Positions 1 to 64,000 of a stretch of DNA of 64,000 nucleotides are shown here, in pieces. The notes beneath the pieces are model-generated. The model saw nothing but the letters and a program-made list of their open reading frames with translations, was not told where the DNA came from and did no database searches. Origin of the DNA: an uncultured Clostridia bacterium. Lineage in GTDB: Bacteria > Bacillota > Clostridia > Christensenellales > UBA1242. How positions within the stretch are numbered: position 1 is the first letter of the stretch; every line of letters begins with the position of its first letter. The DNA lies in the NCBI GenBank assembly GCA_944377165.1, contig CALWEJ010000001.1, forward strand, positions 43,490-107,489, read 5' to 3'. Both the position numbers and the translations under genes were made by a program.

Positions 1-371
1 GCGATATCGAAAATGGAGTAGCTACCGCAGTTCGCCGTGACACACACGAAAAATTGCAATTACACTTAGATAATATTGTACAAGAAGTAAATAACCTTCT
101 TAAAGAAATTCAAGCAAATATGCTTAAACAAGCGGAAGAAAATTTAAAATCTTCTATTGTGGAAGTAGATAATTTTGACGATTTAGTAAATTCAGTTAAT
201 GACCATAAAGTTGCACTTGCTTATCATTGCGGTAATCCAGAGTGTGAGAGCGAAATCAAGCAAAAAACGACTATTACTCCGCGCGTGATTCATTCGTACG
301 ACAGTGAACACAAATGTGTGTATTGCGGAGCAACAAGTAAATATCGTTTGTATTTCGGTAAACAATATTAG
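1..371 (+). CDS. proS: proline--tRNA ligase, C-terminal fragment (5' end outside window)
   Basis: Frame 3 is open from base 3 (..DIENGVATAVRRDTHEK..). It has the Cys-rich C-terminal tail HCGNPECE..CVYCG..YFGKQY typical of archaeal-type ProRS found in Firmicutes. Confidence 0.75.
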   Translation, partial: DIENGVATAVRRDTHEKLQLHLDNIVQEVNNLLKEIQANMLKQAEENLKSSIVEVDNFDDLVNSVNDHKVALAYHCGNPECESEIKQKTTITPRVIHSYDSEHKCVYCGATSKYRLYFGKQY

Positions 372-390
372 TATTATATTTAGTGAATAT

Positions 391-446
391 AAAAAATAGA
401 GTTTAGTAAGCATATTAAATAACTTCAATTTAACTCTATTTTTTAT
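391..446 (+). terminator. putative intrinsic terminator after proS
   Basis: AAAATAGAGTT (393-403) pairs with AACTCTATTTT (432-442) and is followed by a T-run. The loop is large. Confidence 0.4.
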
Positions 447-592
447 TTTCTCAACTTTTTTTAATCTCATATATAAAATTTTTATAAAATTACTTATCTT
501 TAATCAATTTCTTTAATATTATATGTAAAGGCATAAATTATAAGCATTTTATCTTGAAATTTTGTGTCGGATATGATAAACTAAATAAAACT

Positions 593-1246
593 ATGAATAT
601 TTATAGATGGTTTAGGTCTATACCTGAAGAAAATAAATTAGTCGCATATGGCAAGTTAGCTTTTATTAAAAACTTGTTTTATTTTCTTTTCAAAATTTTA
701 GTAGGTATTATATTTAAATCGTGGTTCCTTATAACTATCGCATTATATAGTTTATGTATTGGAGTAGTTAAAAATATTTGTTCGCGTGGGCTTAATTCAA
801 AGGACGACAAGAAAAATATTAATCGATATATTTTAGGTGGTGCAGTATTAACAGCTTCAAGTATATTTTATATTGTTTATTCGGTATTTCAAATGTTTAT
901 TCATACCAACTTTAGTTATAATATAATCATTGCAATAGCCATAGCAGCATTCGCAACCTATAGTATAATTGTATCGATAATTGGTGTAGTAAAAATGCGT
1001 GGCAAATCTGCATTAATTAAAGAATATAAATTGACGAACTTTGCGACCGCTTTTAATAACTTAGTTTTAACCCAAATCGCTTTACTATCTTTTACCACAA
1101 ATGCAGATACAAGTTTTTACAATGGGCTTATGGGCGTAATTGTCGGCTTTATAATCTTAGTGACAAGCATTTATTTGTTAATAGACGGTGTAAAGAAAAA
1201 GAAAAAATATTATCAAGAAATCAACGATAAGGAAATCGAAAGTTGA
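593..1246 (+). CDS. multi-pass membrane protein, unknown function
   Basis: Several hydrophobic helices and no recognisable motif. The ORF-track TTG at 554 is TTGAAA, the -35 of a TTGAAA-17-TAAACT promoter (554-582), so ATG 593 is preferred. Confidence 0.5.
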   Translation: MNIYRWFRSIPEENKLVAYGKLAFIKNLFYFLFKILVGIIFKSWFLITIALYSLCIGVVKNICSRGLNSKDDKKNINRYILGGAVLTASSIFYIVYSVFQMFIHTNFSYNIIIAIAIAAFATYSIIVSIIGVVKMRGKSALIKEYKLTNFATAFNNLVLTQIALLSFTTNADTSFYNGLMGVIVGFIILVTSIYLLIDGVKKKKKYYQEINDKEIES

Positions 1247-1349
1247 TTCGGCTACTATTTAAATAAAAAATTTATAATTATAAAAAAAGTGATATAGCTT
1301 CATTAATAGTTAAACAATATGGCATATTGTTATTATAAAAGGAGCACTT

Positions 1350-1739
1350 ATGAATACAAAATATCTTAATAAAATTGTTAATGTTGAAATTGATAGACAA
1401 ATGGGTAGTAGGCATCCTAAGCACGGCTTTGTCTATCCAGTAAATTATGGCTTTATTCCTAATACTATTTCTGGAGATGGTGAAGAACTAGATGCTTATG
1501 TATTAGGAGTATTTGAACCTATTGAAAAATTTGAAGGCAAAGTTATTGCCATTATCCATAGATTAAATGATAACGACAATAAATTGATAGTAGTACCTGA
1601 AAATAAAAATTATACTACTGAACAAATTAAAGCATTGACTGAATTTCAAGAGCAATGGTTTAAATCTGAAATTATAAGGTATGAACTAGATGCCCAAAAT
1701 GGTGTTGAAATAAAAAAGAATATCGAAAATCTATTTTAA
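1350..1739 (+). CDS. small inorganic pyrophosphatase-like protein
   Basis: VEIDRQMGSRHPKHGFVYPVNYGFIPNT..GDGEELDAYVLG resembles the family I PPase core. A strong SD (AAAGGAG) lies upstream. Confidence 0.6.
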   Translation: MNTKYLNKIVNVEIDRQMGSRHPKHGFVYPVNYGFIPNTISGDGEELDAYVLGVFEPIEKFEGKVIAIIHRLNDNDNKLIVVPENKNYTTEQIKALTEFQEQWFKSEIIRYELDAQNGVEIKKNIENLF

Positions 1740-1756
1740 TTCTGATACTAATTTAT

Positions 1757-1804
1757 AAGATAAAATTTTAATAATTTTTGAGTATTATTAAAATATCTTT
1801 TTTA
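1757..1804 (+). terminator. AT-rich hairpin terminator
   Basis: AAGATA..TTTTAATAAT / ATTATTAAAA TATCTT stem followed by a T-run. Confidence 0.4.
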
Positions 1805-1883
1805 TAAATTTAGCTAATTATAATCTTTCGATATTCTATATTAGTTATGTACTCTTTAACAATAAAACATTTGTTATAATTTA

Positions 1884-1958
1884 TGGTAGCCCTATGGGGA
1901 ATCGAACCCCAGTCTCAACCGTGAGAGGGTCGCGTCCTAACCGCTAGACTATAGAGCC
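1884..1958 (-). tRNA. tRNA-Glu (anticodon CUC), CCA encoded
   Basis: The reverse complement folds as a cloverleaf. Anticodon loop is CTCTCAC, D-loop AGCGGTTAGG is Glu-like, T-loop is GGTTCGATTCC. Confidence 0.85.
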
Positions 1959-1971
1959 ATACAACAAGATT

Positions 1972-2000
1972 ATTTTAACATATTTTTTTGTATAATTCAA
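1972..2000 (-). promoter_or_regulatory. sigma-A promoter of tRNA-Glu
   Basis: On the minus strand: TTGAAT-17 nt-TAAAAT, 13 nt before the mature 5' end. Confidence 0.5.
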
Positions 2001-2072
2001 GTAGTTTTACTTAATTTATGAAAATTTTTGTGCTATAATTTATTGAATCAGCAAGAATTTTACAAAAGAAAA

Positions 2073-3599
2073 ATGCGCTCGTTTATTAAAGAAAGATGGT
2101 TTAATTATCGTCCGTTATCTATAATTATGGTATTCCTAGCACTAGGAAGTGTTTTTGCTTTTTATATAACAAACAATGTATTCATAACAATAATATGTAC
2201 AGTAGTTATTTTATCTCTATCAATTTTTATTGCGATATTAAAGAAAAAGATAAAATACTTTTTAATTCCTTTAATTTCATTTATCATAGGTATATCCGCT
2301 TATTTTATATCTATAAAGACATTTGAAACCGCGCCATTGCAAACACCTGATATTATAGAAGCGCGCATATATAGTGTAGATCAAGCAACAGACGGAAGAA
2401 TACGCGTGTATGCAGACAGTGTTAAATTCGATGACTCTAATCAAAATGCAAATGTGACAATATACATTTATGATTACACTAATATGTTTGAAGATATAGA
2501 AATAGGGTCAGTGATTAGATTTGAACCGATTAACGTATATAAATCAGATTTATTTTACTCTGGTATCCCTAATAGTTATACTTTTACGAACAATTTGAAA
2601 TATAGTATAACTGTTAATATAAGCAATATTGAATTAGTGCGAATAGATAAAACTTTTGCCGAGAAAATACGCGAATATATAAAGGAAAATTTACATAACG
2701 GGCTTACGAACGAAAACGTTGAGATTGCATATTCTGCACTATTTGGTGACAAAGCATTGCTTAGCGACGACCAATATGATGTCTATAGGTTAAGTGGTGT
2801 AGCGCATCTTCTTGCAGTATCTGGTTTGCACGTTGGAATAATTGTAGGTATAATCTATTGGATTTTAGATAGACTCAAGGTGAAAGGTTGGAAGCGCGTA
2901 ATAATTGTTGCTTTTATTTTGCTACTATATGCTTATATATGCGGATTTACTGTTTCGGTAGTTCGCGCGATGATAATGACCTTAGTTATGCTAATCGCAC
3001 CATTAATGTTCAGGCAATATGATAGTATTTCTTCTATTTCGCTAGCAGGTATAATCGTATATTTTATTAATCCTTTATCTGTTTTTGACGTTAGTACACT
3101 AATGAGTTTTTCTTGTGTGTTTGGAATTGCTTTGTTATATAGACCTATATTTAAGGCATTATTTAAAATAAAATTACCTAATATTTTATCTAAAAGTTTA
3201 GCAATGAGTTGTTCGACAACAGTCTCTCTAATTTTCATAATGGCATATTTCTTTAAAACATTTAATTTGATATCAGTTTTAGCTAATATTATATTGATAC
3301 CGTTGTTTACAATAGGCTTTACGATTGTTTTTGTACTGTCAATAATTTCGCTAATTGTCCCATTTATCACTTATTTATTAGTTGTAGTTAATCCAATATT
3401 TGACTTTATAAATTTAGTAGCAACAATTTTAGGTAATTTATCAATATCTAATTTTGAAACTATGAATATCAATTATATATCTATTTTCATTTATTTCTTT
3501 ATAATTATGTTAATTAGTCGTATGTGTACGGCGGAGAAAGAGCATAGAGTAATGATTTCGCTTCCTTTAGTTGCTTTGTTAGTGGTAAGTTTGGTATAA
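2073..3599 (+). CDS. comEC: ComEC/Rec2 family DNA-uptake channel protein (no C-terminal metallo-beta-lactamase domain)
   Basis: Carries the LSGVAHLLAVSGLHVGIIVG competence-domain signature and is polytopic. The ORF-track TTG at 2028 lies inside an extended -10 (TGCTATAAT), so ATG 2073 is preferred. Confidence 0.8.
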   Translation: MRSFIKERWFNYRPLSIIMVFLALGSVFAFYITNNVFITIICTVVILSLSIFIAILKKKIKYFLIPLISFIIGISAYFISIKTFETAPLQTPDIIEARIYSVDQATDGRIRVYADSVKFDDSNQNANVTIYIYDYTNMFEDIEIGSVIRFEPINVYKSDLFYSGIPNSYTFTNNLKYSITVNISNIELVRIDKTFAEKIREYIKENLHNGLTNENVEIAYSALFGDKALLSDDQYDVYRLSGVAHLLAVSGLHVGIIVGIIYWILDRLKVKGWKRVIIVAFILLLYAYICGFTVSVVRAMIMTLVMLIAPLMFRQYDSISSISLAGIIVYFINPLSVFDVSTLMSFSCVFGIALLYRPIFKALFKIKLPNILSKSLAMSCSTTVSLIFIMAYFFKTFNLISVLANIILIPLFTIGFTIVFVLSIISLIVPFITYLLVVVNPIFDFINLVATILGNLSISNFETMNINYISIFIYFFIIMLISRMCTAEKEHRVMISLPLVALLVVSLV

Positions 3600-3606
3600 T
3601 ATATAT

Positions 3607-4521
3607 ATGAAATTTATGGAATTGAACAAATCTTTAAAATCTGAAATTAAACCCTCATATAATTTAAAGGGGGAAGACCTCTTTCTTATTCAAACAGCAA
3701 TAAAAAATTTAAAATCAACCTTAGTGACCGATTTAGAAGAATTCAATTATATTAAATTGAATGGTGAAAAATTAAAGAGTGATGAATTATTATCGCAAAT
3801 AGCGACTTTACCTATAAACAGTGAACACAGAATGATTGTCGTAGATTGCCCTAGTAATGAAATTATAAAATTTTTAAATAAATATGAGTTTATCGACAAT
3901 TCATCAGTTGTAGTTTGTATTAATGCTGATAAACTTGAAAATGCTGAGAATGTCGATTGCTCGCATATCGAACGTGGAGATATTTCGAAATATGTGTTAA
4001 ATTATTTAAAAAAATACAATATTTCTATTCAAGAACAAGCGCTAGATTATATAATAGACGCAACAGGTGGAGATATGTCTAAAATTCATAATGAATTAGA
4101 AAAGTTATCTTCATATGCCTGCGATTCAAATATAATAGATTTAGATATGGCTACTAATTTAGTCGCTAATTCTACAGAGTATGCCATATTTATGCTGACT
4201 AGCGCTATTGATGAAAAGAATTTGACAAAATTTCAAACAATTTTATCAAGTATGTCTAAGTCAATAAGCCTACCAGATATATTCTCATATATGGGAAAAT
4301 ATTTTAGACGTATGCAATATATCGCTATGTCTAAGAATGACGAAGAATTAGCAAAAATTTTAAATATTAAACCATATGCGATTAAAATTTCGCGCGATTA
4401 TATTCGAAAAAATGGTATAAATTACTATATTAACCTTTATAAAAAATATATAGATTTAGACCAAGATATTAAATCAGGCAAAATAACCTCAACAAATGCT
4501 ATGTACAAGCTGGTGTTTTAA
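3607..4521 (+). CDS. holA: DNA polymerase III delta subunit
   Basis: Size, N-terminal pattern (YNLKGEDLFLI) and the conserved comEC-holA synteny. Confidence 0.75.
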   Translation: MKFMELNKSLKSEIKPSYNLKGEDLFLIQTAIKNLKSTLVTDLEEFNYIKLNGEKLKSDELLSQIATLPINSEHRMIVVDCPSNEIIKFLNKYEFIDNSSVVVCINADKLENAENVDCSHIERGDISKYVLNYLKKYNISIQEQALDYIIDATGGDMSKIHNELEKLSSYACDSNIIDLDMATNLVANSTEYAIFMLTSAIDEKNLTKFQTILSSMSKSISLPDIFSYMGKYFRRMQYIAMSKNDEELAKILNIKPYAIKISRDYIRKNGINYYINLYKKYIDLDQDIKSGKITSTNAMYKLVF

Positions 4522-4522
4522 A

Positions 4523-5188
4523 ATGGATTATAATTTATTAGTACCGTCAAAAATAGTCCGCTCTAAAAGGCACTCAATTTCTCTAATTATAAATAATAAT
4601 AATGAACTTATTGTAAGAGCACCATTAAAGTGCGCTGAGAAAGCTATTTATGATTTCATTTATCAAAAATCTGAATGGATAGTAAAGAAGAGAGCAGAAT
4701 TAAAATCTCATTCTTACGCTCCTTTAAAAGCTATTTCAGGCGAAAAAATACCTATTCTTGACAATATTTACGAAATAATGCTATATGATAAATCAAGGGT
4801 CAAACTAGTTAATAATATAATATACCTTCCAAAAGTAAATTCAAGTAAGAATTTATTATCATATATTAAAAAATTTACAAAAAACTACTTAGCTAAAAGG
4901 GTTGAAGAAATCGCAAAGACATTTAATTTTAAATATAAAGATATTAAAATTTCAAGTGCACGCACGAGATGGGGGTCTTGTAATTATTTAAATTCACTAA
5001 GTTTTACTTATAAATTAATTTTATGCCCTAAAACTGTTGTCGACTATATAATTATCCACGAGCTATCACATACGATAGAAAAAAATCATAGTAAAAAGTT
5101 TTGGAATAAAGTAAAAACGTGCTGTCCAAATTACAAAGAGAGCGAACATTGGCTCAAAGAAAATAGACAAATTATAAATTTGATATAA
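4523..5188 (+). CDS. YgjP-like (DUF45/M48-type) metal-dependent hydrolase
   Basis: HELSHTIEKNHSKKFW zinc-binding HExxH motif. ATG 4523 follows the holA stop directly. Confidence 0.7.
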   Translation: MDYNLLVPSKIVRSKRHSISLIINNNNELIVRAPLKCAEKAIYDFIYQKSEWIVKKRAELKSHSYAPLKAISGEKIPILDNIYEIMLYDKSRVKLVNNIIYLPKVNSSKNLLSYIKKFTKNYLAKRVEEIAKTFNFKYKDIKISSARTRWGSCNYLNSLSFTYKLILCPKTVVDYIIIHELSHTIEKNHSKKFWNKVKTCCPNYKESEHWLKENRQIINLI

Positions 5189-5193
5189 AAAAT

Positions 5194-5219
5194 AAAACAC
5201 CTAAATTTAGGTGTTTTTT
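5194..5219. terminator. bidirectional intrinsic terminator
   Basis: AAAACACCTAAATTTAGGTGTTTT hairpin flanked by A- and T-runs, between convergent genes. Confidence 0.6.
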
Positions 5220-5224
5220 CATTA

Positions 5225-5476
5225 CTATTTCTTATAACTGCTTAATCTAGCTTTCTTTCTATTAGCAGTCGCTTTTTGCAAAATGCCCTTAGAAACAGCT
5301 GAATCGATTAATGAGAATGTTTCACTAAGAATTGTAGAAGCATTTTCTTCTTTATTATCAACAGCATTTTTATACTTTTTAACAAAAGTAGCAATCTTTG
5401 TCTTATATGATTTATTTTCCATAGTTTGTCTGTCGATAACTTCGATACGTTTTTTAGCTGATTTAATATTAGCCAT
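5225..5476 (-). CDS. rpsT: 30S ribosomal protein S20
   Basis: MANIKSAKKRIEV.. N-terminus, with a GGAGG SD upstream of ATG 5476. Confidence 0.9.
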   Translation of the reverse strand: MANIKSAKKRIEVIDRQTMENKSYKTKIATFVKKYKNAVDNKEENASTILSETFSLIDSAVSKGILQKATANRKKARLSSYKK

Positions 5477-5497
5477 ACAAACCTCCATTTATGTAAA

Positions 5498-5526
5498 AGT
5501 ATAACAAACATTTTTTTAAATTGCAA
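5498..5526 (-). promoter_or_regulatory. sigma-A promoter of rpsT
   Basis: On the minus strand: TTGCAA-17-TATACT. Confidence 0.55.
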
Positions 5527-5615
5527 GTGCTTTCACGATATTTCTACAAAAATATTATCCTTTTTTTTTATTTTACATAGCACATTATTCAGACTTAATA
5601 AATAAATAGTTATAT

Positions 5616-6287
5616 ATGTTAAAAAAATTAAAGCCAACCATAGCGATTATTGATAGTGGTATAGGTGGGATTAGTATTTTAAAATCTTTAATTAAAGTTT
5701 TTAAAGCTGGGAATTTTATATATTTTGCTGATAACCTATATATGCCATATGGTATGCGTTCAAAACGATTTGTTCATAATAGGGTAGATTATTTAATACA
5801 TATGTTAAGAGAAAAGTACCAAGCAGATATTATAATTATCGCTTGCAACACTGCCTCATCAGCTATAAACTACAAAGATTACGAAAATGTTTATGCAATG
5901 CAATTTAACGATAACAGCACCTATCTTGCAACTTTTTTAACAAAGAAAAACAAGCCCAACTTAGATGTTATTGCTGATAAGTCACTAGCAAAATTAATTG
6001 AAAAAAACATATTTGATAAATCTGAAATTGATAAGATTATAAAGTTGCACATAAATAAATATCATTTAAACGAATTAAAAGAAATAGTTTTAGGTTGTAC
6101 TCATTATGAATTGGTGGCGGATATATTCAAAAAATACTGCCCTAATACTAACATTATAAAAAATAGCGAGTATATGTTGAAAAATATAATTTATGAGCCT
6201 AGAGATAACTTCATTACAATAAAATTTTTAATGAGTAAAGATAGCGAAAGTTATTATACAAAATTATTAAAATTGATAGGGAGATAA
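5616..6287 (+). CDS. murI: glutamate racemase
   Basis: IAIIDSGIGG, ACNTAS and GCTHY motifs. Confidence 0.85.
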   Translation: MLKKLKPTIAIIDSGIGGISILKSLIKVFKAGNFIYFADNLYMPYGMRSKRFVHNRVDYLIHMLREKYQADIIIIACNTASSAINYKDYENVYAMQFNDNSTYLATFLTKKNKPNLDVIADKSLAKLIEKNIFDKSEIDKIIKLHINKYHLNELKEIVLGCTHYELVADIFKKYCPNTNIIKNSEYMLKNIIYEPRDNFITIKFLMSKDSESYYTKLLKLIGR

Positions 6288-6288
6288 T

Positions 6289-7971
6289 ATGTGTGGTATT
6301 TTTGGTTTTATCGGTAAAAGTAAAGCATACGAAAAAGTATTTAATGGATTGAAATTATTACAATACCGCGGATATGATTCGTGCGGTATAGCATATTATG
6401 AAGATAATGAATTTAAATTAAATAAAGCTATTGGCGTACTAGATAATTTGGAGCATATAGATACTAAATCTAATATTGTTTTTGGACATACGCGCTGGGC
6501 GACTAACGGCGAAGTCAATTTAACGAATACTCACCCACATATTAGTTTTGATGAAAATTTTACGATTGTTCATAATGGGATTATAACAAATGCAGAAATT
6601 ATAAAAAACAACTTGAAAAAAAGCGGAATATCATTTAAAACAAGTACTGATACCGAAGTCATTGCAAACGTTCTAGCAAGTTTAAAGGGAGATATTGATA
6701 GCAGCGTAAAGAAGTTGTTTTCAATTCTTGACGGCTCATTCTCTTTGATTATAGGCTATAGTGACGGAACATTATACCTAGTTAAACATTTTAGTCCACT
6801 TAATTTATTAAAGGCAAGTGACGGAATATATATATCTAGCGACGTATCAAGTCTTAAACAAGGTGAGTTGTATTGTCTTAATGATGGCGATGTTATAAAA
6901 ATTAAAGATAATATTATAACTAATATAACAAACGGCGAAATGACTTTCATTAAACACGAGAATACAATCAAAGCATTAAGTCTTCACGGATACAATCATT
7001 TTATGATAAAAGAGATTAATGAAACTCCTAATTCTATAAAGCAAACATATAACTATCTTTTAAACATAAATACAAATAAAATATTCAAGAAATTTAAAAA
7101 ATTAACATTTATAGGTTGCGGTACAGCATATCACTCGTGTTTAATAGGGAAATGGTTTTTCAATAAGTTAGATAAATATGATTGCAAGAGTGAACTAGCT
7201 TCTAATTACACTATAAATAGAAAGGTTAAAAAATCACACTTACATATAATAGTCACACAAAGCGGAGAGACTGCTGACTGCATTAAGGTAGCTGAATCTA
7301 TTAAAGAGAATAAAGGTAATATACTAATAATAACTAATGAGAAGTCTAGTACTATAACAAAATATGCCGATTATTTAATACTAACTAAAGCGAACAAAGA
7401 ATTAGCCGTCGCTAGTACTAAAACATATTGCTGTCAAATATTTGTATTTGCCGTTATAATTAATCGTCTAATGAACAAGAATTTTAAATTAAATATAGAC
7501 AAATTAACCGAAAAATTGATTAATTTCATTAATTCTCTTGATTTAAATGTTCTCGCTGAAACTCTAGTAAATACTACTAATATGATATTAATAGGTAAAG
7601 ATATTGATTACATTACATTATTAGAAGCGAGTTTAAAAATACGTGAATTAGATTATATTTATACAATACCTATGTATTCGGGCGAATTAAAACACGGCAC
7701 ATTGTCACTAATAGATAGTAATAGTGTCATTTTATCACTTAACACGAGTGAAGATAAAAATAAATTAAATACAGTAATTAATGAAATTTCATCAAGGGGT
7801 GGTAAAGTAATAGATATGTCGGAATATTTGCGTAAGGTGGCGGTTAATGAATATTTTAAGCCAATATTTAGTATAATTCCTTTTCAATTCTTAAGTTATC
7901 ATATAGCGCAAAAACGCGGATATAATCCTGATATGCCGAGAAATTTAGCAAAGAGTGTGACTGTAGAGTAG
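6289..7971 (+). CDS. glmS: glutamine--fructose-6-phosphate aminotransferase
   Basis: MCGIFG N-terminal nucleophile, SIS domains and a C-terminal ..LAKSVTVE. At 560 aa it is somewhat short. Confidence 0.9.
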   Translation: MCGIFGFIGKSKAYEKVFNGLKLLQYRGYDSCGIAYYEDNEFKLNKAIGVLDNLEHIDTKSNIVFGHTRWATNGEVNLTNTHPHISFDENFTIVHNGIITNAEIIKNNLKKSGISFKTSTDTEVIANVLASLKGDIDSSVKKLFSILDGSFSLIIGYSDGTLYLVKHFSPLNLLKASDGIYISSDVSSLKQGELYCLNDGDVIKIKDNIITNITNGEMTFIKHENTIKALSLHGYNHFMIKEINETPNSIKQTYNYLLNINTNKIFKKFKKLTFIGCGTAYHSCLIGKWFFNKLDKYDCKSELASNYTINRKVKKSHLHIIVTQSGETADCIKVAESIKENKGNILIITNEKSSTITKYADYLILTKANKELAVASTKTYCCQIFVFAVIINRLMNKNFKLNIDKLTEKLINFINSLDLNVLAETLVNTTNMILIGKDIDYITLLEASLKIRELDYIYTIPMYSGELKHGTLSLIDSNSVILSLNTSEDKNKLNTVINEISSRGGKVIDMSEYLRKVAVNEYFKPIFSIIPFQFLSYHIAQKRGYNPDMPRNLAKSVTVE

Positions 7972-7972
7972 C

Positions 7973-10240
7973 TTAGACGAGCCAACGTTTTTTGCCAGAT
8001 AGAAATTCGTTATTTAACAAATTGATTAAATAATCTTTAGGTCTAATTACCACATTATTTGAACAATTTTCTCCTTCAATAATGTAATACGATATCTCGT
8101 CATAATTATATATATCTTTATCTTCTATTTCTATTGTACCCACATTATCTTTAACAGTGCCTAAAAGGGAGGTAGAGTCTTTTATCTGTTTATAGATATA
8201 ATATTTTTTGTATTTATCTGCATTAAACGTTAATTTAGCTGATTTTCTATCGATACTCACTTCTAATTCTATATTTTCAGCGCTATCAATCACTATAGGT
8301 TTGTTATCTAGTTTAAAATAGTCGTATGCTATGTATCTATCTATGTCGTGATTAGGGGCAACTACTCTATGATTCTTTTCTAGTTCATTTAAGTCATACG
8401 CGAACTTCTCAACTGAATTTGGCTTTATAAAATCATTTGGTTTATTATCTTTATAAATACAAGATAAAATTCGTTTTGTAATCTCGGTTGGTTGCGCGGA
8501 ACTATATAGTCCATCAGGCAAAGCATTATCTTTAATATTAGCAACCCACGTTAGAGTGGTGTAGTCAGTAGTGTATGAAATATTATATAAATCTGTATTA
8601 TTAGTTCCATTAGTCGCCGTACCTGTTTTACTAGCTACTGGTATATTTAATGAATTCAAGCGCCTTGCTGTACCGGATTTAGCTACATCTTTTAACATAT
8701 CTGTTAAAATAAATGCATCTGCTTCATCAATTATTCTTTCTTGGAAATCTTCTTCTTTATATATAATGTTTCCGTCTTTATCTAAAATTTTATCTACAAA
8801 AGAAATAGGGCGATATATCCCACCATTTGCAATGATATTATATGCTGAAACTAGTTGCATTAAACTTATACCGCGATACGTAGAACCTAAAGCAAGCGAC
8901 ATATTCATATCACTATTATCTAAATAAATTCCTAGTCTTGATAAAATTTCTCTCGAATTTTTCAGTCCGACAGTATCTAACAATTTTACAGCAGGAATAT
9001 TATATGAATATTTCAAAGCATCTCTTGCGCTTACATATCCGTGAAATTTATTGTCTGCATTTTTAGGAGAATATCCATTATAATTTATTTCTTCATCTAA
9101 AATTTGAGAAGCAGGTTGCAATATATTGTGTATTAAACAAGGAAGATACACTGCTAATGGCTTTAAAGTAGAGGCAGGTTGCCTTTTCATATTATGAATA
9201 TCATAGTTGCTATTTACATAATATGCTTTAACTTCACCTGTATTTGATACCAATATTGATACACTATCTAAATTATTTGATAAATATGCTGATTCTTCTA
9301 TAACATCGTTATTAGCATTCATCACTATTTCTTGCAATAAATCGTCTTTATTTGTAATAATTTGATATTCTTTATTGATTAGTTCCCTTTCACTAATATT
9401 CAATAATGAACACGCCTCTAAAATTGCTTCTTTTTCATATGAATGGTTTGATTCATTGTTTTTTATAGTAATAATCGGTTGTGAAATAATATCTTCGTAT
9501 TCACTTTCATTAATATCTTTGCAATCTAACATTGTTTTAGCGACAAAATTTCGGCGTGCTATTGCATTATCATAATTCAATATTGGAGAATATCTTGCAG
9601 GCGATTTTATAATCCCTGCTAAACAACAAGCTTCATTAATAGTTAAATCTTTTGCAGGTTTGTCAAAATAAATTCTACTTGCATTTTCGATTCCATATGC
9701 GTTTGCACCAAAATAAATAGTATTTAAATACATCGCTAAAATTTCATCTTTACTGAATTCTTTTTCCATTTTTACAGATAAAACAATTTCTTCCAACTTT
9801 CTTTGATAAGTTTTTTCATTAGAAAGCAGTGCATTTTTGATTAATTGCTGACTTATCGTTGAAGCACCTTGTGATTTCGAGCGAGTAGTAATATTAACTA
9901 ATCCAGCTTTTATTATTCGTTTAAGGTCATAACCATTGTGCGAATAAAAATGTTTGTCTTCTACATCAATAAATGCTTTAGGCACATAATCAGGCAAACT
10001 ATCAAGTTTTACAATAGAGCGGTTAGTGTTGTAAAGGGTAGATTCTTTACCGGTAGAAGAATATATAACTACACCATTATTCACACTTGTTAGAGTGTCA
10101 ACATCTAGGTCATATTTATTGTAAAAATATGTAATTAGTAAAAAAATGGATAAAAATAAAACGGCAATTAAAATACTAATTGTCAAAAGTATTTTTTTTA
10201 TTTTCTTATTTTGTTTAGTTCTACGCTCTTTAATCATCAA
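7973..10240 (-). CDS. class A penicillin-binding protein (glycosyltransferase + transpeptidase)
   Basis: EDKHFYSHNGYD and ISQQLIKN (GT51 domain), STLKP (SxxK) and KTGT motifs. N-terminal membrane anchor. Confidence 0.85.
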   Translation of the reverse strand: MMIKERRTKQNKKIKKILLTISILIAVLFLSIFLLITYFYNKYDLDVDTLTSVNNGVVIYSSTGKESTLYNTNRSIVKLDSLPDYVPKAFIDVEDKHFYSHNGYDLKRIIKAGLVNITTRSKSQGASTISQQLIKNALLSNEKTYQRKLEEIVLSVKMEKEFSKDEILAMYLNTIYFGANAYGIENASRIYFDKPAKDLTINEACCLAGIIKSPARYSPILNYDNAIARRNFVAKTMLDCKDINESEYEDIISQPIITIKNNESNHSYEKEAILEACSLLNISERELINKEYQIITNKDDLLQEIVMNANNDVIEESAYLSNNLDSVSILVSNTGEVKAYYVNSNYDIHNMKRQPASTLKPLAVYLPCLIHNILQPASQILDEEINYNGYSPKNADNKFHGYVSARDALKYSYNIPAVKLLDTVGLKNSREILSRLGIYLDNSDMNMSLALGSTYRGISLMQLVSAYNIIANGGIYRPISFVDKILDKDGNIIYKEEDFQERIIDEADAFILTDMLKDVAKSGTARRLNSLNIPVASKTGTATNGTNNTDLYNISYTTDYTTLTWVANIKDNALPDGLYSSAQPTEITKRILSCIYKDNKPNDFIKPNSVEKFAYDLNELEKNHRVVAPNHDIDRYIAYDYFKLDNKPIVIDSAENIELEVSIDRKSAKLTFNADKYKKYYIYKQIKDSTSLLGTVKDNVGTIEIEDKDIYNYDEISYYIIEGENCSNNVVIRPKDYLINLLNNEFLSGKKRWLV

Positions 10241-10293
10241 AATTTATTATTTGCAAATTTTAATATTTAATAAGTAATTTTGTAATTTTTTAG

Positions 10294-10322
10294 TTGAAAA
10301 AATACAGTTAATATATTATAAT
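10294..10322 (+). promoter_or_regulatory. sigma-A promoter of the miaB-mutSL-miaA operon
   Basis: TTGAAA-17-TATAAT, ending 9 nt before ATG 10332. No SD. Confidence 0.55.
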
Positions 10323-10331
10323 AATACTATT

Positions 10332-11666
10332 ATGAGTATAACAAATTTTGAAGGAAAAACATTTAACGTAGTCACTTATGGTTGCCAGATGAATGTGCAC
10401 GAATCTGAAAAAATACGTGGTATATTATCATCTTTAGGTATGATGGAAATTGACGACATAAATAAAGCTAATGTCGTAGTTTTTAATACTTGCTGTGTTA
10501 GAGAAGGCGCTGAAGATAGGGCTTATAACAATATAGTAGCTTTGAAGAAAATTAAAGCGACCGATAAGGATAAAATTATCGTTGTTTGTGGCTGTATGTC
10601 GCAACAGAAGAACGGTAAGTATAACTTAAAGACAAAATTACCTTTTGTTGACATTATCATAGGCACACATAACATAAACCAACTCGCAAATTATCTTATT
10701 ACATTTAATGAAACACATAAGCGCATATATGATATTTTAGAAGAACCTAATGCAAGTGTGGACGGAGTCAAATGCGTGCGTGACGACAAAACAAATGCGT
10801 ATGTTAATATTATCTATGGTTGCAATAAATTTTGTACGTATTGTATTGTTCCGTATGTACGCGGTCGTGAGAAAAGTCGCCCTGTGAAAGAAATATATGA
10901 TGAAGTAAAAGATTTAGTTCAAAATCAGGGCTATAAATTCATTACACTTTTAGGGCAGAACGTTAATTCATACGGCAAAGATTTAGATGAAAAAATGACT
11001 TTCAGTAAGTTATTGACTTATCTATGTACCATTGAAGGCGATTTCAAAATTAAATTTATGACATCACATCCAGTTGATTTCTCTGACGACTTAATTAAAG
11101 TTATGAAAAATGAGCCTAAGGTCGCTAAAACTTTGCATTTACCTGTACAGTCGGGGAGTAGTAAAGTGTTGGCACGTATGAACCGCCATTATGACATTAA
11201 ACATTATTATCACATAATAAAGAAATTGCGTCGAGCTATACCTAATATTACACTTTCGACTGACATTATTGTTGGATTCCCTGGAGAGAGTGAAAAAGAT
11301 TTTAATCAAACATTAAAACTTATAAAGAAGGTTAAATTTGACCAGATATTTGCTTTTATGTATTCAAAGCGCTCAGGAACACCAGCCGCCGAATTCGAAG
11401 ACCAAATCGATGATAAAATAAAAAATGCACGCATAAACAAATTACTTCGCCTTGAAAAGATAATTCAAAAGGACACTATTAAAAAGTATTTTAATAAGAC
11501 ATATGATTGTTTAATTAAGCAAATCAATGGTGTTGCTGTCGGAATCACAGACGGGGGGAAAGAAATATATATTCCTACATATAGATACAATAATCAAAAC
11601 TATTTTGCTAAAGTTAGAGTAGAAGATATCCGTAATCATAAACTTTCAGGAGTAATTGTTAAATGA
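10332..11666 (+). CDS. miaB: tRNA-2-methylthio-N6-dimethylallyladenosine synthase
   Basis: TYGCQMN.. N-terminal domain, radical-SAM CxxxCxxC (CNKFCTYC) and a TRAM end. Confidence 0.9.
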   Translation: MSITNFEGKTFNVVTYGCQMNVHESEKIRGILSSLGMMEIDDINKANVVVFNTCCVREGAEDRAYNNIVALKKIKATDKDKIIVVCGCMSQQKNGKYNLKTKLPFVDIIIGTHNINQLANYLITFNETHKRIYDILEEPNASVDGVKCVRDDKTNAYVNIIYGCNKFCTYCIVPYVRGREKSRPVKEIYDEVKDLVQNQGYKFITLLGQNVNSYGKDLDEKMTFSKLLTYLCTIEGDFKIKFMTSHPVDFSDDLIKVMKNEPKVAKTLHLPVQSGSSKVLARMNRHYDIKHYYHIIKKLRRAIPNITLSTDIIVGFPGESEKDFNQTLKLIKKVKFDQIFAFMYSKRSGTPAAEFEDQIDDKIKNARINKLLRLEKIIQKDTIKKYFNKTYDCLIKQINGVAVGITDGGKEIYIPTYRYNNQNYFAKVRVEDIRNHKLSGVIVK

Positions 11667-14212
11667 AAAAGCCTAATGAACCATCACCAATAATTCAACA
11701 ATATCTTGCAATCAAAGAACAATATAAAGATTGCATATTGTTTTTTCGTTTAGGTGACTTTTATGAAATGTTTTTTGATGATGCAAAAATAGCTTCTAAA
11801 GAACTTGATTTAACCCTTACTGGCAAAGATTGTAGCCTTGACGAGAGAGCACCAATGTGCGGTGTGCCATACCACGCATACGAAAGCTATGCTCAAAAAT
11901 TGATAGAACGCGGATATAAAGTTGCCATCTGTGAGCAAACCGATAATATAGTAAATAAGATTGTTCAACGTGAAGTTGTACGAATTATAACTCCCGGTAC
12001 AGTAATGGAAACAAGTATGTTAAACGAAAGCCAAAATACATACATAATGTGTATTTACTATAATAAGAACACTATATCTTATGCTTATAGCGATTTATCT
12101 ACAGGCGAGTTTAACGTCGGAGAATATTCAGGGAATAACGTTATAGGATACATTAACGACCAAATAGTGCGAATAATGCCTAGTGAAATTATATGTAATC
12201 ATTTAATGATGGAAATTGCTAATAAACTCCCTATAATGCAATCGAACGATAAATATAGATTTAATGAATATTACGAGTGGGCATTCAATCCAACAAATGC
12301 TGAGAATGCAATTTTAAAGCAATACAATTTATCTTCAATTAAAGGATATGATTTTTCTAACAAAAATCTAATTTATCCTATTGGTGCGCTACTTGAATAT
12401 TTTAAAGAAACGCAAAAACGCGAACTAAAGCACTTAAAAATGCCAAGATTATTAAAAGATAGTCAATATATGTACCTTGATACTAATACGCGTCGAAACT
12501 TAGAGATAGAGCAGACGATGCGCGAAGGTGCTAAATACGGCTCATTGCTTTGGGTCCTAGACCAGACTTGTACAAGCGGTGGAGCGCGACTATTGCGTAA
12601 TTGGGTTAGACAACCTTTACAAAATAAAGCTGAAATAGATAATAGGTTAGATATGGTTCAATGCATAACTGAAGAATCTATTATACGCGCTAATTTAAAA
12701 CAATTATTGACAAGTGTACAAGATATTGAACGACTTGTCGGCAAAATTGCATATGGAAACATTACTCCTAAAGACTGTCTTGCACTTGCTCAATCTTTAG
12801 CACAAGAACCACAAATTAAACAGCAATTATTAGCTAGTAAAAATGCAAATCTTATCCATTTGGCAGACGATTTAGTAGATACTTTAGATGTAGTAAAACT
12901 TATTAATAGTACAATAGCAGAAAATCCGCCCGCTATAATGAAAGAAGGTGGTTATATACGTGCAGGATTTAATGAAAATCTTGATAAATTACGCAATATG
13001 AAGCAAAATGCAGAGAATGTAATTTTAGGGATACAAGCACGTGAACGTGAAGCCACTGGTATTAAAAATTTGAAGATAGGATATAACAAAGTCTTCGGTT
13101 ATTATATAGAAGTTAATAAACAATTTAGTGAATTAGTACCTTTCAATTATATTAGAAAACAAACTATTTCAAATAATGAAAGATATATAACGGAAGAATT
13201 AAAGCAGTTTGAGGAAGAAGTCCTTACTTCACACGAACAAGCAATAAAGTTAGAAGAAGAAATCTTTTCGAAATTGAAAGCTCAACTTGTAAATAACACT
13301 ATGATTATGCAGAGAGTTGCTATAGCTATTTCTACTATTGACTGCATATATTCGTTAGCAACTGTTGCTGTTTCAAATGGTTATACTCGTCCTAATATAA
13401 CTAATGAACGAACAATTAATATTGTTGCTGGTCGCCATCCAGTTGTAGAAAAAATGCAAAAGACTGGCGACTTTATTCCAAACGACTGTCTTTTAAACGA
13501 TAAAGAGCAACGAACAATCATTTTAACCGGTCCAAATATGGCAGGTAAGTCAACTTATATGCGTCAAGTGGCGCTTATAACCTATCTTGCGCATATAGGA
13601 AGTTTTGTCCCAGCTAAGAGCGCTGATATTTGCATTGTTGATAGAATATTCACACGTATAGGAGCTAGCGACGATTTAGCTGTCGGACAATCTACTTTTA
13701 TGGTTGAAATGATAGAAGTTGCTAACATACTAAATTTCGCTACAAATAATAGTCTAATTATATTAGACGAAGTTGGTAGGGGAACATCAACATTTGACGG
13801 CTTGAGTATTGCGTGGGCAGTTGTTGAATATCTATCCAAAAAATTGAGCGCAAAAACGTTATTTGCAACGCATTATCACGAATTAATGCAACTCGAAGGA
13901 TTATATGAAGGAATTAAAAATTTCTGCATATCTATTAAAGAAATAGGTGGCAAACTCGTCTTTTTAAGAAAAATAATGCGCGGTAGTGCTACAAGAAGTT
14001 ATGGTATTGAGGTCGCAAGTTTAGCAGGCCTTCCTAACGAAATTATTAGTAGAGCCAAAGAATTAATTAAAGAATTTGAAAATGAAAAAATATCTAACAA
14101 TGCACAACAAGAAAGTGAGATAATAGATATCTTAAAAGAGATAGACATCAATAATTTAACTCCTCTTGTAGCTTTTGATACACTATCACGTCTAATTGAT
14201 ATAGTTAAATAA
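11663..14212 (+). CDS. mutS: DNA mismatch repair protein MutS
   Basis: PIIQQYL..FFRLGDFYE, a Walker A (GPNMAGKST) and TH(Y)HEL. Confidence 0.95.
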   Translation: MKKPNEPSPIIQQYLAIKEQYKDCILFFRLGDFYEMFFDDAKIASKELDLTLTGKDCSLDERAPMCGVPYHAYESYAQKLIERGYKVAICEQTDNIVNKIVQREVVRIITPGTVMETSMLNESQNTYIMCIYYNKNTISYAYSDLSTGEFNVGEYSGNNVIGYINDQIVRIMPSEIICNHLMMEIANKLPIMQSNDKYRFNEYYEWAFNPTNAENAILKQYNLSSIKGYDFSNKNLIYPIGALLEYFKETQKRELKHLKMPRLLKDSQYMYLDTNTRRNLEIEQTMREGAKYGSLLWVLDQTCTSGGARLLRNWVRQPLQNKAEIDNRLDMVQCITEESIIRANLKQLLTSVQDIERLVGKIAYGNITPKDCLALAQSLAQEPQIKQQLLASKNANLIHLADDLVDTLDVVKLINSTIAENPPAIMKEGGYIRAGFNENLDKLRNMKQNAENVILGIQAREREATGIKNLKIGYNKVFGYYIEVNKQFSELVPFNYIRKQTISNNERYITEELKQFEEEVLTSHEQAIKLEEEIFSKLKAQLVNNTMIMQRVAIAISTIDCIYSLATVAVSNGYTRPNITNERTINIVAGRHPVVEKMQKTGDFIPNDCLLNDKEQRTIILTGPNMAGKSTYMRQVALITYLAHIGSFVPAKSADICIVDRIFTRIGASDDLAVGQSTFMVEMIEVANILNFATNNSLIILDEVGRGTSTFDGLSIAWAVVEYLSKKLSAKTLFATHYHELMQLEGLYEGIKNFCISIKEIGGKLVFLRKIMRGSATRSYGIEVASLAGLPNEIISRAKELIKEFENEKISNNAQQESEIIDILKEIDINNLTPLVAFDTLSRLIDIVK

Positions 14213-14221
14213 GGAGAAGGA

Positions 14222-16192
14222 ATGGCAATTAATATACTAGATAGTATGACAATTAACCGAATTTCAGCTGGTGAAGTAGTTGAAAGTCCTTTTTCCATTG
14301 TCAAAGAATTAATCGATAATTCTTTAGATGCTGGTGCAACAAAGATTTCCATAGAAATTTTGAACGGTGGTATTGACTATATAAAGATTAAAGATAATGG
14401 TCACGGTATTGAAAAAGATGATTTGATTAAAGCTTTTTTACCGCACGCAACAAGCAAATTAAAAGATATTTCTGACCTTGATTCTATTTCTACATTAGGA
14501 TTTAGGGGAGAAGCATTAGCAAGTATCTCTAATGTAAGTCAAACACGTGTCGTATCTATTACAAAAGATAGTGATTGCGCTTATAGTCTAGAGGTCAATG
14601 GCGGAGTCTTTTCAGAAATAACTCCAGAGTCATTAGACGAAGGGACTAAAATTGAAGTTAATAATCTATTTTACAATACTCCCGCAAGAAGAAAATTTTT
14701 GAAAAAACCTAAAGCGGAAGAAAGCCAAATTACTAATATAGTGTCAAGATATATTCTAGCACATCCTAATGTAGTTTTTAAATATTCTGCTAACAATAAG
14801 ATAATTTTCCAATCAACTGGAAAATCATTATCAGACGCAATATATTGTGTATATGGTGCTGAATTTACACAGAATATAATGCATATTGATAAGACTATAG
14901 GTAATTTGCATCTATATGGTTATGTATCAAAAGTGGGCTACAGTAAACCAAATACTACCTATCAAACTTTAATGATAAATACCCGATATGTGATTGATGA
15001 AATTGTTTCTAAAGCTGTCTATATGGCAAATGAAGAATACCTTATGACTAGACAATTTCCAGTATATATACTTAATCTTGATATGCCTGCTATTGATGTT
15101 GATGTAAATGTTCATCCTAGTAAGATGAATGTCAAATTTGCAAATCCTAGCAAAATATATGATTTAGTATATACTGCTGTACGTGCAGCTATTTATAATT
15201 TCATTAATCCTAGACCGTCTTTTAGTGATAATTCGCTACAAAATTCTATAGATGTATCTGAAAATTTAATTAAGACGGATATAAATTCACTTAAAGAAAT
15301 TGAGTTAGAGCCTACGGCAATTAAACCAAATTTAAATTATACTTTACGTCAAACATCGTATTCACCAATAACTATTTTTGATTTAAAAAATGAACTAAAA
15401 TCAGAAAATCCTAACAATGTTAATGCTAACAGCGAAAAACCTTATATCCCTGCAAATACAGAAAATAGTGTTTCTAATATTACATTAGATAAAAATAATA
15501 CTATTACTAGTAATGAAAATGCTATTGAAACTAATAATCAGCAAGTCATTGATAAAGAAGCTAAAGTAAACAATGAAGATAAGGTAAACAATAAAGATTA
15601 TATTAATATTGAAGATTCTGTAGAATATAAGATTGTAGGTCAATTATTTAACGAGTTTTTAATTTTAGAGTACAAAGACAATATGTTATTAATAGATTTT
15701 CACGCTGGTCACGAACGTTTAAATTATGACAAATTTACAGAAATGGTAAATAAACGAGATGTAGTCGTTCAGAATCTTTTAATTCCTTACGTACACGAAT
15801 TAACTTCCAACGAAGTTGAATTTATATTGACGTTGAAAGACGAATTGTCTAATTTAGGCTTTGATATTGATTCATTCGGTGATAATAAAATAATAATTAA
15901 TGCCGTGCCTATGCAACTTAAAGATATAAATTTGAAAGAATTTGTCAATGATTTAGTGCACGATATGAAGAATCTAAGACCTAATATGAATAACGAGATT
16001 CGCCATTATTTAATGCAAAAAGCGTGCAAATCAAGTGTGCGTTCTGGTCAAACTTTAAATGAAATGGAGATAAGGGAACTGCTTAAAAATTTAGATATGA
16101 AAAATCCTGTTCTTTTATGTCCGCACGGTAGGCCTGTTATTACAGTAATTAATAGAGCGCAAATAGAAAAATGGTTTAAGAGAATAGTATGA
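14222..16192 (+). CDS. mutL: DNA mismatch repair protein MutL
   Basis: IAAGEVVE-like N-terminus (RISAGEVVESP..ELIDNSLDAG) and C-terminal endonuclease region. The linker is N-rich. Confidence 0.95.
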   Translation: MAINILDSMTINRISAGEVVESPFSIVKELIDNSLDAGATKISIEILNGGIDYIKIKDNGHGIEKDDLIKAFLPHATSKLKDISDLDSISTLGFRGEALASISNVSQTRVVSITKDSDCAYSLEVNGGVFSEITPESLDEGTKIEVNNLFYNTPARRKFLKKPKAEESQITNIVSRYILAHPNVVFKYSANNKIIFQSTGKSLSDAIYCVYGAEFTQNIMHIDKTIGNLHLYGYVSKVGYSKPNTTYQTLMINTRYVIDEIVSKAVYMANEEYLMTRQFPVYILNLDMPAIDVDVNVHPSKMNVKFANPSKIYDLVYTAVRAAIYNFINPRPSFSDNSLQNSIDVSENLIKTDINSLKEIELEPTAIKPNLNYTLRQTSYSPITIFDLKNELKSENPNNVNANSEKPYIPANTENSVSNITLDKNNTITSNENAIETNNQQVIDKEAKVNNEDKVNNKDYINIEDSVEYKIVGQLFNEFLILEYKDNMLLIDFHAGHERLNYDKFTEMVNKRDVVVQNLLIPYVHELTSNEVEFILTLKDELSNLGFDIDSFGDNKIIINAVPMQLKDINLKEFVNDLVHDMKNLRPNMNNEIRHYLMQKACKSSVRSGQTLNEMEIRELLKNLDMKNPVLLCPHGRPVITVINRAQIEKWFKRIV

Positions 16193-17109
16193 TGAACAAT
16201 TTGATTATAATTACAGGACTTACCGCTAGTGGTAAAAGTAATTTAGCGCTAGAGATAGCTAAAAACTTTAACGGCGAAATTATATCGGCTGATAGTGTGC
16301 AAATATATCGTGGATTAGATATCGGTAGTGCTAAAGCAACTATTGAAGAGAGGTCGATAGTAAAACACCACTTAATAGACATTAAAAGGGTTAACGAAAC
16401 ATACAATGCTGGAGAATTTGTAAAAGATTGTAAGAAGGCTATCGAAGAGATAATTTCACGTAAGAAATTGCCAATAATAGTAGGGGGAACTGCATTGTAT
16501 ATTAAAGCTTTGTTAAATGGATATACATTTACTGAGCAACCTGCAGACTCAGGCTTTAGATTAAAATATCAGAACCTTGCTAAAGATTTTGGGAATGATT
16601 ACGTTTATAACTTATTAGTGGAAAAAAATCCAATTAAAGCTCAATCTGTTCATCCTAATAACTTAAAGCGAGTCATTAGATATCTTGAAATTGAAGAACA
16701 AGGCGAAATTCCTTCATTTAATCAAGATAAATTTATATCAAATTATAATGTTTGCGCGGTAGGGATAATAGAAGATAGAGAATCAATTTATGAAAAAATA
16801 AATGCGCGTGTTGATAAAATGATTTCACTTGGTCTGAAAGCCGAAGTTAAACATTTGATAGAAAACGGCGCTACAAAAACTTTACAGTCAATGAACAGCA
16901 TAGGATACAAAGAGTGGTTTGATTATTTTGAAGGCAAAAAGACATTAATCGATACCATTGAGCTTATCAAACAACATTCACGAAATTATTGTAAAAGGCA
17001 ATTAACTTTTTTGAAAACAATTGAACAACTAGATTTATGCGATATTAATACAGCCAAAAACAAAATTTATAATTTTTTAAAAGGAATAAATAATGATAAC
17101 AATAGATAA
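16189..17109 (+). CDS. miaA: tRNA dimethylallyltransferase
   Basis: GLTASGKS P-loop, DSVQIYRGLDIGSAK. Confidence 0.9.
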   Translation: MMNNLIIITGLTASGKSNLALEIAKNFNGEIISADSVQIYRGLDIGSAKATIEERSIVKHHLIDIKRVNETYNAGEFVKDCKKAIEEIISRKKLPIIVGGTALYIKALLNGYTFTEQPADSGFRLKYQNLAKDFGNDYVYNLLVEKNPIKAQSVHPNNLKRVIRYLEIEEQGEIPSFNQDKFISNYNVCAVGIIEDRESIYEKINARVDKMISLGLKAEVKHLIENGATKTLQSMNSIGYKEWFDYFEGKKTLIDTIELIKQHSRNYCKRQLTFLKTIEQLDLCDINTAKNKIYNFLKGINNDNNR

Positions 17110-18334
17110 AAAATTGTTAGATTTAGTAAATAATGCTGAGAAAAAATTAAGCGATAGTTTTAAAGAAATCGAAGAAATTGAATTTAAAAATCAATTAAAA
17201 GTTCTAAATGCATTTAATTCGAATCATATTCAGTCTTACCATTTTATAGGTAGTACAGGATATGGACATAATGATGTAGGAAAAGAGAAAATATCTGACG
17301 TTTTCGCTTCAGTTTTTCATACCGAATCTGCCTTTGTTAGTCCGCTAATAAGTTGTGGAACAGAGGCAATAAGTCAAGCACTTTTAGGTATATTGCGCCC
17401 TAAAGATAATATGCTATGCGTTTCTGGCACACCATATGATACCCTAAAAAAGGTCATATATGGAGTAGAAGGGAAAGATGTTGGTTCTTTGAAAGATTAT
17501 AATATTGGTTATAATGAGGTCGAATTAGTAAATAATGATTTTAATATTCCTGAGATTTTAAAGTCAATTAAAAATTATAATCCAAAAATCATATACATAC
17601 AACGTTCAAGAGGATATTCTTTACGAAACGCAATTACCATTTCTCAGATAGAAAAACTGATTAAATCAATTCGTCCCTTTACAAAAGCATATGTAGTAGT
17701 AGATAATTGCTATGGTGAATTTACTGAAGATAGAGAACCTACCGATGTTGGAGCAGATTTAGTTATCGGTTCACTACTTAAAAATATGGGTGGTGGTATT
17801 GCCCCAACTGGTGGCTATTTAGCTGGTAAAAAGGATTTAATAGAACTAATATCGTATAAACTTACAAGTCCAGCTTTAAGCACTGACACAGGTTCTTATG
17901 AGCCGGGGTATAAGCTATTTTTCGAAGGATTGTTTTTATCTCCACACGTGGTCGCTGAAAGTAAAAAGTTAGTAAAATTAACCTCAATGTGTTTAGCAAA
18001 ATTAGGCTATAAAACCATACCAAATATAAAGCAACCATTAAGTGATATAGTATGTACAATAGAATTTAACGATAAAAATAAGCTTATAAATTTCGCACGC
18101 GCGATACAATCTGCAAGTGCTATAGATAGTGATTCTGTTCTAGAAGCGGGAGAGATGGACGGATACGAAGACTTAATTATTATGGCAAGCGGAAGCTTTA
18201 ATCAGGGTAGTAGCATTGAATTAAGTTGTGATGGTCCAATGCGTGAGCCATATGCTGGATTTATACAGGGCTGTTTAACATATCAACACGGTAAAATAGG
18301 GTTAATTAATGCACTAAGTACTCTTGCGAAATAA
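17093..18334 (+). CDS. methionine gamma-lyase family (aluminium-resistance/YnbB-like) PLP protein
   Basis: Conserved position after miaA in Firmicutes, with family-like N-terminus and size. Confidence 0.7.
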   Translation: MITIDKKLLDLVNNAEKKLSDSFKEIEEIEFKNQLKVLNAFNSNHIQSYHFIGSTGYGHNDVGKEKISDVFASVFHTESAFVSPLISCGTEAISQALLGILRPKDNMLCVSGTPYDTLKKVIYGVEGKDVGSLKDYNIGYNEVELVNNDFNIPEILKSIKNYNPKIIYIQRSRGYSLRNAITISQIEKLIKSIRPFTKAYVVVDNCYGEFTEDREPTDVGADLVIGSLLKNMGGGIAPTGGYLAGKKDLIELISYKLTSPALSTDTGSYEPGYKLFFEGLFLSPHVVAESKKLVKLTSMCLAKLGYKTIPNIKQPLSDIVCTIEFNDKNKLINFARAIQSASAIDSDSVLEAGEMDGYEDLIIMASGSFNQGSSIELSCDGPMREPYAGFIQGCLTYQHGKIGLINALSTLAK

Positions 18335-18631
18335 GAAAGTATTTAATTAGATGCTTTTTTTATGCAAGTAATATGCTTTTTTGTTAGTACATATTTAGTA
18401 CATTCATAACTTCAAAAACTTTTATTTTAAAATATACATTCAAGATTTGTATAATAACAATAAAAGGTATTTAATAAACCTTTACAGATTAACAGATGAG
18501 ATTAGAAAAATGCAAAATTCATCACAATATTACTATGCTAAAAACTAATATAAACTAATAAATATAGGGTAGAGATAACAAAAAATAACCAATATAATGA
18601 AATTTAAGCAAAGAATATCTTATAATAGCCT

Positions 18632-18815
18632 TGTGGAAAAATATAGAGTGGGGCAAAAATCTATACATATATCTTTGCGCAAAACTCTTCTTTTGCGCAA
18701 AGATATTATCATTTTGAGCTAAAATCCTGTGGAAATGCCATTTTTTATCCACAAATATCAAATTATTATTTTTCTTCTGACATTATTCGGCAATATTTAT
18801 ATCTAATTGTCCACA
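18632..18815. promoter_or_regulatory. cluster of four DnaA-box-like 9-mers
   Basis: TGTGGAAAA 18632-18640 (1 mismatch, reverse). TGTGGAAAT 18728-18736 (2 mismatches, reverse). TTATCCACA 18745-18753 (perfect). TTGTCCACA 18807-18815 (1 mismatch). Confidence 0.45.
18669..18706. repeat. perfect palindrome: 16-nt inverted arms around a 6-nt spacer
   Basis: ATATCTTTGCGCAAAA-CTCTTC-TTTTGCGCAAAGATAT, read directly from the sequence. Confidence 0.95.
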
Positions 18816-19126
18816 TATTAATTTTAATGAATTTTTGCTAAATATCTTTATATAACACCTTAGATTATTTTTATAATATTACTGTCAATGAAATCTGCTA
18901 TTTGATATTTTTTTTAATAATCCTTCATCTAAATTAATTCCAATTCGTCTGAGCGCAGATTAGACGAACTACTTAATTTACTAATAGTTGTTTTGCTACC
19001 GTTTCAGTTAAAATAAAATCGAATAATTCAATTTGTTAATTGAATAACTATATTCTTAATTATATTATGACAGTATCACACTCACTTAGTTATCTGAATA
19101 TGTCAAATTATATGTTATAAGATTAT

Positions 19127-19155
19127 ATTTTATCAAATTTGTATCTTTGCGTAAA
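19127..19155 (-). promoter_or_regulatory. orphan promoter-like element pointing into the ORF-free spacer
   Basis: On the minus strand: TTTACG-17-TAAAAT with a TGA extended -10. The -35 lies inside the arm-motif copy. Confidence 0.35.
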
Positions 19156-19157
19156 AA
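19143..19157 (+). repeat. single copy of the palindrome arm (ATCTTTGCGTAAAAA)
   Basis: Matches the 18671-18684 arm 13 of 14, and the reverse complement of 20692-20706 15 of 15. Confidence 0.85.
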
Positions 19158-19223
19158 CATAAATTAACAGAATTAAAACTAATCTATAATTGATTTATCT
19201 TTTTATATTATTATCTTGCCAAT

Positions 19224-19257
19224 AAAAAATCATAAGCTATAAAACTTATGGTTTTTT
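19224..19257 (-). terminator. serS intrinsic terminator (bidirectional shape)
   Basis: CATAAG-8 nt-CTTATG stem flanked by A- and T-runs. Confidence 0.55.
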
Positions 19258-19289
19258 ATAAATTTATTAAAATTTATACTAATTATAAA

Positions 19290-20576
19290 TTACTTTTTAG
19301 GCTTTATTACCTTAGTTCCGCCCATATATGGCCATAAAACTTCTGGTATAGTCACACTCCCATCTGCTTGCAAATGATTTTCTACAAAGGCAATTAACAT
19401 TCTAGGCGGTGCTACAACCGTATTATTTAATGTATGCGCAAATACATTACCTTTATCTGTTTTATATCTTATACCTAATCTTCTAGCTTGAGCATCTGTT
19501 AGGTTGCTACACGAACCAACTTCAAAATATTTCTTTTGTCTAGGGCTCCACGCCTCTACATCTAAGCTCCTATATTTTAAATCTGCTAAATCACCAGAAC
19601 AACATATTAAAGTTCTCACGGGAATTTCCATTGATACGAATAATTCTACAGTGTAATTCCACATTTTTTCGTACCAACTATCACTTTCTTCAGGATTGCA
19701 AATTACAATCATTTCTTGCTTTTCGAATTGATGGATTCTGTATATGCCACGTTCTTCTATTCCGTGCGCTCCCTTCTCTTTTCTAAAACAAGGACTATAC
19801 GAAGTCAAAGTAATCGGCAATTTATCTTCAGGGATAATTGTATCCATAAAGCGACCTATCATACTATGCTCACTTGTACCGATGAGATAAAGGTCTTCAC
19901 CTTCTATTTTATACATCATATTGCCCATTTCTTCAAAGCTCATAACACCTTCAACGACACTTCCGTGAATCATAAATGGCGGTATAACATATGTGAATCC
20001 TTTATTAATCATAAAGTCACGTGCGTAAGCTAAAACTGCACTGTGCAAGCGGGCAATGTCTCCTGTTAAATAATAGAAACCTTGACCAGAAGTACGTCTA
20101 GCACTATCGACATCTATACCATCGAGTTTTTCTAAAATCTCAGTATGATAAGGCACTTCAAATTCAGGGACTTTAGGCTCTAAAAACGTTTGTGCTTGAA
20201 TATTAAATTTGTCGTCTGGTCCAATCGGCACATCGTCTGCAATAATATTTGGAATGCTCATCATATCGCGTTTGATGTTTGCGTCAAGTTCGCTAACCTC
20301 TTTTTCAATACTTGAAATACGCTCATTATTAGCGACAACTTCTGCCTTTATTTTATTCGCCTCATCTACGCGCTTTTGTTTCATTAGCATACCGATTTCA
20401 GTAGAAAGAGTATTTCTTTTTGCTCTTAAATCATCTCCTTCCTTTTTGAGTGCACGAACCTTTACGTCCATTTCTATAACGTCGTCAACTAAGTGAAGTT
20501 TATGGTCTTGAAACTTCTTTTTAATATTCTCTTTTACTTTATCAGGATTATTTCTTAAAAAATTAATGTCTATCAT
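19290..20576 (-). CDS. serS: serine--tRNA ligase
   Basis: Coiled-coil N-terminal arm and class II motifs (..FRKEKGAHG.. , ..LNNTVVAPPR..). Confidence 0.95.
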   Translation of the reverse strand: MIDINFLRNNPDKVKENIKKKFQDHKLHLVDDVIEMDVKVRALKKEGDDLRAKRNTLSTEIGMLMKQKRVDEANKIKAEVVANNERISSIEKEVSELDANIKRDMMSIPNIIADDVPIGPDDKFNIQAQTFLEPKVPEFEVPYHTEILEKLDGIDVDSARRTSGQGFYYLTGDIARLHSAVLAYARDFMINKGFTYVIPPFMIHGSVVEGVMSFEEMGNMMYKIEGEDLYLIGTSEHSMIGRFMDTIIPEDKLPITLTSYSPCFRKEKGAHGIEERGIYRIHQFEKQEMIVICNPEESDSWYEKMWNYTVELFVSMEIPVRTLICCSGDLADLKYRSLDVEAWSPRQKKYFEVGSCSNLTDAQARRLGIRYKTDKGNVFAHTLNNTVVAPPRMLIAFVENHLQADGSVTIPEVLWPYMGGTKVIKPKK

Positions 20577-20602
20577 AAATACCTCTATTTAATATGCTTA
20601 AT

Positions 20603-20631
20603 ATTATATCAAATTAAAATAAATTTTGCAA
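20603..20631 (-). promoter_or_regulatory. sigma-A promoter of serS
   Basis: On the minus strand: TTGCAA-17-TATAAT with a TGA extended -10. A short leader carries an AGAGG SD, leaving no room for a T-box. Confidence 0.6.
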
Positions 20632-20687
20632 CAAAATAAAATTTCATATCAAAAATTTATTATTTATTATAATTGAATTAAATTTGC

Positions 20688-20716
20688 TTGTTTTTTACGC
20701 AAAGATTTGATAATAT
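20688..20716 (+). promoter_or_regulatory. promoter of the Xer-like recombinase (leaderless geometry)
   Basis: TTGTTT-17-TAATAT, ending 6 nt before ATG 20723. No SD. The spacer is filled by the arm motif. Confidence 0.45.
20692..20706 (-). repeat. single copy of the palindrome arm (inverted relative to 19143-19157)
   Basis: TTTTTACGCAAAGAT is the reverse complement of ATCTTTGCGTAAAAA. Confidence 0.85.
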
Positions 20717-20722
20717 ATTAAT

Positions 20723-21775
20723 ATGTCAACAAATTATTATTTAGATAGAAATAGAAATAATATGAGAAAATTAAATGAAATGCTAACTGATTTACCTGCA
20801 TTTTGTTCAATATTTTTCATAGGAATACAAGATACAACTACTCCACTCACACGACTTAATTATGCAGTAGATATAAAGACCTTCTTCACATATTTAACTA
20901 CATATGAACAAAAATTTGTCAATCGTGATATAAAATCTATTACACTTGCTGATATAGATGGAATTGATGCTCAATGTATTGAACGATATATGGCATCTCT
21001 ATCCTACTATGACAAAGATGATGGAAAAATATTAACAAATGGCGAACGTGGTAAACTTAGAAAGCTATCTTCTCTAAGGGCGTTTTTCAAATACTTTTTC
21101 AATAAAGATATGTTAAAAGCTAACGTTGCAAGCAAGGTAGCTAGCCCTAAATTACACGAAAAACCAATTATTAGACTTGAAGCACAAGAAACCGCTGAAT
21201 TAATGTATTCGTGTGATACATTATCCGGATTTAGTGAGCATCAAAAAAAATATAACGAAAAATTTAAAATTCGCGATAATGCTATATTATCCCTATTTTT
21301 GACCACAGGAATTCGTGTAAGTGAATGCGTTGGATTAAATGTTGATGATATAAACTTTAATCTTAATTCATTTCGAGTGACACGAAAAGGTGGCAATCAA
21401 GTTATATTATATTTTGGAGAAGAAACCGCTGATGCTCTAAAAAAATATCTCTCATATAGAGAAACATTAAATCTACCAAAAGAAGAAAAAGCGCTATTTA
21501 TTTCAAGTCAAGGTAAGCGAATGATGGTTAGAGCAATGGAATATCTAGTAAAAAAATATGCTAAAATTGCTACTCCACTTAAACATATTACTCCGCATAA
21601 ATTACGTTCAACTTATGGCACTAACTTATACAATGAAACAAAGGATATTTATATAGTTGCTGAAGTTTTAGGTCATAAAGATGTAAATACTACTAAAAAA
21701 CACTACGCAGCAATAAGCGATGACGTTAGACGTTCCGTAGCAGGCAAAGTTAAATTAAATAATGACAATATGTAG
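20723..21775 (+). CDS. tyrosine site-specific recombinase, Xer-like (350 aa)
   Basis: Catalytic signature: TGIRVSE (Arg), VTRKGG (beta-hairpin Lys), HKLRSTY (HxxR), LGHKDVNTTKKHY (His..Tyr). No phage genes flank it. Confidence 0.8.
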   Translation: MSTNYYLDRNRNNMRKLNEMLTDLPAFCSIFFIGIQDTTTPLTRLNYAVDIKTFFTYLTTYEQKFVNRDIKSITLADIDGIDAQCIERYMASLSYYDKDDGKILTNGERGKLRKLSSLRAFFKYFFNKDMLKANVASKVASPKLHEKPIIRLEAQETAELMYSCDTLSGFSEHQKKYNEKFKIRDNAILSLFLTTGIRVSECVGLNVDDINFNLNSFRVTRKGGNQVILYFGEETADALKKYLSYRETLNLPKEEKALFISSQGKRMMVRAMEYLVKKYAKIATPLKHITPHKLRSTYGTNLYNETKDIYIVAEVLGHKDVNTTKKHYAAISDDVRRSVAGKVKLNNDNM

Positions 21776-21892
21776 TGTATTACGCGTATTATATACAATA
21801 CATATTGTTAAATTATTTGAATCATATCTAAAAAATAAATTTATTCAGTTTCCAATTTTTTATAAAAGATGTTTTATTTATATTACCTTTAT

Positions 21893-21930
21893 CGAACAAA
21901 TGTTTGAAAAATGTTTGACAAATGTTTGAA
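21893..21930 (+). promoter_or_regulatory. LexA operator (Cheo-type box) extended by three tandem 11-bp AAATGTTTGA(A/C) units
   Basis: CGAACAAATGTTTG at 21893-21906 compares with the Firmicutes consensus CGAACnnnnGTTCG. The repeat units are at 21898, 21909 and 21920. Confidence 0.6.
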
Positions 21931-21943
21931 AATATGATAACTT
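21915..21943 (+). promoter_or_regulatory. sigma-A promoter of lexA
   Basis: TTGACA-17-TAACTT preceded by TGA. The -35 is formed by repeat unit 2. Confidence 0.5.
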
Positions 21944-21960
21944 TACACTAGGAGATATTT

Positions 21961-22545
21961 ATGAATAATACGCAAAAGACTTATGATTTCATAATGGATT
22001 TTATGAAAAAAAATAATTACCCCCCTACTATTCGTGAAATTTGTTCTAGTTTGAATTTTGATTCAACTTCTAGTGCTATGTATCATTTAAAAAAACTTGA
22101 AAAAGAAGGAAAAATTACTAGAAATTATAATAAAAATCGTGCAATAGAATTAACGGATAATGCACAGCCTCATATTACTCTACCAATTATTGGTACGATT
22201 GCAGCAGGTACTCCCATCTTAGCAGAAGAAAATCTTATTGACAAAATGATAGTAAACGAAAACCTATTTACAGGGACAAATATGTTTGTTCTACAAGTCA
22301 AAGGTGATAGTATGATTAACGTAGGTATATATGACGGAGATTATGTGGTAATTTCAAAACAATCCGTAGCTAATAATGGCGAGATAGTAGCCTGTCTAAT
22401 TGATAATGAAGCTACTGTAAAACGTTATTATAAAGAAAATGGCTACTTTAGATTGCAACCTGAGAATTCTTTTATGCGCCCTATAATAACCGACCACTTA
22501 GATATTTTAGGAAAAGTTGTAGGCTTAATACGAAACAAATTTTAA
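21961..22545 (+). CDS. lexA: SOS repressor LexA
   Basis: wHTH N-terminus, an AAG cleavage region (IGTIAAGTPI), Ser (VKGDSM) and Lys (TVKRY) of the S24 dyad. Confidence 0.95.
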   Translation: MNNTQKTYDFIMDFMKKNNYPPTIREICSSLNFDSTSSAMYHLKKLEKEGKITRNYNKNRAIELTDNAQPHITLPIIGTIAAGTPILAEENLIDKMIVNENLFTGTNMFVLQVKGDSMINVGIYDGDYVVISKQSVANNGEIVACLIDNEATVKRYYKENGYFRLQPENSFMRPIITDHLDILGKVVGLIRNKF

Positions 22546-22754
22546 ATATTTAAACACAAAGAAAAATTGTTTTATAAAATCATAAATAACCTAATATATT
22601 CTTCTTTTATTATTAACAAATAGTATTTATATAAATTACAAGATGATTAATTAATTACTACATCATATTATTATTAAATATTATCCTTGTAAACCTGATT
22701 TAATATTAATTTTGTTATGATTTATGACAAATTTCTATTTATTACGCCCATTTA

Positions 22755-22783
22755 TTGACTAATAATCAAAATTATTATATAAT
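22755..22783 (+). promoter_or_regulatory. consensus promoter of the PadR-fusion gene (leaderless geometry)
   Basis: TTGACT-17-TATAAT, ending 6 nt before ATG 22790. The spacer holds the 7-4-7 palindrome TAATAAT-CAAA-ATTATTA. Confidence 0.6.
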
Positions 22784-22789
22784 AATTTT

Positions 22790-24055
22790 ATGAAAACAGC
22801 GGATTTAATACCTTTAATTTTGCTCCAATTAAATACTGGCGATAAATATGGATTAGAAATAACAAAAAATATTGAAACAATTTCTAATGGAAAAATCGTC
22901 ATAAAACAACCTACTTTATACACTATCTTAAAGAAATTAGAGAAATCTAAATTTATATCATCGTATTGGGAAGATAGTGATATTGGTGGCAAACGTCATT
23001 ATTATAAAATAACTAACAATGGTAAGGCTCAAGTATCTACCTTGCCTTCTTTTGATGTCTTGCTAAACTCTATCCTATCTCAAGATGACGATGAAATTAG
23101 TAATAATGATGAAAAAGAAGATAATCAAACAATAGATAAACAAGAAGAAAATTACTTTTACAATACATCTGCGGCAATAGATAATGCTACTAAAATAGAA
23201 AATTCTTCAAACACTACAACGGATAAATATGTATCTATTTTTGATATATTACCTACTACAAGCGAAGAATCGACCATAGCCAATACAAATACAAACACTA
23301 AGCCTTCTATCCTACCGAGTGAAGATGTGTTTAAGACTGATTCTATAGATACTGCTACAACTACTGAGATTAATTTATCCAATTCTGAATTACTCAAATC
23401 AGATACTACGAACAGAGAAGAGAAATTTGCTAGCAACGAAGATATATCTAAATTTACTGAAAAACATATCGTCTCAGATGAATATAAGGAAAAATTACAC
23501 TCTATTTATTCAGCTAACGTGAGCGAATCTATAGACGACAATAAGACAGCTCAACCATTATCTTCAGATATTAAGTACGTCGATTATCGTGATTTTAAAA
23601 CTAACAAAGACTACATTTTAGCGAAGAAAACTACTAAAAATTTATTATTTAAAATTTTGTCAAGTTCGCTATATTTAGGACTAATGTTAATTATCTCTGC
23701 AGTAATTACCTCACATACAGGGAAATCTCCAATATATTATGTAATGCTTATTTTAGGATTAACCATTTTAATCTTCTATCCTTCAATTTTTGCTTTCAAT
23801 CTTGATAAATTAAGGCTGAAATATGAATTTCAACCATTTAAATTGAATACAAGAAAAAGATTAATAACTTCTATATGCGTCGAAGTATTAATAATTGTTG
23901 CTTCAATCATTCTTAATGTATGTCTAGGAATTAATGATATTTTTAACTGGACAAATTTTGCAAACTTTTATTCAATTATATTCTTAAGTAGCACTATTTT
24001 TGCAGATTTAATCTTTACCTACATTTTTATGATAAAAATAAACAAAACTAATTAA
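22790..24055 (+). CDS. PadR-family wHTH fused to a T/N/S-rich linker and a four-helix membrane domain
   Basis: N-terminus: LIPLILLQL..GDKYGLEI..QPTLYTILKKLEKSKFISSYWE..GGKRHYYKITNNG. Four hydrophobic helices lie in the last ~140 aa. Confidence 0.75.
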   Translation: MKTADLIPLILLQLNTGDKYGLEITKNIETISNGKIVIKQPTLYTILKKLEKSKFISSYWEDSDIGGKRHYYKITNNGKAQVSTLPSFDVLLNSILSQDDDEISNNDEKEDNQTIDKQEENYFYNTSAAIDNATKIENSSNTTTDKYVSIFDILPTTSEESTIANTNTNTKPSILPSEDVFKTDSIDTATTTEINLSNSELLKSDTTNREEKFASNEDISKFTEKHIVSDEYKEKLHSIYSANVSESIDDNKTAQPLSSDIKYVDYRDFKTNKDYILAKKTTKNLLFKILSSSLYLGLMLIISAVITSHTGKSPIYYVMLILGLTILIFYPSIFAFNLDKLRLKYEFQPFKLNTRKRLITSICVEVLIIVASIILNVCLGINDIFNWTNFANFYSIIFLSSTIFADLIFTYIFMIKINKTN

Positions 24056-24068
24056 TATAGGAGTTCTA

Positions 24069-25001
24069 ATGTTGCCTGTACTTAAAATTGAAAATTTAAC
24101 TAAAATATATGGTACAAAAAAGGTTGTAGATGACATTACTTTTTCTGTTTTTGCTGGACAGATTTTTGGTTTTGTAGGGCCTAATGGCGCTGGTAAATCA
24201 ACCACTTTAAGAATGATTACAGGACTTACTCCTGCCACTAGAGGTTCAGTTAGAATATGTGGATACAGCATTGACAAAAGTTTCAAGAATGCAATATCAA
24301 ATGTTGGTGCAGTCATTGAAATGCCACAACTCTACCCCTACTTATCCGGACTCAAAAATTTAAAATTATTTGCAGGATTTTATGGCAACAAAGCCAATTT
24401 ACGCATAGACCAAATTGTAAAACTTGTTGGAATGGAAAACAGAATTAACGATAAGGTATCTACATACTCTCTAGGTATGAAACAAAGGCTAGGAATTGCA
24501 CAAGCATTACTAAATAAACCTAAACTTTTGATTTTAGACGAGCCGACAAATGGACTCGACCCGAATGGTATTGTAGAAATTAGAAATATTCTAAGAGCTT
24601 TAGCTAAAAAAGAAAATATGGCAATAATTATATCTAGCCACAATCTAGCGGAATTAGAACAATTATGTGACGTTATAGGTCTAATAAATAACGGTAAAAT
24701 TATTGAACATAAAAGTATGTTTGAGTTAAAAGGCATTGTCGAATCTAAGCAACGCATACAATTTGTTTGCAATTATCCAAACTATGCAGCTATGCTAGTC
24801 AAAAAGAAATATAAATTAGACAGCAAAGTTGTAGGAAATACTATCATTTTACCACTGAAAGAATCTAATATTGCTACTGTAATTTCGTTTCTTACATATA
24901 AAAGAGTAAAAATATATAAGATTAGAAAAGTTCAAAAATCTTTAGAAGAATTATATTTTGAATTGCTACATAAAGAAAGACCTTCTACAAGTATTATTTA
25001 G
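24069..25001 (+). CDS. ABC transporter ATP-binding protein (ABC-2 type)
   Basis: Walker A (GPNGAGKST), signature (YSLGMKQR), Walker B (LLILDEP). Confidence 0.9.
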   Translation: MLPVLKIENLTKIYGTKKVVDDITFSVFAGQIFGFVGPNGAGKSTTLRMITGLTPATRGSVRICGYSIDKSFKNAISNVGAVIEMPQLYPYLSGLKNLKLFAGFYGNKANLRIDQIVKLVGMENRINDKVSTYSLGMKQRLGIAQALLNKPKLLILDEPTNGLDPNGIVEIRNILRALAKKENMAIIISSHNLAELEQLCDVIGLINNGKIIEHKSMFELKGIVESKQRIQFVCNYPNYAAMLVKKKYKLDSKVVGNTIILPLKESNIATVISFLTYKRVKIYKIRKVQKSLEELYFELLHKERPSTSII

Positions 25002-25019
25002 ATTTACCTAAGGAGAAAT

Positions 25020-26783
25020 ATGTTTAAAGTTGTCAATGCTGAATTAAAAAAAATTGTGTCGAAGCCCGGTATATACATACTGGCTGTTTTGCTCGCTGTT
25101 ATACTAGTTCTTGGTGTATTCATATATAAACCTACATCATACACGACCAATGATAATATATATCAAAATTTAAGTGTAGTAGCGAATTACGAAAGGTTTG
25201 TTGGAAGTCAAGGTTCAACTAATGACGGATACAAAGATGAAGCTGATAATGCTCTAAATTCTGCTATCGCTAAACTATCAAATTATAAAATAAATGGTCA
25301 AAACTATAAAAATTATGTAGATAGTTTATATAACGATTTTATAAATAAATTAGACAGTTATTCTGACTACTCCATCTCGCGTAATCCAAACTTAAATTTT
25401 AACCAAACAACTCTTGAGACAAGAAAAAGTAATGTTTTAAAAGCACTAGATATGCTATATAACACTATTACAACCGCATATAGCTATGGACAATTTGGGG
25501 CTTATCCAATTATAACGACGACTGCAAATTCTTATAATTTTAATGAAATATATCAAACATCCTATGCTTTGTTAAATACTAATACAAATGACCCAGCGAA
25601 TGTTTGTGATGAGTTCGAAAAAAACAATTTACATCAAATAAATAACTGTTTAAATAGTTTCATCTATTCAACATTATCAGACGAATTTGTAGTAAAATAT
25701 TCTTCAATAAATGATAACACAAACTATTCAATATTAATTTCTCGACTAAACGAAGTTTTAACTGAAATTGAAACACTTTATGATAGTGCTGTTTCAGATA
25801 ATGAATCGGTCAATTTAAATCAAAACGAAATTAATAAAATAGCTGAATTATGTAATAAATACACTAATATATGCTATAATTACATAAGTTTGATAGATTC
25901 TGAACTTAAATCAAAAGCCTTCGAATTGGTTCCTAATTCACAGCACGGTGATTTATTATATCTATCAAGTGAAAGCGAATATAATACAAATTCAAACCTT
26001 ATAAAATATAGATATTTATTCGAAAATAATAAATTAGATAGTGATTTTGCTCACCCATTAACCATAGGTGTGACTTCAAATACTGAAACAAACGCATATG
26101 ACTATGCTTACTTTATATTAAAGCTATTTTCATTTGTTATAATTGTATATGCCGTAATGGCTGGCTGTCACTCAATTGCTGGCGAAATTAAGGAAGGTTC
26201 TATGCGTTATTTCGCAATACGACCTGTTAGTAGAACAAATATATTATTTGGAAAATTCTTAGCAATAATGGTTATGTCTTGCATTATGATTATTTTCAGT
26301 TCAATCATAGCAATCGCAGTCGGCGGAGCAGTTTACGGATTTAGCTCCCTCACAATATTGACAATATTTAACGGCTCAACAGCTATAACATTACACCCAT
26401 TTGTGATGATTTTGATATACATAATTAGTTTGATTTTAGAAATCTTAGTTTACTTATCTATTGCTATGCTACTATCTTGCTTGTTTAAGTCAGATTTATT
26501 TGGGGTCACTATTGTACTTGTCTTGTATCTAATTAATATTTTACTTCCAATGTTCGCCGGTGGAATTAATAGCTGGTTAAATTATTATCCTTTCTCACAT
26601 ATTTCACTATATTCACTTTTCGGAAGTAGCATTTATGCTAATAGTTCTAATTTCTTTAGTTTATTGTTGGGTGCGAAAATATATTCTGGCACAAACTTGG
26701 GTTTAACATTATGTACTATAATCCTAATAGTAGTGGTATTAAATTTAATAAGCTCGTTTATCTTTAAGAAAAAAGAATTATAA
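25020..26783 (+). CDS. ABC-2 family permease with a ~330-aa extracytoplasmic insert after TM1
   Basis: One N-terminal TM helix, a long polar N-rich domain, then five or six C-terminal TM helices. Translationally adjacent to the ATPase gene. Confidence 0.7.
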   Translation: MFKVVNAELKKIVSKPGIYILAVLLAVILVLGVFIYKPTSYTTNDNIYQNLSVVANYERFVGSQGSTNDGYKDEADNALNSAIAKLSNYKINGQNYKNYVDSLYNDFINKLDSYSDYSISRNPNLNFNQTTLETRKSNVLKALDMLYNTITTAYSYGQFGAYPIITTTANSYNFNEIYQTSYALLNTNTNDPANVCDEFEKNNLHQINNCLNSFIYSTLSDEFVVKYSSINDNTNYSILISRLNEVLTEIETLYDSAVSDNESVNLNQNEINKIAELCNKYTNICYNYISLIDSELKSKAFELVPNSQHGDLLYLSSESEYNTNSNLIKYRYLFENNKLDSDFAHPLTIGVTSNTETNAYDYAYFILKLFSFVIIVYAVMAGCHSIAGEIKEGSMRYFAIRPVSRTNILFGKFLAIMVMSCIMIIFSSIIAIAVGGAVYGFSSLTILTIFNGSTAITLHPFVMILIYIISLILEILVYLSIAMLLSCLFKSDLFGVTIVLVLYLINILLPMFAGGINSWLNYYPFSHISLYSLFGSSIYANSSNFFSLLLGAKIYSGTNLGLTLCTIILIVVVLNLISSFIFKKKEL

Positions 26784-26795
26784 AAGATTAAAATA

Positions 26796-26833
26796 TAAAA
26801 AAATAATTGTATTTGATTACAATTATTTTTTTT
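26796..26833. terminator. bidirectional intrinsic terminator at the strand-polarity switch
   Basis: AATAATTGTA-6 nt-TACAATTATT perfect 10-bp stem flanked by A7 and T8. It overlaps the rnhA stop. Confidence 0.65.
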
Positions 26834-27266
26834 GATGCTTAGCTATTTCCCCCGTGGCAAGTTCATCACAACGATTATTATATTTATTATCGGCGTGACC
26901 CTTTACCTTAATCCACGTTATTTTGTGAGTATTATTAAAATCAATTAATTGTTTCCATAATTCAACGTTTTGAACAGGCTTTTTACTTGCATTTCGAAAT
27001 CCATTATTTTGCCAATTTTCAATCCAATGTTCGTTAAAAGCATTTATAAGGTATGCACTGTCGCTATATAAATCGATTTCACAGGGTATTTTAATCATAT
27101 CAAGAGCCTTTATTGCTGCTGTTAATTCCATTTGATTGTTTGTGGTACTTTCAGAATATCCGCTAATTTCCCGCATACTATCTTTATAAAAAAGAACAGC
27201 GCCCCATCCACCAGCGCCTGGATTACCACTACAAGCTCCATCTGTATAAATAGTCACTTTTTTCAT
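26823..27266 (-). CDS. rnhA: ribonuclease HI
   Basis: MKKVTIYTDGACSGNPGAGGWG.. matches the RNase HI N-terminus. The longer ORF-track start overlaps the tRNA. Confidence 0.85.
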   Translation of the reverse strand: MKKVTIYTDGACSGNPGAGGWGAVLFYKDSMREISGYSESTTNNQMELTAAIKALDMIKIPCEIDLYSDSAYLINAFNEHWIENWQNNGFRNASKKPVQNVELWKQLIDFNNTHKITWIKVKGHADNKYNNRCDELATGEIAKHQKK

Positions 27267-27272
27267 ATAGTT

Positions 27273-27347
27273 TGGCAGGGGAGACGCGATTCGAACACGC
27301 AACCAATGGTTTTGGAGACCACTACTCTACCGTTGAGCCACTCCCCT
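27273..27347 (-). tRNA. tRNA-Trp (CCA anticodon), CCA end encoded
   Basis: Cloverleaf on the reverse complement, anticodon loop CTCCAAA. Confidence 0.9.
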
Positions 27348-27357
27348 ATATTCATTC

Positions 27358-27386
27358 ATTATACTACATATAAAATTTTATGTCAA
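27358..27386 (-). promoter_or_regulatory. perfect-consensus sigma-A promoter of tRNA-Trp/rnhA
   Basis: On the minus strand: TTGACA-17-TATAAT, 10 nt before the tRNA 5' end. Confidence 0.7.
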
Positions 27387-27404
27387 CAATATAAATAAAA
27401 AGAT

Positions 27405-27441
27405 TAAAAATAGGAAGAAATATACTCTCTTCCTATTTCTA
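27405..27441 (-). terminator. rny intrinsic terminator
   Basis: ATAGGAAGA-9 nt-TCTTCCTAT stem with a T-run on the minus strand. Confidence 0.6.
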
Positions 27442-27479
27442 TTTATAAATTTTACATATGATTATAAAGTTTTCGTTAA

Positions 27480-29069
27480 TTACTTGGCAGTATCCGAGAA
27501 ACGTGATTCTCTAATTACATTAACTTTAATATGCCCTGGATACTCTAATTTGGCTTCAATTTCTTTTGCAATATCGTGAGCCAGAATTTGAGCTTCTTCG
27601 TCACTGATTTGCTCAGGTTTAACCATAACACGTATCTCTCTACCCGCTTGGATAGCATAAGTTTTTTCTACACCATTAAATGAATTTGCAATAGCCTCTA
27701 AGTCTTGCAATCTCTTAATGTAGTTTTCGATAGATTCACGTCTAGCGCCAGGTCTTGCGCTTGATATAGCATCGGCAGCTTGTACAAGTACCGCTTCTAT
27801 TGTCTTAGGTTCTACATCGTTATGATGCGCTTCAATACAGTGAATAACTGCTTCACTTTCTTTGTATTTTCTAGCAAGTTCTACACCGATTGAAACGTGT
27901 GTACCCTCAACTTCGTGGTCAACCGCTTTACCTAAATCGTGTAATAGACCTGCACGTCTAGCCACTTTTTCATTAGCACCGACTTCGGCAGCGAGCATTC
28001 CAGCTATGAATGAAACCTCTAACGAATGATTTAAAACATTTTGACCATAACTTGTACGATATTTCAATCTTCCTAAAACTTTTACGATCTCAGGATGTAT
28101 GTTGTGAATATCTGCGTCGAAGCAAGCATTTTCTCCGGCTTCTTTAATAGTTTCTTCAACATCTCTTTGAACTTTTTGAACTATTTCTTCAATGCGGGCA
28201 GGGTGAATTCTTCCGTCCAAAATTAATTTTTCTAGCGAAATACGCGCAACTTCTCTCCTTACAGGGTCAAATCCAGACAAAGTAATTGCTTCAGGAGTAT
28301 CGTCAACTATAAAATCAATGCCAGTTGCTGCTTCTAAAGCACGAATGTTTCGTCCTTCCCTACCAATAATACGACCTTTCATTTCTTCACTAGGCAAGGT
28401 GACAACACTTGTCGTCACTTCGCTGGTATTATCAACTGCGCATTTCTGTATTGCAAGGGTAATTATATTTCTTGCTTTCTTTTCTGCTTCTTCTTTCGCT
28501 TTATCTTCAATATCTTTAGCGATTTTTATTGCATCTATCTTCGCTTCTTCAGTGTAGCGGTCTATTATAACTTGTTTAGCTTCTTCTTTAGTCATAGCAC
28601 TAACTTTTTCAAGTTCTTTTACAATACTTTGTTGAAGTTCGTCCAATGCTTCTTCTTTAGAATTTAGTGCCGAGATTTGGTTTTGTACACGTTCTTTAGC
28701 TAACTCTAGTTCTTCAACTTTTTTATCTAAAGTAGTTTCTCGTTTTGTTAATAACTCTTCACGTGCGTATAATCGCTCTTCACTTCGCTTAGCTTCTTCC
28801 CTACGTTCTTTGTTTTCTTGTTCAAACGTAGATTTTAGAATACTGATTTCATTATTTGTTTGTTCAACTTGTTCTTTCTTTATTTTTTCTGCTTGTTTAT
28901 AAGCCTCATCAAGAATTTTATCTGCATTAGATTTAGCTGATTTAAATTTCTTATTTACAACAACAGCATAGACACCAATACCTGCACCTACACCTATTGC
29001 CAACATTATAATAGATAAAATCCATGCGACAGGGGTACTTACTACAAGCAAACTACTAATATTAAGCAT
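27480..29069 (-). CDS. rny: ribonuclease Y
   Basis: N-terminal TM helix, coiled coil, KH domain ([12 protein letters not shown]) and HD domain (LLHDLGKA). Confidence 0.95.
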
Positions 29070-29106
29070 ATTTACCTACCTTTCTTGTCGCCTTTGCAAC
29101 ATAATA

Positions 29107-29136
29107 ATTATACAATATAAATTAGTCTTGTGTCAA
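29107..29136 (-). promoter_or_regulatory. sigma-A promoter of rny
   Basis: On the minus strand: TTGACA-18-TATAAT. The leader carries an AAAGGTAGG SD. Confidence 0.55.
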
Positions 29137-29189
29137 GAAAGTTAAACAAAATATACAATAAAAGGAAAAACTAAAAATATTTGTTAACA

Positions 29190-29222
29190 AAAAATTGTGT
29201 ATATAAATAATAATATACACTA
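29190..29222 (-). terminator. thiI terminator candidate
   Basis: GTGTATAT-8 nt-ATATACAC stem followed by a T-run on the minus strand. Confidence 0.45.
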
Positions 29223-29236
29223 TATGTAGAAAAATG

Positions 29237-30379
29237 TTATAATTCTATAACTTCAATGTTATCAATAACATATTTTAATAAAGACTCTAAATCAATTTTA
29301 GATTCCTCTTTTTGCGCATCTGCGACTTTAGGCTTTATAATAGGATTACGCGGTAAAAATACTGTACAGCAATCTTCATAAGGAAGAATACTCGTATTAT
29401 ATGTATTTATTTCTTTAGCAATTTTGATAATTTCTTCTTTATTAAAACTAATTAATGGTCTTAATACAGGGTATTTCGCTACTTCATTTGTTGTAGTTAA
29501 GCTTTCAATAGTTTGACTAGCAACTTGACCTAAACTTTCACCTGTAATAATAGTCTTATATTTATACTTATCACAAATCGCGTTCGCCACTCTAATCATT
29601 GACCTTCTAAGCAAATTAATAGCATATTCGCTTGAGCAGTGGATATGAAATTCTTCTTGCAACTTAGTCATAGAACAAATATACATATATTTTGCCCCTA
29701 TAATATTTTTAATTGTTCTAGCTAAAGTGATGACTTTTTCTTTAGCTTGCGGACTTGTATAAGGGAAACTATCAAAATGCAATATGTCTTGCCTTAAACC
29801 GCGTTTTGCCATACAAAATCCTGCTACCGGACTATCTATTCCTCCGCTTAGTAATAATAAACCGTCTCTAAACTCACCTAGTGGTAAACCTGAATATGTG
29901 TATATTATTTCGTGGAATATAAAAGTTTTCCCATTTTCTCTTATATCTACGTGTATAGTAATTTCTGGATTATGAATATCAACGTGTGCTTCGTTGTTAT
30001 TGTTTAATATTATTTCACCCAAATCAGCATTAAAATCATTCGATTTTATAGGAAAGGATTTGTCAGCTCTATTAACATCGCACTTAAAACTTTTACTAAT
30101 TTGAATTTTTGATATATAATACTTTATTAATTCTACGTCTGATTCAATCTCTACTGCTGGTGATATAGAATGAATACCAAATACAAATTTCAATGTATTA
30201 ATAATCTCATCTTCGTCAGCATAATTGCGCACAACGATTCTATTTTGAATATTCTCTATTTTACAATCGATGTCTTTTAATGCATATTTAATATTATTTA
30301 AAAGTAATTTAGTAAAATATTTTTTATTCCCACCTTTCAAGTGAATTTCATTGAAACGAATTAAAATAACTTTATTCAT
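29237..30379 (-). CDS. thiI: tRNA 4-thiouridine synthase ThiI
   Basis: THUMP-like N-terminus and a PP-loop (SGGIDSPVA). Confidence 0.9.
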   Translation of the reverse strand: MNKVILIRFNEIHLKGGNKKYFTKLLLNNIKYALKDIDCKIENIQNRIVVRNYADEDEIINTLKFVFGIHSISPAVEIESDVELIKYYISKIQISKSFKCDVNRADKSFPIKSNDFNADLGEIILNNNNEAHVDIHNPEITIHVDIRENGKTFIFHEIIYTYSGLPLGEFRDGLLLLSGGIDSPVAGFCMAKRGLRQDILHFDSFPYTSPQAKEKVITLARTIKNIIGAKYMYICSMTKLQEEFHIHCSSEYAINLLRRSMIRVANAICDKYKYKTIITGESLGQVASQTIESLTTTNEVAKYPVLRPLISFNKEEIIKIAKEINTYNTSILPYEDCCTVFLPRNPIIKPKVADAQKEESKIDLESLLKYVIDNIEVIEL

Positions 30380-31479
30380 CTATTTATCCTCTTTCTGTAT
30401 TCATTAACTGCTGTATTTAATGCTTCTGCAACGAGCTTGCAGTCTTCATTCGTTGCATCTTCAAAACTTAGTCTAATTGCTCCATTTATGTAGTCTTTGC
30501 CAACTAATTGTGAAACTACTCTGTTTACTCCAGCTTTACTATTACACGCCGAACCTGTACCAATTAATATACCTTTATCTTCTAGCATATGCTGTATTGT
30601 TTCTCCGCGCACTCCTTTAAAGCATATCGATATAATATTATCAACACAATTTTCGTTTGAAACTAGCACATAATCGCATTGTAAATTATTTATTAATGTA
30701 TTTTTTTGTTCAGAGTAATTTCTTATCTTAGTATCTTTAAGTGCCGTTATAAAAGCAAGAATTGCTGGAATATTCTCTGTGCCTGAACGTAAATTATTCT
30801 CCTGTCCGCCACCTATTACGAATGGCTTAAATCTATTTATATTTTTTATATAAAGCGCACCCACTCCTTTAGGTCCGTGAATTTTATGAGCTGAAATGGT
30901 ATAAAAATCAACGCCTAATTCTTTTAAATTTATATTTAGTTTACCTACTGCTTGTACACCATCTGCGTGAACGAAAGCATTTGGGCTTATCTCTTTAGTT
31001 AATTCGACTACTTTCTTGATATCATTTATCGCACCTGTTTCATTGCTAACGTGTATGCACGACACTAAGGCTACCGATGGATCTAACTCTTTTTTTAGTT
31101 CATCCATATTAATAGACCCATTAGATAAAAGTGGAATAAATTTAACATTGTACCCTTTCTCTAGGTACATTTTAGCTGTTTCATAAACCGAACTATGTTC
31201 TCCTGCACTAAATATGTACTTCTTATCTTTCCTTGTAATACAACTATTTAAAACTGTATTATTTGATTCAGTCGCACTACCCGTAAATACAAAGTAAGAA
31301 TTTAGCGGACAATTAAAATACTTTATTAAAAAAGAACGTGCGTCTTCAAGTAATTTCTTTGACTCCAATGCTAAAGAATATAGCGCACTTGGGTTATAAA
31401 AATTCTCGCTAGCTTTTATATATGAATCTAGTGCTGATTTAGAGATTTTTGTTGTAGAAGCATTATCAAAATATAACAT
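30376..31479 (-). CDS. cysteine desulfurase (NifS/IscS family)
   Basis: PLP-lysine motif SAHKIHGPKG and the active-site loop GSACNS. Confidence 0.85.
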   Translation of the reverse strand: MLYFDNASTTKISKSALDSYIKASENFYNPSALYSLALESKKLLEDARSFLIKYFNCPLNSYFVFTGSATESNNTVLNSCITRKDKKYIFSAGEHSSVYETAKMYLEKGYNVKFIPLLSNGSINMDELKKELDPSVALVSCIHVSNETGAINDIKKVVELTKEISPNAFVHADGVQAVGKLNINLKELGVDFYTISAHKIHGPKGVGALYIKNINRFKPFVIGGGQENNLRSGTENIPAILAFITALKDTKIRNYSEQKNTLINNLQCDYVLVSNENCVDNIISICFKGVRGETIQHMLEDKGILIGTGSACNSKAGVNRVVSQLVGKDYINGAIRLSFEDATNEDCKLVAEALNTAVNEYRKRINR

Positions 31480-31485
31480 ATGATT

Positions 31486-31514
31486 ATTATAACATAATAA
31501 TTTAATTTCTACAA
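31486..31514 (-). promoter_or_regulatory. promoter of the desulfurase-thiI operon (leaderless geometry)
   Basis: On the minus strand: TTGTAG-17-TGT-TATAAT, ending 6 nt before ATG 31479. No SD. Confidence 0.5.
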
Positions 31515-31621
31515 TAAAATTTTTAACTTTTATTAATTATAATAATTATTACCTATTAACTTTCTTATCTGTTTTACTTAATATCATTATTTATTTGAAT
31601 AATACGGTTATTATCTTAATT

Positions 31622-32272
31622 TTATGGTACAAGATTTAAGGATTCGCCTAGACTTCCACCGTTTAGATATACTTCAGGCACTTTACCAACTATTATACTC
31701 TCGGCTAACATAACTTGATTAGTAGAATATATTTCATACGATTTAATTGGCAAAACTATACTAACGTGTACATTGATATATAAATATAGTGTATGCTTTG
31801 TCATATTAATACCTACTGAATCAAAATTACTAACAAAATTACTGCTCACTGCGCCAATAGGCACTAATTTTAGTGTAATTGCTGGTCCTCTGCCTATAAA
31901 AAATGGTATTCCGCTAAATGTCCCTATATTAATCTTTAACCCATCTTCCCCTAGAGTATTCATCTGTAATTGTGTTTCTTTAACTATTTCCCTTGTGATA
32001 CTATTTATTTCGTATTGGTTTGCTGAAAACGATGAAATCTCACCATTTACATTATAATTAATATCAATTAAAGAGTCATAACTAAGCGTTCTATTGACTA
32101 CATTACTCACTGCCATATTTACCGCTTTTTCTGTTAGTTCACGCGTCTTAGAAGATGTATATGTTTTAATTACGGGACTCATAACCCCAAAATAATAAAA
32201 TAAAATCATTATAAATGCAAAAAATAGGAATATAATAATTTTAATTTTCTTCCTATCAAATTGCATTCTCAT
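31622..32272 (-). CDS. yunB: sporulation protein YunB
   Basis: N-terminal anchor plus YunB-like core (..INIGTFSGIPFFIGRGP..LVPIG..). Confidence 0.75.
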   Translation of the reverse strand: MRMQFDRKKIKIIIFLFFAFIMILFYYFGVMSPVIKTYTSSKTRELTEKAVNMAVSNVVNRTLSYDSLIDINYNVNGEISSFSANQYEINSITREIVKETQLQMNTLGEDGLKINIGTFSGIPFFIGRGPAITLKLVPIGAVSSNFVSNFDSVGINMTKHTLYLYINVHVSIVLPIKSYEIYSTNQVMLAESIIVGKVPEVYLNGGSLGESLNLVP

Positions 32273-32331
32273 ATTTTAATGTATTAATAAAAATTTTAAA
32301 TATTTAATTTCGTGCTTTTATGACAAAAACT

Positions 32332-32709
32332 TCAATGCCCTCCTCGTTTCGTTTTACTGCTGAAAATAAGCGCAAAAATGAATGAAGCAAATATTGCCAT
32401 AGCTATACCGCCACTTGCTGCTGTAAGCCCGCCTGTAAAGATGCCTATGAGCCCATATTCTTTAGATGCCATAATTGCACCACGCGCCAAACTAGCTCCG
32501 AACCCTATAATAGGAACAGTTGCGCCAGCTTTTGCAAACTCTTTAAATGGTGCATAAACGTTAAACACTTCTAATACCATACCAATAATCAAAAATAGCA
32601 CTAAAATTCTAGCAGTCGTAATCTTAGTCCTTATTACAAGTATTTGACCTAAAAAACAAATAAATCCGCCAACTAAAAACGATATTACATAATCCCAAAT
32701 ATTTATCAT
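32332..32709 (-). CDS. spoVAE: stage V sporulation protein AE (SpoVAEB-type)
   Basis: SpoVAC/AE membrane family, positioned after spoVAD. Confidence 0.8.
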   Translation of the reverse strand: MINIWDYVISFLVGGFICFLGQILVIRTKITTARILVLFLIIGMVLEVFNVYAPFKEFAKAGATVPIIGFGASLARGAIMASKEYGLIGIFTGGLTAASGGIAMAIFASFIFALIFSSKTKRGGH

Positions 32710-32736
32710 ATAATCTCCTTAATATTTTTTCTATGG

Positions 32737-33813
32737 TTAACTTTTTCTTTTCGAGTGTTTATTTTCTTTTAGTTTGTTAGATTTTGACCTTTGTTTATTA
32801 TTCGAATTTGATTTACTATCTTTTCCAACATATTCAAGTTCAACTGCGTGTGCTATTCCGGGTATCGTATCGCCTTGTTGAGCAGTTGTTGTGCTCATAA
32901 GTGCACCTGTAGAAACTAATAAAACACGTTTGAATTCCCCAGCATTTAATTTGTGTAATATATATGAATTAAGTACACTAGCACTACATCCAGCACCGCT
33001 CCCGCCCATAAATACACGTTGAGTTTTATTAAACATCATACAGCCACAATCAGCATAATTTTTCCCTAAAATAATGTCCCTTTGTTCCATTAAATCTATT
33101 AAAATTTCGCTACCCAACTTTCCTAAATCTCCAGTAGCTATAAAATCATAATCGTTTGATTTTGCTTTCATATTAGTCAAATGTGTGCATATTGTATCTG
33201 ATGCAGCAGGAGCCATTGCAGCACCCATATTATTTACATCATCTATCCCATAATCAATAACTTTACCAAAAGTCACTGCGCTAATTCTAACATTGCTAGG
33301 TAGTTTTGATATTACACTAGCGCCACCGCCTGTAATTGTCCATTGTGCAGTAGGCGGACGCTGATTTCCTAATTCAAGCGGAAATCTGTATTGCCTTTCT
33401 GCGCTACTGAAATGTGTGCACGTTCCTGCGATAACATTACTAGCTAATCCATTGTCTATAAAAATGGCAGATAATGCTAATGCTTCTGCCATAGTAGCAC
33501 AAGCAGAATACATACCTATAAACGGAAGACTTAATTCTCTAGCAGTGAATGAAGAACTTACTATCTGATTAAGTAAATCTCCGCCGAAGAAAAATTCAAT
33601 ATCGCTTTTTGTTAGTCCTGATTTTTCTATTGCTCCGTTAATAATGTCTAAAAGAAGTCGCCTTTCACTTTTTTCGAAAGTCTTTTCTTTTAATGTATCA
33701 TCTTTCAAAATGTAATCAAAATAATCTTTTAATGGTCCTTCGCCTTCTAAAGGCCCAACCATACTAAAACCATTTAATAAATATACTGGGTTTTTAATTT
33801 TTATTGTTTGCAT
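32737..33813 (-). CDS. spoVAD: stage V sporulation protein AD, with a Lys/Ser/Asn-rich C-terminal tail
   Basis: Thiolase-like SpoVAD core (MQTIKIKNPVYLL..GPLEGEGPL). AGGGGA SD before ATG 33813. The ORF-track N-terminal extension overlaps spoVAC. Confidence 0.9.
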   Translation of the reverse strand: MQTIKIKNPVYLLNGFSMVGPLEGEGPLKDYFDYILKDDTLKEKTFEKSERRLLLDIINGAIEKSGLTKSDIEFFFGGDLLNQIVSSSFTARELSLPFIGMYSACATMAEALALSAIFIDNGLASNVIAGTCTHFSSAERQYRFPLELGNQRPPTAQWTITGGGASVISKLPSNVRISAVTFGKVIDYGIDDVNNMGAAMAPAASDTICTHLTNMKAKSNDYDFIATGDLGKLGSEILIDLMEQRDIILGKNYADCGCMMFNKTQRVFMGGSGAGCSASVLNSYILHKLNAGEFKRVLLVSTGALMSTTTAQQGDTIPGIAHAVELEYVGKDSKSNSNNKQRSKSNKLKENKHSKRKS

Positions 33814-33821
33814 AATATCCC

Positions 33822-34268
33822 CTATATAAATAAACCTATAAATCCCGCAATAATTGACCCTACTACACCGCAAACAATTACTGGTCCGGCTATTGTAAAC
33901 ATTTTTACGCAAATGCCATAAATTATTCCTTCCTTTTTAAACTCAATAGCTGGACTTGATATTGAGTTAGAAAATCCAGTTATAGGTATGACTGAACCAG
34001 CCCCGCCCCAAGCTCCTATTACGTCGTAAATGCCAACTCCTGTTAAGAAGCAAGTAATAAATATTATAGTCATCAACATACACGTACTTGTTTCACTTTC
34101 TGATAGATTAGGGAAAAAATAAGAATATAAATCAAAAAAGCCTTGTCCTAAAGCACAAATTAATCCGCCTAATAAAAAAGCTTTAAACAACGACGGCCAC
34201 GCTTTTGTTTTAGGTACTTTAGATTCTACATATAATTTATAATTAGTATTTCTTTTATTTTCATCCAT
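33822..34268 (-). CDS. spoVAC: stage V sporulation protein AC
   Basis: ..FLLGGLICALGQ.. SpoVAC signature. The TTG at 34304 reads as the -35 of TTGATT-17-TAAACA, which ends 7 nt before ATG 34268. Confidence 0.85.
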   Translation of the reverse strand: MDENKRNTNYKLYVESKVPKTKAWPSLFKAFLLGGLICALGQGFFDLYSYFFPNLSESETSTCMLMTIIFITCFLTGVGIYDVIGAWGGAGSVIPITGFSNSISSPAIEFKKEGIIYGICVKMFTIAGPVIVCGVVGSIIAGFIGLFI

Positions 34269-34443
34269 ATTTAAATGTTTAACAAAGTTTTTAATTTTAA
34301 TCAAAAATGACTGTTAATGTTAAAAAATTTTTAAAAATTTTAAAAAATCTATAAATTAAATGAGTTTTTGCTTGTTTTTAACAAATTTTTTTTAAAATAA
34401 ATAAATTTTATATTTCGTTGCAAACTATACTCGAGGTGAAAAT

Positions 34444-36168
34444 ATGAAAAAATTTATACCATTATTAACAATTTTAGGAGTAAGTACTGCATTGTTTTCT
34501 GGTTGCAATATAAGCGTTGCCAAAACAGGAGATAACACTTTAGAAGAAAATCTAAAGACATTTCAAAGCCAAGTTGACGAATATTCAACAGCGCACAATT
34601 CAGGAATTCAAAAAACAATTTTAAACAAATATAGTTTAACTTTCCCTTTAAATGATAGCATACTTAGTTCTAGTGAAGAAAAACCAATAAATGATAATCT
34701 TAACGATGGAATTGCGACACTACCTTATTTTGATGAAGAAACGAAATTAGAATTGGAAAAAGAAAAAAATAATCAAACTAGCAATAACCCATCTATGAAT
34801 ATTGCATCTAATATTGACTCAAACAAAACTATTACTCCTCTAGAAAATGAAACAAATACTGAAATAAATAGTACATTAACTGATAATACTACTTCAATAG
34901 ATAATAACAATAATTTAGATGATTCTATTGAAATACCTAACGACAATTTAAATGATACAAATAATACTGCAAATAATGAGACTAATGAAAATCTAAATAA
35001 CCCAGATAATAACTCTAATAATTCTACTTTAGAGAATGAAAATGATACAAATGAAAATACTTTAGATTCAATATCTACTCTTTACTCTATCTCTAGCGAT
35101 ATAGACGCAAACTGTGAAGATTTTTGCGAACTAAAAGATAATATTACAGATGCTATAATAGAAACTCAAAATTTAATTACAAAATTGCAGAATAAAGAAA
35201 TAGAATTAACACCTGAACAAAAATTATTTGTTAGTATGCAATCAAATCAATTAAAAAGTCTATCAAAGCAACTTAGTAAAATTACTTCCGAATTAAATTT
35301 TAACTTAAGTGACGTAGCTGATATTATGCGTAGTGAAAATGGACAAGTTGACAATTTAACTTTAAAATATCTAGTAATACTTGATAATTTAATTAATGGA
35401 AATGATATGTTAAGAAATGGGTTAAGTTCGCTTAATATGATTAATCACATTTTTAACTCAGATATGATTGTCCCTCCTAATAATTCAGGTAGAATACTTT
35501 ATGGCTTTAAAACGAATAATAATGACCCTATTATTAGAGATTATTTAATAGATAATAATGGAAATATCGTCGAAAATAAAACGACTGACAACAACGGCAA
35601 TGTGCAAGATAACGAAACAAATGAAAGCAATCTAGATAACTCAAGCAATGTTAATAATTCCAATATTGATACTTACCAAAATAATAAATTATCTTCGAAT
35701 ATTGACACTTTTTATAATAAAAACTATAAAAATATTGACACTTTCTTCAACACTGCTTGGTTAAATAATATGAAGAATTACAATGGTAATTATATGAACA
35801 ACTATAACAATTTTGATAATCCATACGCAAATTTACCTATGGGACAACCAAATTATTATCCTGAGAATCCAAATGCAAGAACTAATCAAGATACTACAGA
35901 AAGTGTAAATAATGCTAATAATACACAAAATAGTGATAATAATAAACCAGTAAAACAACCAAGAAAAAAATTTAACATATCTAAAAATATTGACACTTAT
36001 AGGACTGAAAACACACCATCATTATCTACTCGTTTTAAGAATTTCAAAGCATCAATTAAAAAGTTTTTTGATAAATCAACTGATAAAGGCATAGAAAATC
36101 CTATTCACAATTTAAATAAAGATGACGCACATACAAATGAAACAATTGAAAAAGCTAATAAACAATAA
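34444..36168 (+). CDS. N/D/T-rich low-complexity lipoprotein, unknown function
   Basis: Signal peptide with lipobox (LFSGC) and a GAGGTG SD. Long Asn-rich repeats. Confidence 0.6.
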   Translation: MKKFIPLLTILGVSTALFSGCNISVAKTGDNTLEENLKTFQSQVDEYSTAHNSGIQKTILNKYSLTFPLNDSILSSSEEKPINDNLNDGIATLPYFDEETKLELEKEKNNQTSNNPSMNIASNIDSNKTITPLENETNTEINSTLTDNTTSIDNNNNLDDSIEIPNDNLNDTNNTANNETNENLNNPDNNSNNSTLENENDTNENTLDSISTLYSISSDIDANCEDFCELKDNITDAIIETQNLITKLQNKEIELTPEQKLFVSMQSNQLKSLSKQLSKITSELNFNLSDVADIMRSENGQVDNLTLKYLVILDNLINGNDMLRNGLSSLNMINHIFNSDMIVPPNNSGRILYGFKTNNNDPIIRDYLIDNNGNIVENKTTDNNGNVQDNETNESNLDNSSNVNNSNIDTYQNNKLSSNIDTFYNKNYKNIDTFFNTAWLNNMKNYNGNYMNNYNNFDNPYANLPMGQPNYYPENPNARTNQDTTESVNNANNTQNSDNNKPVKQPRKKFNISKNIDTYRTENTPSLSTRFKNFKASIKKFFDKSTDKGIENPIHNLNKDDAHTNETIEKANKQ

Positions 36169-36218
36169 CCCCCCCGCAAATTTAAAAATGGTGACAATGT
36201 TAAATCGTTTTTAAACTA

Positions 36219-36260
36219 AAAAAAGAAAAAGGGACTTAAAAATAGTAAGTTCCTTTTTTA
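36219..36260. terminator. bidirectional terminator between the lipoprotein gene and sigF
   Basis: AGGGACTT..AAGTTCCT imperfect stem flanked by A- and T-runs. Confidence 0.5.
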
Positions 36261-36291
36261 TCTTTTCATAAATATTTGATTGAAATATATT

Positions 36292-37014
36292 TCAAACATT
36301 TATCTCATCTTTTAGTTGTTTTAATACTTTGTTTTCAATTCTACTAACTTGAACTTGACTCACCCCCAATTCATTCGCTATCTCGCTTTGCGTTTTATCT
36401 AAGTAATACCGCATTATGATAATTTGTTTTTCTCGTGCGGTTAACTTTTCTATCATTTCACGTATTGTTAGCTTATCAAAGTAGTTATCTGGAGAAAAAT
36501 TATCAGCAAGTTTATCAAGAATTGTTGTAGAATCTTCTTCATCTGCATAGCGCTCATTTAATGATAATGTAGCGGTATTTGCATCTAATATAAATACAAT
36601 ATCTTCCTTTGACATATTGTAAACTTTACATAAGTGTTCTAGCGACGGATTTTCGCCGTGTTTTAAAGTGTAATCGTATATATAATTTTTTATCTGAACG
36701 GCATTATGCTTAATACTTCGTGACACTTTCACCGAGCCGTCATCGCGCAAAAATCTTTTAATTTCTCCCGCTATCATAGGGACTGCATATGTCGTAAATT
36801 TTACATTGAAATTAGGGTCATAATTTTTTATAGCTTTAACAAATCCTAACGCCCCTAACTGATACAAATCGTCATATTCAATACCCTTATTTAAATATCG
36901 TTTTACTATACTTTTTATTAGCGGAGAATTGAATGTAATTAATTTTTCTTTTGCTAAATCGTCGCCATTCTTTGCCTGAGTTATCAATTCGTAGGTTTGT
37001 TCATTTGATAGCAT
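36292..37014 (-). CDS. sigF: sporulation sigma factor SigF
   Basis: Sigma-70 regions 2-4. It is the third gene of spoIIAA-spoIIAB-sigF. Confidence 0.9.
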   Translation of the reverse strand: MLSNEQTYELITQAKNGDDLAKEKLITFNSPLIKSIVKRYLNKGIEYDDLYQLGALGFVKAIKNYDPNFNVKFTTYAVPMIAGEIKRFLRDDGSVKVSRSIKHNAVQIKNYIYDYTLKHGENPSLEHLCKVYNMSKEDIVFILDANTATLSLNERYADEEDSTTILDKLADNFSPDNYFDKLTIREMIEKLTAREKQIIIMRYYLDKTQSEIANELGVSQVQVSRIENKVLKQLKDEINV

Positions 37015-37015
37015 A

Positions 37016-37444
37016 TTAAATCCCCACGACAGATTGTTCTATTTCTTTCTCCATATTAACCATTAACCCGTTATGATTTTTTACTTCTAATTTATCCATA
37101 AAACTTTCCATCACTGTGAACCCCATACCGCTACGTTCTTCATCTGGTTTGCTTGTGTAAAAAGGAGTTAATGCGCGCTCTATGTCTTGAATTCCTACTC
37201 CATTATCACTAATTGATATTTTAACTTTGTTTCCGATAGTTGAAATTTTCATATTTACATAGCCAACTTTATCTGGATATGCGTGAACAATAACATTCGT
37301 TATTGCTTCATTGACCGCGGTTTTAATGTCAGATAATTCACTTAAACTTGGATTAAGTGGCAGAATAAAACTAGCGACAACATTTCTTGCAAATGCTTCA
37401 TTTTCAGCTATAGCTTTAAATTTTATTTCCATACTATTATTCAT
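37016..37444 (-). CDS. spoIIAB: anti-sigma F factor (Ser kinase) SpoIIAB
   Basis: HATPase_c N-box/G-box (EAITNVIVHAY, DNGVGI, GMGF). Confidence 0.9.
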   Translation of the reverse strand: MNNSMEIKFKAIAENEAFARNVVASFILPLNPSLSELSDIKTAVNEAITNVIVHAYPDKVGYVNMKISTIGNKVKISISDNGVGIQDIERALTPFYTSKPDEERSGMGFTVMESFMDKLEVKNHNGLMVNMEKEIEQSVVGI

Positions 37445-37456
37445 TTTTTAACTCCT

Positions 37457-37768
37457 TTAAACTATTTTTGGCATAATTTCATATAAGCCAGACATCTTAA
37501 AAATGCGCTCAGCATTTCGACTAGGATTTGTTATAAATATAGGTTTGTTGTATTCTCTCATTTTTTTATATCTACCAATTAGAACACCTACTCCCGTACT
37601 ATCCATAAAAGTCAATTCACTTAAATCCATTACAATTTGGACAAATCCTTTTTCCGTATCAAACAATGTATCTAAATTTTTTCTAACACCTTGTGCCGTG
37701 TATTCATCAAGTTCGCCCGATAATAGCACATATAATGTTTTGTTTACAATTCGCGATTTTATTTGCAT
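37457..37768 (-). CDS. spoIIAA: anti-sigma F factor antagonist SpoIIAA
   Basis: STAS domain with the phosphorylatable Ser context FMDSTGVGVLIG. Confidence 0.9.
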   Translation of the reverse strand: MQIKSRIVNKTLYVLLSGELDEYTAQGVRKNLDTLFDTEKGFVQIVMDLSELTFMDSTGVGVLIGRYKKMREYNKPIFITNPSRNAERIFKMSGLYEIMPKIV

Positions 37769-37995
37769 AATTCACCCCTAAATAAATTCTAAATCTTAGT
37801 AAAATAAAAAAAATAACAACATTTGTTGAATTAAAGCAATATTTTGTAATAGTTTGTTGATTTGATATATATCTATGAATTTTTATTAATTTTAAGTTTA
37901 GTTAAATTAATATAATCTTTAACATTAAAATAAATTAAGACGAAACACAATAAATGCAATATCTTATAATTTTTTTAATCATATTAAATTTATAT

Positions 37996-38024
37996 GAAAA
38001 AAAACGAACTACATCAGTCCGTTT
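37996..38024 (-). terminator. terminator of the zinc-ribbon gene
   Basis: AACGGACT-5 nt-AGTTCGTT stem (one mismatch) plus T8 on the minus strand. Confidence 0.5.
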
Positions 38025-39068
38025 TTAAGAAAATTTACCTGTAAAATATAAAATTAAAAGCACAGCCCCTACAACAAATATAGTTGCAATTAATAGTGTC
38101 ATAAATATTCTCAACGCATTTTTAGGCAATTTCCCTATCTTACCTGTTTGTCCGTTCATAACAACTGTATATTTTCTATTCTTCACAACTTTATTGACAA
38201 AATAGACTGGCAAGAGGCAATAATTATATTTTCTATCCAAATAATTTGTATTTAATGTTATGTGAACAATACTGTCGCACTGATATTTCATTAGAAGTTC
38301 TCTTTTAATATCTTTTTCAATTATTTGTTCAGCAACCTTAACACAATCATTAAACATTTTATCCTGATACTCTAGCATATAACCGTGTAAGAAATCGTCT
38401 TCAAAATCTACCGCAGAACTATAATCAAACGGCATAATGCTACGCAAATCACGTTGTTCCAAATTTGAATTTGCTTCTACTGTAAGATTGCGGTAGGCTT
38501 TATCAAAAGTCCCAAAGACACTTTTTTGACAAGTAATAGTCTTTGTATGACCTTCTTTATCTGTAATTGTTTTTGAGTAATTAAAAACTCCGCTATATCT
38601 CGTCGATGTTTGCATATCAAATACAAACGTATTAACGTACGCACCATTTATGTCTTTTAGCATTAAATCTTTAAAAATTTTTTTATTAACATAGAATTTT
38701 TTCCTTAATGTTGATTTAAATTTTTTTAGTGCATCTGCTTTATTGAACGAAAAAGGAATAATCGAGTCAATATACATAATACGTTTCTTACTACTCTTTT
38801 CAATAGTACTGCCTCCGCAATATGGACATTCAGCTTGCATTTGATATTTTGAAAGCATTATGTTAGCGCCACACGAATTACATTTTATATTTCTAAGAGA
38901 ATTAGCAAGTTCATCAACCTTTAAATCAACATTTTCATCGAAAGATTTTTTCTTAAAATTATAATTATATTTTATCGGAAATATAGAACCACAACTTTCG
39001 CATACGTTGCCCCTATCTTTCGGACTAAAATATAAATTTCCCCCACAATTTTTACAATTTTTAATCAT
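38025..39068 (-). CDS. double zinc-ribbon protein with C-terminal membrane anchor, unknown function
   Basis: CxxC..CxxC twice (CKNCGG..CESCG; CNSCGA..CPYCGG) and a terminal TM helix. Confidence 0.55.
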   Translation of the reverse strand: MIKNCKNCGGNLYFSPKDRGNVCESCGSIFPIKYNYNFKKKSFDENVDLKVDELANSLRNIKCNSCGANIMLSKYQMQAECPYCGGSTIEKSSKKRIMYIDSIIPFSFNKADALKKFKSTLRKKFYVNKKIFKDLMLKDINGAYVNTFVFDMQTSTRYSGVFNYSKTITDKEGHTKTITCQKSVFGTFDKAYRNLTVEANSNLEQRDLRSIMPFDYSSAVDFEDDFLHGYMLEYQDKMFNDCVKVAEQIIEKDIKRELLMKYQCDSIVHITLNTNYLDRKYNYCLLPVYFVNKVVKNRKYTVVMNGQTGKIGKLPKNALRIFMTLLIATIFVVGAVLLILYFTGKFS

Positions 39069-39074
39069 ATGTTT

Positions 39075-39103
39075 ATTATATCAAATATATAAATTTCTTT
39101 CAA
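39075..39103 (-). promoter_or_regulatory. promoter of the zinc-ribbon gene (leaderless geometry)
   Basis: On the minus strand: TTGAAA-17-TGA-TATAAT, ending 6 nt before ATG 39068. No SD. Confidence 0.55.
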
Positions 39104-39300
39104 CCAATTTTATAGATTTCAGTAATTAAATAAAATATTTATAAGACAATTTAAACCATTATTAATTTCAATATATAATTATTCAAATAAGTTTACTAAA
39201 ATAAAAGAATTTTCATTAATCAAAAAATGTAATTATAAGCAATTTATTTGATTAAATAAATTATTAGATTACGTATAATAAATTAAAATATAAAAGTATG

Positions 39301-39326
39301 AAAAAATACCACTTCACGTGGTATTT
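39301..39326 (-). terminator. terminator of the tRNA cluster
   Basis: ATACCAC-5 nt-GTGGTAT stem plus T6 on the minus strand, directly after tRNA-Thr. Confidence 0.55.
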
Positions 39327-39327
39327 A

Positions 39328-39402
39328 TGGAGCTAGTGAAGGGAATCGAACCCCCAACCTGCTGATTACAAGTCAGCTGCTCTACCGTTGAGCCACACTA
39401 GC
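39328..39402 (-). tRNA. tRNA-Thr (UGU)
   Basis: Anticodon loop CTTGTAA, CCA encoded. Confidence 0.9.
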
Positions 39403-39426
39403 ATATTTAATTGTATCCTTAAAGGA

Positions 39427-39511
39427 TGGTGGGAAGAGGTGGATTCGAACCACCGAAGACGAAGTCGACGGATTTACAGTCCGTTGCATTTGGCCGCTCT
39501 GCAATCTTCCC
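39427..39511 (-). tRNA. tRNA-Tyr (GUA), long variable arm
   Basis: Anticodon loop CTGTAAA, 85 nt, CCA encoded. Confidence 0.9.
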
Positions 39512-39587
39512 TGGTGCCTCGAACCGGAATCGAACCAGTGACACAAGGATTTTCAGTCCTTTGCTCTACCGACTGAGCTATCGAGGC
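39512..39587 (-). tRNA. tRNA-Phe (GAA)
   Basis: Anticodon loop CTGAAAA. Its CCA end abuts G1 of tRNA-Tyr. Confidence 0.9.
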
Positions 39588-39595
39588 AAATAATT

Positions 39596-39672
39596 TGGCG
39601 ACCCGTACGAGACTTGAACTCGTGACCTCTAGCGTGACAGGCTAGCGCTCTAACCAACTGAGCTAACGGGCC
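39596..39672 (-). tRNA. tRNA-Asp (GUC)
   Basis: Anticodon loop CTGTCAC, CCA encoded. Confidence 0.9.
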
Positions 39673-39699
39673 AAATATATGAGGATGTGCCACAGGCTA

Positions 39700-39776
39700 T
39701 GGTGGGCCTTCACGGACTTGAACCGCGGACCGACCGGTTATGAGCCGGTTGCTCTAACCAACTGAGCTAAAGGCCC
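39700..39776 (-). tRNA. tRNA with CAU anticodon (elongator Met or lysidine-modified Ile2)
   Basis: Anticodon loop CTCATAA. The body resembles Firmicutes Ile2 (from memory), so the identity is ambiguous. Confidence 0.8.
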
Positions 39777-39782
39777 CCATCG

Positions 39783-39858
39783 TGGTCGGGGTGAAGGGAC
39801 TCGAACCCCCGGCCCCATGATCCCAAATCACGTGCGCTACCAACTGCGCTACACCCCG
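39783..39858 (-). tRNA. tRNA-Pro (UGG)
   Basis: Anticodon loop TTTGGGA, 5' CGGGGTG, CCA encoded. Confidence 0.9.
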
Positions 39859-39873
39859 ACGATTTACTTTTTA

Positions 39874-39902
39874 AGTTTACTATAATCTAAAACAAATGTC
39901 AA
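39874..39902 (-). promoter_or_regulatory. promoter of the six-tRNA cluster
   Basis: On the minus strand: TTGACA-17-TAAACT, 15 nt before tRNA-Pro. Confidence 0.45.
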
Positions 39903-40041
39903 TGAATTTTGATAAAATTTTTCAAAAATATGTGAAATTTTTATAATTTTACATAACTTTCATTATTTTTTTATTATATTGAAACTCGATTGTTTCCCAT
40001 TTCCATTTTTATATAAATTTTATATGATTTCGTTCAAATTA

Positions 40042-40872
40042 TTAAATCCAAGTCGGAGTTATTTCGAACGACTTTGAATTTAAGTAATTTAGAGGTGATT
40101 TCTTACTGAAATTAAATGACAGGAAATTTGCTGTTAAATGCATTTGCTTTTCATCATCTTTACCATATTTTTGATCTCCCAATATTGGATGACCATAGTA
40201 TGCTATATGCGCACGTATTTGATGAGTTTTCCCTGTTATTAATCGTGCTGAAAGCAAAGTATTATCTCCCCTATACTCTATTATATCAAATTCAGTAGTA
40301 ATAGGTTCATAACCGCTAGTTTTCAACTCACTTATCCAAACCTTACTAAGTTTATCAACTTTCTTCAAATATACTGTACGCTTAATCTTTGTTATATCTA
40401 CCCTACCGTGTACGAGCAAAGCGTATTCTTTATTTATTGCTTTTCGCATTTTAAATGCGTCAATCAACTCATTTTCAGCCATATCATTTAATGCAAAAAC
40501 CACTAGCCCTTCTGTATTCCTATCTAATCTATGCACCGGTCTTATATTAGGATATATTTTTTTTAGAATATTCAATAAATCACGTTCAGACTCGCTTACA
40601 ACCTCAATCCCTGCACGTTTATTTACGATAATAATATTATTATCGCTATATACTAGCGAATACCACTCTTTCTTATCTTTCTCTTGATAGAAGATTGTTA
40701 TTCTATCGTTTTTACGCAAAATAGAATTCTCTTTAACCCTTTGATTATTTATTCTAATATCTTTATTCTTAAGGATAGTTTCGACATCGAATCTAGAAAG
40801 AAAAGGCAATTCATCGATAATTGCCTTAATCAATTCTTTATCTTCAAAAACTATAAACTCTCGTTTCTGCAT
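40042..40872 (-). CDS. RluA-family pseudouridine synthase (RluD-like)
   Basis: S4-like N-terminus, HRLDRNTEG catalytic Asp motif and GKTHQIRAH. Confidence 0.85.
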   Translation of the reverse strand: MQKREFIVFEDKELIKAIIDELPFLSRFDVETILKNKDIRINNQRVKENSILRKNDRITIFYQEKDKKEWYSLVYSDNNIIIVNKRAGIEVVSESERDLLNILKKIYPNIRPVHRLDRNTEGLVVFALNDMAENELIDAFKMRKAINKEYALLVHGRVDITKIKRTVYLKKVDKLSKVWISELKTSGYEPITTEFDIIEYRGDNTLLSARLITGKTHQIRAHIAYYGHPILGDQKYGKDDEKQMHLTANFLSFNFSKKSPLNYLNSKSFEITPTWI

Positions 40873-41708
40873 TATGACAAATATTTATCTCGCATATATT
40901 TCGCGCCCAACTCTTGTGTATCGCTGGCTTCACTTACTACCCACGGGTCAATGTTCATTTCTTTTAAAATTTCAATGAAATCATCAAGATTAGGTAAACC
41001 TTCTCTGCCGTCAGGCATATTCTCACCAAATTTTAAATGCTTAATTTCTCCCTTATCTCCATAATTGATTGTATAAGCGTGGAAATGAATTTTATCAAAT
41101 TTATCCGGCAATTCATCTTTAACTTTTTGTAATTTTGCTTTTAATATCTCTTTACTTGTAATCGAACCAAATTCACGCGCGTGAAGATGTGCGATATCAA
41201 TACAAGGATAACAATATTTACATTTTTTACATATTTCAATTATTTCATCAAGTGACCCTAAACTTACAGCCTTACCACCAATTTCAGGATAAAGGCGAAC
41301 ATTACCCATATCAATTTCAGATGTAAATTCATTGATTCCGTTGATAAGTTGCGTTATTGCTTTTTCTCTACCTTCTTTACTATTATCGTGACCGCCACCC
41401 GGATGGAAAATAATACGTTCGACTCCTATAGACTTAGCAAGTTCAATTCCTTCTTTCATATTGGATTTACTGCGTGCGACAACTGCTTCATTAAGACTGC
41501 CTAAATTTATGTAATAAGGTGCGTGCATTGATAATCCAATACCTTTTTCACGTTCTTGATTATAAATCTTTCTATTTTCTGGACTTATTTTAAATCCGTA
41601 TGTACATTGGATTTCAAAGCCATTCAATCCCATACCTCTTAGCCAATCAAATATGTCGGCGAATTTGCCTTTATAATTAGTAGGGACTCCAGCTACAGCA
41701 AAAACCAT
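40872..41708 (-). CDS. xylose-isomerase-like TIM-barrel protein, endonuclease IV (Nfo)-like
   Basis: Metal-ligand pattern (..SMHAPYYINLGS.., ..IIFHPGG.., ..IDIAHLHA.., ..HFHAY..). TAATG overlap with the downstream gene. Confidence 0.6.
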   Translation of the reverse strand: MVFAVAGVPTNYKGKFADIFDWLRGMGLNGFEIQCTYGFKISPENRKIYNQEREKGIGLSMHAPYYINLGSLNEAVVARSKSNMKEGIELAKSIGVERIIFHPGGGHDNSKEGREKAITQLINGINEFTSEIDMGNVRLYPEIGGKAVSLGSLDEIIEICKKCKYCYPCIDIAHLHAREFGSITSKEILKAKLQKVKDELPDKFDKIHFHAYTINYGDKGEIKHLKFGENMPDGREGLPNLDDFIEILKEMNIDPWVVSEASDTQELGAKYMRDKYLS

Positions 41709-41717
41709 TTCTCCTCC

Positions 41718-43058
41718 TTATACGAAATTCTTAAAAAACTTTTCTCTTAATAACATATATTTAGCATTAGATATTCTATAACTATTTTCAACTGCTGAAG
41801 TGAACATTTTATTAATAGTATTTATAAATTTTACATCTTCAATTACAAATATATTTTGAACACACGTATTTATGTATTCTCTGTTGATAGTATAAGAACC
41901 GCACAATGCATAATTATCATCTATTATTATTGCATTATATCGTATATATCCATCATAAAGATATACGTTCGCTCCATAGAGCGCCAACTCTTTTGCATAT
42001 GCACGTGAAGCAAAATACTTACTATGTTTATTTGTCTTAAGTGGCACCATTAACCTTACTTCAATGTTAGAATGTATTGCAAAACGTAATAGCGACATTA
42101 TACTCTCTGTCGGAATAAATTCTTCAAGTTGAAGTTGAATAGATTTTTTAGCTAAGCATATTGCTTTTATGATTACTAGTTCTAAGTCATTAGAATATTC
42201 ATTTGTCACATACTGAACCTTAGATTGACTTTGCAGATTATCATTTTCTTTAGTTTGATAAACTATATATTTTTTACTTGCGAATATAATATCTTGATGA
42301 ATAGCTAAATTTATGTCTTGAGCAATATCTCCTTTAAATTTCAAAAACATATTTGAAACTTCATATTTACCTTTAAGTTGATTTTTCTTTAAATCAAGGT
42401 CAGCACAAAAACAAACCTTTCCGTCAATAGAAATTATATTTCGCATATTTTGGTACATATGTGAGCAAGTGTTATGTCTGCTGAATTTATATATTTTAAT
42501 GCCTGCGCGTTTTAATTGCTTTATCAATTTAAAACTTATATGGAAGTCGTGAAGAATCTTTACCATTACTCCTGCTTTTGCCTTAGAAATTAATGCTAAT
42601 TTTATTTCTTCAAATTGTTTTACATTAACAGATGTAAGTTCAAATAAAATATATTTACTCGCCTGATTTATTTCCTTAATGAAAGCTGAAGTAAATTTAC
42701 CTAAGTCGTTATAAACATCAATTAAATTGTGTTCAGTTAAGCGCGCATTATATCCCAATTTATTAAATAGATACAATTCATCATACTCACTTGCTTGTTC
42801 TTTAGATAATTTGTCATTTATAAGGTTTTTATAAATTATATCTTCTTGTTGTTTTATTAATAATGCTTGTTTATTTTTAAAATACGCGATTCTAAATGAA
42901 ATATAGACAATATATCCTATTATAGATGTAAACAAGAATATTATCGACCATACAATCATATTTCTCGGCTTATCGCGCTCAAAAATAATCATGACTGATA
43001 CCATGACTATATATAATAAAATTAATATAATAGCTAAAATTATCCTAAGAGCTAACAC
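41718..43058 (-). CDS. cardiolipin-synthase-like PLD-family protein with both HKD motifs degenerate
   Basis: Cls-type N-terminus (two TM helices, ..IFERDKPRNMIVW..). Motif positions read NMRNIISIDG and IRYNAIIIDD instead of HxKxxxxD. GTG start. Confidence 0.7.
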   Translation of the reverse strand: MLALRIILAIILILLYIVMVSVMIIFERDKPRNMIVWSIIFLFTSIIGYIVYISFRIAYFKNKQALLIKQQEDIIYKNLINDKLSKEQASEYDELYLFNKLGYNARLTEHNLIDVYNDLGKFTSAFIKEINQASKYILFELTSVNVKQFEEIKLALISKAKAGVMVKILHDFHISFKLIKQLKRAGIKIYKFSRHNTCSHMYQNMRNIISIDGKVCFCADLDLKKNQLKGKYEVSNMFLKFKGDIAQDINLAIHQDIIFASKKYIVYQTKENDNLQSQSKVQYVTNEYSNDLELVIIKAICLAKKSIQLQLEEFIPTESIMSLLRFAIHSNIEVRLMVPLKTNKHSKYFASRAYAKELALYGANVYLYDGYIRYNAIIIDDNYALCGSYTINREYINTCVQNIFVIEDVKFINTINKMFTSAVENSYRISNAKYMLLREKFFKNFV

Positions 43059-43064
43059 GTTATT

Positions 43065-43093
43065 ATCTTAACAAATTATTGTGTTTATTGCAA
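43065..43093 (-). promoter_or_regulatory. promoter of the cls-like operon (leaderless geometry)
   Basis: On the minus strand: TTGCAA-17-TAAGAT, ending 6 nt before GTG 43058. Confidence 0.5.
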
Positions 43094-43174
43094 GTGAATT
43101 GTGAATTAACTTCAAATGATTCTTATTAAAACTTAAATATGTAAACCAATATTGATAAAAATGCTAAAAAATGA

Positions 43175-43203
43175 TTGAAAATCTAAATTATTTATGCTAA
43201 TAT
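43175..43203 (+). promoter_or_regulatory. promoter of tRNA-Thr(CGU)
   Basis: TTGAAA-17-TAATAT, 8 nt before the tRNA 5' end. Confidence 0.6.
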
Positions 43204-43211
43204 ATCCTTAT

Positions 43212-43287
43212 GCTTGTGTGGCTCAGCAGGTAGAGCAGTTGATTCGTAATCAACAGGTCGGCGGTTCGAGCCCGCCCACAAGCTCCA
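43212..43287 (+). tRNA. tRNA-Thr (CGU)
   Basis: Anticodon loop TTCGTAA, CCA encoded. Confidence 0.9.
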
Positions 43288-43313
43288 AATCCCTTTATTT
43301 AGGGATTTTTTTG
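43288..43313 (+). terminator. intrinsic terminator after tRNA-Thr
   Basis: AAATCCCT-TTATTT-AGGGATTT stem plus T7. Confidence 0.65.
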
Positions 43314-43395
43314 TTTTATTAATGAATGTCTATAAACATTATTTTTTAATCAATATCTTTTAGTTTTATTTTTACATCGTTTTATTACATATCAT

Positions 43396-44313
43396 TTATT
43401 GGTAAATTATTGTAATAACTCGACTAATATTATCGTCATATAATGAAGTTATTTTTAATGTTATACTTCCATAATCGTGAAAATATAGAATTAAGAAAGG
43501 CGGAGTATTTAAAACTAAACTTGCATTATCTGAATATAGTTCACACTCTACTTCTTGAATAATAGATTCGCCGTCTGTTGATTTTATTTTAAAAGAAAAT
43601 GAAAAAGATTTGTTGTTGGTGTAAATTACATCATCTTCGAATAAATTTCCATTAGAGTCATACAAAAATATGTTTTGCTCTAACGAAGAATTATTTCCAT
43701 TTCCGCTGGATTGATTTTCACCATCGTCATTAGATTCATTTTTGTCTTGATTGTCATCTAAATTGCTATCAGACGAGTCAGGACTCTCTGGTGTTGTTTG
43801 ATTATTTTCGTTATCCGAATCCGTCGAATTATTATCTTCAGTTGTAGTAGGTGGCGATTGTTCGTTATCGTTATTATTAGCATTTGGGTCTTCAATCTCC
43901 GTATCATCTTCTCCCACTGTGGAACTGTCTCCTATGCTGGAATCAGAATCATCATCTGCTTCATCTTTATTCTCTGTATTATCAGTATTTGGTTTATTAG
44001 TTTCAATATTGCTACCATCAGGGTTTGTGTTATTATTCTCATTGTCGGAATCATCTGAACCTATCGAACCTTCATTATTGTCATTAGGTTTTTCATCATT
44101 TGTATTACTGGCTTGACCATCGCTTAATTCCGAATCCGAATCATTTTCAGTACTATCTTCATCGCCTGGTTTAGTTTGTTCATTTGTCTGAACGTTATCC
44201 GTATAATTGTTATTAGCTCCCTTAGAATTAGGTACATAAAAAATTAAGAATAACGTCAAAAACACGATTATTGCAGTGCAATATATAGCAAAAAATATCG
44301 ACTTTTTCTTCAC
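43396..44313 (-). CDS. membrane-anchored, highly acidic D/N/S-rich protein with a small C-terminal beta-rich domain
   Basis: GTG 44313 gives MKKKSIFFAIYC.. (signal anchor). The ORF-track TTG at 44349 is the -35 TTGCCA of the promoter. Confidence 0.55.
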   Translation of the reverse strand: MKKKSIFFAIYCTAIIVFLTLFLIFYVPNSKGANNNYTDNVQTNEQTKPGDEDSTENDSDSELSDGQASNTNDEKPNDNNEGSIGSDDSDNENNNTNPDGSNIETNKPNTDNTENKDEADDDSDSSIGDSSTVGEDDTEIEDPNANNNDNEQSPPTTTEDNNSTDSDNENNQTTPESPDSSDSNLDDNQDKNESNDDGENQSSGNGNNSSLEQNIFLYDSNGNLFEDDVIYTNNKSFSFSFKIKSTDGESIIQEVECELYSDNASLVLNTPPFLILYFHDYGSITLKITSLYDDNISRVITIIYQ

Positions 44314-44320
44314 AAATTTA

Positions 44321-44349
44321 ATTTTATATAATTTACCATTTTTTGGCAA
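44321..44349 (-). promoter_or_regulatory. promoter of the acidic-protein gene (leaderless geometry)
   Basis: On the minus strand: TTGCCA-17-TAAAAT, ending 7 nt before GTG 44313. Confidence 0.5.
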
Positions 44350-44355
44350 TTAAAT

Positions 44356-44372
44356 TGTCGAAATATGTCGAA
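44356..44372. promoter_or_regulatory. two tandem perfect Spo0A (0A) boxes
   Basis: TGTCGAA at 44356-44362 and 44366-44372 (10-bp period), starting 6 nt upstream of the -35. Confidence 0.5.
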
Positions 44373-44387
44373 TATTTTAAAATTTTT

Positions 44388-45395
44388 TTAATTTTTATCT
44401 TGCTTTTTATGTGTAATAAGATTGATTTTATGTGTTTGCTTATTTATATACGAAATTTCGCCTTGTATGCGATTGTTTAATTTATATAAATAATGTGTAG
44501 CAACATTCGCCCTATCGCTATTTTCTTTCGTCACAGCGAATGCGGATAAGCCATTATCTAATTTAATTACAGCGCCAGCTGGAAGTACTTTAACAACAAC
44601 TCCTTCTACCTTATCTCCAACAGCTAACTTATCAAATTGAGCATCTATTGGATTAGCTCTTAACTGCTTTAACCCTACTGAAATTCGTGAATAATCAGCA
44701 TTAAAGTCAATAATCATAAATTCATATTCTTCATTTTCTTTTATGATACTTTTTAGACTATCAATGTGCTCATAAGTTGCATCTGATATAGATAATTTTG
44801 CTTTTGCGCCATTCTTTAAAATAACAATAGCATATTTATCTTCAAGCTTTACAACTGTACCCGCAATTATATCGCCTATTTCTACCGGTTCAACATTTGT
44901 ATTATTAAGTAGTTTAGTACTACAAACAATAGATTTTTTCATATTGTTTAGTTCAATAACTATTGCGTTAACTTCTCGATTTACTAATCCTTCCCTATTA
45001 ACATAATCTATGTTTGTACATTGTGAAAATGGTAAAAATACTTTATAGCCCATATATTCACCGGTCAGTCCGGAATTGTTTATTCCGCTGATAGTAAAAG
45101 TTAACTCACTGCCGACTTTTAATGATTTAAGCTTTTCTTTTTCTTCTAAATATTTATTAACACCATCGTGCGTTAAAACTAGGCAACCTTTATCGTCTAT
45201 TTCACCAGTGACGAGGACAAGTATTGCATCACCTATTTTAAAAGCGGGGTCTAGTTCTTTTCGTGGAAAAACACCTTCTTTAAGACCACCTAATGCAACT
45301 ACAACCTCAGTTTCTCCAATCATTACAATAGTGCCTGTAATAATATCCCCGCGATTGTATTGAGTCATACGAATATCAAAATCTTTCATTCTCAT
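44388..45395 (-). CDS. S1 RNA-binding-domain protein (short ribosomal protein S1 homologue)
   Basis: Repeated S1 motifs (GDIITGTIV, GDIIAGTVV, GDKVEGVVV). AGGAGAG SD. Position after plsC matches other Firmicutes. Confidence 0.8.
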   Translation of the reverse strand: MRMKDFDIRMTQYNRGDIITGTIVMIGETEVVVALGGLKEGVFPRKELDPAFKIGDAILVLVTGEIDDKGCLVLTHDGVNKYLEEKEKLKSLKVGSELTFTISGINNSGLTGEYMGYKVFLPFSQCTNIDYVNREGLVNREVNAIVIELNNMKKSIVCSTKLLNNTNVEPVEIGDIIAGTVVKLEDKYAIVILKNGAKAKLSISDATYEHIDSLKSIIKENEEYEFMIIDFNADYSRISVGLKQLRANPIDAQFDKLAVGDKVEGVVVKVLPAGAVIKLDNGLSAFAVTKENSDRANVATHYLYKLNNRIQGEISYINKQTHKINLITHKKQDKN

Positions 45396-46035
45396 TTTTC
45401 TCTCCTATCTCTAATCTTTTAGTAGTATTTAGTTTCGGTGTATTTTCGATTAATAGGTTGTTCATTTTATCAATAATTTGATTAGAAAATTCATCAAGAT
45501 AGACTTTATCTTTTTTCCTTTCAATATCGGGATATATAGGTTTTCCTATATAAAGATATGTTTTATGGAAAGGTCGTAATTTTCTATCGAACATCATAGG
45601 TAAGACAGGTGTACCAGTCCTTATCGCAAACATAGCGACACCTTCTTTTGCCGTTTCTCCTTCAATTAAAGGAGTTTTCACTCTCGTGCCCTGAGGAAAT
45701 ATACATACATTTTTTTTCTTATTTAATAGTGAAAAAATCTCTTTAACGGCGCGTGTGTCAGCCGTTGTTCTATCTACAGGGACAGCACCTAACTTGCGCA
45801 TTAACCAAGATGAAAATTTTGTTTTAAATAATTCTTTCTTAGCTAAATATCGAAATTTTGTAGCAAACTTTATGTCTAACATAACACCATCATTGTTAGA
45901 CATATGATTACAAGATATTATAAAATTTTCTTTTGATTTTTTTAAATTTTTTATATGTTTTTTACCAACAATTTTAATAGGAAAAATTATTGATAGTGGT
46001 ATATAAAGAATTATAAACGCGATAAAAAACACCAT
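45376..46035 (-). CDS. plsC: 1-acyl-sn-glycerol-3-phosphate acyltransferase
   Basis: HxxxxD (NHMSNNDG) and FPQGTR motifs. Confidence 0.85.
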   Translation of the reverse strand: MVFFIAFIILYIPLSIIFPIKIVGKKHIKNLKKSKENFIISCNHMSNNDGVMLDIKFATKFRYLAKKELFKTKFSSWLMRKLGAVPVDRTTADTRAVKEIFSLLNKKKNVCIFPQGTRVKTPLIEGETAKEGVAMFAIRTGTPVLPMMFDRKLRPFHKTYLYIGKPIYPDIERKKDKVYLDEFSNQIIDKMNNLLIENTPKLNTTKRLEIGEKNENERF

Positions 46036-46045
46036 TTTAACCTCA

Positions 46046-47269
46046 CTAACCTAATACATTTTTGCCAGCTAGATAACCGGTTGACCACGCGATTTGCAAA
46101 TTAAATCCGCCTGTAAGTGCATCTAAATCTAATACTTCACCCACGAAATACAAATTTTTTATTAGTTTACTTTCACACGTCTTTGAATTAATTTCTTTTA
46201 CGTCAACTCCGCCGGCAGTCACAATACCTACATTTATATTATCTAATGATTTGATTTTCAAGTCAAATCTTTTTAGTCCATTTATTAATTTTAATTTATC
46301 TTCTTTATTAATATCTGCAATTTTCTTATTTTGTATCTTAACGTGACAAATAAAATAATCTACTATACTTCGTGGCAAAAGCGTCAAAAGATAAGTCCTT
46401 AAATCTTTTTTAGCATACTCGGCGAATTCTCTAGTAAATTTTTCTTTTAATTCTTCATCAGTTAATGCTGGTTTAAAATCAATTATAGCGCTTGAATTTT
46501 CTAAATTTAGCCTATTAATTTTACTAGACATAGTTAAAGCTAGTGGACCTGTTAGTGAATTATAAGTAAATAGCATCTCTCCTATTTCACTTTTTATAAT
46601 CTTGTTCCCAACTTTAATAGATAATGTCACATTCTTTAAACTAAGCCCATTAAGTACACTTATATCATCTTTTATTATGATTGGGCAAAGCGCACTTTTT
46701 ACTTCGACTATTTTATGACCGAACTTTATAGCAATTTTATATCCTAAATCTGAAGCACCCGTGCCTGAATACGACAATCCGCCTGTAGCAATAATTATAC
46801 TTCTACTAGTGTATGTATTATTGTTTTCACACTTTATATAGAATAAATCATTATTTTTATTTATGTCTAAAATTGTCTTATTTAGTTCTACATTAACTTT
46901 ATTAATTTTAAGTAAAGTTGTAAGGGTTTTTATTACATCGCTTGATTTGTCACTTTTAGGGAAAACCCTATTCCCACGTTCAGTTTTAAGCTCTAAACCT
47001 GCATTAGAGAAAAATTCCATAGTATCTTTCGGCGAAAAACTATTGAGCGCACTATACATAAATTTTGAATTTGAAATGATATTATTAAGATGATTTTCTA
47101 TACTGCTATTGTTGGTTAAATTGCATCTACCCTTTCCCGTAATATATAACTTTTTACCTAATTTTTCGTTATGGTCTATTATAAGGCAATTCAAGCCCCT
47201 TTTGCTTGCGATAATTGCGGACATCATTCCACTAGCTCCGCCGCCGATTATTATAACATCATATATCAT
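46046..47269 (-). CDS. HI0933/YhiN-family FAD-dependent oxidoreductase
   Basis: YDVIIIGGGASGMMSAI dinucleotide-binding motif and the C-terminal ..GGFNLQIAWSTG.. Confidence 0.8.
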   Translation of the reverse strand: MIYDVIIIGGGASGMMSAIIASKRGLNCLIIDHNEKLGKKLYITGKGRCNLTNNSSIENHLNNIISNSKFMYSALNSFSPKDTMEFFSNAGLELKTERGNRVFPKSDKSSDVIKTLTTLLKINKVNVELNKTILDINKNNDLFYIKCENNNTYTSRSIIIATGGLSYSGTGASDLGYKIAIKFGHKIVEVKSALCPIIIKDDISVLNGLSLKNVTLSIKVGNKIIKSEIGEMLFTYNSLTGPLALTMSSKINRLNLENSSAIIDFKPALTDEELKEKFTREFAEYAKKDLRTYLLTLLPRSIVDYFICHVKIQNKKIADINKEDKLKLINGLKRFDLKIKSLDNINVGIVTAGGVDVKEINSKTCESKLIKNLYFVGEVLDLDALTGGFNLQIAWSTGYLAGKNVLG

Positions 47270-47275
47270 ATGTTT

Positions 47276-47304
47276 ATGATAACACATATTTAATTTTTTG
47301 TCTA
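47276..47304 (-). promoter_or_regulatory. promoter of the FAD-protein/plsC/S1 operon (leaderless geometry)
   Basis: On the minus strand: TAGACA-17-TGT-TATCAT, ending 6 nt before ATG 47269. Confidence 0.5.
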
Positions 47305-47316
47305 ATGTTAAGAGAA

Positions 47317-47345
47317 ACAAAAAATAGGTATTTTCATACCTATTA
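47317..47345 (-). terminator. rluB terminator
   Basis: ATAGGTAT-TTTC-ATACCTAT stem plus a T-run on the minus strand. Confidence 0.6.
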
Positions 47346-47359
47346 AAACATATTCATAG

Positions 47360-48070
47360 TTATTTTTTTAAATTATTTAAATACCTGATTTCTTTTGTAT
47401 TTAATGGCGAATACTCCCCGCGTGATAATCCACCTAAATGAATATCGCCTATATCCGTACGTTTTAAGAAAGTGACTACTTTGCCAATAGATTCAAACAT
47501 ACGACGTATTTGTCTATTTTTCCCTTCTTTAATCGTCACAGCTAATCTTGAAGCTTTATCTGATGATGATAGAAGTTGTACACTACAAGGCTTTGTCGTA
47601 TAATCTCCAATATCTACCCCACTTGAAAGTTTTTTTATTTCGTCTGGTGTAATATTTCCTTCTATATTAACAACATAACGTTTTTCAATTTCGCTATTTG
47701 GTTTTGTTAAAATATTAGCAACCTCTCCATCGTTTGTTAGAAGAATTAACCCTTCTGTATCGTAATCTAAGCGACCCACAGGGAAGATTCGCGTGTGAAC
47801 TCCACGCATTAAATCCATTATCGTTTTCCTACCCTTATCGTCGCTAACAGTTGAAACGTAGCCTTTTGGCTTATGAAGTTTATAATATTCATACGATACG
47901 ACAGGTCGTATAACCTTACCATTTACTGCTACAATATCGGTATCTTTTATATCTGTGGATAGATCGCGAACAATCTTGCCGTTAACTTTTACTTTTCCGT
48001 TTATTATGAATTCTTCTGATTTTCTTCTACCTGCAAGACCTGCAGTTGCTAAATATTTATTAATTCTCAT
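47360..48070 (-). CDS. rluB: RsuA/RluB-family pseudouridine synthase
   Basis: MRINKYLA..GRRKSEE S4 domain and the GRLDYDTEGL catalytic motif. Confidence 0.85.
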   Translation of the reverse strand: MRINKYLATAGLAGRRKSEEFIINGKVKVNGKIVRDLSTDIKDTDIVAVNGKVIRPVVSYEYYKLHKPKGYVSTVSDDKGRKTIMDLMRGVHTRIFPVGRLDYDTEGLILLTNDGEVANILTKPNSEIEKRYVVNIEGNITPDEIKKLSSGVDIGDYTTKPCSVQLLSSSDKASRLAVTIKEGKNRQIRRMFESIGKVVTFLKRTDIGDIHLGGLSRGEYSPLNTKEIRYLNNLKK

Positions 48071-48071
48071 T

Positions 48072-49214
48072 TTATTCTTCCCAAAGTATTTCACTAATTG
48101 TTAATGTTTTATTATCAATTAATTTATCAATCTTATTCATTGTATATAATTTTATCATTTTTAGCAAGCAATTATCTAATAATATATTAATTTCTCCTAC
48201 TTCATCGCCAGATTTTGCATCATCAAGGTTGACTGAATATTGAATTCTCAACTTATCTTTCTCTAAATCTAGCAGTGGATAATAGAAATCTTCGCCAGCA
48301 TAAAGACTTAATTTCCCTTCAATTTCATCTATAATATATTCGTTATAAATTTCTTTGTTTTTATCAATGATTTTTGTATATTCGTAATCAGTAAAACTTG
48401 ATTCAAGCATACTAGAACTTTCTTCGAACATTGGCCCGCAATTAAGGACTACTGCGACACTCGTTCTTCCGTCACGTTCACACGCACTCACTAGACATCT
48501 GCCAGCCTTGCTAGTGAATCCAGTTTTTACTCCACAGCATCCGTCAAGACTAGATAAAAGTCGATTTTTGTTGGTTAAATAACGTTTTTCACTTTTATTT
48601 GTTGCTTCGATAACGTGATTTTTAGTTGAAACAATTTCTTTAAATATAGGGTTATTAAGTGCATAACTTGCAATAAGCGCCAAATCATAAGCAGTAGTGT
48701 AATGCTCAGGATTGTCTAGTCCGTGAGGATTCATAAAATGTGAATTCTTAGCTCCAATTTCATTTGCTAATTCATTCATAAGTTTAGCAAATCCTTCAAC
48801 TGAACCGCCAACGTGAATAGCAAGTGCTACTGCGCTATCATTACCACTTCTTAACATTAATCCATACAAAAGATCTTTAACTTTTATAATCTCACCTTTT
48901 CTTAAATAAATTGAAGTACCTTCTATCCCTATACTTTCGTCCGCTACTTGAATTTCTTCGTTTAAATCAGTGCAATTATTAAGGACCGTTATTGCAGTGA
49001 CTACCTTAGTTGTTGAAGCCATAGACAATTTTCTATCCATATCCTTGCTATAAAGAACTCGTTTTGTATCTTTGTCTAATACGCACATACCTTTAGCGCT
49101 AGAACTAACCGCATATGAGTTAAAATCATAACTATTCGTTAAGAATAACAAAGCAAATACATTCAAAAACATTACAGGAATAATAGCAAGACATATTAAT
49201 TTAATCTTTCTCAT
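48072..49214 (-). CDS. D-alanyl-D-alanine carboxypeptidase (DacB/PBP5*-like)
   Basis: SMASTTK (SxxK), SGND and KTGFT motifs, with a signal anchor. Confidence 0.85.
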   Translation of the reverse strand: MRKIKLICLAIIPVMFLNVFALLFLTNSYDFNSYAVSSSAKGMCVLDKDTKRVLYSKDMDRKLSMASTTKVVTAITVLNNCTDLNEEIQVADESIGIEGTSIYLRKGEIIKVKDLLYGLMLRSGNDSAVALAIHVGGSVEGFAKLMNELANEIGAKNSHFMNPHGLDNPEHYTTAYDLALIASYALNNPIFKEIVSTKNHVIEATNKSEKRYLTNKNRLLSSLDGCCGVKTGFTSKAGRCLVSACERDGRTSVAVVLNCGPMFEESSSMLESSFTDYEYTKIIDKNKEIYNEYIIDEIEGKLSLYAGEDFYYPLLDLEKDKLRIQYSVNLDDAKSGDEVGEINILLDNCLLKMIKLYTMNKIDKLIDNKTLTISEILWEE

Positions 49215-49606
49215 TTTAATTTCTCCGCAAATTTCTTTAATACGTCGGTTGCGTTTTTAATAAGACCTAAATATGCCGTTGATTTATCTGCGTGGACAAT
49301 CTTAAACTTATCTTTGTTTACTACGAAAAATCCTATAGGTGAAACGGTGAATCCTCCACCTGTACCGCCTGCCATAGGGAAGTCTGCTGAATTCCTTTTA
49401 GCATTTAAATCATTGTATTCTCCGCCACCAGCGACAAAACCAATACTCACCTTGGATATTGGAATTATTACGCTATTGTCCGGCATACTGATAGCACTAC
49501 CTATAACACAATTTACGTCTATCATTGAACGAATTTTATCTAGCGAGATATCTATTAATGATTCAATTTTGTTATTCTTTAATGTCACACTTTCTACTTT
49601 TTTCAT
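49211..49606 (-). CDS. ytfJ: GerW/YtfJ-family sporulation protein
   Basis: ..VIGSAISMPDNSVIIPISKVSIGFVAGGGEY.. family core, with a GGAGAG SD. Confidence 0.8.
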   Translation of the reverse strand: MKKVESVTLKNNKIESLIDISLDKIRSMIDVNCVIGSAISMPDNSVIIPISKVSIGFVAGGGEYNDLNAKRNSADFPMAGGTGGGFTVSPIGFFVVNKDKFKIVHADKSTAYLGLIKNATDVLKKFAEKLK

Positions 49607-50147
49607 AATCTCTCCACGAATAAATTATTGTGTAAAATATCGCGTAAAGAAAATCGCCTATCGATATTCGAATTTGATTTTGCAAGCGGATATTCAACAC
49701 ATCTTGATTATATTTTGGTTCAACTTCTACAAAAATATGTGATGATTTTTTATTGTTTTTAATTTTTGATAAAATACATTTCGCAATTACGTCAATATAT
49801 CCGCACCCAACTGCTGTAATACGTGAGTCAAGCACATAACCAAAATTCGAGTGCATACCTATCTCTAAAAACTGTTCTCTAAAATATAATTGAGTTATTA
49901 ATTTTGTTGCAAATATTACATTGAAATTTGTTGTAGTAATTTTCTCTTTTCGTAGTTTGTTTTTGTGATTGATATAAATGTAGCCGTTTTTTATACGTAT
50001 CCTAAATTCGAATTTAAACTTATTAAATAACGTTAAAATAACAACACCTTTTAAACGTAAAATATTGAACCTTATATCAATCTTTATTAAAAAAGGATAA
50101 ATCAATAAAATAATAATCACTAATAATAAAAAAAATAGATACATCAT
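49572..50147 (-). CDS. DUF2953 (YtfI-like) membrane protein
   Basis: N-terminal TM helix and the conserved pairing upstream of ytfJ. Confidence 0.5.
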   Translation of the reverse strand: MMYLFFLLLVIIILLIYPFLIKIDIRFNILRLKGVVILTLFNKFKFEFRIRIKNGYIYINHKNKLRKEKITTTNFNVIFATKLITQLYFREQFLEIGMHSNFGYVLDSRITAVGCGYIDVIAKCILSKIKNNKKSSHIFVEVEPKYNQDVLNIRLQNQIRISIGDFLYAIFYTIIYSWRDYEKSRKCDIKE

Positions 50148-50190
50148 AAATTTAGTATCTATCTTTTGATATTAATTATACCTAAATGAA

Positions 50191-50910
50191 TTATTCATTT
50201 TTAGGTTCTATATCACTAGCTTCAAGTTTAATATTTTCTTTTTCTTCGGTAGTAGTTGTATTGTTAAGATTGTCCGTGATTTCTTTATCGTTAGTGTTAA
50301 TAGGACTTACGTTATTTTCTTTATCTTCGCTATCTTCATCTGGAATAGTAAATTCTCTATAAAGCGAATCTCCTTCACTATGTATAACACGAATCCTATC
50401 AAGCAATGCGTTATAATCAGGCAAATCTTGAATAGAAGTTAGTTCAAACCTTTTTAGGAAATTATCTGTTGTACCAAATAAGACAGGTTTACCAACTGTA
50501 TCCTTACGCCCTACCACTTCAATTAGATTATTAGATTGCAATAACTGAATAGCATAATCGCTGTTCACACCTCTAATGTTTTCAATTTCTAGGCGCGTAA
50601 TTGGTTGTTTGTATGCGATAATTGCCGCTGTTTCCATTGCTGCTTTAGTTAAGCTTCTCTCTCTTATTGGATTTAATATTTCTGCAACGGCATCTACAAT
50701 TTTTGGATTAGAACAGAGTTGAACCTTATTCTTAAATTGAATAATATTAATTCCGCTATTCTCGTTGTATTTTTCTTTCAAAATATCTAAGCACTTATTG
50801 AATTCTCTATCATTCATATCAAATTTTGATTTAAACTCGTCTATCTCGACACCCTCGCCTGAAACAAACAAAACTGCTTCTATTATTTGTGCAATTTCGT
50901 TAATTTTCAT
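50191..50910 (-). CDS. scpB: segregation and condensation protein B
   Basis: ..IEAVLFVSGEGV.. and ..ITRLEIENIRGVNSD.. wHTH motifs. Confidence 0.9.
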   Translation of the reverse strand: MKINEIAQIIEAVLFVSGEGVEIDEFKSKFDMNDREFNKCLDILKEKYNENSGINIIQFKNKVQLCSNPKIVDAVAEILNPIRERSLTKAAMETAAIIAYKQPITRLEIENIRGVNSDYAIQLLQSNNLIEVVGRKDTVGKPVLFGTTDNFLKRFELTSIQDLPDYNALLDRIRVIHSEGDSLYREFTIPDEDSEDKENNVSPINTNDKEITDNLNNTTTTEEKENIKLEASDIEPKNE

Positions 50911-51655
50911 CTTTTACCTCCTTACGTCTTATAAGAATATCTGCATACCTTTCAGTTTGTACGACCTCGATTTTTTGGAACTTTAATAATTCCAAAATTG
51001 CCATAAATACGGTAATAACTTCAAGCTTTGAATAACTGTCGTCGAATAGACTAAAGAAATTTATTTCTTTGTTATCTTTTAAAATATTTGTTAAAAATGC
51101 GATTTTGTCTGCGACTGTCCATCTATCTCGATTAATCTTTTTCTCTTGCGGATTATCTCTATCTTTTGTACGCATTAAGATAAAAGCAAATGCGTCAAGA
51201 AGTTTATCTAAATTGAACTGATTAAATACAACACGGACATCACCAACAGACTTATCTGGTTGTTTATAAAGTCTATCAACATTTTCGTGTTTCTGTAAAT
51301 TTATAGATGCTTCTTTAAATAATTGATATTCTTCTAGTTGCATCTTTAATTTAGTTTCTGGGTCGATTTCCTCTTCATCTTCCTCAAACTGCTCAACTGG
51401 TAGAAGCGAACGCGACTTTATTTCCAACAACACGCTTACCATATTTAAAAATTCGGTAGCTTCGTCCATATTTAATTCGTTTATATTTTCCATATATTTC
51501 ATATATTGGTCTGTGATTGAGGCAATTTTTACTGTTTGAATTGTCATATTTTTTTCTTTTATTAGGTGCAATAAAAGATCCAATGGCCCTTCAAAGCCAT
51601 CTAACTTGAATGTTAAGTGTGAAGATAATTCTTCTTCTAATTCAATGTCTTCCAA
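50900..51655 (-). CDS. scpA: segregation and condensation protein A
   Basis: ..FEGPLDLLLHLIKE.. kleisin N-terminus. Confidence 0.9.
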   Translation of the reverse strand: MEDIELEEELSSHLTFKLDGFEGPLDLLLHLIKEKNMTIQTVKIASITDQYMKYMENINELNMDEATEFLNMVSVLLEIKSRSLLPVEQFEEDEEEIDPETKLKMQLEEYQLFKEASINLQKHENVDRLYKQPDKSVGDVRVVFNQFNLDKLLDAFAFILMRTKDRDNPQEKKINRDRWTVADKIAFLTNILKDNKEINFFSLFDDSYSKLEVITVFMAILELLKFQKIEVVQTERYADILIRRKEVKDEN

Positions 51656-51656
51656 A

Positions 51657-52343
51657 TCAAACTCCTAAAAGTGCTAAAGGAATATAAATATAATTATAAA
51701 TAATTGATAGATACCAACTAAGAATACTGAAATTCGTAAATGCTTCTATAATTAACGATAGTGCTAATATTAAAAGGATAATTATATTACTATTTTTAAT
51801 ACTAAAATGTATGAATTTATTGTCCGCACGCATAAATGAAGTGACAAACTTAAATCCGTCTAAAGGATAAATAGGCAAGATATTAAACAGTGCTAGGAAA
51901 CTATTAACTATCATAAAATATTCTAGAATTATAAAGATATAATCCATTGCTAAATTAACTGTACCTACTGTGTTCATTAAAATGGCATATATGACTGATG
52001 CGATTAAACCTAAAATAAAATTAGCTATAACTCCAGATGATGAAACAATCCTTATACCCTGCCTGTACTTTTTAAAATTAAGCGGATTTACAGGTGTAGG
52101 CTTTGCCCAACCTATTCCAAATAATAGGAAGAAGATAAAGCCTAAAAAGGATAAGTGCTTAAATGGATTTAGTGTTAATCTCCCTGCTAATTTTGCAGTG
52201 TTGTCACCCATTTTGTAAGCAGTTAAAGCGTGTGCAAATTCGTGTGCAGTAAGCGATATGAAAAACACAACTACGGTAATTAAAAATAATATTACTGCTT
52301 GCTCAGGCGAATTATAATTGTTAAATAGAATATAGTACAACAC
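51657..52343 (-). CDS. site-2 protease family (M50) zinc metalloprotease
   Basis: HEFAHALTAY motif in a polytopic protein. GTG start. Confidence 0.8.
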   Translation of the reverse strand: MLYYILFNNYNSPEQAVILFLITVVVFFISLTAHEFAHALTAYKMGDNTAKLAGRLTLNPFKHLSFLGFIFFLLFGIGWAKPTPVNPLNFKKYRQGIRIVSSSGVIANFILGLIASVIYAILMNTVGTVNLAMDYIFIILEYFMIVNSFLALFNILPIYPLDGFKFVTSFMRADNKFIHFSIKNSNIIILLILALSLIIEAFTNFSILSWYLSIIYNYIYIPLALLGV

Positions 52344-52350
52344 TTATATA

Positions 52351-52379
52351 ATTATATCAAAAATATGCTTCTTTATCAA
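52351..52379 (-). promoter_or_regulatory. promoter of the M50-scpAB operon (leaderless geometry)
   Basis: On the minus strand: TTGATA-17-TGA-TATAAT, ending 7 nt before GTG 52343. Confidence 0.5.
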
Positions 52380-52444
52380 GTATTTATTAACACTAAATAT
52401 TAGGTATATTATATTAAATCAATACTAAATATAAGATATTTATA

Positions 52445-52477
52445 TAAAAATAAAAGCTAATGTTTTTAACATTAGCT
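52445..52477 (-). terminator. recJ terminator
   Basis: AGCTAATGTT-TTT-AACATTAGCT perfect 10-bp stem overlapping the stop codon, T-rich downstream. Confidence 0.6.
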
Positions 52478-54856
52478 AATTTTCATAGTATTAAGTCTAT
52501 TGTAAAAAGCGCTTGAATTTAATGGGTTCTTTTTATCTGTAATGGTAATTATTTCGCTTTCTGTATCATTCGTTATTATTATTCCTAATTCTTTAAACAC
52601 TTGCATACACACATAAAATTGCAAATATGAGTAATTGTCTTTGGTCTTTATCTTCTTTAAAATATTAGTAAATAAATGATAACAATAATAACCTTTAATT
52701 TTATTTTCGTATGCAAATTGCATCAATCTAAAATATTTGCCAAATGTTTGCCTAGAAAGGTCTATTTTCTTTAACATTGACATTGACGTAGATGGCATAT
52801 GTGGTAAATAAATAGTAGATTTTGTATGTTTCTTTAGTTCGCTTAAATAGCCCATATTAATTATAGGGTCTAAAAATATGATTCTACTGAATGTGTTAAA
52901 CGATTCGAAATTTGTAGGCGCCAATAAAATGGTATTTAAACCTGTTTCATCATTAATTTCGAATACTCTATTAATAAATATATTATTGCTATCGTAAACC
53001 GCTTTAAAATTAATATAGGTATTATAGTCGTTCGCTATAATTAATGTACCATATACAGTCTTCTCCATATCTACTAGAAGTCGAATTAGTTGGTCACGAT
53101 TGTAATTATTAAATGAATACGTACCATCGAGCGGATATATTATTTGTTTAATATATTCTGCTTGAATAATTTCTTCATCTATCGGTCTATAAATGTCTTC
53201 GTAGTCTATTGACTTAACTATCCCTGATATTTTTTTAGTATTTCTGAAAGTATCAATATTTAGGTCGGCTAGTACATTGCACGATGTATTACCTGACAAT
53301 ATGAAATACTTATTGCTAGAGTTAAAAGCCAATAAATTAAAATTAGGGTATGCTAAAACTAAATGTTGTGGATGACGTGGCAAACTGGTTATGAGCGCAT
53401 TTTTTAACTTAAAATTAAATATTGGTCTTGCATTCATATGTCCGCAAGGTTCCATACGGTCTATATCTTCAACTAACTTTATATTTATCTCACTTTCATC
53501 TAATTCAAAGTCGTAAATCTTTGTCGGCAAAAAGTCAGCTTTATCTAAATGCTCTTTTACGTATGCATTTGTTTTTCTAATAAATTCGTCAAATTTGTCA
53601 ACTTTTAGTGTTAATCCTGCTGCCATTGGATGTCCGCCGAATTTTGTTAACAATTCGCTCATACTGCTTAAAAGTGTATGTACATTTACTCCATTAACAC
53701 TTCTACACGAACCTACTAATTCATCTTTTACTTGACTAAATAAGAAAGTAGGTCTATGGTATTCGTCCGCAATACGCGCGCAAACTATGCCTAATATTCC
53801 ACTATCCCATTCTGGTGACGACATAATAATGGCGCTTATTTTGAAAATGTCTTGTGTCTCTAAATACGATTTTACATCTTGATAGACTTTATCACACAAC
53901 TGCTGACGATTCGTATTATAATCTAAAATTTGCACGCATAATTTCTTAATCTCATTTGGATTTTCTTCCAAATATAAATTTAGGCTTGTTTCAGCTGAGC
54001 CCATACGTCCGCTTGCATTTATTTTAGGAGCTAATTTGAATGCTATATCACTTGCTTTGCAATTAACATTAAGTCCGCATTCTTGCATTAATTTTAATAC
54101 GCCTGCAGGTAATTTTTGTAAATTATTAAGCCCCAACTGAACTATTGCTCTGTTCTCGTCTAATAGTTCAACAATATCGGCAATTGTAGCTATTGCGCAT
54201 ATAGGTAAATACTGACTTGCTATACTTATACCTGCTAATGCTTGAACTAATTTAAGCGCGACTCCTGCTCCGCACAAAGAGTGAAAAGGATAAGTCTTGC
54301 TAACCTTTGGATTAATAATAATAGCATTAGGTAAAATCTCGGCTCGTTCGTGGTGGTCAGTGATAATAATGTCCACACCATTAGACTTTATAAACTCAGT
54401 TTCCTCTACTGCGGTTATACCACAATCAACCGTAATTATTAAGTCAGGCTTATTTTCACTAAAAATCTTATTTAAAGTTTGAATAGTAAGGCCATATCCG
54501 TCCTCATACCTGTTAGGCATAAAGTTAGATACATTAACTCCAACCGACCTAAAATATTTAATTAAGATAGCACTAGCAGAAATACCATCAACGTCATAGT
54601 CGCCAAAAATTAAAATCTTTCCGTTTCTAGATATATGTTGTTGTATTAATTCGACCGCACTGCTCATATTTTCAAACAAAAACGGGTCATTAAGGTCAGA
54701 TATATTTGGATTTAAATATTTTTGCAATTTATCTTTGTCGTCAATACCGCGAGAATATAAAAGACGTACGAGATTCTCGTCTAAATTGTAAAGTTTTGAC
54801 ATCTCGCTAACAAAATTTTCATTAATATTTTGATTAATTGAACAAATATATTTCAT
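52472..54856 (-). CDS. recJ: single-stranded-DNA-specific exonuclease RecJ
   Basis: DHH motifs (IFGDYDVDGISA, TVDCGIT, ITDHH) and a DHHA1 domain. Confidence 0.9.
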   Translation of the reverse strand: MKYICSINQNINENFVSEMSKLYNLDENLVRLLYSRGIDDKDKLQKYLNPNISDLNDPFLFENMSSAVELIQQHISRNGKILIFGDYDVDGISASAILIKYFRSVGVNVSNFMPNRYEDGYGLTIQTLNKIFSENKPDLIITVDCGITAVEETEFIKSNGVDIIITDHHERAEILPNAIIINPKVSKTYPFHSLCGAGVALKLVQALAGISIASQYLPICAIATIADIVELLDENRAIVQLGLNNLQKLPAGVLKLMQECGLNVNCKASDIAFKLAPKINASGRMGSAETSLNLYLEENPNEIKKLCVQILDYNTNRQQLCDKVYQDVKSYLETQDIFKISAIIMSSPEWDSGILGIVCARIADEYHRPTFLFSQVKDELVGSCRSVNGVNVHTLLSSMSELLTKFGGHPMAAGLTLKVDKFDEFIRKTNAYVKEHLDKADFLPTKIYDFELDESEINIKLVEDIDRMEPCGHMNARPIFNFKLKNALITSLPRHPQHLVLAYPNFNLLAFNSSNKYFILSGNTSCNVLADLNIDTFRNTKKISGIVKSIDYEDIYRPIDEEIIQAEYIKQIIYPLDGTYSFNNYNRDQLIRLLVDMEKTVYGTLIIANDYNTYINFKAVYDSNNIFINRVFEINDETGLNTILLAPTNFESFNTFSRIIFLDPIINMGYLSELKKHTKSTIYLPHMPSTSMSMLKKIDLSRQTFGKYFRLMQFAYENKIKGYYCYHLFTNILKKIKTKDNYSYLQFYVCMQVFKELGIIITNDTESEIITITDKKNPLNSSAFYNRLNTMKIS

Positions 54857-54868
54857 ATCAAATTATAC

Positions 54869-54893
54869 TAAAAAGCCTTTCATAGAAAGGCTG
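54869..54893 (-). terminator. secF terminator
   Basis: AGCCTTTC-ATA-GAAAGGCT perfect stem plus a T-run on the minus strand. Confidence 0.6.
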
Positions 54894-54896
54894 TAA

Positions 54897-55865
54897 TTAT
54901 TTATCTAATTGATTATTATCTACTGAACTATCTTTTTCTCCACTCACTTTAACAGAAAGTTTTGGCTTTTTGCAATGAGTGATAAATACAGACCAAACAA
55001 ATGGAACTACATAAAGTGCTACTGCTAACGCAACTACTGCGATGAACATTATATTTAATGATACATATTTTAAGGCAGATGGCGCAAATAATACAAACAA
55101 TAATCCCATTATTAAGACAGCTATATTCAATGCACACAATTTGAATTTAGAATTCTTAACTCCGTGATTAATAGCACTAGCATAATCGCTATTACTTAAC
55201 CAATTTGTAGATTTTATTTCTTCAAATATTGCGATATTTGAATACATAATTAACACGTTTAATGCAACAATCATAGCAAAATAACTTGCACCGATTGTCA
55301 ATCTAAGTATAGCACCTATTGATAAGAAAGACAATGTACCAATAATTGAAGAAATAATTATTGATAATGCGCTAGCTCCATTATATCTAAAGTAAGCAAA
55401 TATGCTAACTAAAACAATTAGAATTAATATAGCACACGCGGTATAGACATAGTCTTTCGTGCTAACTATTGGAGAAACGTTAACGTGTTCGCTGACTGCA
55501 CTTTCTTCTATATTTAATTTAGTAATTATTGCCGTTGTAATTTCGTTTTGCTTGTCTTCGTTTAATTGATTAGAATATCTTATTACAATACGTGTATTAT
55601 CTCCAACGTCATAGATAGATGCAGTATCAAAATCTCCGCCATAATCGTTTACAATTTGCGTTATATTTTTGATAATAGCATTATTATCTGCTTCACTACC
55701 AACTTTTACAGTAAATTCGCTATATCCTGCGAACTCAAAGTTCTCTTTAAATCCGAATATTGAGCCGATTAAAATTCCTACAATCAAGAATACTGATAAT
55801 ACTATAATGGCAATTTTGTTCTTTTTAAAATATTCTTTGTTTGACTTAGTAAAATCTCTATGCAT
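54897..55865 (-). CDS. secF: protein translocase subunit SecF
   Basis: Periplasmic loop followed by six TM helices of the SecD/F family. 8-nt overlap with secD. Confidence 0.85.
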   Translation of the reverse strand: MHRDFTKSNKEYFKKNKIAIIVLSVFLIVGILIGSIFGFKENFEFAGYSEFTVKVGSEADNNAIIKNITQIVNDYGGDFDTASIYDVGDNTRIVIRYSNQLNEDKQNEITTAIITKLNIEESAVSEHVNVSPIVSTKDYVYTACAILILIVLVSIFAYFRYNGASALSIIISSIIGTLSFLSIGAILRLTIGASYFAMIVALNVLIMYSNIAIFEEIKSTNWLSNSDYASAINHGVKNSKFKLCALNIAVLIMGLLFVLFAPSALKYVSLNIMFIAVVALAVALYVVPFVWSVFITHCKKPKLSVKVSGEKDSSVDNNQLDK

Positions 55866-57210
55866 TTTTACCTCCTTTATGGAAGTTTAATTTTTTCGCG
55901 TCAGTATTGTTGAATGCTAAATACATCTTAATAAATAGACGCATAATAGCAAGTGAACAAAGTACACCGACAAAAGGAAGTACAAATATAGCCCAACCAA
56001 AAGATTGTATTCCCATTGATGGCATAAATAAGCAAATGAATCCAGCTACTACAAATAATAAATTAATCATAAAAGTGCGAGCTAAAGATTCTTTTTGTGC
56101 TAGTCTAAATGCTATATATAATTTATTGTCATTTAAATAATGTGCCTTTGCTCTCTCTAAAATAGATATTAGTGATTCCACTGTGACGATATATGCTAAC
56201 ACTATACCAATTATACCGGCAAAATTAATGTGAACATATGGTATTGATTGCAATAAGAACATTGATAATGTTATAAAGAATAACAAGTTAAAGCAAGCAA
56301 CAAGTCCCATTTCTTTATATTTAACAATTAAATACACAAAAGTCGCAATGACGAAGATTATTATAGCGATATATAACAATAAGTCGCTACCCACTCCATA
56401 GCTAGCGGTTATACTAGCACCGTCAACTTGCGTTAAGCTTAAAGGTAAAAGTCCAACTCTAATTTGGTTAGCATAAGTTTTTGCATCTTCCAAAGTAGGA
56501 TTATAAGTTGAACCGTCTGCATTCTCACTAGAACCTAGATTTATTGCAATATATCCGTTTGTTATTGCGCTTTCAATTGTAATACCATTCCCGAATGCTA
56601 AACTATCTCCTAAGAATATATAAAGAGTACCACCGCCTTCTGTTGCTTCAGCGATTTTATTTGCGTCTTTAAATTCAATAGAAATATAATTATAAGTTTC
56701 GCCTGTAGAACTGTCGTATTGACTGCCTGAACCTACATTCGCCACATCTTGAGCCCCGGCGAAAGAATCTTCTATGTTTTCAGACATAGAAAAACTAATC
56801 GTAGCAGGATTGCCTATCAAATTCTTTATTGAATTTTCGTCATCAATAGTTAAAATATTTCCAACTGTGACAACTATATAATCTTCTTCTCCTTGTGAAT
56901 ATTGGCTAACAGTGACGTCGCGATAACCTTCTGAACTCACGATGTCTGCTAGACTATTCATAGTAGATTGTTTTAATTCATCGTAATTACTGCTAGCAGT
57001 ATTGCTATCAGGCAACTCCGCTCTATACACAAACCTGTATGAATCGCTTATATCTTCACCCAACTTAATATTACTTACAAAACTGCTATAAGTGTAATAT
57101 CTGCCATTTATAGAAAAAGGATAAGTAAAATTAACAAATGTAGCTACTAGCAATACAACTAAAATAATTGTGAATAAAGCAAATAAAAATCTAGAACGCT
57201 TTTTAGTCAT
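55858..57210 (-). CDS. secD: protein translocase subunit SecD
   Basis: SecD/F topology. AGGAGA SD before ATG 57210 (MTKKRSRF..). Confidence 0.85.
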   Translation of the reverse strand: MTKKRSRFLFALFTIILVVLLVATFVNFTYPFSINGRYYTYSSFVSNIKLGEDISDSYRFVYRAELPDSNTASSNYDELKQSTMNSLADIVSSEGYRDVTVSQYSQGEEDYIVVTVGNILTIDDENSIKNLIGNPATISFSMSENIEDSFAGAQDVANVGSGSQYDSSTGETYNYISIEFKDANKIAEATEGGGTLYIFLGDSLAFGNGITIESAITNGYIAINLGSSENADGSTYNPTLEDAKTYANQIRVGLLPLSLTQVDGASITASYGVGSDLLLYIAIIIFVIATFVYLIVKYKEMGLVACFNLLFFITLSMFLLQSIPYVHINFAGIIGIVLAYIVTVESLISILERAKAHYLNDNKLYIAFRLAQKESLARTFMINLLFVVAGFICLFMPSMGIQSFGWAIFVLPFVGVLCSLAIMRLFIKMYLAFNNTDAKKLNFHKGGKNA

Positions 57211-57318
57211 AATTTCTCCTAAATTCAAGATTTATTATACCTTAACTTTTATTTTATGTCAAATAAAACAGCGGATAACTAAAAATCTTTATAGAAATTA
57301 TCGACCAAAATTTATAAA

Positions 57319-57717
57319 TTAGACATTTTTACGTCCAATAATATTAAAAATCACTGCAACTATCATAGACGCGATTAATGAGAACAATAAATCATAGACA
57401 AAAGACATATTGAAGGCAAATCCACCATTTAAGATAGAAAAAATTACGAAACTTAAAATAGCATACAAAAGCCCACCGATAATAGACTTAATTAACAAAT
57501 TTCCTTCCGTCCATTTTTTTATAAAAAGTACCATTACAAAGATAGAAAGTGCTTTTATAACGTCGTTTATGTAGCCGATAAAATTGCTTGATAAATCGGT
57601 AAATTTTAGTATTAGTGCCAGTATCACAACACCTATTAATGTAATAACTATTGCGAGTAAGCAAGCTTTTATAATTGCTAAAGTATGTGACGAATTTAAT
57701 GATTTTAATTTCTGCAT
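57319..57717 (-). CDS. small four-TM membrane protein (YrzE/TIGR04086-like)
   Basis: Topology, and synteny between yajC and secDF as in Bacillus. GGAGGGAA SD. Confidence 0.5.
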   Translation of the reverse strand: MQKLKSLNSSHTLAIIKACLLAIVITLIGVVILALILKFTDLSSNFIGYINDVIKALSIFVMVLFIKKWTEGNLLIKSIIGGLLYAILSFVIFSILNGGFAFNMSFVYDLLFSLIASMIVAVIFNIIGRKNV

Positions 57718-57772
57718 ATTCCCTCCTTACTCTAATCTATTTTATAGATAAAAAACTAATACTTAAAATAAA

Positions 57773-57803
57773 GAAAAAAAATAGACTTTTTCAGTCTATT
57801 TTA
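57773..57803 (-). terminator. yajC terminator
   Basis: ATAGACT-TTTTC-AGTCTAT stem plus T8 on the minus strand. Confidence 0.6.
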
Positions 57804-57823
57804 ATAGTTTATGTCGATTAGAA

Positions 57824-58285
57824 CTAGTTTGCCTTTTTAGATTTAGACTTAGTCTTTACGTTTGTCTTCTTCTCTTTATTGTCCGCGTCTTCTTTTACTT
57901 CACTTACCTTTGTTTCAGCAGGAGTCTCGACTTCTTTTACTTCCTCAGTCTTTTCTTCTTTCGGTGCAACTTTGACTACTGTTTTCTTCTCTTGAAGATT
58001 ATTGTCCTTATTATAGACGTAATAAATTGCGTTCGCGTGAACTGTAAAATATCCGACATTTTGTCCACGACCTGTTTTAAGAACAAAGTATTTATATTCT
58101 TCCTCAACGTAAGAATCAACTACTTCGCCAACGACTCCAGTATCAGTCATAACTTTGTCCCCGATTTTTAAATCGTTTCTCATTTGACCTAATTCGGTAT
58201 TGAACTTCTTTTTCTTCATATAACTTACTACAAAAAGTGCAATTACAAGGACTAGTAAAATAACAACAATAATAATTTCTCCCAT
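57824..58285 (-). CDS. yajC: preprotein translocase subunit YajC with a K/E-rich C-terminal extension
   Basis: N-terminal TM helix plus LKIGDKVMTDTGVVGEV core. Confidence 0.8.
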   Translation of the reverse strand: MGEIIIVVILLVLVIALFVVSYMKKKKFNTELGQMRNDLKIGDKVMTDTGVVGEVVDSYVEEEYKYFVLKTGRGQNVGYFTVHANAIYYVYNKDNNLQEKKTVVKVAPKEEKTEEVKEVETPAETKVSEVKEDADNKEKKTNVKTKSKSKKAN

Positions 58286-58311
58286 ATTTTTCCCCTTTTA
58301 AATATGAATAC

Positions 58312-58340
58312 ATATTAACAAAATGATAAGATAAAGTCAA
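58312..58340 (-). promoter_or_regulatory. sigma-A promoter of yajC
   Basis: On the minus strand: TTGACT-17-TAATAT. The leader carries an AAGGGGA SD. Confidence 0.55.
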
Positions 58341-58459
58341 ATTAAATATATAATTTTTTTAATAATTAAATTAAGAATAATTAAATTTTTTAGTAAAAAA
58401 TGTTTTTTTATGTCAAAAATGATTAATTTTCTAAAACTTTTCTAAAATTTTTACATTTT

Positions 58460-59590
<1,131 letters not shown>

Positions 59591-60631
59591 TTACATTATA
59601 AACATACTATCGCCGAAACTAAAAAATCTATACTGATTTTCAACTGCTGTTTCATATAGTTTCATAGTATTATCATAACCAGCAAATGCACAAACTAGCA
59701 TAATTAATGTACTCTTAGGTAAATGGAAATTAGTAATTAGTGCATCTACTACTTTAAATTTATACGGCGGATATATGAATATATTTGTATCTCCTTCCAT
59801 AGCCTGCAAAGGTACACCATATTGTGCAACACTTTCCAAAGTTCTAACAGTAGTCGTACCGACAGCAATAACGCGTCTATTTTCACGTTTAGCAAGGTTA
59901 ATGCGTTCTGCGACTTCTTGCGACAAAGAATAATGCTCTGTGTGCATATCGTGTTTTCGAATGTCTTTTTCTTTACAAGGTCTGAATGTTCCTAATCCTA
60001 CATCTAAGGTAAGTTCTAGTATTTCAACCCCCATATCTTGTATCTTTTGCAACAATTCACGTGTAAAGTGTAAGCCTGCGGTTGGCGCTGCTGCGCTACC
60101 TTCAACTTTGTTATAAACGGTCTGATAGCGCTCCTTATCTTTTAATTTTTCGTGAATATAATGAGGCAAAGGCATACTGCCTACTCTATTTAAAATATCT
60201 TCAAAAACACCATTAAAAATAAATCTAACTATTCTATTTCCGTCTGGCAAAATTTCTAATAACTCGCATTTTAGGTCATCGCTTATTGTTAGTATTGTCC
60301 CTATCTTTACGCGTTTTGCTGGCTTTAATAACACTTCCCAATCAGTTAAGCTCTTTCTTTTTAAAAGTAAAATTTCAACATTAGCACCTGTATCTTTACG
60401 CGCTGTTAAACGTGCCGGTAAAACGCGTGTATTATTTATTACAAGTACATCACCTTTGCGTAAAAATTGTGTTATGTCTTTAAAATGTCTATTATATATT
60501 TCGCTATTATTTCTATCAAAAACTAATAGCCTACTCTCATCGCGCTTATCAAGTGGAGTTTGCGCTATCAATTCTTGAGGAAGATAATAATCGTAAGATT
60601 CTAAGTCATTATAATTAATCGTCTTGCCCAT
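59591..60631 (-). CDS. queA: S-adenosylmethionine:tRNA ribosyltransferase-isomerase
   Basis: [14 protein letters not shown].. N-terminus and [13 protein letters not shown]. Confidence 0.95.
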
Positions 60632-61670
60632 CTTTATCCTCTTGTATGTCTTCGTTAGACAAAAGATGTTTAGGCACTGGCAAATTAAAATGTTGATAAG
60701 CGAGTTTTGTGACCATTCGTCCCCTGTTTGTACGAATAATGAACCCTAATTGTAAAAGATACGGCTCAACAACATCTTCAATAGTAGAGACTTCTTCATT
60801 CGTCGTCGCCGAAAGAGTTTCAAGTCCAACCGGTCCGCCATCAAATTTCTCTATCATCGCTCTAAGGATACGTTTATCTACATAATCCAAGCCCAAATCA
60901 TCTATATCCATTAAATTTAATGCTTTTTTAGCATCTTCTACATTGATAATATTTTTATCTTCAACTTGAACGAAATCTCGTACACGTTTTAATAGTCTAT
61001 TTGCTATACGTGGAGTACCGCGACTACGTTTTGCTATTTCAGTTGTTGCATCTTTTTCAATCTCAACCCCTAAAATACCAGCTGAACGCGTCAATATTCG
61101 CGCAATTTCGTCAACTGAATATAACTCTAGTCGGCACGAAATTCCAAATCTATCTCTAAGCGGACTTGAAAGATTTCCAGCCTTAGTAGTCGCACCTATT
61201 AGCGTAAAAGGTTGAATCTTGAGTCGCATACTACGTGCGCTAGGGCCTTTACCTACAATAAAGTCAAGTGCGTAATCTTCCATAGCTGGATATAAAATTT
61301 CTTCAACCGATTTTGAAATTCTATGTATTTCGTCTATAAATAAGACATCATTTGCGTTTAAGTTAGTTAAAATTGCTGCTAAATCTGCCGCATTTTCAAT
61401 ACTTGGCCCGCTAGTTAATTTTATTTGTGAACCGATTTCGTTCGCTATAATATGGCTAAGTGTTGTTTTACCCAAGCCGGGCGGTCCATATAATAGCACG
61501 TGGTCAAGTGCTTCTTTCCTTTTCTTTGCTGCTGAAATATAAACTTTAAGATTAGACTTGATTTTTTCTTGCCCAATATATTCGTCGAAAGAAAGTGGTC
61601 TAAGTTTATTCTCGACCTCCACATCGCTCATATTCTTCGTGCTAGAAATAAATCTATCTCTTTCTTCCAT
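60615..61670 (-). CDS. ruvB: Holliday junction branch-migration helicase RuvB
   Basis: LRP..F.EYIGQ, a Walker A (GPPGLGKTT) and Walker B (LFIDEIH). Confidence 0.95.
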
Positions 61671-61677
61671 AACTCTC

Positions 61678-62271
61678 CTATTCGTTGCCTAAATCGTGTA
61701 AAACTTTAGCTACAATTTGCTCTGCGTTATCGCTGTCTTTTGCAACGTCGCGCGCGCGCTTCATCGCGTCATTTTTAGTAAGCCCTAAGCTCGTTAAAAC
61801 GACGACGGCATCTTCCAAATTCTGATTAACACCTATATGAATTGTTTCATTAGGTAAAATGTAATCGAACGGTTTAATCTTATCTTTTAATTCAAGGACT
61901 ATACGTTCCGCGCTCTTTTTACCTATGCCCTTGCATCTAGCAATCACTGACGTATCTTCGTTTATAATACTATTAATTATCGCGCCCATACGTTCAGCAG
62001 ACAATATTTGAATTGCAGTTTTACTACCTATACCGCTAACTGTAATAAGTTGCATAAAAAGTCGTTTTTCTTCTGGACTAACAAATCCATACAAAGTCAT
62101 TTCGTCTTCGCGAACGTGCATATATGTATAGATTTTAACCTCTTCATCAATATTAGGCATATTCGCCATACAACTATTTGTGACAAAAATTTGGAATCCT
62201 ATTCCGTTAGATTCTACAACCACATTATCATAATCTTTTTCACGTAAAATACCTTTTATAAAAGCAATCAT
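61678..62271 (-). CDS. ruvA: Holliday junction DNA-binding protein RuvA
   Basis: MIAFIKGIL.. OB fold and HhH motifs ([19 protein letters not shown]). Confidence 0.9.
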
Positions 62272-62278
62272 TTTTCAC

Positions 62279-62764
62279 CTATATAGAGTTATCTGTCATA
62301 AAACTATTAGTCTGCATATGACATATGGCGACTGCGAGTGCGTCCGCGGCATCATCTGGCTTAGGTACACTCGATAGCCCTAAAATACTCTTTACCATAA
62401 ATTGAACCTGTTTCTTTTCCGCACGTCCATTCCCAGTAAGCGCCTGTTTTATCTGAAGCGGAGTATATTCAAATAATTTATCAATATATTGCTTACAGGC
62501 GACTATAAGCACTCCACGTGCCTCTGCTACAGGAATTGCGGTTGTATTGTTTGTATTAAAGAACAATTCCTCGAATGCAACCTGCTCGGGTTTAAAAGTT
62601 TCTATCAATTCGCAAGTAGCTCGATAAATAGTGTGTAGTCTTGAACTTATAGACATAGATTTAGGTGTAGTAATAACTCCATAATCTATAACCTTGCACC
62701 CATTTGTGTCAATAACTCCATATCCTATAATATTGTACCCCGGGTCAATACCTAAAATTATCAT
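62279..62764 (-). CDS. ruvC: crossover junction endodeoxyribonuclease RuvC
   Basis: IILGIDPG.. and the ..DAADALAVAICH.. catalytic acidic residues. Confidence 0.9.
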   Translation of the reverse strand: MIILGIDPGYNIIGYGVIDTNGCKVIDYGVITTPKSMSISSRLHTIYRATCELIETFKPEQVAFEELFFNTNNTTAIPVAEARGVLIVACKQYIDKLFEYTPLQIKQALTGNGRAEKKQVQFMVKSILGLSSVPKPDDAADALAVAICHMQTNSFMTDNSI

Positions 62765-62771
62765 AATCTGC

Positions 62772-63365
62772 CTATGCTATTTCTTTTAACCTTTCTACAA
62801 GCGAACTCGTTAATGAATACAATTCACCAAATTTAGTACTATTCTCGTCAACCATATTTCTTTTTACGTTATAATCACTTATTAGACTTTCTATGCGGTC
62901 GAGAATTGTCTTAATATTATGTACCTGTCGTTTATACATTTTTAAAATGATTTCAGGTGTTTCTTCGTCAATTAATGATTTAAATTCTTTCCTTAACGAC
63001 ATAAACGATTGTTTGTATTCTGTTTTTAAAGAGCCACATTCTTTTAATGCAACCTTATAATTGTCGCAAGTTGAATTAAAATCTTTATTTAGACTAACAA
63101 TTTCGTCATTGATGCGCTTAATACGTGATTTTTGACTGTTAAAAGCCTTTTCACGTTCACTCTTTTTCAATTTTGAAATATCTTGAGTAAGCGCGGATAA
63201 ATCATTCTTACAATCAATTAATTTTTGGAAATATTCGGTTAAATTAGCGCGATAATCCTCTGCAGTAATTAATGACGCATTATAAAGCGAAAAAAGCGCA
63301 GACAATTCGCTACGATTAGAATTTAATTTATCAATAATTCCATTCAATGTATCTATATTACTCAT
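62772..63365 (-). CDS. uncharacterised coiled-coil protein (197 aa)
   Basis: Heptad-rich, no recognisable motif. ATG 63365 overlaps the yebC stop (GATGAGTAA), with a GAGGAA SD inside yebC. Confidence 0.5.
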   Translation of the reverse strand: MSNIDTLNGIIDKLNSNRSELSALFSLYNASLITAEDYRANLTEYFQKLIDCKNDLSALTQDISKLKKSEREKAFNSQKSRIKRINDEIVSLNKDFNSTCDNYKVALKECGSLKTEYKQSFMSLRKEFKSLIDEETPEIILKMYKRQVHNIKTILDRIESLISDYNVKRNMVDENSTKFGELYSLTSSLVERLKEIA

Positions 63366-64000
63366 CGCTTTCCTCGAGATTGTGAATGACATCAATTACG
63401 TCGTCACTTTCGTTCAATTTATCTACCATTTTATTAAATGTTTCGCATTGAGATTCGCTAAGTTTAACATAATTTTGCGGTACCATTTCAACCCCAGATG
63501 ATAGAATAGTACAGCCAGCTTGCTCAAAAGCGGTCACAAGGTCATTAACTGCGTTTGCGTTTGCCTCAGTGTAAACCGTAAATACTTCGTCATCTTCGCA
63601 ATCTATTGCGTTCATATTAATTGCTAGTTCCATAGCGCTATCTGAGTCAAATTTATCGTTCTTCTCTACTACGACCACACCTTTATTATCAAACATATAT
63701 GATACACAACCGGTTGACCCTAGACTACCACCATATTTATCGAAAGCATATCTAACGTCACTACTCGTTCGATTCTTATTATCCGTATAACATTTAACGA
63801 CTACCGCGACTCCGCCTACGCCATAACCCTCATAAGTCTGCTCAACGAAAGCACTGCTATCTATTTCGCTGTTCTTTTTAATAATGTTATTAATTCTATC
63901 ATTTGGCATATTATATTGACGTGCCTTTGCAATTGCCATTTTTAATTTACTATTAGAATCAATGCTTGGTCCGCCCTCTTTTACTGCGACCATAATCTCA
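63358..64000 (-). CDS. yebC: YebC/PmpR-family DNA-binding regulator (N-terminus outside window)
   Basis: ..YEGYGVGGVAVVV..TDN.NRT..DVR.. family core. The frame stays open to the window edge. Confidence 0.85.
   Translation of the reverse strand, partial: EIMVAVKEGGPSIDSNSKLKMAIAKARQYNMPNDRINNIIKKNSEIDSSAFVEQTYEGYGVGGVAVVVKCYTDNKNRTSSDVRYAFDKYGGSLGSTGCVSYMFDNKGVVVVEKNDKFDSDSAMELAINMNAIDCEDDEVFTVYTEANANAVNDLVTAFEQAGCTILSSGVEMVPQNYVKLSESQCETFNKMVDKLNESDDVIDVIHNLEESDE

Follow-up and report, generated by a model that had tools for sequence, protein, structure and literature searches.

The locus described here raises a question of function and of partnership: what is a long, perfect palindrome, located in an intergenic spacer 2 kb from a gene for a tyrosine recombinase, doing in the chromosome of an uncultured Clostridia bacterium, and which protein acts on it? 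The stretch of DNA analyzed (positions 1-64000, 64 kb, referred to below as the window) has a GC content of about 30%. The genes around the palindrome are miaB, mutS, mutL, miaA, a Met-gamma-lyase-like gene (MGL), the spacer, serS on the minus strand, the recombinase gene on the plus strand, and lexA. After lexA come a PadR-like gene and two ABC-transporter genes, followed by rnhA, tRNA-Trp, rny, and thiI, all on the minus strand. An initial annotation had interpreted the palindrome as a dif-like core site of a tyrosine recombinase, and its position in the skew, its uniqueness, its conservation, and the hybrid attL and attR junctions of prophages support that interpretation. On comparative sequence grounds, we consider it very probable that the 38-mer serves a bacterium of the Candidatus Onthoplasma group as its chromosomal dif site and that the XerS-like recombinase encoded 2 kb away acts on it. 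The features that are central to this proposal are the following.

18669-18706, no strand: putative full dif-type core site; core pattern present, with its centre in one polarity, at 37 clade loci; point of crossover for microvirus prophages
18669-18684: left arm (conserved 14 nt, 18671-18684)
18685-18690: centre CTCTTC, asymmetric
18691-18706: right arm
20723-21775, plus strand: XerS-like tyrosine recombinase, 350 amino acids (profile match, catalytic alignment, 84-91% identity in the clade)

The 38-mer reads ATATCTTTGCGCAAAA-CTCTTC-TTTTGCGCAAAGATAT, its right part being also given as TTTTGCGCAAAGAT AT, and both the coordinates and the perfect 16-6-16 layout reported initially are exact. The arms of 16 nt each are 100% complementary with 6 nt between them; the version of the core that is conserved in the clade is 14-6-14. 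Every other perfect inverted repeat with a loop of 3-10 nt in the window is shorter, and the longest arms seen in 20 Markov-1 shuffles were of 9-13 nt. Folded as single-stranded DNA, the 38-mer has a predicted energy of -15.9 kcal/mol (z = -9 vs shuffles). The full site occurs once in the window, and the 14-nt arm ATCTTTGCGYAAAA is found without mismatch at four places, 18671 (+), 18691 (-), 19143 (+), and 20693 (-). A candidate fifth copy at 60452, with one mismatch, lies within a gene and was set aside as a probable chance match. The spacer around the 38-mer measures 955 bp (18335-19289) and had been described as free of open reading frames, which is accurate but for one unconvincing frame of 68 amino acids with a TTG start; neither Rfam nor ARAGORN detected an RNA gene in it. 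The possibility that TATCTTTG is a Bacteroidota-type -7 promoter box (TAnnTTTG) was dropped on account of the Firmicute gene content.

The 350-residue protein is the only tyrosine recombinase in the 64 kb, and its residues R198, K222, H292, R295, H318, and Y328 align to the catalytic residues of XerD, so that the lone enzyme with a full R/K/HxxR/H/Y signature noted at the outset is indeed present with a complete catalytic set. Its best match in NCBIfam is XerS (NF003462, positions 4-355 of 360 aligned), at a score of 175.7 bits that is below the curated equivalog cutoff of 267. The XerC, XerA, and XerD models are close behind, those of XerC and XerD scoring 155-165 bits vs cutoffs of about 330. 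Against the same XerS model, genuine XerS controls score 357-430 bits and the recombinases of sister lineages, which are 52-57% identical to the clade Xer, score 207 bits. The identity to genuine XerS is about 30%, and the insertion specific to XerS is missing (alignment gaps). A weaker similarity to the XerH chain 5jjv (E = 2.6e-9) is limited to the C-terminal part. Hundreds of metagenomic homologs are 84-91% identical to the recombinase, their hosts being uncultured gut Clostridia of Candidatus Onthoplasma, order Christensenellales, and the wider family of proteins of about 350 residues comprises 733 representative clusters at E<1e-30. This combination of high identity across a clade with a broad family is the behaviour of a housekeeping gene and not of a mobile-element integrase.

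The distribution of the site was established by scanning the core pattern TTTGCGYAAAA-N6-TTTTRCGCAAA against 185,579 species genomes, which returned 51 loci. Thirty-seven of these belong to an Onthoplasma-like clade of about 36 species and share the order miaA, MGL-like gene, site, serS, xer, lexA. Three are from sister lineages (L008, L043, and L047), with the site 140-220 bp upstream of xer and no intervening serS; in L008 and L043 it is positioned between divergent xer and lexA. Two are found beside genuine XerS genes (430 and 357 bits), on the Peribacillus plasmid pRS7a, where the core is about 25 bp before the xerS start codon, and on a Levilactobacillus contig (L019, full site at 3391-3418). 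Four are in MAGs labelled Halanaerobiaceae (L012 at 6617, L016 at 7, L032 at 4732, and L046 at 193); their centres are TTTGTA or TTTGCA, they are located about 200 bp upstream of lexA, and no xer was found near them within the fetched 8 kb. The linkage of site and lexA may be old. The remaining 5 are scattered and probably due to chance.

Among 36 clade assemblies, all of them incomplete MAGs, each has one full site with the single exception of one bin. That assembly, CANQZB01 (Lapin-014 bin9), has two complete site-serS-xer loci on separate contigs (L024 and L039); as these are two whole loci, 82-86% identical to the query, the bin is most likely a mixture of two related strains. The uniqueness expected of a dif-type site therefore holds: of the 51 loci found in the scan of 185,579 species genomes, 37 come from a single clade, where every bin but this mixed one has just one. 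The pairing of site with recombinase, which had been proposed as a check in related genomes, is likewise conserved: the two occur together in about 36 species and are directly adjacent in the sister lineages.

On the Levilactobacillus contig, a second quasi-palindrome, CTTTGCGTAAAA-AAG-TTTTACTACGCAAA, was observed at 3833-3866, about 50 bp upstream of the genuine xerS, and it may be an operator. XerS-annotated genes are present on 925 sequenced Firmicute plasmids, mainly of Bacillus and Enterococcus. Of four plasmid xerS genes inspected (L227, L228, L229, and L049), three have a difSL-like site just upstream, and plasmid xerS genes other than that of pRS7a carry less symmetric versions of the core, e.g., TTTCGTAAAA-ATTGTA-TTTTACGCATAA. 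This suggests that XerS modules on plasmids serve in plasmid multimer resolution. The recurrence of the core arms at XerS loci and in difSL marks this type of arm as a trait of the XerS family and ties the site to the enzyme that adjoins it.

The position of the site on the chromosome was assessed from nucleotide skew in local windows (64 kb and 21 kb). The cumulative G-C maximum of the whole 64 kb window is at 18653, and the site is 16 bp away. In 21-kb loci from three lineages (L001, L003, L005, L006, and L007), the local skew peak is 18-290 bp from the site, and the skew is positive to the left of it and negative to the right. A maximum at the site both in the window and in other lineages indicates that the site marks the switch between replichores. 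The proposal that it be located at a skew extremum was thus borne out (18653 for the maximum, 18669 for the site; likewise in three other lineages), and the site turns out to be closer to the switch than the earlier argument from gene polarity implied, since it coincides with the extremum itself. The flip in gene polarity appears later, at 26.8 kb, because the xer-lexA-ABC block is oriented the opposite way. Several purine-rich k-mers aim at the site from both sides in positions 1-64000 (GAGTGG 11:0, GAAGAAG 15:2, and TTGAAGA 31:3), and GAAGAAG is the reported FtsK-orienting motif of L. lactis. These k-mers were not retained as KOPS-like polar words, as such a bias is confounded with gene orientation in a sample of 64 kb.

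The two parts of the site evolve in different ways. A few types of centre are found, GCCTTC, CTCTTC, CACTTC, CCCTTC, and CAACAC, and when mapped on the MGL protein tree the centre has changed at least 17 times with its polarity always kept; in all 44 sites that could be oriented by flanking genes the polarity is identical. Since the arms are identical, the centre alone provides a polarity, one that is fixed relative to the replichores. A pair of empty sites from conspecific strains (L005 7669-7696 and L030 1403-1430) has flanks that are about 97% identical and centres CACTTC vs CAACAC, the difference being confined to three consecutive centre positions. The arms are invariant save for a single position, which is C or T in the left arm and G or A in the right arm. 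It has switched at least 7 times and is symmetric in 34 of 36 sites; one of the two asymmetric exceptions is a documented hybrid of phage and host. Such symmetry could be upheld by one protein that reads both arms, or else by quasi-palindrome template-switch correction.

The site is also a place where viruses reside. Seven insertions of integrase-less, gokushovirus-type prophages were found at it (L002, L004, L045/L141, L048, L147, L148, and L192), and two of them can be compared with empty counterparts.

L002, 2565-7970: prophage, an insert of about 5.3-5.4 kb in the spacer
L004, 2369-7690: prophage, about 5.3 kb

Contigs with an identical recombinase exist in two states, empty in L001 (equivalent to the window) and occupied in L002, and a second species provides a similar pair, L005 (empty) and L004 (occupied). 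The L002 prophage encodes a VP5-like protein, the VP3 scaffold, the VP1 capsid, the VP2 pilot, and the VP4 Rep proteins together with an Xre-type repressor; overall, the prophages are complete, with VP1-VP5 plus an Xre or RHH repressor, and an integrase gene was found in none of them. At the attL junction, the left flank and left arm of the host are followed by a weaker right arm of the phage (CTTTACGCAAAAAT or TTTTGCGAGTAAAT) and phage DNA. The attR junction consists of phage DNA, then left arm, centre, host right arm, and host flank, whereby an intact dif is regenerated. In the pair L004/L005 a marker in the left arm is the host T in attL and the phage C in attR, and in the pair L001/L002 the centre is of the phage type, CCCTTC, in attL and of the host type, CTCTTC, in attR. 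Taken together, the two markers place the crossover at the border of left arm and centre. In the five further insertions (L045/L141, L048, L147, L148, and L192) the Rep gene always adjoins the full site, even in L192, a distant lineage in which the site has diverged to TATTCGCAAAA-GCATAG-TTTTGCGAATA.

These sequence comparisons show that integrase-less microviruses of gokushovirus type bring along an imitation of the site, through which they recombine with its counterpart in related hosts. The nearest deposited genomes have 62-64% VP1 identity to these prophages. The attP motif was absent from 80 IMG/VR relatives (50-71% VP1 identity) save for one prophage fragment, and when viral contigs (two pattern scans) and metagenomes (one scan) were searched for a free phage with the reconstructed attP, only further integrated copies came up. 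The layout matches the class of integrative mobile elements exploiting Xer (IMEX). Integration of integrase-less gokushoviruses at the dif site of E. coli through XerC and XerD was shown experimentally (PMC7062461), and XerL/dif of Legionella was found by way of a mobile element that mimics dif (LME-1; PMC9765430). As in these cases, there is no integrase, one dif is intact, and the other site is a hybrid in which the phage-derived arm and centre are the more degenerate; the enterobacterial elements moreover belong to the same virus group, gokushovirus-type Microviridae. Unlike the known IMEX, the present elements reside in uncultured Clostridia, their presumed enzyme is a single XerS-like protein and not XerC plus XerD, they have Xre or RHH repressor genes, and some attP copy about 45 bp of host flank. 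Microvirus prophages listed as of 2022 were from Bacteroidales, Hyphomicrobiales, and Enterobacteriaceae only (PMC9753089).

Conserved elements extend beyond the core site on both sides and into the intergenic region upstream of xer.

18632-18668, plus strand: conserved left flank with TGTGGA box, G-rich aGgG.aGtG patch, and Aa..tT.tAt (anchored conservation profile, 34 species)
18721-18753, plus strand: conserved right flank, an inverted repeat AAAT..TGTGGAAAT..TTT.TCCACA (conservation profile)
19143-19157, plus strand: half-site ATCTTTGCGTAAAAA in left-arm orientation, T variant, no partner arm, between the full site and the 3' end of serS
19290-20576, minus strand: serS, bracketed by two facing half-sites; missing here in sister lineage L047
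20688-20716, plus strand: predicted xer promoter, TTGTTT-17 nt-TAATAT, TG-extended, its spacer filled by a half-site
20691-20706, minus strand: half-site oriented like the right arm, between serS and xer; probable operator of Xer

The TGTGGA box and the G-rich patch are 20-45 bp to the left of the site, and the TGTGGAAAT...TCCACA inverted repeat is 35-65 bp to the right. The attP of both L002 and L147 reproduces the left flank of the host, over about 45 bp, which suggests that this flank contributes to recombination. Both blocks could be accessory or FtsK-related elements.

Single arm copies had been noted at 19143 and at about 20692; exact copies are present at 19143 (+) and 20693 (-), and both are conserved half-sites. 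In essentially all species they form a 17-nt block, atATCTTTGCGTAAAAAaC, which is the T variant throughout and lacks a partner arm. The half-site at the 3' end of serS is sharply bounded as a 17-nt block in 37 oriented loci and abuts the serS terminator hairpin in about one-third of the species, and that of the serS-xer intergenic region is present in 18 of 18 loci that reach xer. The two face each other across serS. An interpretation of the half-sites as simple IMEX scars was rejected on two grounds: they point the opposite way from attL in the observed insertions, and they have in common an extended consensus, ATCTTTGCGTAAAAAAC, that is particular to them. In L047 the order is miaA, MGL, site, xer, with neither serS nor half-sites; relative to that arrangement the serS segment is an insertion, apparently one that entered an ancestral dif-xer module. 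In many Firmicutes serS has a T-box leader; here the serS leader (20577-20722, 146 bp) contains no T-box riboswitch at the Rfam gathering threshold.

In this species, 7 nt separate the end of the predicted -10 element of xer (extended, TGATAATAT) from the ATG, and a Shine-Dalgarno sequence is missing; a leaderless xer mRNA is therefore probable. Across species, a TAnAAT box follows the half-site after 4 nt, and TTG(T/G)TT is found 17 nt upstream of that box. From this conserved spacing, the half-site occupies the spacer of a predicted sigma-A-type promoter; the arm copy reported within the promoter of the recombinase is thus corroborated by a -10 box conserved across species. Most likely, the half-site in the promoter lets Xer repress its own gene. 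A LexA operator of the form GAAC-N4-GTTC does not occur in the window. Autorepression agrees with what was proposed for the streptococcal system, an overlap of difSL with the xerS promoter (PMC1914069).

Could the palindrome be something other than a site for the neighbouring recombinase? It is conceivable that the site is a genuine target of recombination on which a different enzyme acts, either an unlinked XerC/XerD pair or an enzyme of a mobile element, the XerS-like gene being there by coincidence. The 64 kb inspected are a part of the genome, the site is separated from xer by 2 kb and by serS, and some MAGs have the core without an xer in the fetched stretch, all of which would fit such a view. 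However, the core is found beside XerS-family genes in at least 4 separate settings (Onthoplasma, its sister lineages, Levilactobacillus, and Bacillaceae plasmids), identical arms suit a single recombinase and not an XerC/XerD pair, the arms are unlike the dif consensus of Firmicute XerCD, and the prophages are without an integrase of their own; we therefore regard this explanation as improbable. 

The two alternatives named in the initial annotation, operator and terminator, find no support where the full site is concerned. The first would make the arm copies operators of a dimeric transcription factor that reads the 10-bp palindrome TTTGCGCAAA, with recombination not being primary. Each C-variant arm does contain TTTGCGCAAA, and copies are located between serS and xer and also, for some MAGs, upstream of lexA. 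Yet the T variant (TTTGCGTAAA), in which the inner palindrome is broken, accounts for every half-site and for about 40% of the full sites, and what is conserved is an asymmetric 15-17-mer. The prophage junctions map inside the full site, the fixed 6-nt spacing and the fast-changing centre are features of a recombinase core, and the window has no LexA box; such an operator role is very improbable. Least credible to us is that the hairpin is an intrinsic terminator, or an RNA or DNA structural element, downstream of the miaB-mutS-mutL-miaA operon. A terminator scan does flag the 38-mer, with 16 pairs and the tail TATCATTTTG, the stem is stable, and the variable arm position changes with base pairing preserved. 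Against these stand the tails of other species (GACTGAAATT, GAGGCAGAAT), in which no T-run follows the stem, a distance of 335 bp between the stop codon and the hairpin, an arm sequence that is invariant, beyond what pairing would demand, in about 40 species and at XerS loci of Bacilli, and the phages that recombine at it.

With the 38-mer taken as a dif site of the XerS-like enzyme, the relation to known systems can be considered. Several generic attributes of Xer/dif are found here: a position at the GC-skew switch in local windows, one site per assembly, inverted arms around a 6-bp centre, and a vertically inherited catalytic Xer. Among the known systems, the locus is closest to XerS/difSL of Streptococcaceae, which together with the XerS of lactobacilli and of Firmicute plasmids is characterized by a single tyrosine recombinase of about 350 residues and a site at the skew switch. 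The two halves of difSL, TTTCCGAAAA and TTTTCTTGAAA (PMC5357621), have arms of the same type, a T-run, a CG core, and an A-run; together with the genuine XerS genes of pRS7a and Levilactobacillus, which have an identical core, they substantiate the likeness to difSL that had been noted initially. xerS and difSL form a module (PMC1914069), as do site and gene in the sister lineages, and here a half-site is present at the xer promoter. The locus nevertheless lacks two defining features of that system. The recombinase fails the equivalog score (175.7 vs 267 bits), and whereas difSL is a 31-bp site with unequal and imperfect arms, the left half of which is bound more strongly by XerS, the arms here are identical, 14-16 nt long, around a 6-bp centre. 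Published figures for the difSL centre differ, being 6-8 bp in Le Bourgeois et al. (PMC1914069) and 11 bp in a 2017 review citing Leroux et al. (PMC5357621). A further difference is that the full site is 2 kb from xer with serS in between; in the sister lineages L008, L043, and L047 it adjoins xer.

XerH/difH of Helicobacter and Campylobacter resembles the present locus in its single long Xer, in having the site near the gene, and in a core of the GAAAA-N6-TTTTC type (PMC5357621), but the sequence relation is weak (C-terminal only) and the difH arms are imperfect. The similarity to Cre/loxP is one of layout only, perfectly symmetric arms with an asymmetric spacer as the only source of polarity; by description, the dimensions differ (13-8-13 vs 14/16-6-14/16), Cre is encoded by a phage, and homology is limited to the tyrosine-recombinase fold. 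In contrast to Firmicute XerCD/dif, with two recombinases of about 300 residues and a 28-bp dif with distinct arms, there is one enzyme of 350 residues and the arms are identical. These identical arms and the absence of a second recombinase in the 64 kb are consistent with a single-recombinase system.

By analogy with XerS, XerH, and Cre, one recombinase monomer would bind each of the identical 14-16-nt arms, and the two sites on a chromosome dimer would synapse as a tetramer. Tyr328 would then cleave where each arm meets the centre, and strand exchange across these 6 bp, in two ordered steps, would resolve the dimer near the terminus, probably under the control of FtsK. Integration of a microvirus at the same site leaves a hybrid attL, composed of the host left arm and the weak right arm of the phage, and regenerates dif as attR.

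A more far-reaching reading is that repeated Xer-mediated traffic shaped the locus, phage centres being transferred to the chromosome and serS being captured by IMEX-type integrations. As a joint account of both events we think it rather unlikely, and it is offered tentatively. Exchange at one border of the centre upon integration, with excision at the other, would bring the centre of a phage into the chromosome and so replace it as a block. Were this transfer real, it would explain the block replacement seen between conspecific strains, and the diversity of centres would then act as escape from phage integration. As for serS, it would have been captured beside the ancestral dif-xer module, the scars of integration being later kept as Xer operators.

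In summary, these findings would extend the single-recombinase form of Xer/dif to a large group of uncultured gut Clostridia, the Christensenellales, and would define a dif site for that group which should be useful for locating termini and for orienting MAG scaffolds. Gokushoviruses are among the most abundant viruses of the gut, and to our knowledge their hosts are almost never known; gut gokushoviruses gain here a concrete host in Christensenellales together with a route to lysogeny. It also appears that an enzyme of XerS type, and not only XerCD, can be exploited by microviruses, which adds a new host group and a new type of Xer to those in use. The symmetric arms pose the question of what sets the order of strand exchange, and the control by FtsK, when asymmetry is confined to a 6-bp centre. 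Natural handles on the conflict between phage and dif, and on the autoregulation of Xer, are provided by the rapidly swapped centre and by the half-sites kept across species.

Follow-up and report, generated by a model that had tools for sequence, protein, structure and literature searches.

The seryl-tRNA synthetase gene serS lies between two short inverted repeats, one of which immediately precedes a tyrosine recombinase gene, and this arrangement raises the question of whether the recombinase inverts the serS segment or whether the repeats serve another function. We addressed this question in the window, the whole 64-kb stretch of DNA that was analysed, and in loci of related genomes reaching 10 kb to either side. 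A sequence-only reading had offered three possibilities for the repeats: an invertible segment, a trace of a dif-like site, or duplicated operators. The copies are as quoted there, the minus strand at 19160-19127 being ATGTTTTTACGCAAAGATACAAATTTGATAAAAT and the plus strand at 20688-20716 being TTGTTTTTTACGCAAAGATTTGATAATAT. The 15-nt inverted repeat within them is exact (ATCTTTGCGTAAAAA at 19143-19157 and TTTTTACGCAAAGAT at 20692-20706) and above chance by shuffling. The basic features of the locus are as follows.

19143..19157, plus strand: L, solitary arm (half-site), the left copy of the earlier reading; ATCTTTGCGTAAAAA
19290..20576, minus strand: serS, seryl-tRNA synthetase (TIGR00414, 402 bits)
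near 20603-20631, minus strand: serS promoter-like site, TTGCAA-17-TATAAT
20692..20706, minus strand: R, solitary arm (half-site), the right copy of the earlier reading, in the recombinase promoter; TTTTTACGCAAAGAT on the plus strand
20723..21775, plus strand: Xer-type tyrosine recombinase, XerS-like, 350 aa (NCBIfam and Pfam), presumed enzyme for the site P described below

Both copies are real, but two further copies had been missed. The 14-mer ATCTTTGCGYAAAA occurs four times exactly in the 64 kb against 0.01 expected, and none of 100 shuffles contained four copies. Besides L and R, the copies are the two arms of a perfect palindrome at 18669-18706, here called P, in which inverted arms of 14-16 nt flank the 6-bp spacer CTCTTC.

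18669..18706, no strand assigned: P, full dif-type core site, ATATCTTTGCGCAAAA-CTCTTC-TTTTGCGCAAAGATAT
18671-18684 and 18691-18704: 14-nt arms of P; the 16-nt inverted arms match perfectly
18685-18690: central region of P, 6 bp, asymmetric

P is intergenic, between serS and a PLP-enzyme gene convergent with it, and it combines two inverted arms and a short central region in noncoding DNA, as expected of a core site. The suggestion of a dif-like site therefore pointed in the right direction but to the wrong place: the site is P, 440 bp to the left of L, and not the two copies first noticed, which are single arms. Likewise, the repeats had been described as 30-45 bp long; a core of 14-19 nt is kept across species, but the information profile shows that the outer similarity is not conserved.

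Within the 64-kb window, the cumulative G-C curve has its maximum at 18653, which is 16 bp away from P, and genes are oriented towards the P region from either side. In the 64 kb examined, P thus coincides with both a skew peak and convergent genes, as the terminus site of an Xer/dif module should. A search of the window for a canonical XerCD-type dif returned nothing above chance, the best match lying inside tgt, and no second recombinase was noticed in the 64 kb. KOPS-like polarity (GGGNAG, GAAGAAG) also switches at P; other purine-rich words switch there too, so this signal is not specific.

The layout of P, L, serS on the minus strand, R in the recombinase promoter, the recombinase on the plus strand and lexA is common to about 45 species of Ca. 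Onthoplasma (Christensenellales). Their recombinases are 79-91% identical, and the surrounding intergenic DNA is not alignable. The conservation in relatives that the earlier reading proposed to check was found, with the motif present at 14/14 positions at equivalent places in about 45 species, and P is kept in 31 species. Relatives whose recombinase is 51-64% identical carry a 14-6-14 palindrome, A[ACT][CT]TATTCGCAAAA-N6-TTTTGCGAATA, 0.06-3 kb upstream of the gene. P and the gene lie 2 kb apart in this genus; for most other clades the figure is 1-3 kb, and in four genomes (L042, L044, L060 and L223) the palindrome is directly upstream of the recombinase gene, at 60-140 bp. In one clade, a single arm, ACTATTCGCAAAATA, abuts the -35 element TTGACA of the recombinase gene. 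Taken together, the motif is linked to the recombinase gene across 51-91% identity and 26-55% GC, which is the linkage of site and gene expected of an Xer/dif module.

The encoded protein was then compared with known recombinases. Its top NCBIfam match is XerS (NF003462; 1.1e-51, 175.7 bits, profile positions 4-355 of 360), and as this score is under the curated equivalog cut-off of 267 bits, the protein is XerS-like and not an XerS orthologue by that criterion. It also matches Pfam PF00589, and the nearest solved structure is XerD. R198, K222, H292, R295 and H318 align to XerD R148, K172, H244, R247 and H270, and Y328 lies one column off XerD Y279 in the alignment. The catalytic R-K-H-R-H-Y set is invariant in 23 homologues, as in a tyrosine recombinase, and the N-terminus is conserved from Met1. 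The reading frame does start at 20723, 7 nt past 20716. This 350-aa XerS-like recombinase is likely the enzyme of P, and the motif is presumably bound by it and not by another protein.

Evidence that P is used came from prophages. Integrase-less microvirus prophages are present exactly at P in another strain of the same species and in several other genomes. In L092, whose recombinase is 100% identical to that of the window, a 5.38-kb Microviridae prophage occupies P and encodes capsid F, a scaffold protein, Rep and an XRE protein, with no integrase. Its attL is ATCTTTGCGCAAAA-CCCTTC-CTTTACGCAAAAAT, and its attR is an intact P. L091 and L093, of the same species, have an empty P. A prophage insertion at P is also found in L008, and in L061 the prophage lies at another variant of dif, which the phage arm matches. 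Among five metagenome contigs holding P, three carry a prophage there, and P-like sites are present in related microviruses, both free and proviral. The attP is predicted to be ..TTTATACATAT-ATCTTTGCGCAAAA-CYCTTC-CTTTACGCAAAAAT-TATTC... The exact attL/attP phage sequence was not found in IMG/VR or JGI metagenomes, and a 16-mer arm scan of IMG/VR returned 46 matches, mostly chance, with the full site only in L128. The L092 prophage has the attributes of an IMEX, namely no integrase, a dif-like attP and dif-like repeats flanking an insertion in a host site. Because integrase-less prophages sit exactly at P with hybrid sites, P behaves as a used Xer/dif-type site in the style of difSL and difH. 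The junctions indirectly indicate that site-specific recombination occurs at P, through a presumed enzyme.

The right solitary arm lies within a promoter-like sequence.

20688..20716, plus strand: putative recombinase promoter, with -35, a 17-nt spacer containing the R arm, TG and -10
20688-20693, plus strand: -35, TTGTTT
20708-20709, plus strand: TG
20711-20716, plus strand: -10, TAATAT

The promoter geometry ascribed to the right copy is borne out by the relatives: in 41 species the motif is placed between a conserved -35 (TTGTTT in the window) and a TGnTAtAAT extended -10, at 30-270 nt before the start of the recombinase gene. The plus-strand consensus of these 41 R copies is TTtGTT-TTTTACGCAAAGAT-aTg.TAtAAT. 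In four species, R is flipped and lies upstream of the -35. The ATG follows the -10 by only 7 nt, so the recombinase mRNA is probably leaderless; the 30-nt distance from motif to ATG recurs in 8 other species, and the rest have a longer leader. R is probably an autoregulatory operator of the recombinase gene: it overlaps the spacer and the -35, and a bound monomer should therefore hinder RNA polymerase. Of the three initial possibilities, duplicated operators came closest.

In about 35 species the left solitary arm is identical at 14/14 positions and lies to the right of P, at a distance of 310-1011 bp; neither its side nor its orientation with respect to P varies between species. One clade has a 359-aa ORF between L and serS with L still near P, which shows that L travels with P and not with serS. 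L and R are direct repeats in four species (L010, L012, L041 and L046), and the information profile across species shows no conserved second arm next to either. Extra solitary copies number from 0 to 4 per species and are often symmetric around P (L018, L027 and L043). Promoter-like sequences were also found at L, as follows.

19107..19155, minus strand: two overlapping left-facing promoter-like sites beside and over L, from a consensus scan only
19155-19127, minus strand: site 1, TTTACG-17-TAAAAT, with TG
19136-19107, minus strand: site 2, TTGATA-18-TATAAT, 11/12

The spacing of these elements is not fixed across species. The statement that the left copy faces DNA without an ORF holds, as no conserved ORF occurs between P and L on either strand. 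The arm has an internal dyad, TTTGCGCAAA, which would also fit a dimeric transcription factor.

We consider it probable that the 14-15-mer is the binding arm of a single-recombinase Xer/dif system, with P as the full site and L and R as solitary arms. Each P would be occupied by two monomers of the 350-aa recombinase. Synapsis of two sister P sites, followed by exchange of strands over the 6-bp central region, would then separate chromosome dimers; dimer resolution is a proposed role of P. Small integrase-less microviruses would hijack recombination at P to lysogenise. A monomer on R would hinder RNA polymerase, resulting in negative autoregulation of the recombinase. L, the other lone arm, borders the dif region on its serS side, next to left-facing promoter-like sequences, and putatively acts as a co-regulated promoter, a decoy or an accessory arm, and any activity of L is likewise presumptive.

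One alternative keeps P and R functional and treats L and the extra solitary copies as functionless scars of earlier phage integration and excision at dif. Integration does duplicate the site, the number of extra copies (0 to 4 per species) and their frequent symmetry around P would fit such an origin, and conservation is poor for the promoter elements at L. Scars are nevertheless an unlikely explanation for an arm kept intact (14/14) in about 35 species between flanks that are not conserved, a pattern indicating purifying selection on the arm itself, and the constant side and orientation of L relative to P argue in the same direction.

We regard as improbable a second alternative, in which an unlinked, dimeric transcription factor would control the recombinase gene and a left-facing promoter through the motif, P being a double operator or a hairpin and not a recombination site. 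The 14-6-14 organisation with an asymmetric spacer is the architecture of a tyrosine-recombinase core site, the motif remains linked to the recombinase gene over the full range of identity and GC content given above, and P sits at the skew maximum. Integrase-less phages moreover insert there by exchange within the site, leaving hybrid arms. These observations weigh against an operator, although the internal dyad, the overlap or abutment of copies with promoter elements and the variable placement between lineages are what such a factor would produce.

The single-recombinase reading also bears on the initial question of inversion, in which the recombinase would flip the 1.5-kb serS segment through L and R as a phase-variable switch. 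The exact inverted 15-nt repeat around serS beside a tyrosine recombinase gene resembles switches such as fimS with FimB/FimE, which likewise have short inverted repeats around a segment beside a tyrosine recombinase gene. In contrast to those switches, no second orientation is present in any assembly here. The synteny check suggested earlier yielded a single answer, counted on consensus assemblies: wherever a related locus contains serS, this gene and the recombinase are on opposite strands, in about 55 species (45 with the motif) as well as in the 10 listed of 21 same-species contigs. The repeats are half-sites with no conserved second arm or spacer, so that two complete inverted sites are not present at the borders, and repeat orientation is not conserved, given the direct copies in the four species named above. 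What the repeats enclose is a housekeeping gene that has a promoter of its own, flipping an essential gene of this kind has no evident use, and one clade has the 359-aa ORF between L and serS. The invertible segment is thus unsupported and very improbable, although rare inversion within a population may escape consensus assemblies. The position of serS between L and R is incidental; it is an ordinary gene. Equally hard to credit is a bidirectional intrinsic terminator at P between the PLP-enzyme gene and serS, with the other copies unrelated, because, even though P resembles a plus-strand terminator in a pattern scan and its arms covary, no T-run directly follows the stem, conservation across an order extends to the sequence and not just to its pairing, L and R contain the same 14-mer, and prophages occupy P.

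The proposed module was compared with described Xer systems. XerS/difSL of streptococci and lactococci (PMC1914069, PMC2965235) similarly consists of one long recombinase, of about 350-356 aa, linked to a terminus site, with arms in the ..CGAAAA/TTTTC.. style; difSL and difH share the inner ..AAAA-N6-TTTT.. style (PMC5357621; PMC2731167 Table 2). Both XerH and XerS bind an isolated arm (PMC5241119, PMC2965235), XerS as a monomer, and autoregulation via difSL beside xerS was proposed earlier (PMC1914069); for both the single-arm binding and the autoregulation of the XerS system, we infer a counterpart here. The difSL site is asymmetric and 31 bp long with a reported 11-bp central region (PMC5357621), and it abuts xerS, whereas P has perfectly symmetric 14-mer arms and a 6-bp spacer. 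The full site here lies 2 kb from the gene, with a solitary arm in the promoter and another nearby, and the recombinase is under the XerS equivalog cut-off (175.7 vs 267 bits).

XerH/difH of Helicobacter and Campylobacter (PMC2731167, PMC5241119) shares with this locus a single recombinase, a 6-bp central region and near-identical inverted arms. The example GTATTGAAAA-CTATAA-TTTTCAAAT has inner AAAA/TTTT, like P, and difH lies near the skew peak and often beside the gene, like P. Palindromic left-arm difH sites are functional, and XerH gives better recombination when the site is a full palindrome of the left arm (PMC5241119, PMC2965235). The recombinase here is only distantly related to XerH, with an E value of 2.6e-09 to 5JJV, weaker than to XerD, and the arm sequence differs from difH (TTTGCGCAAAA). 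We know of no solitary arms in promoters described for XerH.

Gokushovirus prophages enter dif through host Xer (PMC7062461), and IMEX prophages of gokushoviruses and microviruses at dif (PMC7062461, PMC3091885) resemble those at P in being 5.4-kb Microviridae without integrase at a host site, with one host-like and one hybrid, more degenerate flanking site and a phage-borne dif-like attP. In the known cases, from Enterobacteria or Bacteroidetes, the phages use XerC/XerD and the canonical 28-bp dif (PMC7062461, PMC3091885). Here, in contrast, a host from a Clostridia lineage carries a palindrome in the difSL/difH style beside a single XerS-like gene.

The module is apparently an undescribed single-recombinase dif/Xer system in Christensenellales, prominent uncultured gut Clostridia. 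XerS-type systems are regarded as a hallmark of Streptococcaceae, and in the literature searched no paper on a single-recombinase dif/Xer system in Clostridia was found. The 34-bp palindrome would be a simple replication-terminus marker for these metagenome-assembled genomes. P would also explain gut microvirus lysogeny in Firmicutes-type hosts and thereby link those phages to a host. Furthermore, the locus offers a natural test of the old proposal that an Xer recombinase regulates its own gene via a duplicate of the arm it binds: since the operator arm stands apart from the recombination site, each function can be mutated on its own.

Several noncoding elements accompany P.

18632..18668, plus strand: conserved left flank of P, TGTGGAAAA..AGAGTGGGGCA..TATACATAT
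18729..18815, no strand assigned: DnaA-box-like sequences right of P, conserved in the genus
18729, plus strand: DnaA-box-like sequence 1, TGTGGAAAT
18745-18753, minus strand: DnaA-box-like sequence 2, TGTGGATAA
18807-18815, minus strand: DnaA-box-like sequence 3, TGTGGACAA
18917..18965, minus strand: noncoding module of about 60 nt, ..ATGCGCTSAGACGAATT..GATGAnnAATTGGTCATC..

The genus consensus of the left flank is TGTGGA..taGGG.aGTG..TTaTAt.CAT. A similar flank is present on the phage side of the prophage junction, and a GGGG box left of P is found in distant clades too; the left flank may be an accessory part of site P. The DnaA-box-like cluster holds the sole exact TGTGGAYAA matches of the 64 kb. 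These boxes might suggest an origin of replication (oriC), but that reading was rejected, as the polarity of the skew and the convergence of genes point to a terminus. A Rep-type or iteron origin was likewise set aside, since the linked gene is an Xer-type recombinase and the site is used for attachment. By nhmmer, the 60-nt module occurs in 1-5 tandem copies on one strand, only in the P-L interval, in 30+ species. It shows no convincing RNA structure or covariation, and no conserved ORF was found in the module or the P-L interval on either strand. Rfam gave no match in 18300-19320 (gathering thresholds for the whole window, E<=1 over 18300-19320), and hence no T-box or small RNA in that interval.

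A broader circuit can be imagined, although we give it little credence. L and the mirrored extra arms would be recombinase-controlled promoters firing into dif from its flanks. Free recombinase, the occupancy of dif and transcription across it would in this way make up one circuit, timing dimer resolution or restricting microvirus integration and excision; the DnaA-box-like cluster and the 60-nt module would tie this circuit to the replication cycle.

In some species, the two arms of P co-vary (for example, TTTTCGCAAAA/TTTTGCGAAAA), and L and R there stay TTTGCGT. This joint change of the P arms could reflect a hairpin constraint instead of protein recognition.

The 15-nt exact inverted repeat ATCTTTGCGTAAAAA / TTTTTACGCAAAGAT was found at 19143-19157 and 20692-20706, and the repeat sequences quoted in the sequence-only reading were confirmed at the coordinates it gave. 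Between the two copies lies serS (19290-20576, minus strand), and the gene for a 350-aa tyrosine recombinase starts at 20723. Across the 64-kb window the 14-mer ATCTTTGCGYAAAA matches exactly at four places, all confined to 2 kb, versus 0.01 expected. Both copies described in that reading are therefore real, but two more had been missed, and these form a perfect palindrome:

18669-18706, P: ATATCTTTGCGCAAAA-CTCTTC-TTTTGCGCAAAGAT(AT), a perfect palindrome made of the two remaining copies
19143-19157, L: solitary arm at the serS-side edge of the predicted dif region
20692-20706, R: solitary arm in the recombinase promoter

Sequence comparison, on which all conclusions on P, L, R and the recombinase rest, argues that the neighbouring XerS-like recombinase uses P as a dif-type site and that the bracketing of serS by L and R is incidental. 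The earlier suggestion of a dif-like site thus holds in that such a site appears to exist nearby, but it would be P, with L and R as solitary arms. The recombinase carries the catalytic R-K-H-R-H-Y residues, and XerS is the family it matches best, in a full-length alignment that scores 175.7 bits and so stays below the 267-bit equivalog cut-off. P is similar to difSL and difH in two respects, the inner AAAA-N6-TTTT and the linkage to the recombinase gene (PMC5357621; PMC2731167 Table 2), but differs in the perfect symmetry of its 14-nt arms, in a spacer of 6 bp (that of difSL is reported as 11 bp) and in having detached solitary arms. For XerH, single-arm binding has a KD of ~180 nM, and a site built as a palindrome of the left arm was a better recombination substrate than wild type (PMC5241119); XerS prefers one half-site in binding (PMC2965235). 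The literature searched yielded no report of a Clostridia Xer system with a single recombinase.

The plus-strand left flank carries mutL, miaA and a PLP enzyme gene; to the right, the plus-strand recombinase gene, lexA (with LexA boxes), a PadR-family gene and an ABC transporter are followed by a long minus-strand gene run. GC skew is positive on the left and negative on the right, and the cumulative G-C maximum of the window falls at 18653, 16 bp from P. This pattern is the signature of a replication terminus rather than of an origin. The source organism is a Candidatus Onthoplasma-like member of Christensenellales. Elsewhere, TTAGGGTAAAACGTATATTATGTAAACT at 58549-58576 (+) includes the 15-mer TATATTATGTAAACT, which matches the XerD half of dif from Bacillus subtilis; since it falls within the coding sequence of tgt and 40 kb away from the skew peak, the match was judged coincidental.

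Conservation was assessed in 80 related loci, one genome per species, with recombinase identities of 51-91%. In ~45 species (79-91% identity) the order mutL-miaA-PLP, P, L, serS(-), R, recombinase(+), lexA is constant, with L in '>' orientation 310-1011 bp beyond P. The motif is conserved at 14/14 positions in barely alignable intergenic DNA, and no conserved second arm was found beside L or R in the cross-species comparison. In one clade a 359-aa ORF separates L from serS, so L goes with the P region rather than with serS. The proposed invertible serS segment is less well supported: serS lies opposite to the recombinase strand in all ~55 species' loci holding it, and in 10 same-species contigs shown (21 read), although these counts come from consensus assemblies, which cannot reveal rare inversions. 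Some species carry extra solitary arms paired ~40 bp apart, symmetric around the palindrome (< < [> <] > >), in three retrieved loci:

L018, 5780-6523: extra paired arms
L027, 253-1109: extra paired arms
L043, 5208-5885: extra paired arms

Relatives with 51-64% identical recombinases (GC 26-55%) have a same-family 14-6-14 palindrome 0.06-3 kb upstream of the gene, of the form A[ACT][CT]TATTCGCAAAA-N6-TTTTGCGAATA.. or, in a 55%-GC genome, ATCTATTCGAAAAA-CTTGTC-TTTTCCGAATAGAT; in loci L042, L044, L060 and L223/L224 it stands directly before the recombinase gene. One distant clade has an additional single arm, ACTATTCGCAAAATA, abutting the gene's -35 TTGACA. The combination of full palindromic site and promoter arm is therefore old, and the arm sequence drifts along with the recombinase lineage. 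That the motif is an operator for an unlinked regulator is less well supported, as is a terminator hairpin.

R lies 30-270 nt upstream of the recombinase start codon. The consensus of 41 copies, read on the plus strand, is TTtGTT-TTTTACGCAAAGAT-aTg.TAtAAT, indicating that the arm covers the spacer of an extended -10 promoter together with part of its -35; four species have R reversed and immediately upstream of a TTGACA -35. In the window's copy the ATG starts 7 nt after the end of the -10 (20711-20716), and conservation of the protein sequence begins at Met1. The recombinase mRNA is therefore probably leaderless, and would be so too in eight other species that share this spacing. As a solitary arm, R most likely gives negative autoregulation; for difSL, autoregulation through the site was suggested as early as 2007 (PMC1914069).

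Almost all relatives, including those at 51% identity, have lexA immediately 3' of the recombinase gene, a conserved pairing of an Xer-type gene with the SOS repressor; the window's lexA (21961-22545) is preceded by two LexA-box-like repeats (21885-21932), CGAACAAATGTTTG and ACAAATGTTTGAAAA. In the interval 20577-20722, serS has only a short leader, after a TTGCAA-17-TATAAT promoter, with no T-box element or Rfam match, which is unusual for a Firmicutes aminoacyl-tRNA synthetase gene.

Mobile elements also occur at P. Contig L092, from another sample and with a 100% identical recombinase, carries 5.38 kb inserted exactly at P; in the sister contigs L091 and L093 the site is empty:

L092, 2562-7972: prophage, same species as the window
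L092, L008, L061, L220-L222, L206: ~5.4-kb integrase-less Microviridae (gokushovirus-like) prophages at the dif-like site

Among the genes of the L092 insert are those for a Microviridae major capsid protein (62-64% identity to its counterparts in gut microvirus genomes of 5.2-5.6 kb), a scaffold protein, Rep and an XRE repressor; an integrase gene is absent. At its left junction, ATCTTTGCGCAAAA-CCCTTC-CTTTACGCAAAAAT, the left arm comes from the host and the right arm, which is degenerate, from the phage; its right junction is intact P. Microvirus prophages also abut P in L008 and in L061, the latter from a distant clade. In L061 the phage arm AAATATTCACAAAA mimics the dif variant of that clade, and the right flank is the same as at the empty L071 site; L061 also seems to contain tandem prophage copies. 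Three of five metagenome contigs containing P carry such a prophage beside it, and P-like sites occur in related IMG/VR microviruses, e.g. AACTTTGCGTAAAA-caatac-TTTTACGCAAAGTG. The pattern matches that of gokushovirus prophages, which integrate at dif through host XerCD (PMC7062461), and of Bacteroidetes proviruses (PMC3091885), and would make Christensenellales a host of these gut microviruses and imply that they can be lysogenic. The reading of L and of the extra solitary arms as phage scars is less well supported. L128, a 12,997-bp IMG/VR viral contig unrelated to microviruses, has a near-complete site, TATCTTTGCGTAAAA-caagtg-TTTCGCGCATAGAT, on the minus strand near 10023 and may be another element using the P-type recombination system.

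The left flank of P is conserved (TGTGGA..TAGGGnAGTG..TTATAYNCAT), and at the right junction the phage-side sequence, ttgtggatagggaagtgtgc..tttatacatat, is similar to the chromosomal left flank of several species (L092 7879-7938 compared with window 18632-18668 and L008 3800-3859), suggesting that the functional site reaches ~55 bp leftward or that phage and host exchanged left flanks. Further elements surround P:

18632-18640 (+), 18729-18737 (+), 18745-18753 (-), 18807-18815 (-): genus-conserved DnaA-box-like sequences flanking P
18917-18965 (-): conserved ~60-nt noncoding module, ..ATGCGCTSAGACGAATT..GATGAnnAATTGGTCATC..

Exact TGTGGAYAA has only two matches in 64 kb, both in the DnaA-box-like cluster, and one pair forms the inverted repeat TGTGGAAAT-N8-TTATCCACA. 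The module, in which no ORF, Rfam match or clear covariation was found, occurs in 1-5 tandem copies (L012, L017, L032, L046 and others), restricted to the P-L interval and to a single strand; its plus-strand sequence looks like two weak hairpins with T-runs after them. L itself is a conserved solitary arm at the serS-side edge of the putative dif region, and is adjoined by left-facing promoter-like sequences whose spacing varies across species.

What the first reader, a model, noticed from the sequence alone, without database searches (positions are those of the whole stretch)
22755..22792. Recurrent promoter-abuts-start-codon geometry: many leaderless mRNAs, some with GTG starts
At least nine transcription units show a near-consensus -35, a 17-nt spacer and a -10 that ends 5-10 nt before the start codon, with no Shine-Dalgarno. 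The -10-to-start distances are given in nt below. PadR fusion: TTGACT/TATAAT, 6, ATG 22790. Xer-like recombinase: TTGTTT/TAATAT, 6, ATG 20723. Zinc-ribbon gene: TTGAAA/TATAAT, 6, ATG 39068. Desulfurase-thiI: TTGTAG/TGTTATAAT, 6, ATG 31479. FAD protein: TAGACA/TATCAT, 6, ATG 47269. cls-like: TTGCAA/TAAGAT, 6, GTG 43058. M50 protease: TTGATA/TATAAT, 7, GTG 52343. Acidic protein: TTGCCA/TAAAAT, 7, GTG 44313. spoVAC: TTGATT/TAAACA, 7, ATG 34268. Looser cases are miaB (9 nt), the membrane protein at 593 (10 nt) and recJ (5 nt, weak -35). Other genes in the same window, such as rpsT, serS, rny, lexA, yajC and secD, have classical leaders with GGAG-type SDs, so the contrast is real. Leaderless translation at this frequency is usually associated with Actinobacteria, Deinococcus and archaea rather than Firmicutes. 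The pattern also shows that four upstream TTG starts in the ORF track (554, 2028, 34304, 44349) fall within promoter DNA; those at 554, 34304 and 44349 are the -35 hexamers themselves.
Basis: seen in the sequence. Interest (0 to 1): 0.55.

Follow-up and report, generated by a model that had tools for sequence, protein, structure and literature searches.

The report
Many leaderless genes in gut Clostridia
In this uncultured, AT-rich gut Clostridia bacterium about a third of transcription units have a full promoter ending 6-7 bases before the start codon, so their mRNAs probably start at the start codon with no ribosome-binding leader, which is well known in Actinobacteria and Deinococcus but was rare in the two Clostridia whose transcription-start maps I read.

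Summary
All nine claimed sites read as described. Seven pass a strict sigma-A promoter test with the -10 ending 6/7 nt before the start. Xer is weaker but supported by comparison with relatives, and spoVAC is weak. I found one more case (holA, 3607). Of 30 first genes of transcription units, 8 are strict hits. Dinucleotide shuffles give 0.22 on average, and 0 of 2000 reach 8. The promoter-to-start offset profile peaks sharply at 6-7 nt in the window and in 11 related loci (28 hits in 175 genes). It does not peak in 680 kb of other AT-rich Firmicutes (8 hits in 544 genes). Orthologues keep the geometry although the promoter sequences have diverged. In close relatives the same PadR, Xer and M50 start codons are preceded by a short leader with a Shine-Dalgarno sequence. 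This validates the start codons and shows that leaders were lost by small deletions. The best explanation is genuine leaderless transcription and translation of the GeneMarkS-2 "group C" type, with ATG or GTG at +1. The remaining genes have Shine-Dalgarno sequences on very short leaders. No transcription start data exist for this organism. The mechanism is known; the lineage is new for it. Interest is moderate.

The parts
22755..22792 (+). PadR-family gene. -35 TTGACT (22755-22760), 17-nt spacer, -10 TATAAT (22778-22783), 6 nt, ATG 22790.
   Evidence: L152 has the same promoter plus a 29-nt stretch containing AAGGGG before the same ATG, so the window has a 23-nt deletion. The junction is identical in 5 independent assemblies. 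The PadR domain starts at residue 10.
20688..20725 (+). Xer-like recombinase. -35 TTGTTT, 17-nt spacer, TGa-TAATAT (20711-20716), 6 nt, ATG 20723.
   Evidence: Score 8, below the strict cut-off. The homologous promoter in L152 and L082 is followed by 29 and 53 nt containing AAAGGA before the same ATG. The junction is identical in 5 assemblies.
39066..39103 (-). Zn-ribbon protein. -35 TTGAAA (39103-39098), 17-nt spacer, TGa-TATAAT (39080-39075), 6 nt, ATG 39068.
   Evidence: Orthologues in L031 and L007 keep -35/17/-10/6/ATG.
31477..31514 (-).
   Evidence: The aminotransferase-V domain starts at residue 3. The L082 orthologue reads TTGTGT-17-TGgTATAAT-7-ATG.
47267..47304 (-). HI0933-like FAD protein. 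-35 TAGACA (47304-47299), 17-nt spacer, TGt-TATCAT (47281-47276), 6 nt, ATG 47269.
   Evidence: The Rossmann GGGASG motif begins at residue 9, so no downstream start is possible. 9 of 11 orthologues keep the -10 at 6-7 nt, and L006 uses GTG.
43056..43093 (-). Cardiolipin-synthase-like (PLD) gene. -35 TTGCAA, 17-nt spacer, TGt-TAAGAT (43070-43065), 6 nt, GTG 43058.
   Evidence: L031 has GTG at 6 nt. L002, L006 and L008 have ATG at the aligned codon at 7-8 nt.
52341..52379 (-). M50-family protease. -35 TTGATA (52379-52374), 17-nt spacer, TGa-TATAAT (52356-52351), 7 nt, GTG 52343.
   Evidence: L001 and L031 have the same geometry with GTG. L002-L005 and L008-L010 have the same GTG 14-15 nt after the -10, preceded by GAGGG/GGAG, which validates the GTG start.
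44311..44349 (-). Acidic low-complexity membrane-anchored protein. -35 TTGCCA (44349-44344), 17-nt spacer, -10 TAAAAT (44326-44321), 7 nt, GTG 44313.
   Evidence: L031 and L005 orthologues have GTG at 6 nt, and further GTG cases appear. Public gene calls start at TTG 44349, which is the -35 hexamer.
The promoter lies in the 3' end of comEC.
   Evidence: The L001 orthologue reads TTGCAT-18-TATAAT-6-ATG. holA identity.
34266..34304 (-). spoVAC, a doubtful member. TTGATT, 17-nt spacer, TAAACA, 7 nt, ATG 34268.
   Evidence: The -10 lacks the final T and fails the strict test. The L082 orthologue (90% identical) has GGAG 5 nt before its ATG. From background knowledge, spoVA operons are usually driven by a forespore sigma factor.
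10294..10334 (+). miaB, near-leaderless. TTGAAA-17-TATAAT (10317-10322), 9 nt, ATG 10332, no Shine-Dalgarno sequence.
   Evidence: miaB identity.
554..595 (+). Membrane protein, near-leaderless. TTGAAA (554-559), 17-nt spacer, TGa-TAAACT (577-582), 10 nt, ATG 593, no Shine-Dalgarno sequence.
   Evidence: Public gene calls use ATG 593.
54854..54892 (-). recJ. A terminator hairpin (54892-54874) overlaps a weak -35, followed by TATAAT (54867-54862), 5 nt, ATG 54856, no Shine-Dalgarno sequence.
   Evidence: All 10 orthologues have the terminator followed by 15-25 nt with a -10-like hexamer and no Shine-Dalgarno sequence. recJ identity.
27264..27386 (-). Related oddity. Promoter TTGACA-17-TATAAT (27386-27358), then tRNA-Trp (27347-27273), then 6 nt, then ATG 27266 of rnhA with no Shine-Dalgarno sequence.
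   Evidence: In L152 the same tRNA is followed by 96 nt that contain a promoter abutting rnhA.

Best explanation
These are genuine leaderless transcription units. The housekeeping sigma-A RNA polymerase binds a canonical Firmicute promoter (TTGnnn, 17 nt, usually a TGn-extended TAnnnT). Because the -10 ends 6-7 nt before the start codon, transcription starts on the A of ATG or the G of GTG. The mRNA therefore has no 5' UTR and no Shine-Dalgarno sequence, and it is translated by ribosomes that recognise a 5'-terminal AUG or GUG with initiator tRNA (inferred from the mechanism established in mycobacteria, Deinococcus and E. coli).

The organism uses two modes. About 27-43% of units are leaderless or have leaders of 4 nt or less. 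The rest, including the highly expressed genes rpsT, secD and yajC, use strong AGGAG-type Shine-Dalgarno sequences on unusually short leaders of about 10-30 nt.

The trait belongs to a clade of uncultured Clostridia with about 30% GC, labelled Christensenella-like or Ca. Onthoplasma in the public records. It is evolutionarily fluid: individual genes switch between a short leader with a Shine-Dalgarno sequence and no leader, through small deletions that place the start codon exactly at +1.

Shown: geometry, statistics, lineage specificity, conservation, start-codon validity. Inferred: the transcription start position and the mode of translation.
For: - Geometry at all sites.
- Offset peak at 6-7 nt in the window: 6+2 hits against about 0.3 per offset elsewhere. 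8 of 30 unit-first genes against 0.22 in dinucleotide shuffles, 0 of 2000 reaching 8, Poisson 2e-7.
- ORF-independent check: 8 of the 24 promoter+RTG coincidences open the true 228-446 aa genes, while 14 of the other 16 open ORFs of 29 aa or fewer.
- Eleven related loci: 20+8 hits at 6/7 nt in 175 genes, and every locus has 1-4 hits.
- Controls: AT-rich Sedimentibacter, Acholeplasma, Izemoplasma and similar give 0+1 in 188 genes. Thirty further AT-rich metagenome loci give 2+5 in 356 genes, which is background level.
- Orthologues keep the spacing while the hexamers and spacers diverge, for FAD, cls, M50, Zn-ribbon, acidic protein, holA and IscS.
- Start codons are fixed by N-terminal domains and by Shine-Dalgarno sequences before the same codon in relatives, for PadR, Xer and M50.
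- The junctions are identical in 5 independent assemblies.
- Held-out DNA just outside the window: a SpoU methyltransferase reads TTGACT-17-TAGTAT-6-ATG, and two other units have -10 to ATG gaps of 20-22 nt with a Shine-Dalgarno sequence.
- Start codons at the hits are ATG 22, GTG 13, TTG 1. This is consistent with the ATG/GTG-only rule for leaderless initiation (PMC4633059).
- The 6-8 nt distance equals that reported for M. tuberculosis leaderless genes (PMC6028130).
Against: - There is no 5'-end mapping, ribosome profiling or N-terminal proteomics for this organism. The transcription start is inferred only from the promoter consensus.
- Consensus matches are abundant in 30% GC DNA.
- The related loci are syntenic, so the 28 hits come from about a dozen gene families and are not independent.
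- The closest relative sampled over the PadR-spoVAC region (L082) has only 1 hit in 18 genes, and Shine-Dalgarno sequences precede PadR, Xer, spoVAC and rnhA there. The frequency therefore varies even within the genus.
- spoVAC is weak.
- TTG is also rare among genes with a Shine-Dalgarno sequence (2 of 130), so its absence at the hits is not diagnostic.
- GTG at a leaderless 5' end works poorly in E. coli (PMC4633059).
- The sample is 64 kb plus flanks, not a genome.
Confidence: 0.8

Rival explanations
1. Chance. In a genome with 30% GC, TTGnnn-17-TAnnnT matches are everywhere, and some will fall next to start codons.
For: The tool's scan finds about as many promoter-like sites as in shuffled sequence.
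Against: - The positional peak at 6-7 nt is far above shuffles and above other offsets.
- It is absent in 680 kb of other AT-rich Firmicutes.
- The geometry is conserved in orthologues with diverged sequence.
- The coincidences are bimodal: either true gene starts, or ORFs of mostly under 30 aa.
Confidence: 0.02
2. The promoters are real but the start codons are mis-assigned. Translation really begins at a downstream in-frame codon, so the first codons act as a leader.
For: Start codons were chosen from ORFs. Some public calls differ: cls relatives are called at 428 aa and the acidic protein at 317 aa.
Against: - No downstream candidate start has a Shine-Dalgarno sequence, except the GGAGGAGGAG that encodes the FAD Gly-Gly-Gly motif.
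- Pfam domains begin at residues 3, 4 and 10.
- The first residues are conserved in orthologues. In relatives the very same codon is preceded by a Shine-Dalgarno sequence at the right spacing, for PadR, Xer and M50.
Confidence: 0.04
3. The genes are mostly transcribed from other promoters further upstream (or by read-through) and translated from A/U-rich unstructured leaders without a Shine-Dalgarno sequence. The abutting promoter would be minor or silent.
For: - Several candidates have long upstream intergenic regions (PadR 244 nt, cls 337 nt).
- In C. phytofermentans, apparent leaderless TSSs usually coexist with an upstream TSS and an RBS (PMC5171806).
- holA and recJ sit directly behind other genes.
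Against: - This does not explain why the -35/-10 pair is held at exactly 6-7 nt across orthologues, nor why deletions ended exactly there.
- Unlike the C. phytofermentans cases, these genes retain no RBS.
- recJ is preceded by a terminator in all 11 genomes.
- No strong upstream promoter is seen for PadR.
Confidence: 0.12
4. The elements are operators or promoters of other sigma factors that only resemble sigma-A sites. This applies to spoVAC and perhaps to other sporulation genes.
For: The spoVAC -10 is TAAACA, and its orthologue in L082 has a Shine-Dalgarno sequence. From background knowledge, spoVA operons are forespore-specific in model Firmicutes.
Against: This applies to at most one or two of the sites. 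The others are near-consensus sigma-A promoters with TGn extensions, in front of housekeeping genes.
Confidence: 0.02

Closest known systems
Leaderless transcriptomes of Mycobacterium and Deinococcus (GeneMarkS-2 'group C' genomes)
   Same: - The Pribnow box lies 6-8 nt before the start codon of first genes in operons.
- About 25-50% of operons are leaderless, and the remaining genes use a Shine-Dalgarno sequence (PMC6028130).
- ATG or GTG at +1 is necessary and sufficient, and TTG is not used (PMC4633059).
- Here: 27-43% of 30 units, with ATG 22 / GTG 13 / TTG 1.
   Different: - Here the genome is a Clostridia with 30% GC.
- The promoters carry a clear TTG -35 and a TGn-extended -10, rather than a bare TAnnnT.
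- Nothing has been measured experimentally.
- The frequency varies strongly between close relatives.
Predicted leaderless genes of Lactococcus/Streptococcus, Oenococcus/Leuconostoc and Mycoplasma (Zheng et al. 2011)
   Same: Same phylum, low GC, a TAtAAT box with a strong upstream TG, and up to 16.6% of genes (PMC3160421). Here strict hits are 8 of 56 genes (14%) in the window and 28 of 175 (16%) in relatives.
   Different: That survey names two Firmicute clades in which leaderless genes concentrate, Lactobacillales and Mycoplasma, and the word 'Clostridi' does not occur in the paper. The present clade consists of uncultured Christensenellales-like MAGs.
Clostridia with mapped transcription starts (C. 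difficile, C. phytofermentans)
   Same: Same class, same sigma-A promoter type, same AGGAG Shine-Dalgarno sequence.
   Different: - C. difficile has 6 leaderless mRNAs among 1646 TSSs (PMC8237595), or 15 genes (PMC7438776), and typical leaders of 20-60 nt.
- In C. phytofermentans 4% of TSSs are potentially leaderless, but those genes keep an RBS and an upstream TSS (PMC5171806).
- Here about a third of units lack any leader, and the leaders with a Shine-Dalgarno sequence are only about 10-30 nt.
tRNA-punctuated, leaderless mitochondrial mRNAs (relevant to the rnhA oddity only)
   Same: The coding sequence starts a few nucleotides after a tRNA 3' end, without a Shine-Dalgarno sequence, so tRNA processing would create the mRNA 5' end.
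   Different: This is a resemblance recalled from background knowledge, a single case, and no processing data exist. The tRNA here encodes its own CCA.

Membership tests
Bacterial leaderless mRNA genes (promoter abuts start codon) | The -10 box ends about 6-8 nt upstream of the start codon, with a positional peak across genes. | tested here: met
   Peak at 6-7 nt in the window and in 11 related loci, and none in the controls.
Bacterial leaderless mRNA genes (promoter abuts start codon) | No Shine-Dalgarno sequence between the promoter and the start, and none before any alternative downstream start. | tested here: met
   The 6-7 nt discriminators are A/T-rich. No downstream start is supported by a Shine-Dalgarno sequence.
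Bacterial leaderless mRNA genes (promoter abuts start codon) | The start codon is correctly assigned. | tested here: met
   Domains start at residues 3-10. The same codon has a Shine-Dalgarno sequence in relatives for PadR, Xer and M50. Public gene calls agree for 5 of 6 genes.
Bacterial leaderless mRNA genes (promoter abuts start codon) | The primary transcript 5' end (triphosphate) maps to the first base of the start codon, with a 5' UTR of about 5 nt or less. | not testable with these tools
   Needs dRNA-seq, Cappable-seq or 5' RACE. Here it is only inferred from the -10 position.
Bacterial leaderless mRNA genes (promoter abuts start codon) | Translation initiates at the 5'-terminal AUG or GUG. 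| not testable with these tools
   Needs N-terminal proteomics, ribosome profiling or reporter assays.
Bacterial leaderless mRNA genes (promoter abuts start codon) | The 5'-terminal codon is ATG or GTG, not TTG or CTG. | tested here: inconclusive
   ATG 22, GTG 13 and TTG 1 among the hits. But TTG is also rare among genes with a Shine-Dalgarno sequence (2 of 130). The GTG enrichment (36% vs 11%, P = 7e-4) rests on non-independent orthologues.
GeneMarkS-2 group C genome (frequent leaderless transcription) | A sizeable fraction (about 25-50%) of operons genome-wide is leaderless, and a dual start model is needed. | tested here: inconclusive
   8-13 of 30 units in 64 kb, 1 of 3 in held-out flanks, and 16% of genes in relatives. 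No whole genome was available, and L082 has only 1 hit in 18 genes.
Firmicute sigma-A promoter with extended -10 | TTGaca -35, a 17±1 nt spacer, and TGnTAtaaT. | tested here: met
   In all 8 strict window sites the spacer is 17 nt (18 for holA), and 6 of 8 have TGn. The same architecture occurs in the promoters with leaders for serS, secD, yajC and rpsT.

The most novel reading that the evidence does not exclude
A whole clade of uncultured, low-GC gut Clostridia with apparently compact gene spacing (Christensenellales-like) has shifted to a mixed translation-initiation regime. About a third of its transcription units, including GTG-initiated ones, are truly leaderless, and leaders are still being lost through small deletions that place the start codon at +1. 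Examples are PadR (23 nt lost), Xer (about 23 nt lost), and rnhA (about 90 nt lost, leaving the gene 6 nt behind a tRNA). If so, efficient 5'-terminal AUG/GUG initiation evolved independently inside Firmicutes. Many gene starts in gut MAG catalogues, such as the acidic protein called from its own -35 hexamer, would then be mis-set.
Probability: 0.55. Interest if true: 0.65.

Novelty: new member of a known kind. Interest (0 to 1): 0.5.

Why it matters
Leaderless initiation is regarded as an Actinobacteria, Deinococcus and archaea trait. In the Clostridia whose transcription starts have been mapped it is nearly absent.

A Clostridia clade with about 30% leaderless units would add an independent origin within Firmicutes. 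It would also be a natural system for asking what makes a Firmicute ribosome accept 5'-terminal AUG and GUG. Pairs of near relatives that differ only by deletion of the leader are ready-made reporter constructs.

Practically, gene callers trained on Shine-Dalgarno models can mis-set starts in these abundant gut MAGs. Regulatory inference also has to allow for there being almost no 5' UTR space: no T-box on serS and no riboswitches were found.

It remains a sequence-based prediction of a known mechanism.

Tried and rejected
1. Using the presence of promoter-like matches as evidence. Rejected because the tool's scan gives counts close to shuffles. I used the offset distribution instead.
2. TTG avoidance as a signature of leaderless starts. 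Rejected as uninformative because TTG is also rare at starts with a Shine-Dalgarno sequence.
3. The GGAG upstream of ATG 47227/47224 as a possible real FAD start. Rejected because it is the coding sequence of the GGGASG Rossmann motif.
4. Reading the spoVAC upstream region as a forespore sigma-G-type promoter. A CATTTAA -10 would put the transcription start inside the ORF. This was left unresolved and the site was downgraded.
5. The GeneMarkS-2 supplement, to see which 36 Firmicutes are in group C. It is not held as text.
6. A literature search for leaderless plus Christensenell*. Two hits, neither with either term in its title or abstract; I did not open them.
7. Rfam at gathering threshold for leader RNAs that would mark long 5' UTRs. 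Only 9 tRNAs were found.
8. An automatic MAFFT alignment of the Xer upstream regions mis-aligned them. The shared 'tttttacgcaaagat-tga-TAtAAT' promoter was aligned by eye.
9. An internal GTG at 33276 (179-aa ORF) and the antisense ATG at 51991 (75 aa), both from the ORF-independent scan. These were judged to be chance because the -35 is poor.
Full report
**What the window is.** The window has about 30% GC. Its closest public relatives are uncultured gut Clostridia MAGs labelled 'uncultured Christensenella sp.', 'uncultured Clostridia bacterium' and 'Candidatus Onthoplasma'. NCBI places the last of these in Christensenellaceae. The same species recurs in several independent assemblies, one of them a 202,839-bp contig.

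**Checking the observation.** All nine sites read as claimed: a TTG-type -35, a 17-nt spacer, a TAnnnT -10, then 6 or 7 nt, then ATG or GTG. In seven of the nine a TG precedes the -10 by one base, which is the extended -10 typical of Firmicutes.
- The tool's own consensus scan independently lists the PadR (22755..22783, 11/12), Zn-ribbon, M50, FAD, acidic-protein, miaB and membrane-protein sites.
- The looser cases are also correct: miaB 9 nt, membrane protein 10 nt, recJ 5 nt.
- The TTG 'ORF starts' at 554, 34304 and 44349 are exactly the -35 hexamers, and TTG 2028 lies in the comEC promoter spacer.

**Is it more than chance?** Presence of promoter-like matches is not evidence here. The scan finds 157, 154 and 112 matches per 20 kb, against 133, 121 and 116 in shuffles. 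Position is what matters.
- I defined a strict site: -35 at least 3/6, -10 at least 4/6 with A2 and T6, and a total of at least 9 including one point for TG. I then counted strict sites at every offset from candidate starts. The window shows 6 at offset 6 and 2 at offset 7, against about 0.3 per other offset.
- With start codons fixed independently of promoters, 8 of 30 first genes of transcription units are strict hits. Dinucleotide shuffles of the same upstream regions give a mean of 0.22 and a maximum of 3, and none of 2000 reaches 8. A Poisson test against the other offsets gives P = 2e-7.
- Without using ORFs at all: of 276 strict promoter-like sites, 24 are followed by ATG or GTG at 6/7 nt. 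Eight open the real genes (228-446 aa). Of the other 16, 14 open ORFs of 29 aa or fewer.
- The eight are PadR, IscS-like, Zn-ribbon, FAD, cls-like, M50, the acidic protein and holA (3607).
- Xer scores 8, just under the cut-off. spoVAC fails because its -10 (TAAACA) lacks the final T.

**Controls for AT-richness.** The same scan was run on other sequence sets.
- Eleven loci from the same clade (193 kb, FAD orthologue 63-74% identical): 20 hits at offset 6 and 8 at offset 7 in 175 genes. Every locus has 1-4 hits.
- AT-rich Sedimentibacter, Acholeplasmataceae, Izemoplasma, Catellicoccus and similar (233 kb, 188 genes): 0 and 1.
- Thirty further metagenome loci with 27-35% GC (446 kb, 356 genes): 2 and 5, which is the background level.
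- Loci with higher GC: none.
The peak is therefore a property of this lineage and not of base composition.

**Comparative evidence.** Orthologue upstream regions keep the geometry although the hexamers and spacers differ.
- FAD: 9 of 11 orthologues have the -10 at 6-7 nt, and L006 uses GTG.
- cls: GTG at 6 nt in L031, and ATG at 7-8 nt at the aligned codon in L002, L006 and L008.
- Zn-ribbon: L031 and L007.
- Acidic protein: GTG at 6 nt in L031 and L005.
- holA: L001.
- IscS-like: L082, at 7 nt.

Three genes are especially informative because they differ between relatives.
- PadR. L152 (rny 95% identical to the window's) has the same TTGACT-17-TATAAT promoter, followed by 29 nt containing AAGGGG before the same ATG. 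The alignment shows one clean 23-nt gap in the window. L082 also has AAAGGGG.
- Xer. L152 and L082 share the 'tttttacgcaaagat..TATAAT' promoter but have 29 and 53 nt containing AAAGGA before the same ATG.
- M50. The window, L001 and L031 have GTG 7 nt after the -10. Seven other relatives have the same GTG 14-15 nt after the -10, preceded by GAGGG or GGAG.

These cases show two things. They validate the start codons, because a Shine-Dalgarno sequence points to the same codon. They also show that genes move between a short leader with a Shine-Dalgarno sequence and no leader, through small indels that end exactly at the +1 geometry. The PadR and Xer junctions are identical in five independent assemblies that differ by a nearby SNP, so they are not assembly artefacts.

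**Start codon validity from the proteins.** Pfam domains begin at residue 3 (aminotransferase V), residue 4 (HI0933-like Rossmann) and residue 10 (PadR). The only 'Shine-Dalgarno-like' sequence downstream of a candidate start is the GGAGGAGGAG that encodes the FAD GGGASG motif. Public gene calls use the same starts for spoVAC, the membrane protein, FAD, M50 and cls. For the acidic protein, however, they start at TTG 44349, which is the -35 hexamer.

**Held-out test.** I obtained DNA just outside the window from another assembly of the same species. It contains three new unit starts.
- A SpoU-type methyltransferase reads TTGACT-17-TAGTAT-6-ATG.
- The other two have TGaTATAAT followed by 20-22 nt containing GGAG or GAGG.

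**How the rest of the window initiates.** Genes with a Shine-Dalgarno sequence have strong AGGAG-type sites but very short leaders. The -10 to ATG distances are 17 nt (lexA), 21 (rpsT), 23 (secD), 26 (serS, yajC) and 37 (rny), which corresponds to about 10-30 nt of leader. In C. difficile the typical leader is 20-60 nt (PMC8237595). No riboswitch, T-box or other leader RNA reaches the Rfam gathering score. tRNA genes also start 8-15 nt after their -10 boxes. Promoters in this genome therefore sit close against whatever they transcribe, and the leaderless genes are the extreme of that trend.

**Mechanism (inferred).** With the -10 at -12..-7 (or -13..-8), the A of ATG or the G of GTG is the initiating nucleotide. 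The 5'-triphosphate AUG/GUG mRNA is then read by ribosomes carrying initiator tRNA.
- The start codons at the hits are ATG 22, GTG 13 and TTG 1.
- This matches the rule established with reporters in mycobacteria, where ATG or GTG at the 5' end is necessary and sufficient and TTG or CTG fails (PMC4633059).
- TTG is also rare at starts with a Shine-Dalgarno sequence here (2 of 130), so only the GTG enrichment (36% vs 11%) is suggestive, and it rests on a few gene families.
- The 6-8 nt distance is the one reported for M. tuberculosis (PMC6028130).

**Comparison with what is known.**
- Leaderless transcription at 25-50% of operons defines GeneMarkS-2 group C. That group covers 90% of Actinobacteria and 97% of Deinococcus-Thermus but only 36 of 1064 Firmicutes.
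- Zheng et al. predicted leaderless genes in Firmicutes mainly in Lactococcus/Streptococcus, Oenococcus/Leuconostoc and Mycoplasma, at up to 16.6% of genes and with a strong TG before the box (PMC3160421).
- Clostridia with mapped starts have almost none: 6 of 1646 TSSs or 15 genes in C. difficile. In C. phytofermentans 4% of TSSs are potentially leaderless, but those genes keep an RBS.
- Here 8 (strict) to 13 (including Xer, spoVAC, miaB, the membrane protein and recJ) of 30 units are leaderless, as are 14-16% of all genes of 100 aa or more.
- I found no paper linking leaderless initiation to this clade.
The mechanism is therefore a known kind. The lineage, and the visible gain and loss between near relatives, are new.

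**Caveats.**
- No RNA or protein data exist, so transcription starts are inferred.
- The related loci are syntenic, so their hits are not independent.
- L082, a close relative, has only 1 hit in 18 genes over the region where the window has four or five. The frequency is therefore strain- or species-specific, and the window may be at the high end.
- spoVAC should be dropped or treated as uncertain.
- An upstream promoter that gives transcripts with a leader but no Shine-Dalgarno sequence cannot be excluded for individual genes.

**Verdict.** It is a new member of a known kind, of moderate interest, and would be clearly worth a Cappable-seq or GeneMarkS-2 follow-up on the whole MAG.

Noticed in passing
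window 27264-27386 (minus strand); L152 1411-1585: rnhA (RNase HI, ATG 27266) begins 6 nt after the encoded CCA end of tRNA-Trp (27347-27273). It has no Shine-Dalgarno sequence and no promoter of its own. The tRNA starts 10 nt after a perfect TTGACA-17-TATAAT. In L152 the same tRNA is followed by 96 nt that contain TTGACA-19-TATAAT-7-ATG for rnhA, so the window has lost about 90 nt. The rnhA mRNA 5' end may be created by tRNA processing, as in mitochondrial tRNA punctuation.
   Followed up: partly
window 43175-43287 (+) and 39328-39902 (-): tRNA-Thr(CGT) starts 8 nt after the -10 of TTGAAA-17-TGnTAATAT, which leaves almost no 5' leader for RNase P. The six-tRNA array (Pro-Met-Asp-Phe-Tyr-Thr) starts 15 nt after the -10 of TTGACA-17-TAAACT.
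   Followed up: no
window 20577-20640 (minus strand, upstream of serS 20576): serS has only 26 nt between a TGaTATAAT -10 and its ATG. No T-box leader is detected anywhere in the window, which is unusual for a Firmicute seryl-tRNA synthetase.
   Followed up: partly
window about 21890-21945 (+), upstream of lexA 21961: Three tandem copies of AAATGTTTGA(A/C)AA, beginning with CGAACAAATGTTTG, resemble LexA (Cheo-box) operators. They overlap the -35 TTGACA of the lexA promoter. The leader is only about 10 nt long.
   Followed up: no
window 43396-44349 (minus strand): Public gene calls start the acidic, Asp/Asn/Ser-rich protein at TTG 44349 (317 aa), which is the -35 hexamer of its own promoter. 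The 305-aa form starting at GTG 44313 is absent from the 15-billion-protein collection. The protein has one N-terminal hydrophobic segment and no Pfam match.
   Followed up: partly
L002-L005, L008-L010 (M50 orthologue upstream regions): In these relatives the M50 gene has only 14-15 nt between the -10 and GTG, and these include GAGGG or GGAG. The predicted leader is about 8 nt long and consists essentially of the Shine-Dalgarno sequence at the very 5' end of the mRNA.
   Followed up: no
window 44388-45395 (minus strand): The S1-domain protein is only 335 aa long. It scores far below the rpsA cut-off (125 vs 577 bits) and is not fused to IspH, whereas its top-scoring NCBIfam model (PRK00087) is a bifunctional IspH/S1 protein. 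It is possibly relevant to initiation that is independent of the Shine-Dalgarno sequence and of S1.
   Followed up: no
window 54874-54892 and orthologues: A conserved terminator hairpin (AGCCTTTC...GAAAGGCT) lies directly upstream of recJ in all 11 genomes. Its 3' arm and T-tract double as the weak -35 and spacer of the recJ -10 box.
   Followed up: no
window 22761-22777 (+): The spacer of the PadR promoter contains the palindrome AATAAT-caaa-ATTATT. It could be an autoregulatory operator, or simply chance in AT-rich DNA. L152 does not have it.
   Followed up: no
window 19107-19136 (minus strand), gap 18334-19290: A strong promoter-like site (TTGATA-18-TATAAT, 11/12) and a 16-bp-stem terminator-like hairpin (18669-18706, +) lie in a roughly 950-nt stretch with no ORF of 80 aa or more and no Rfam hit. 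This may be a small gene or an unannotated RNA.
   Followed up: no
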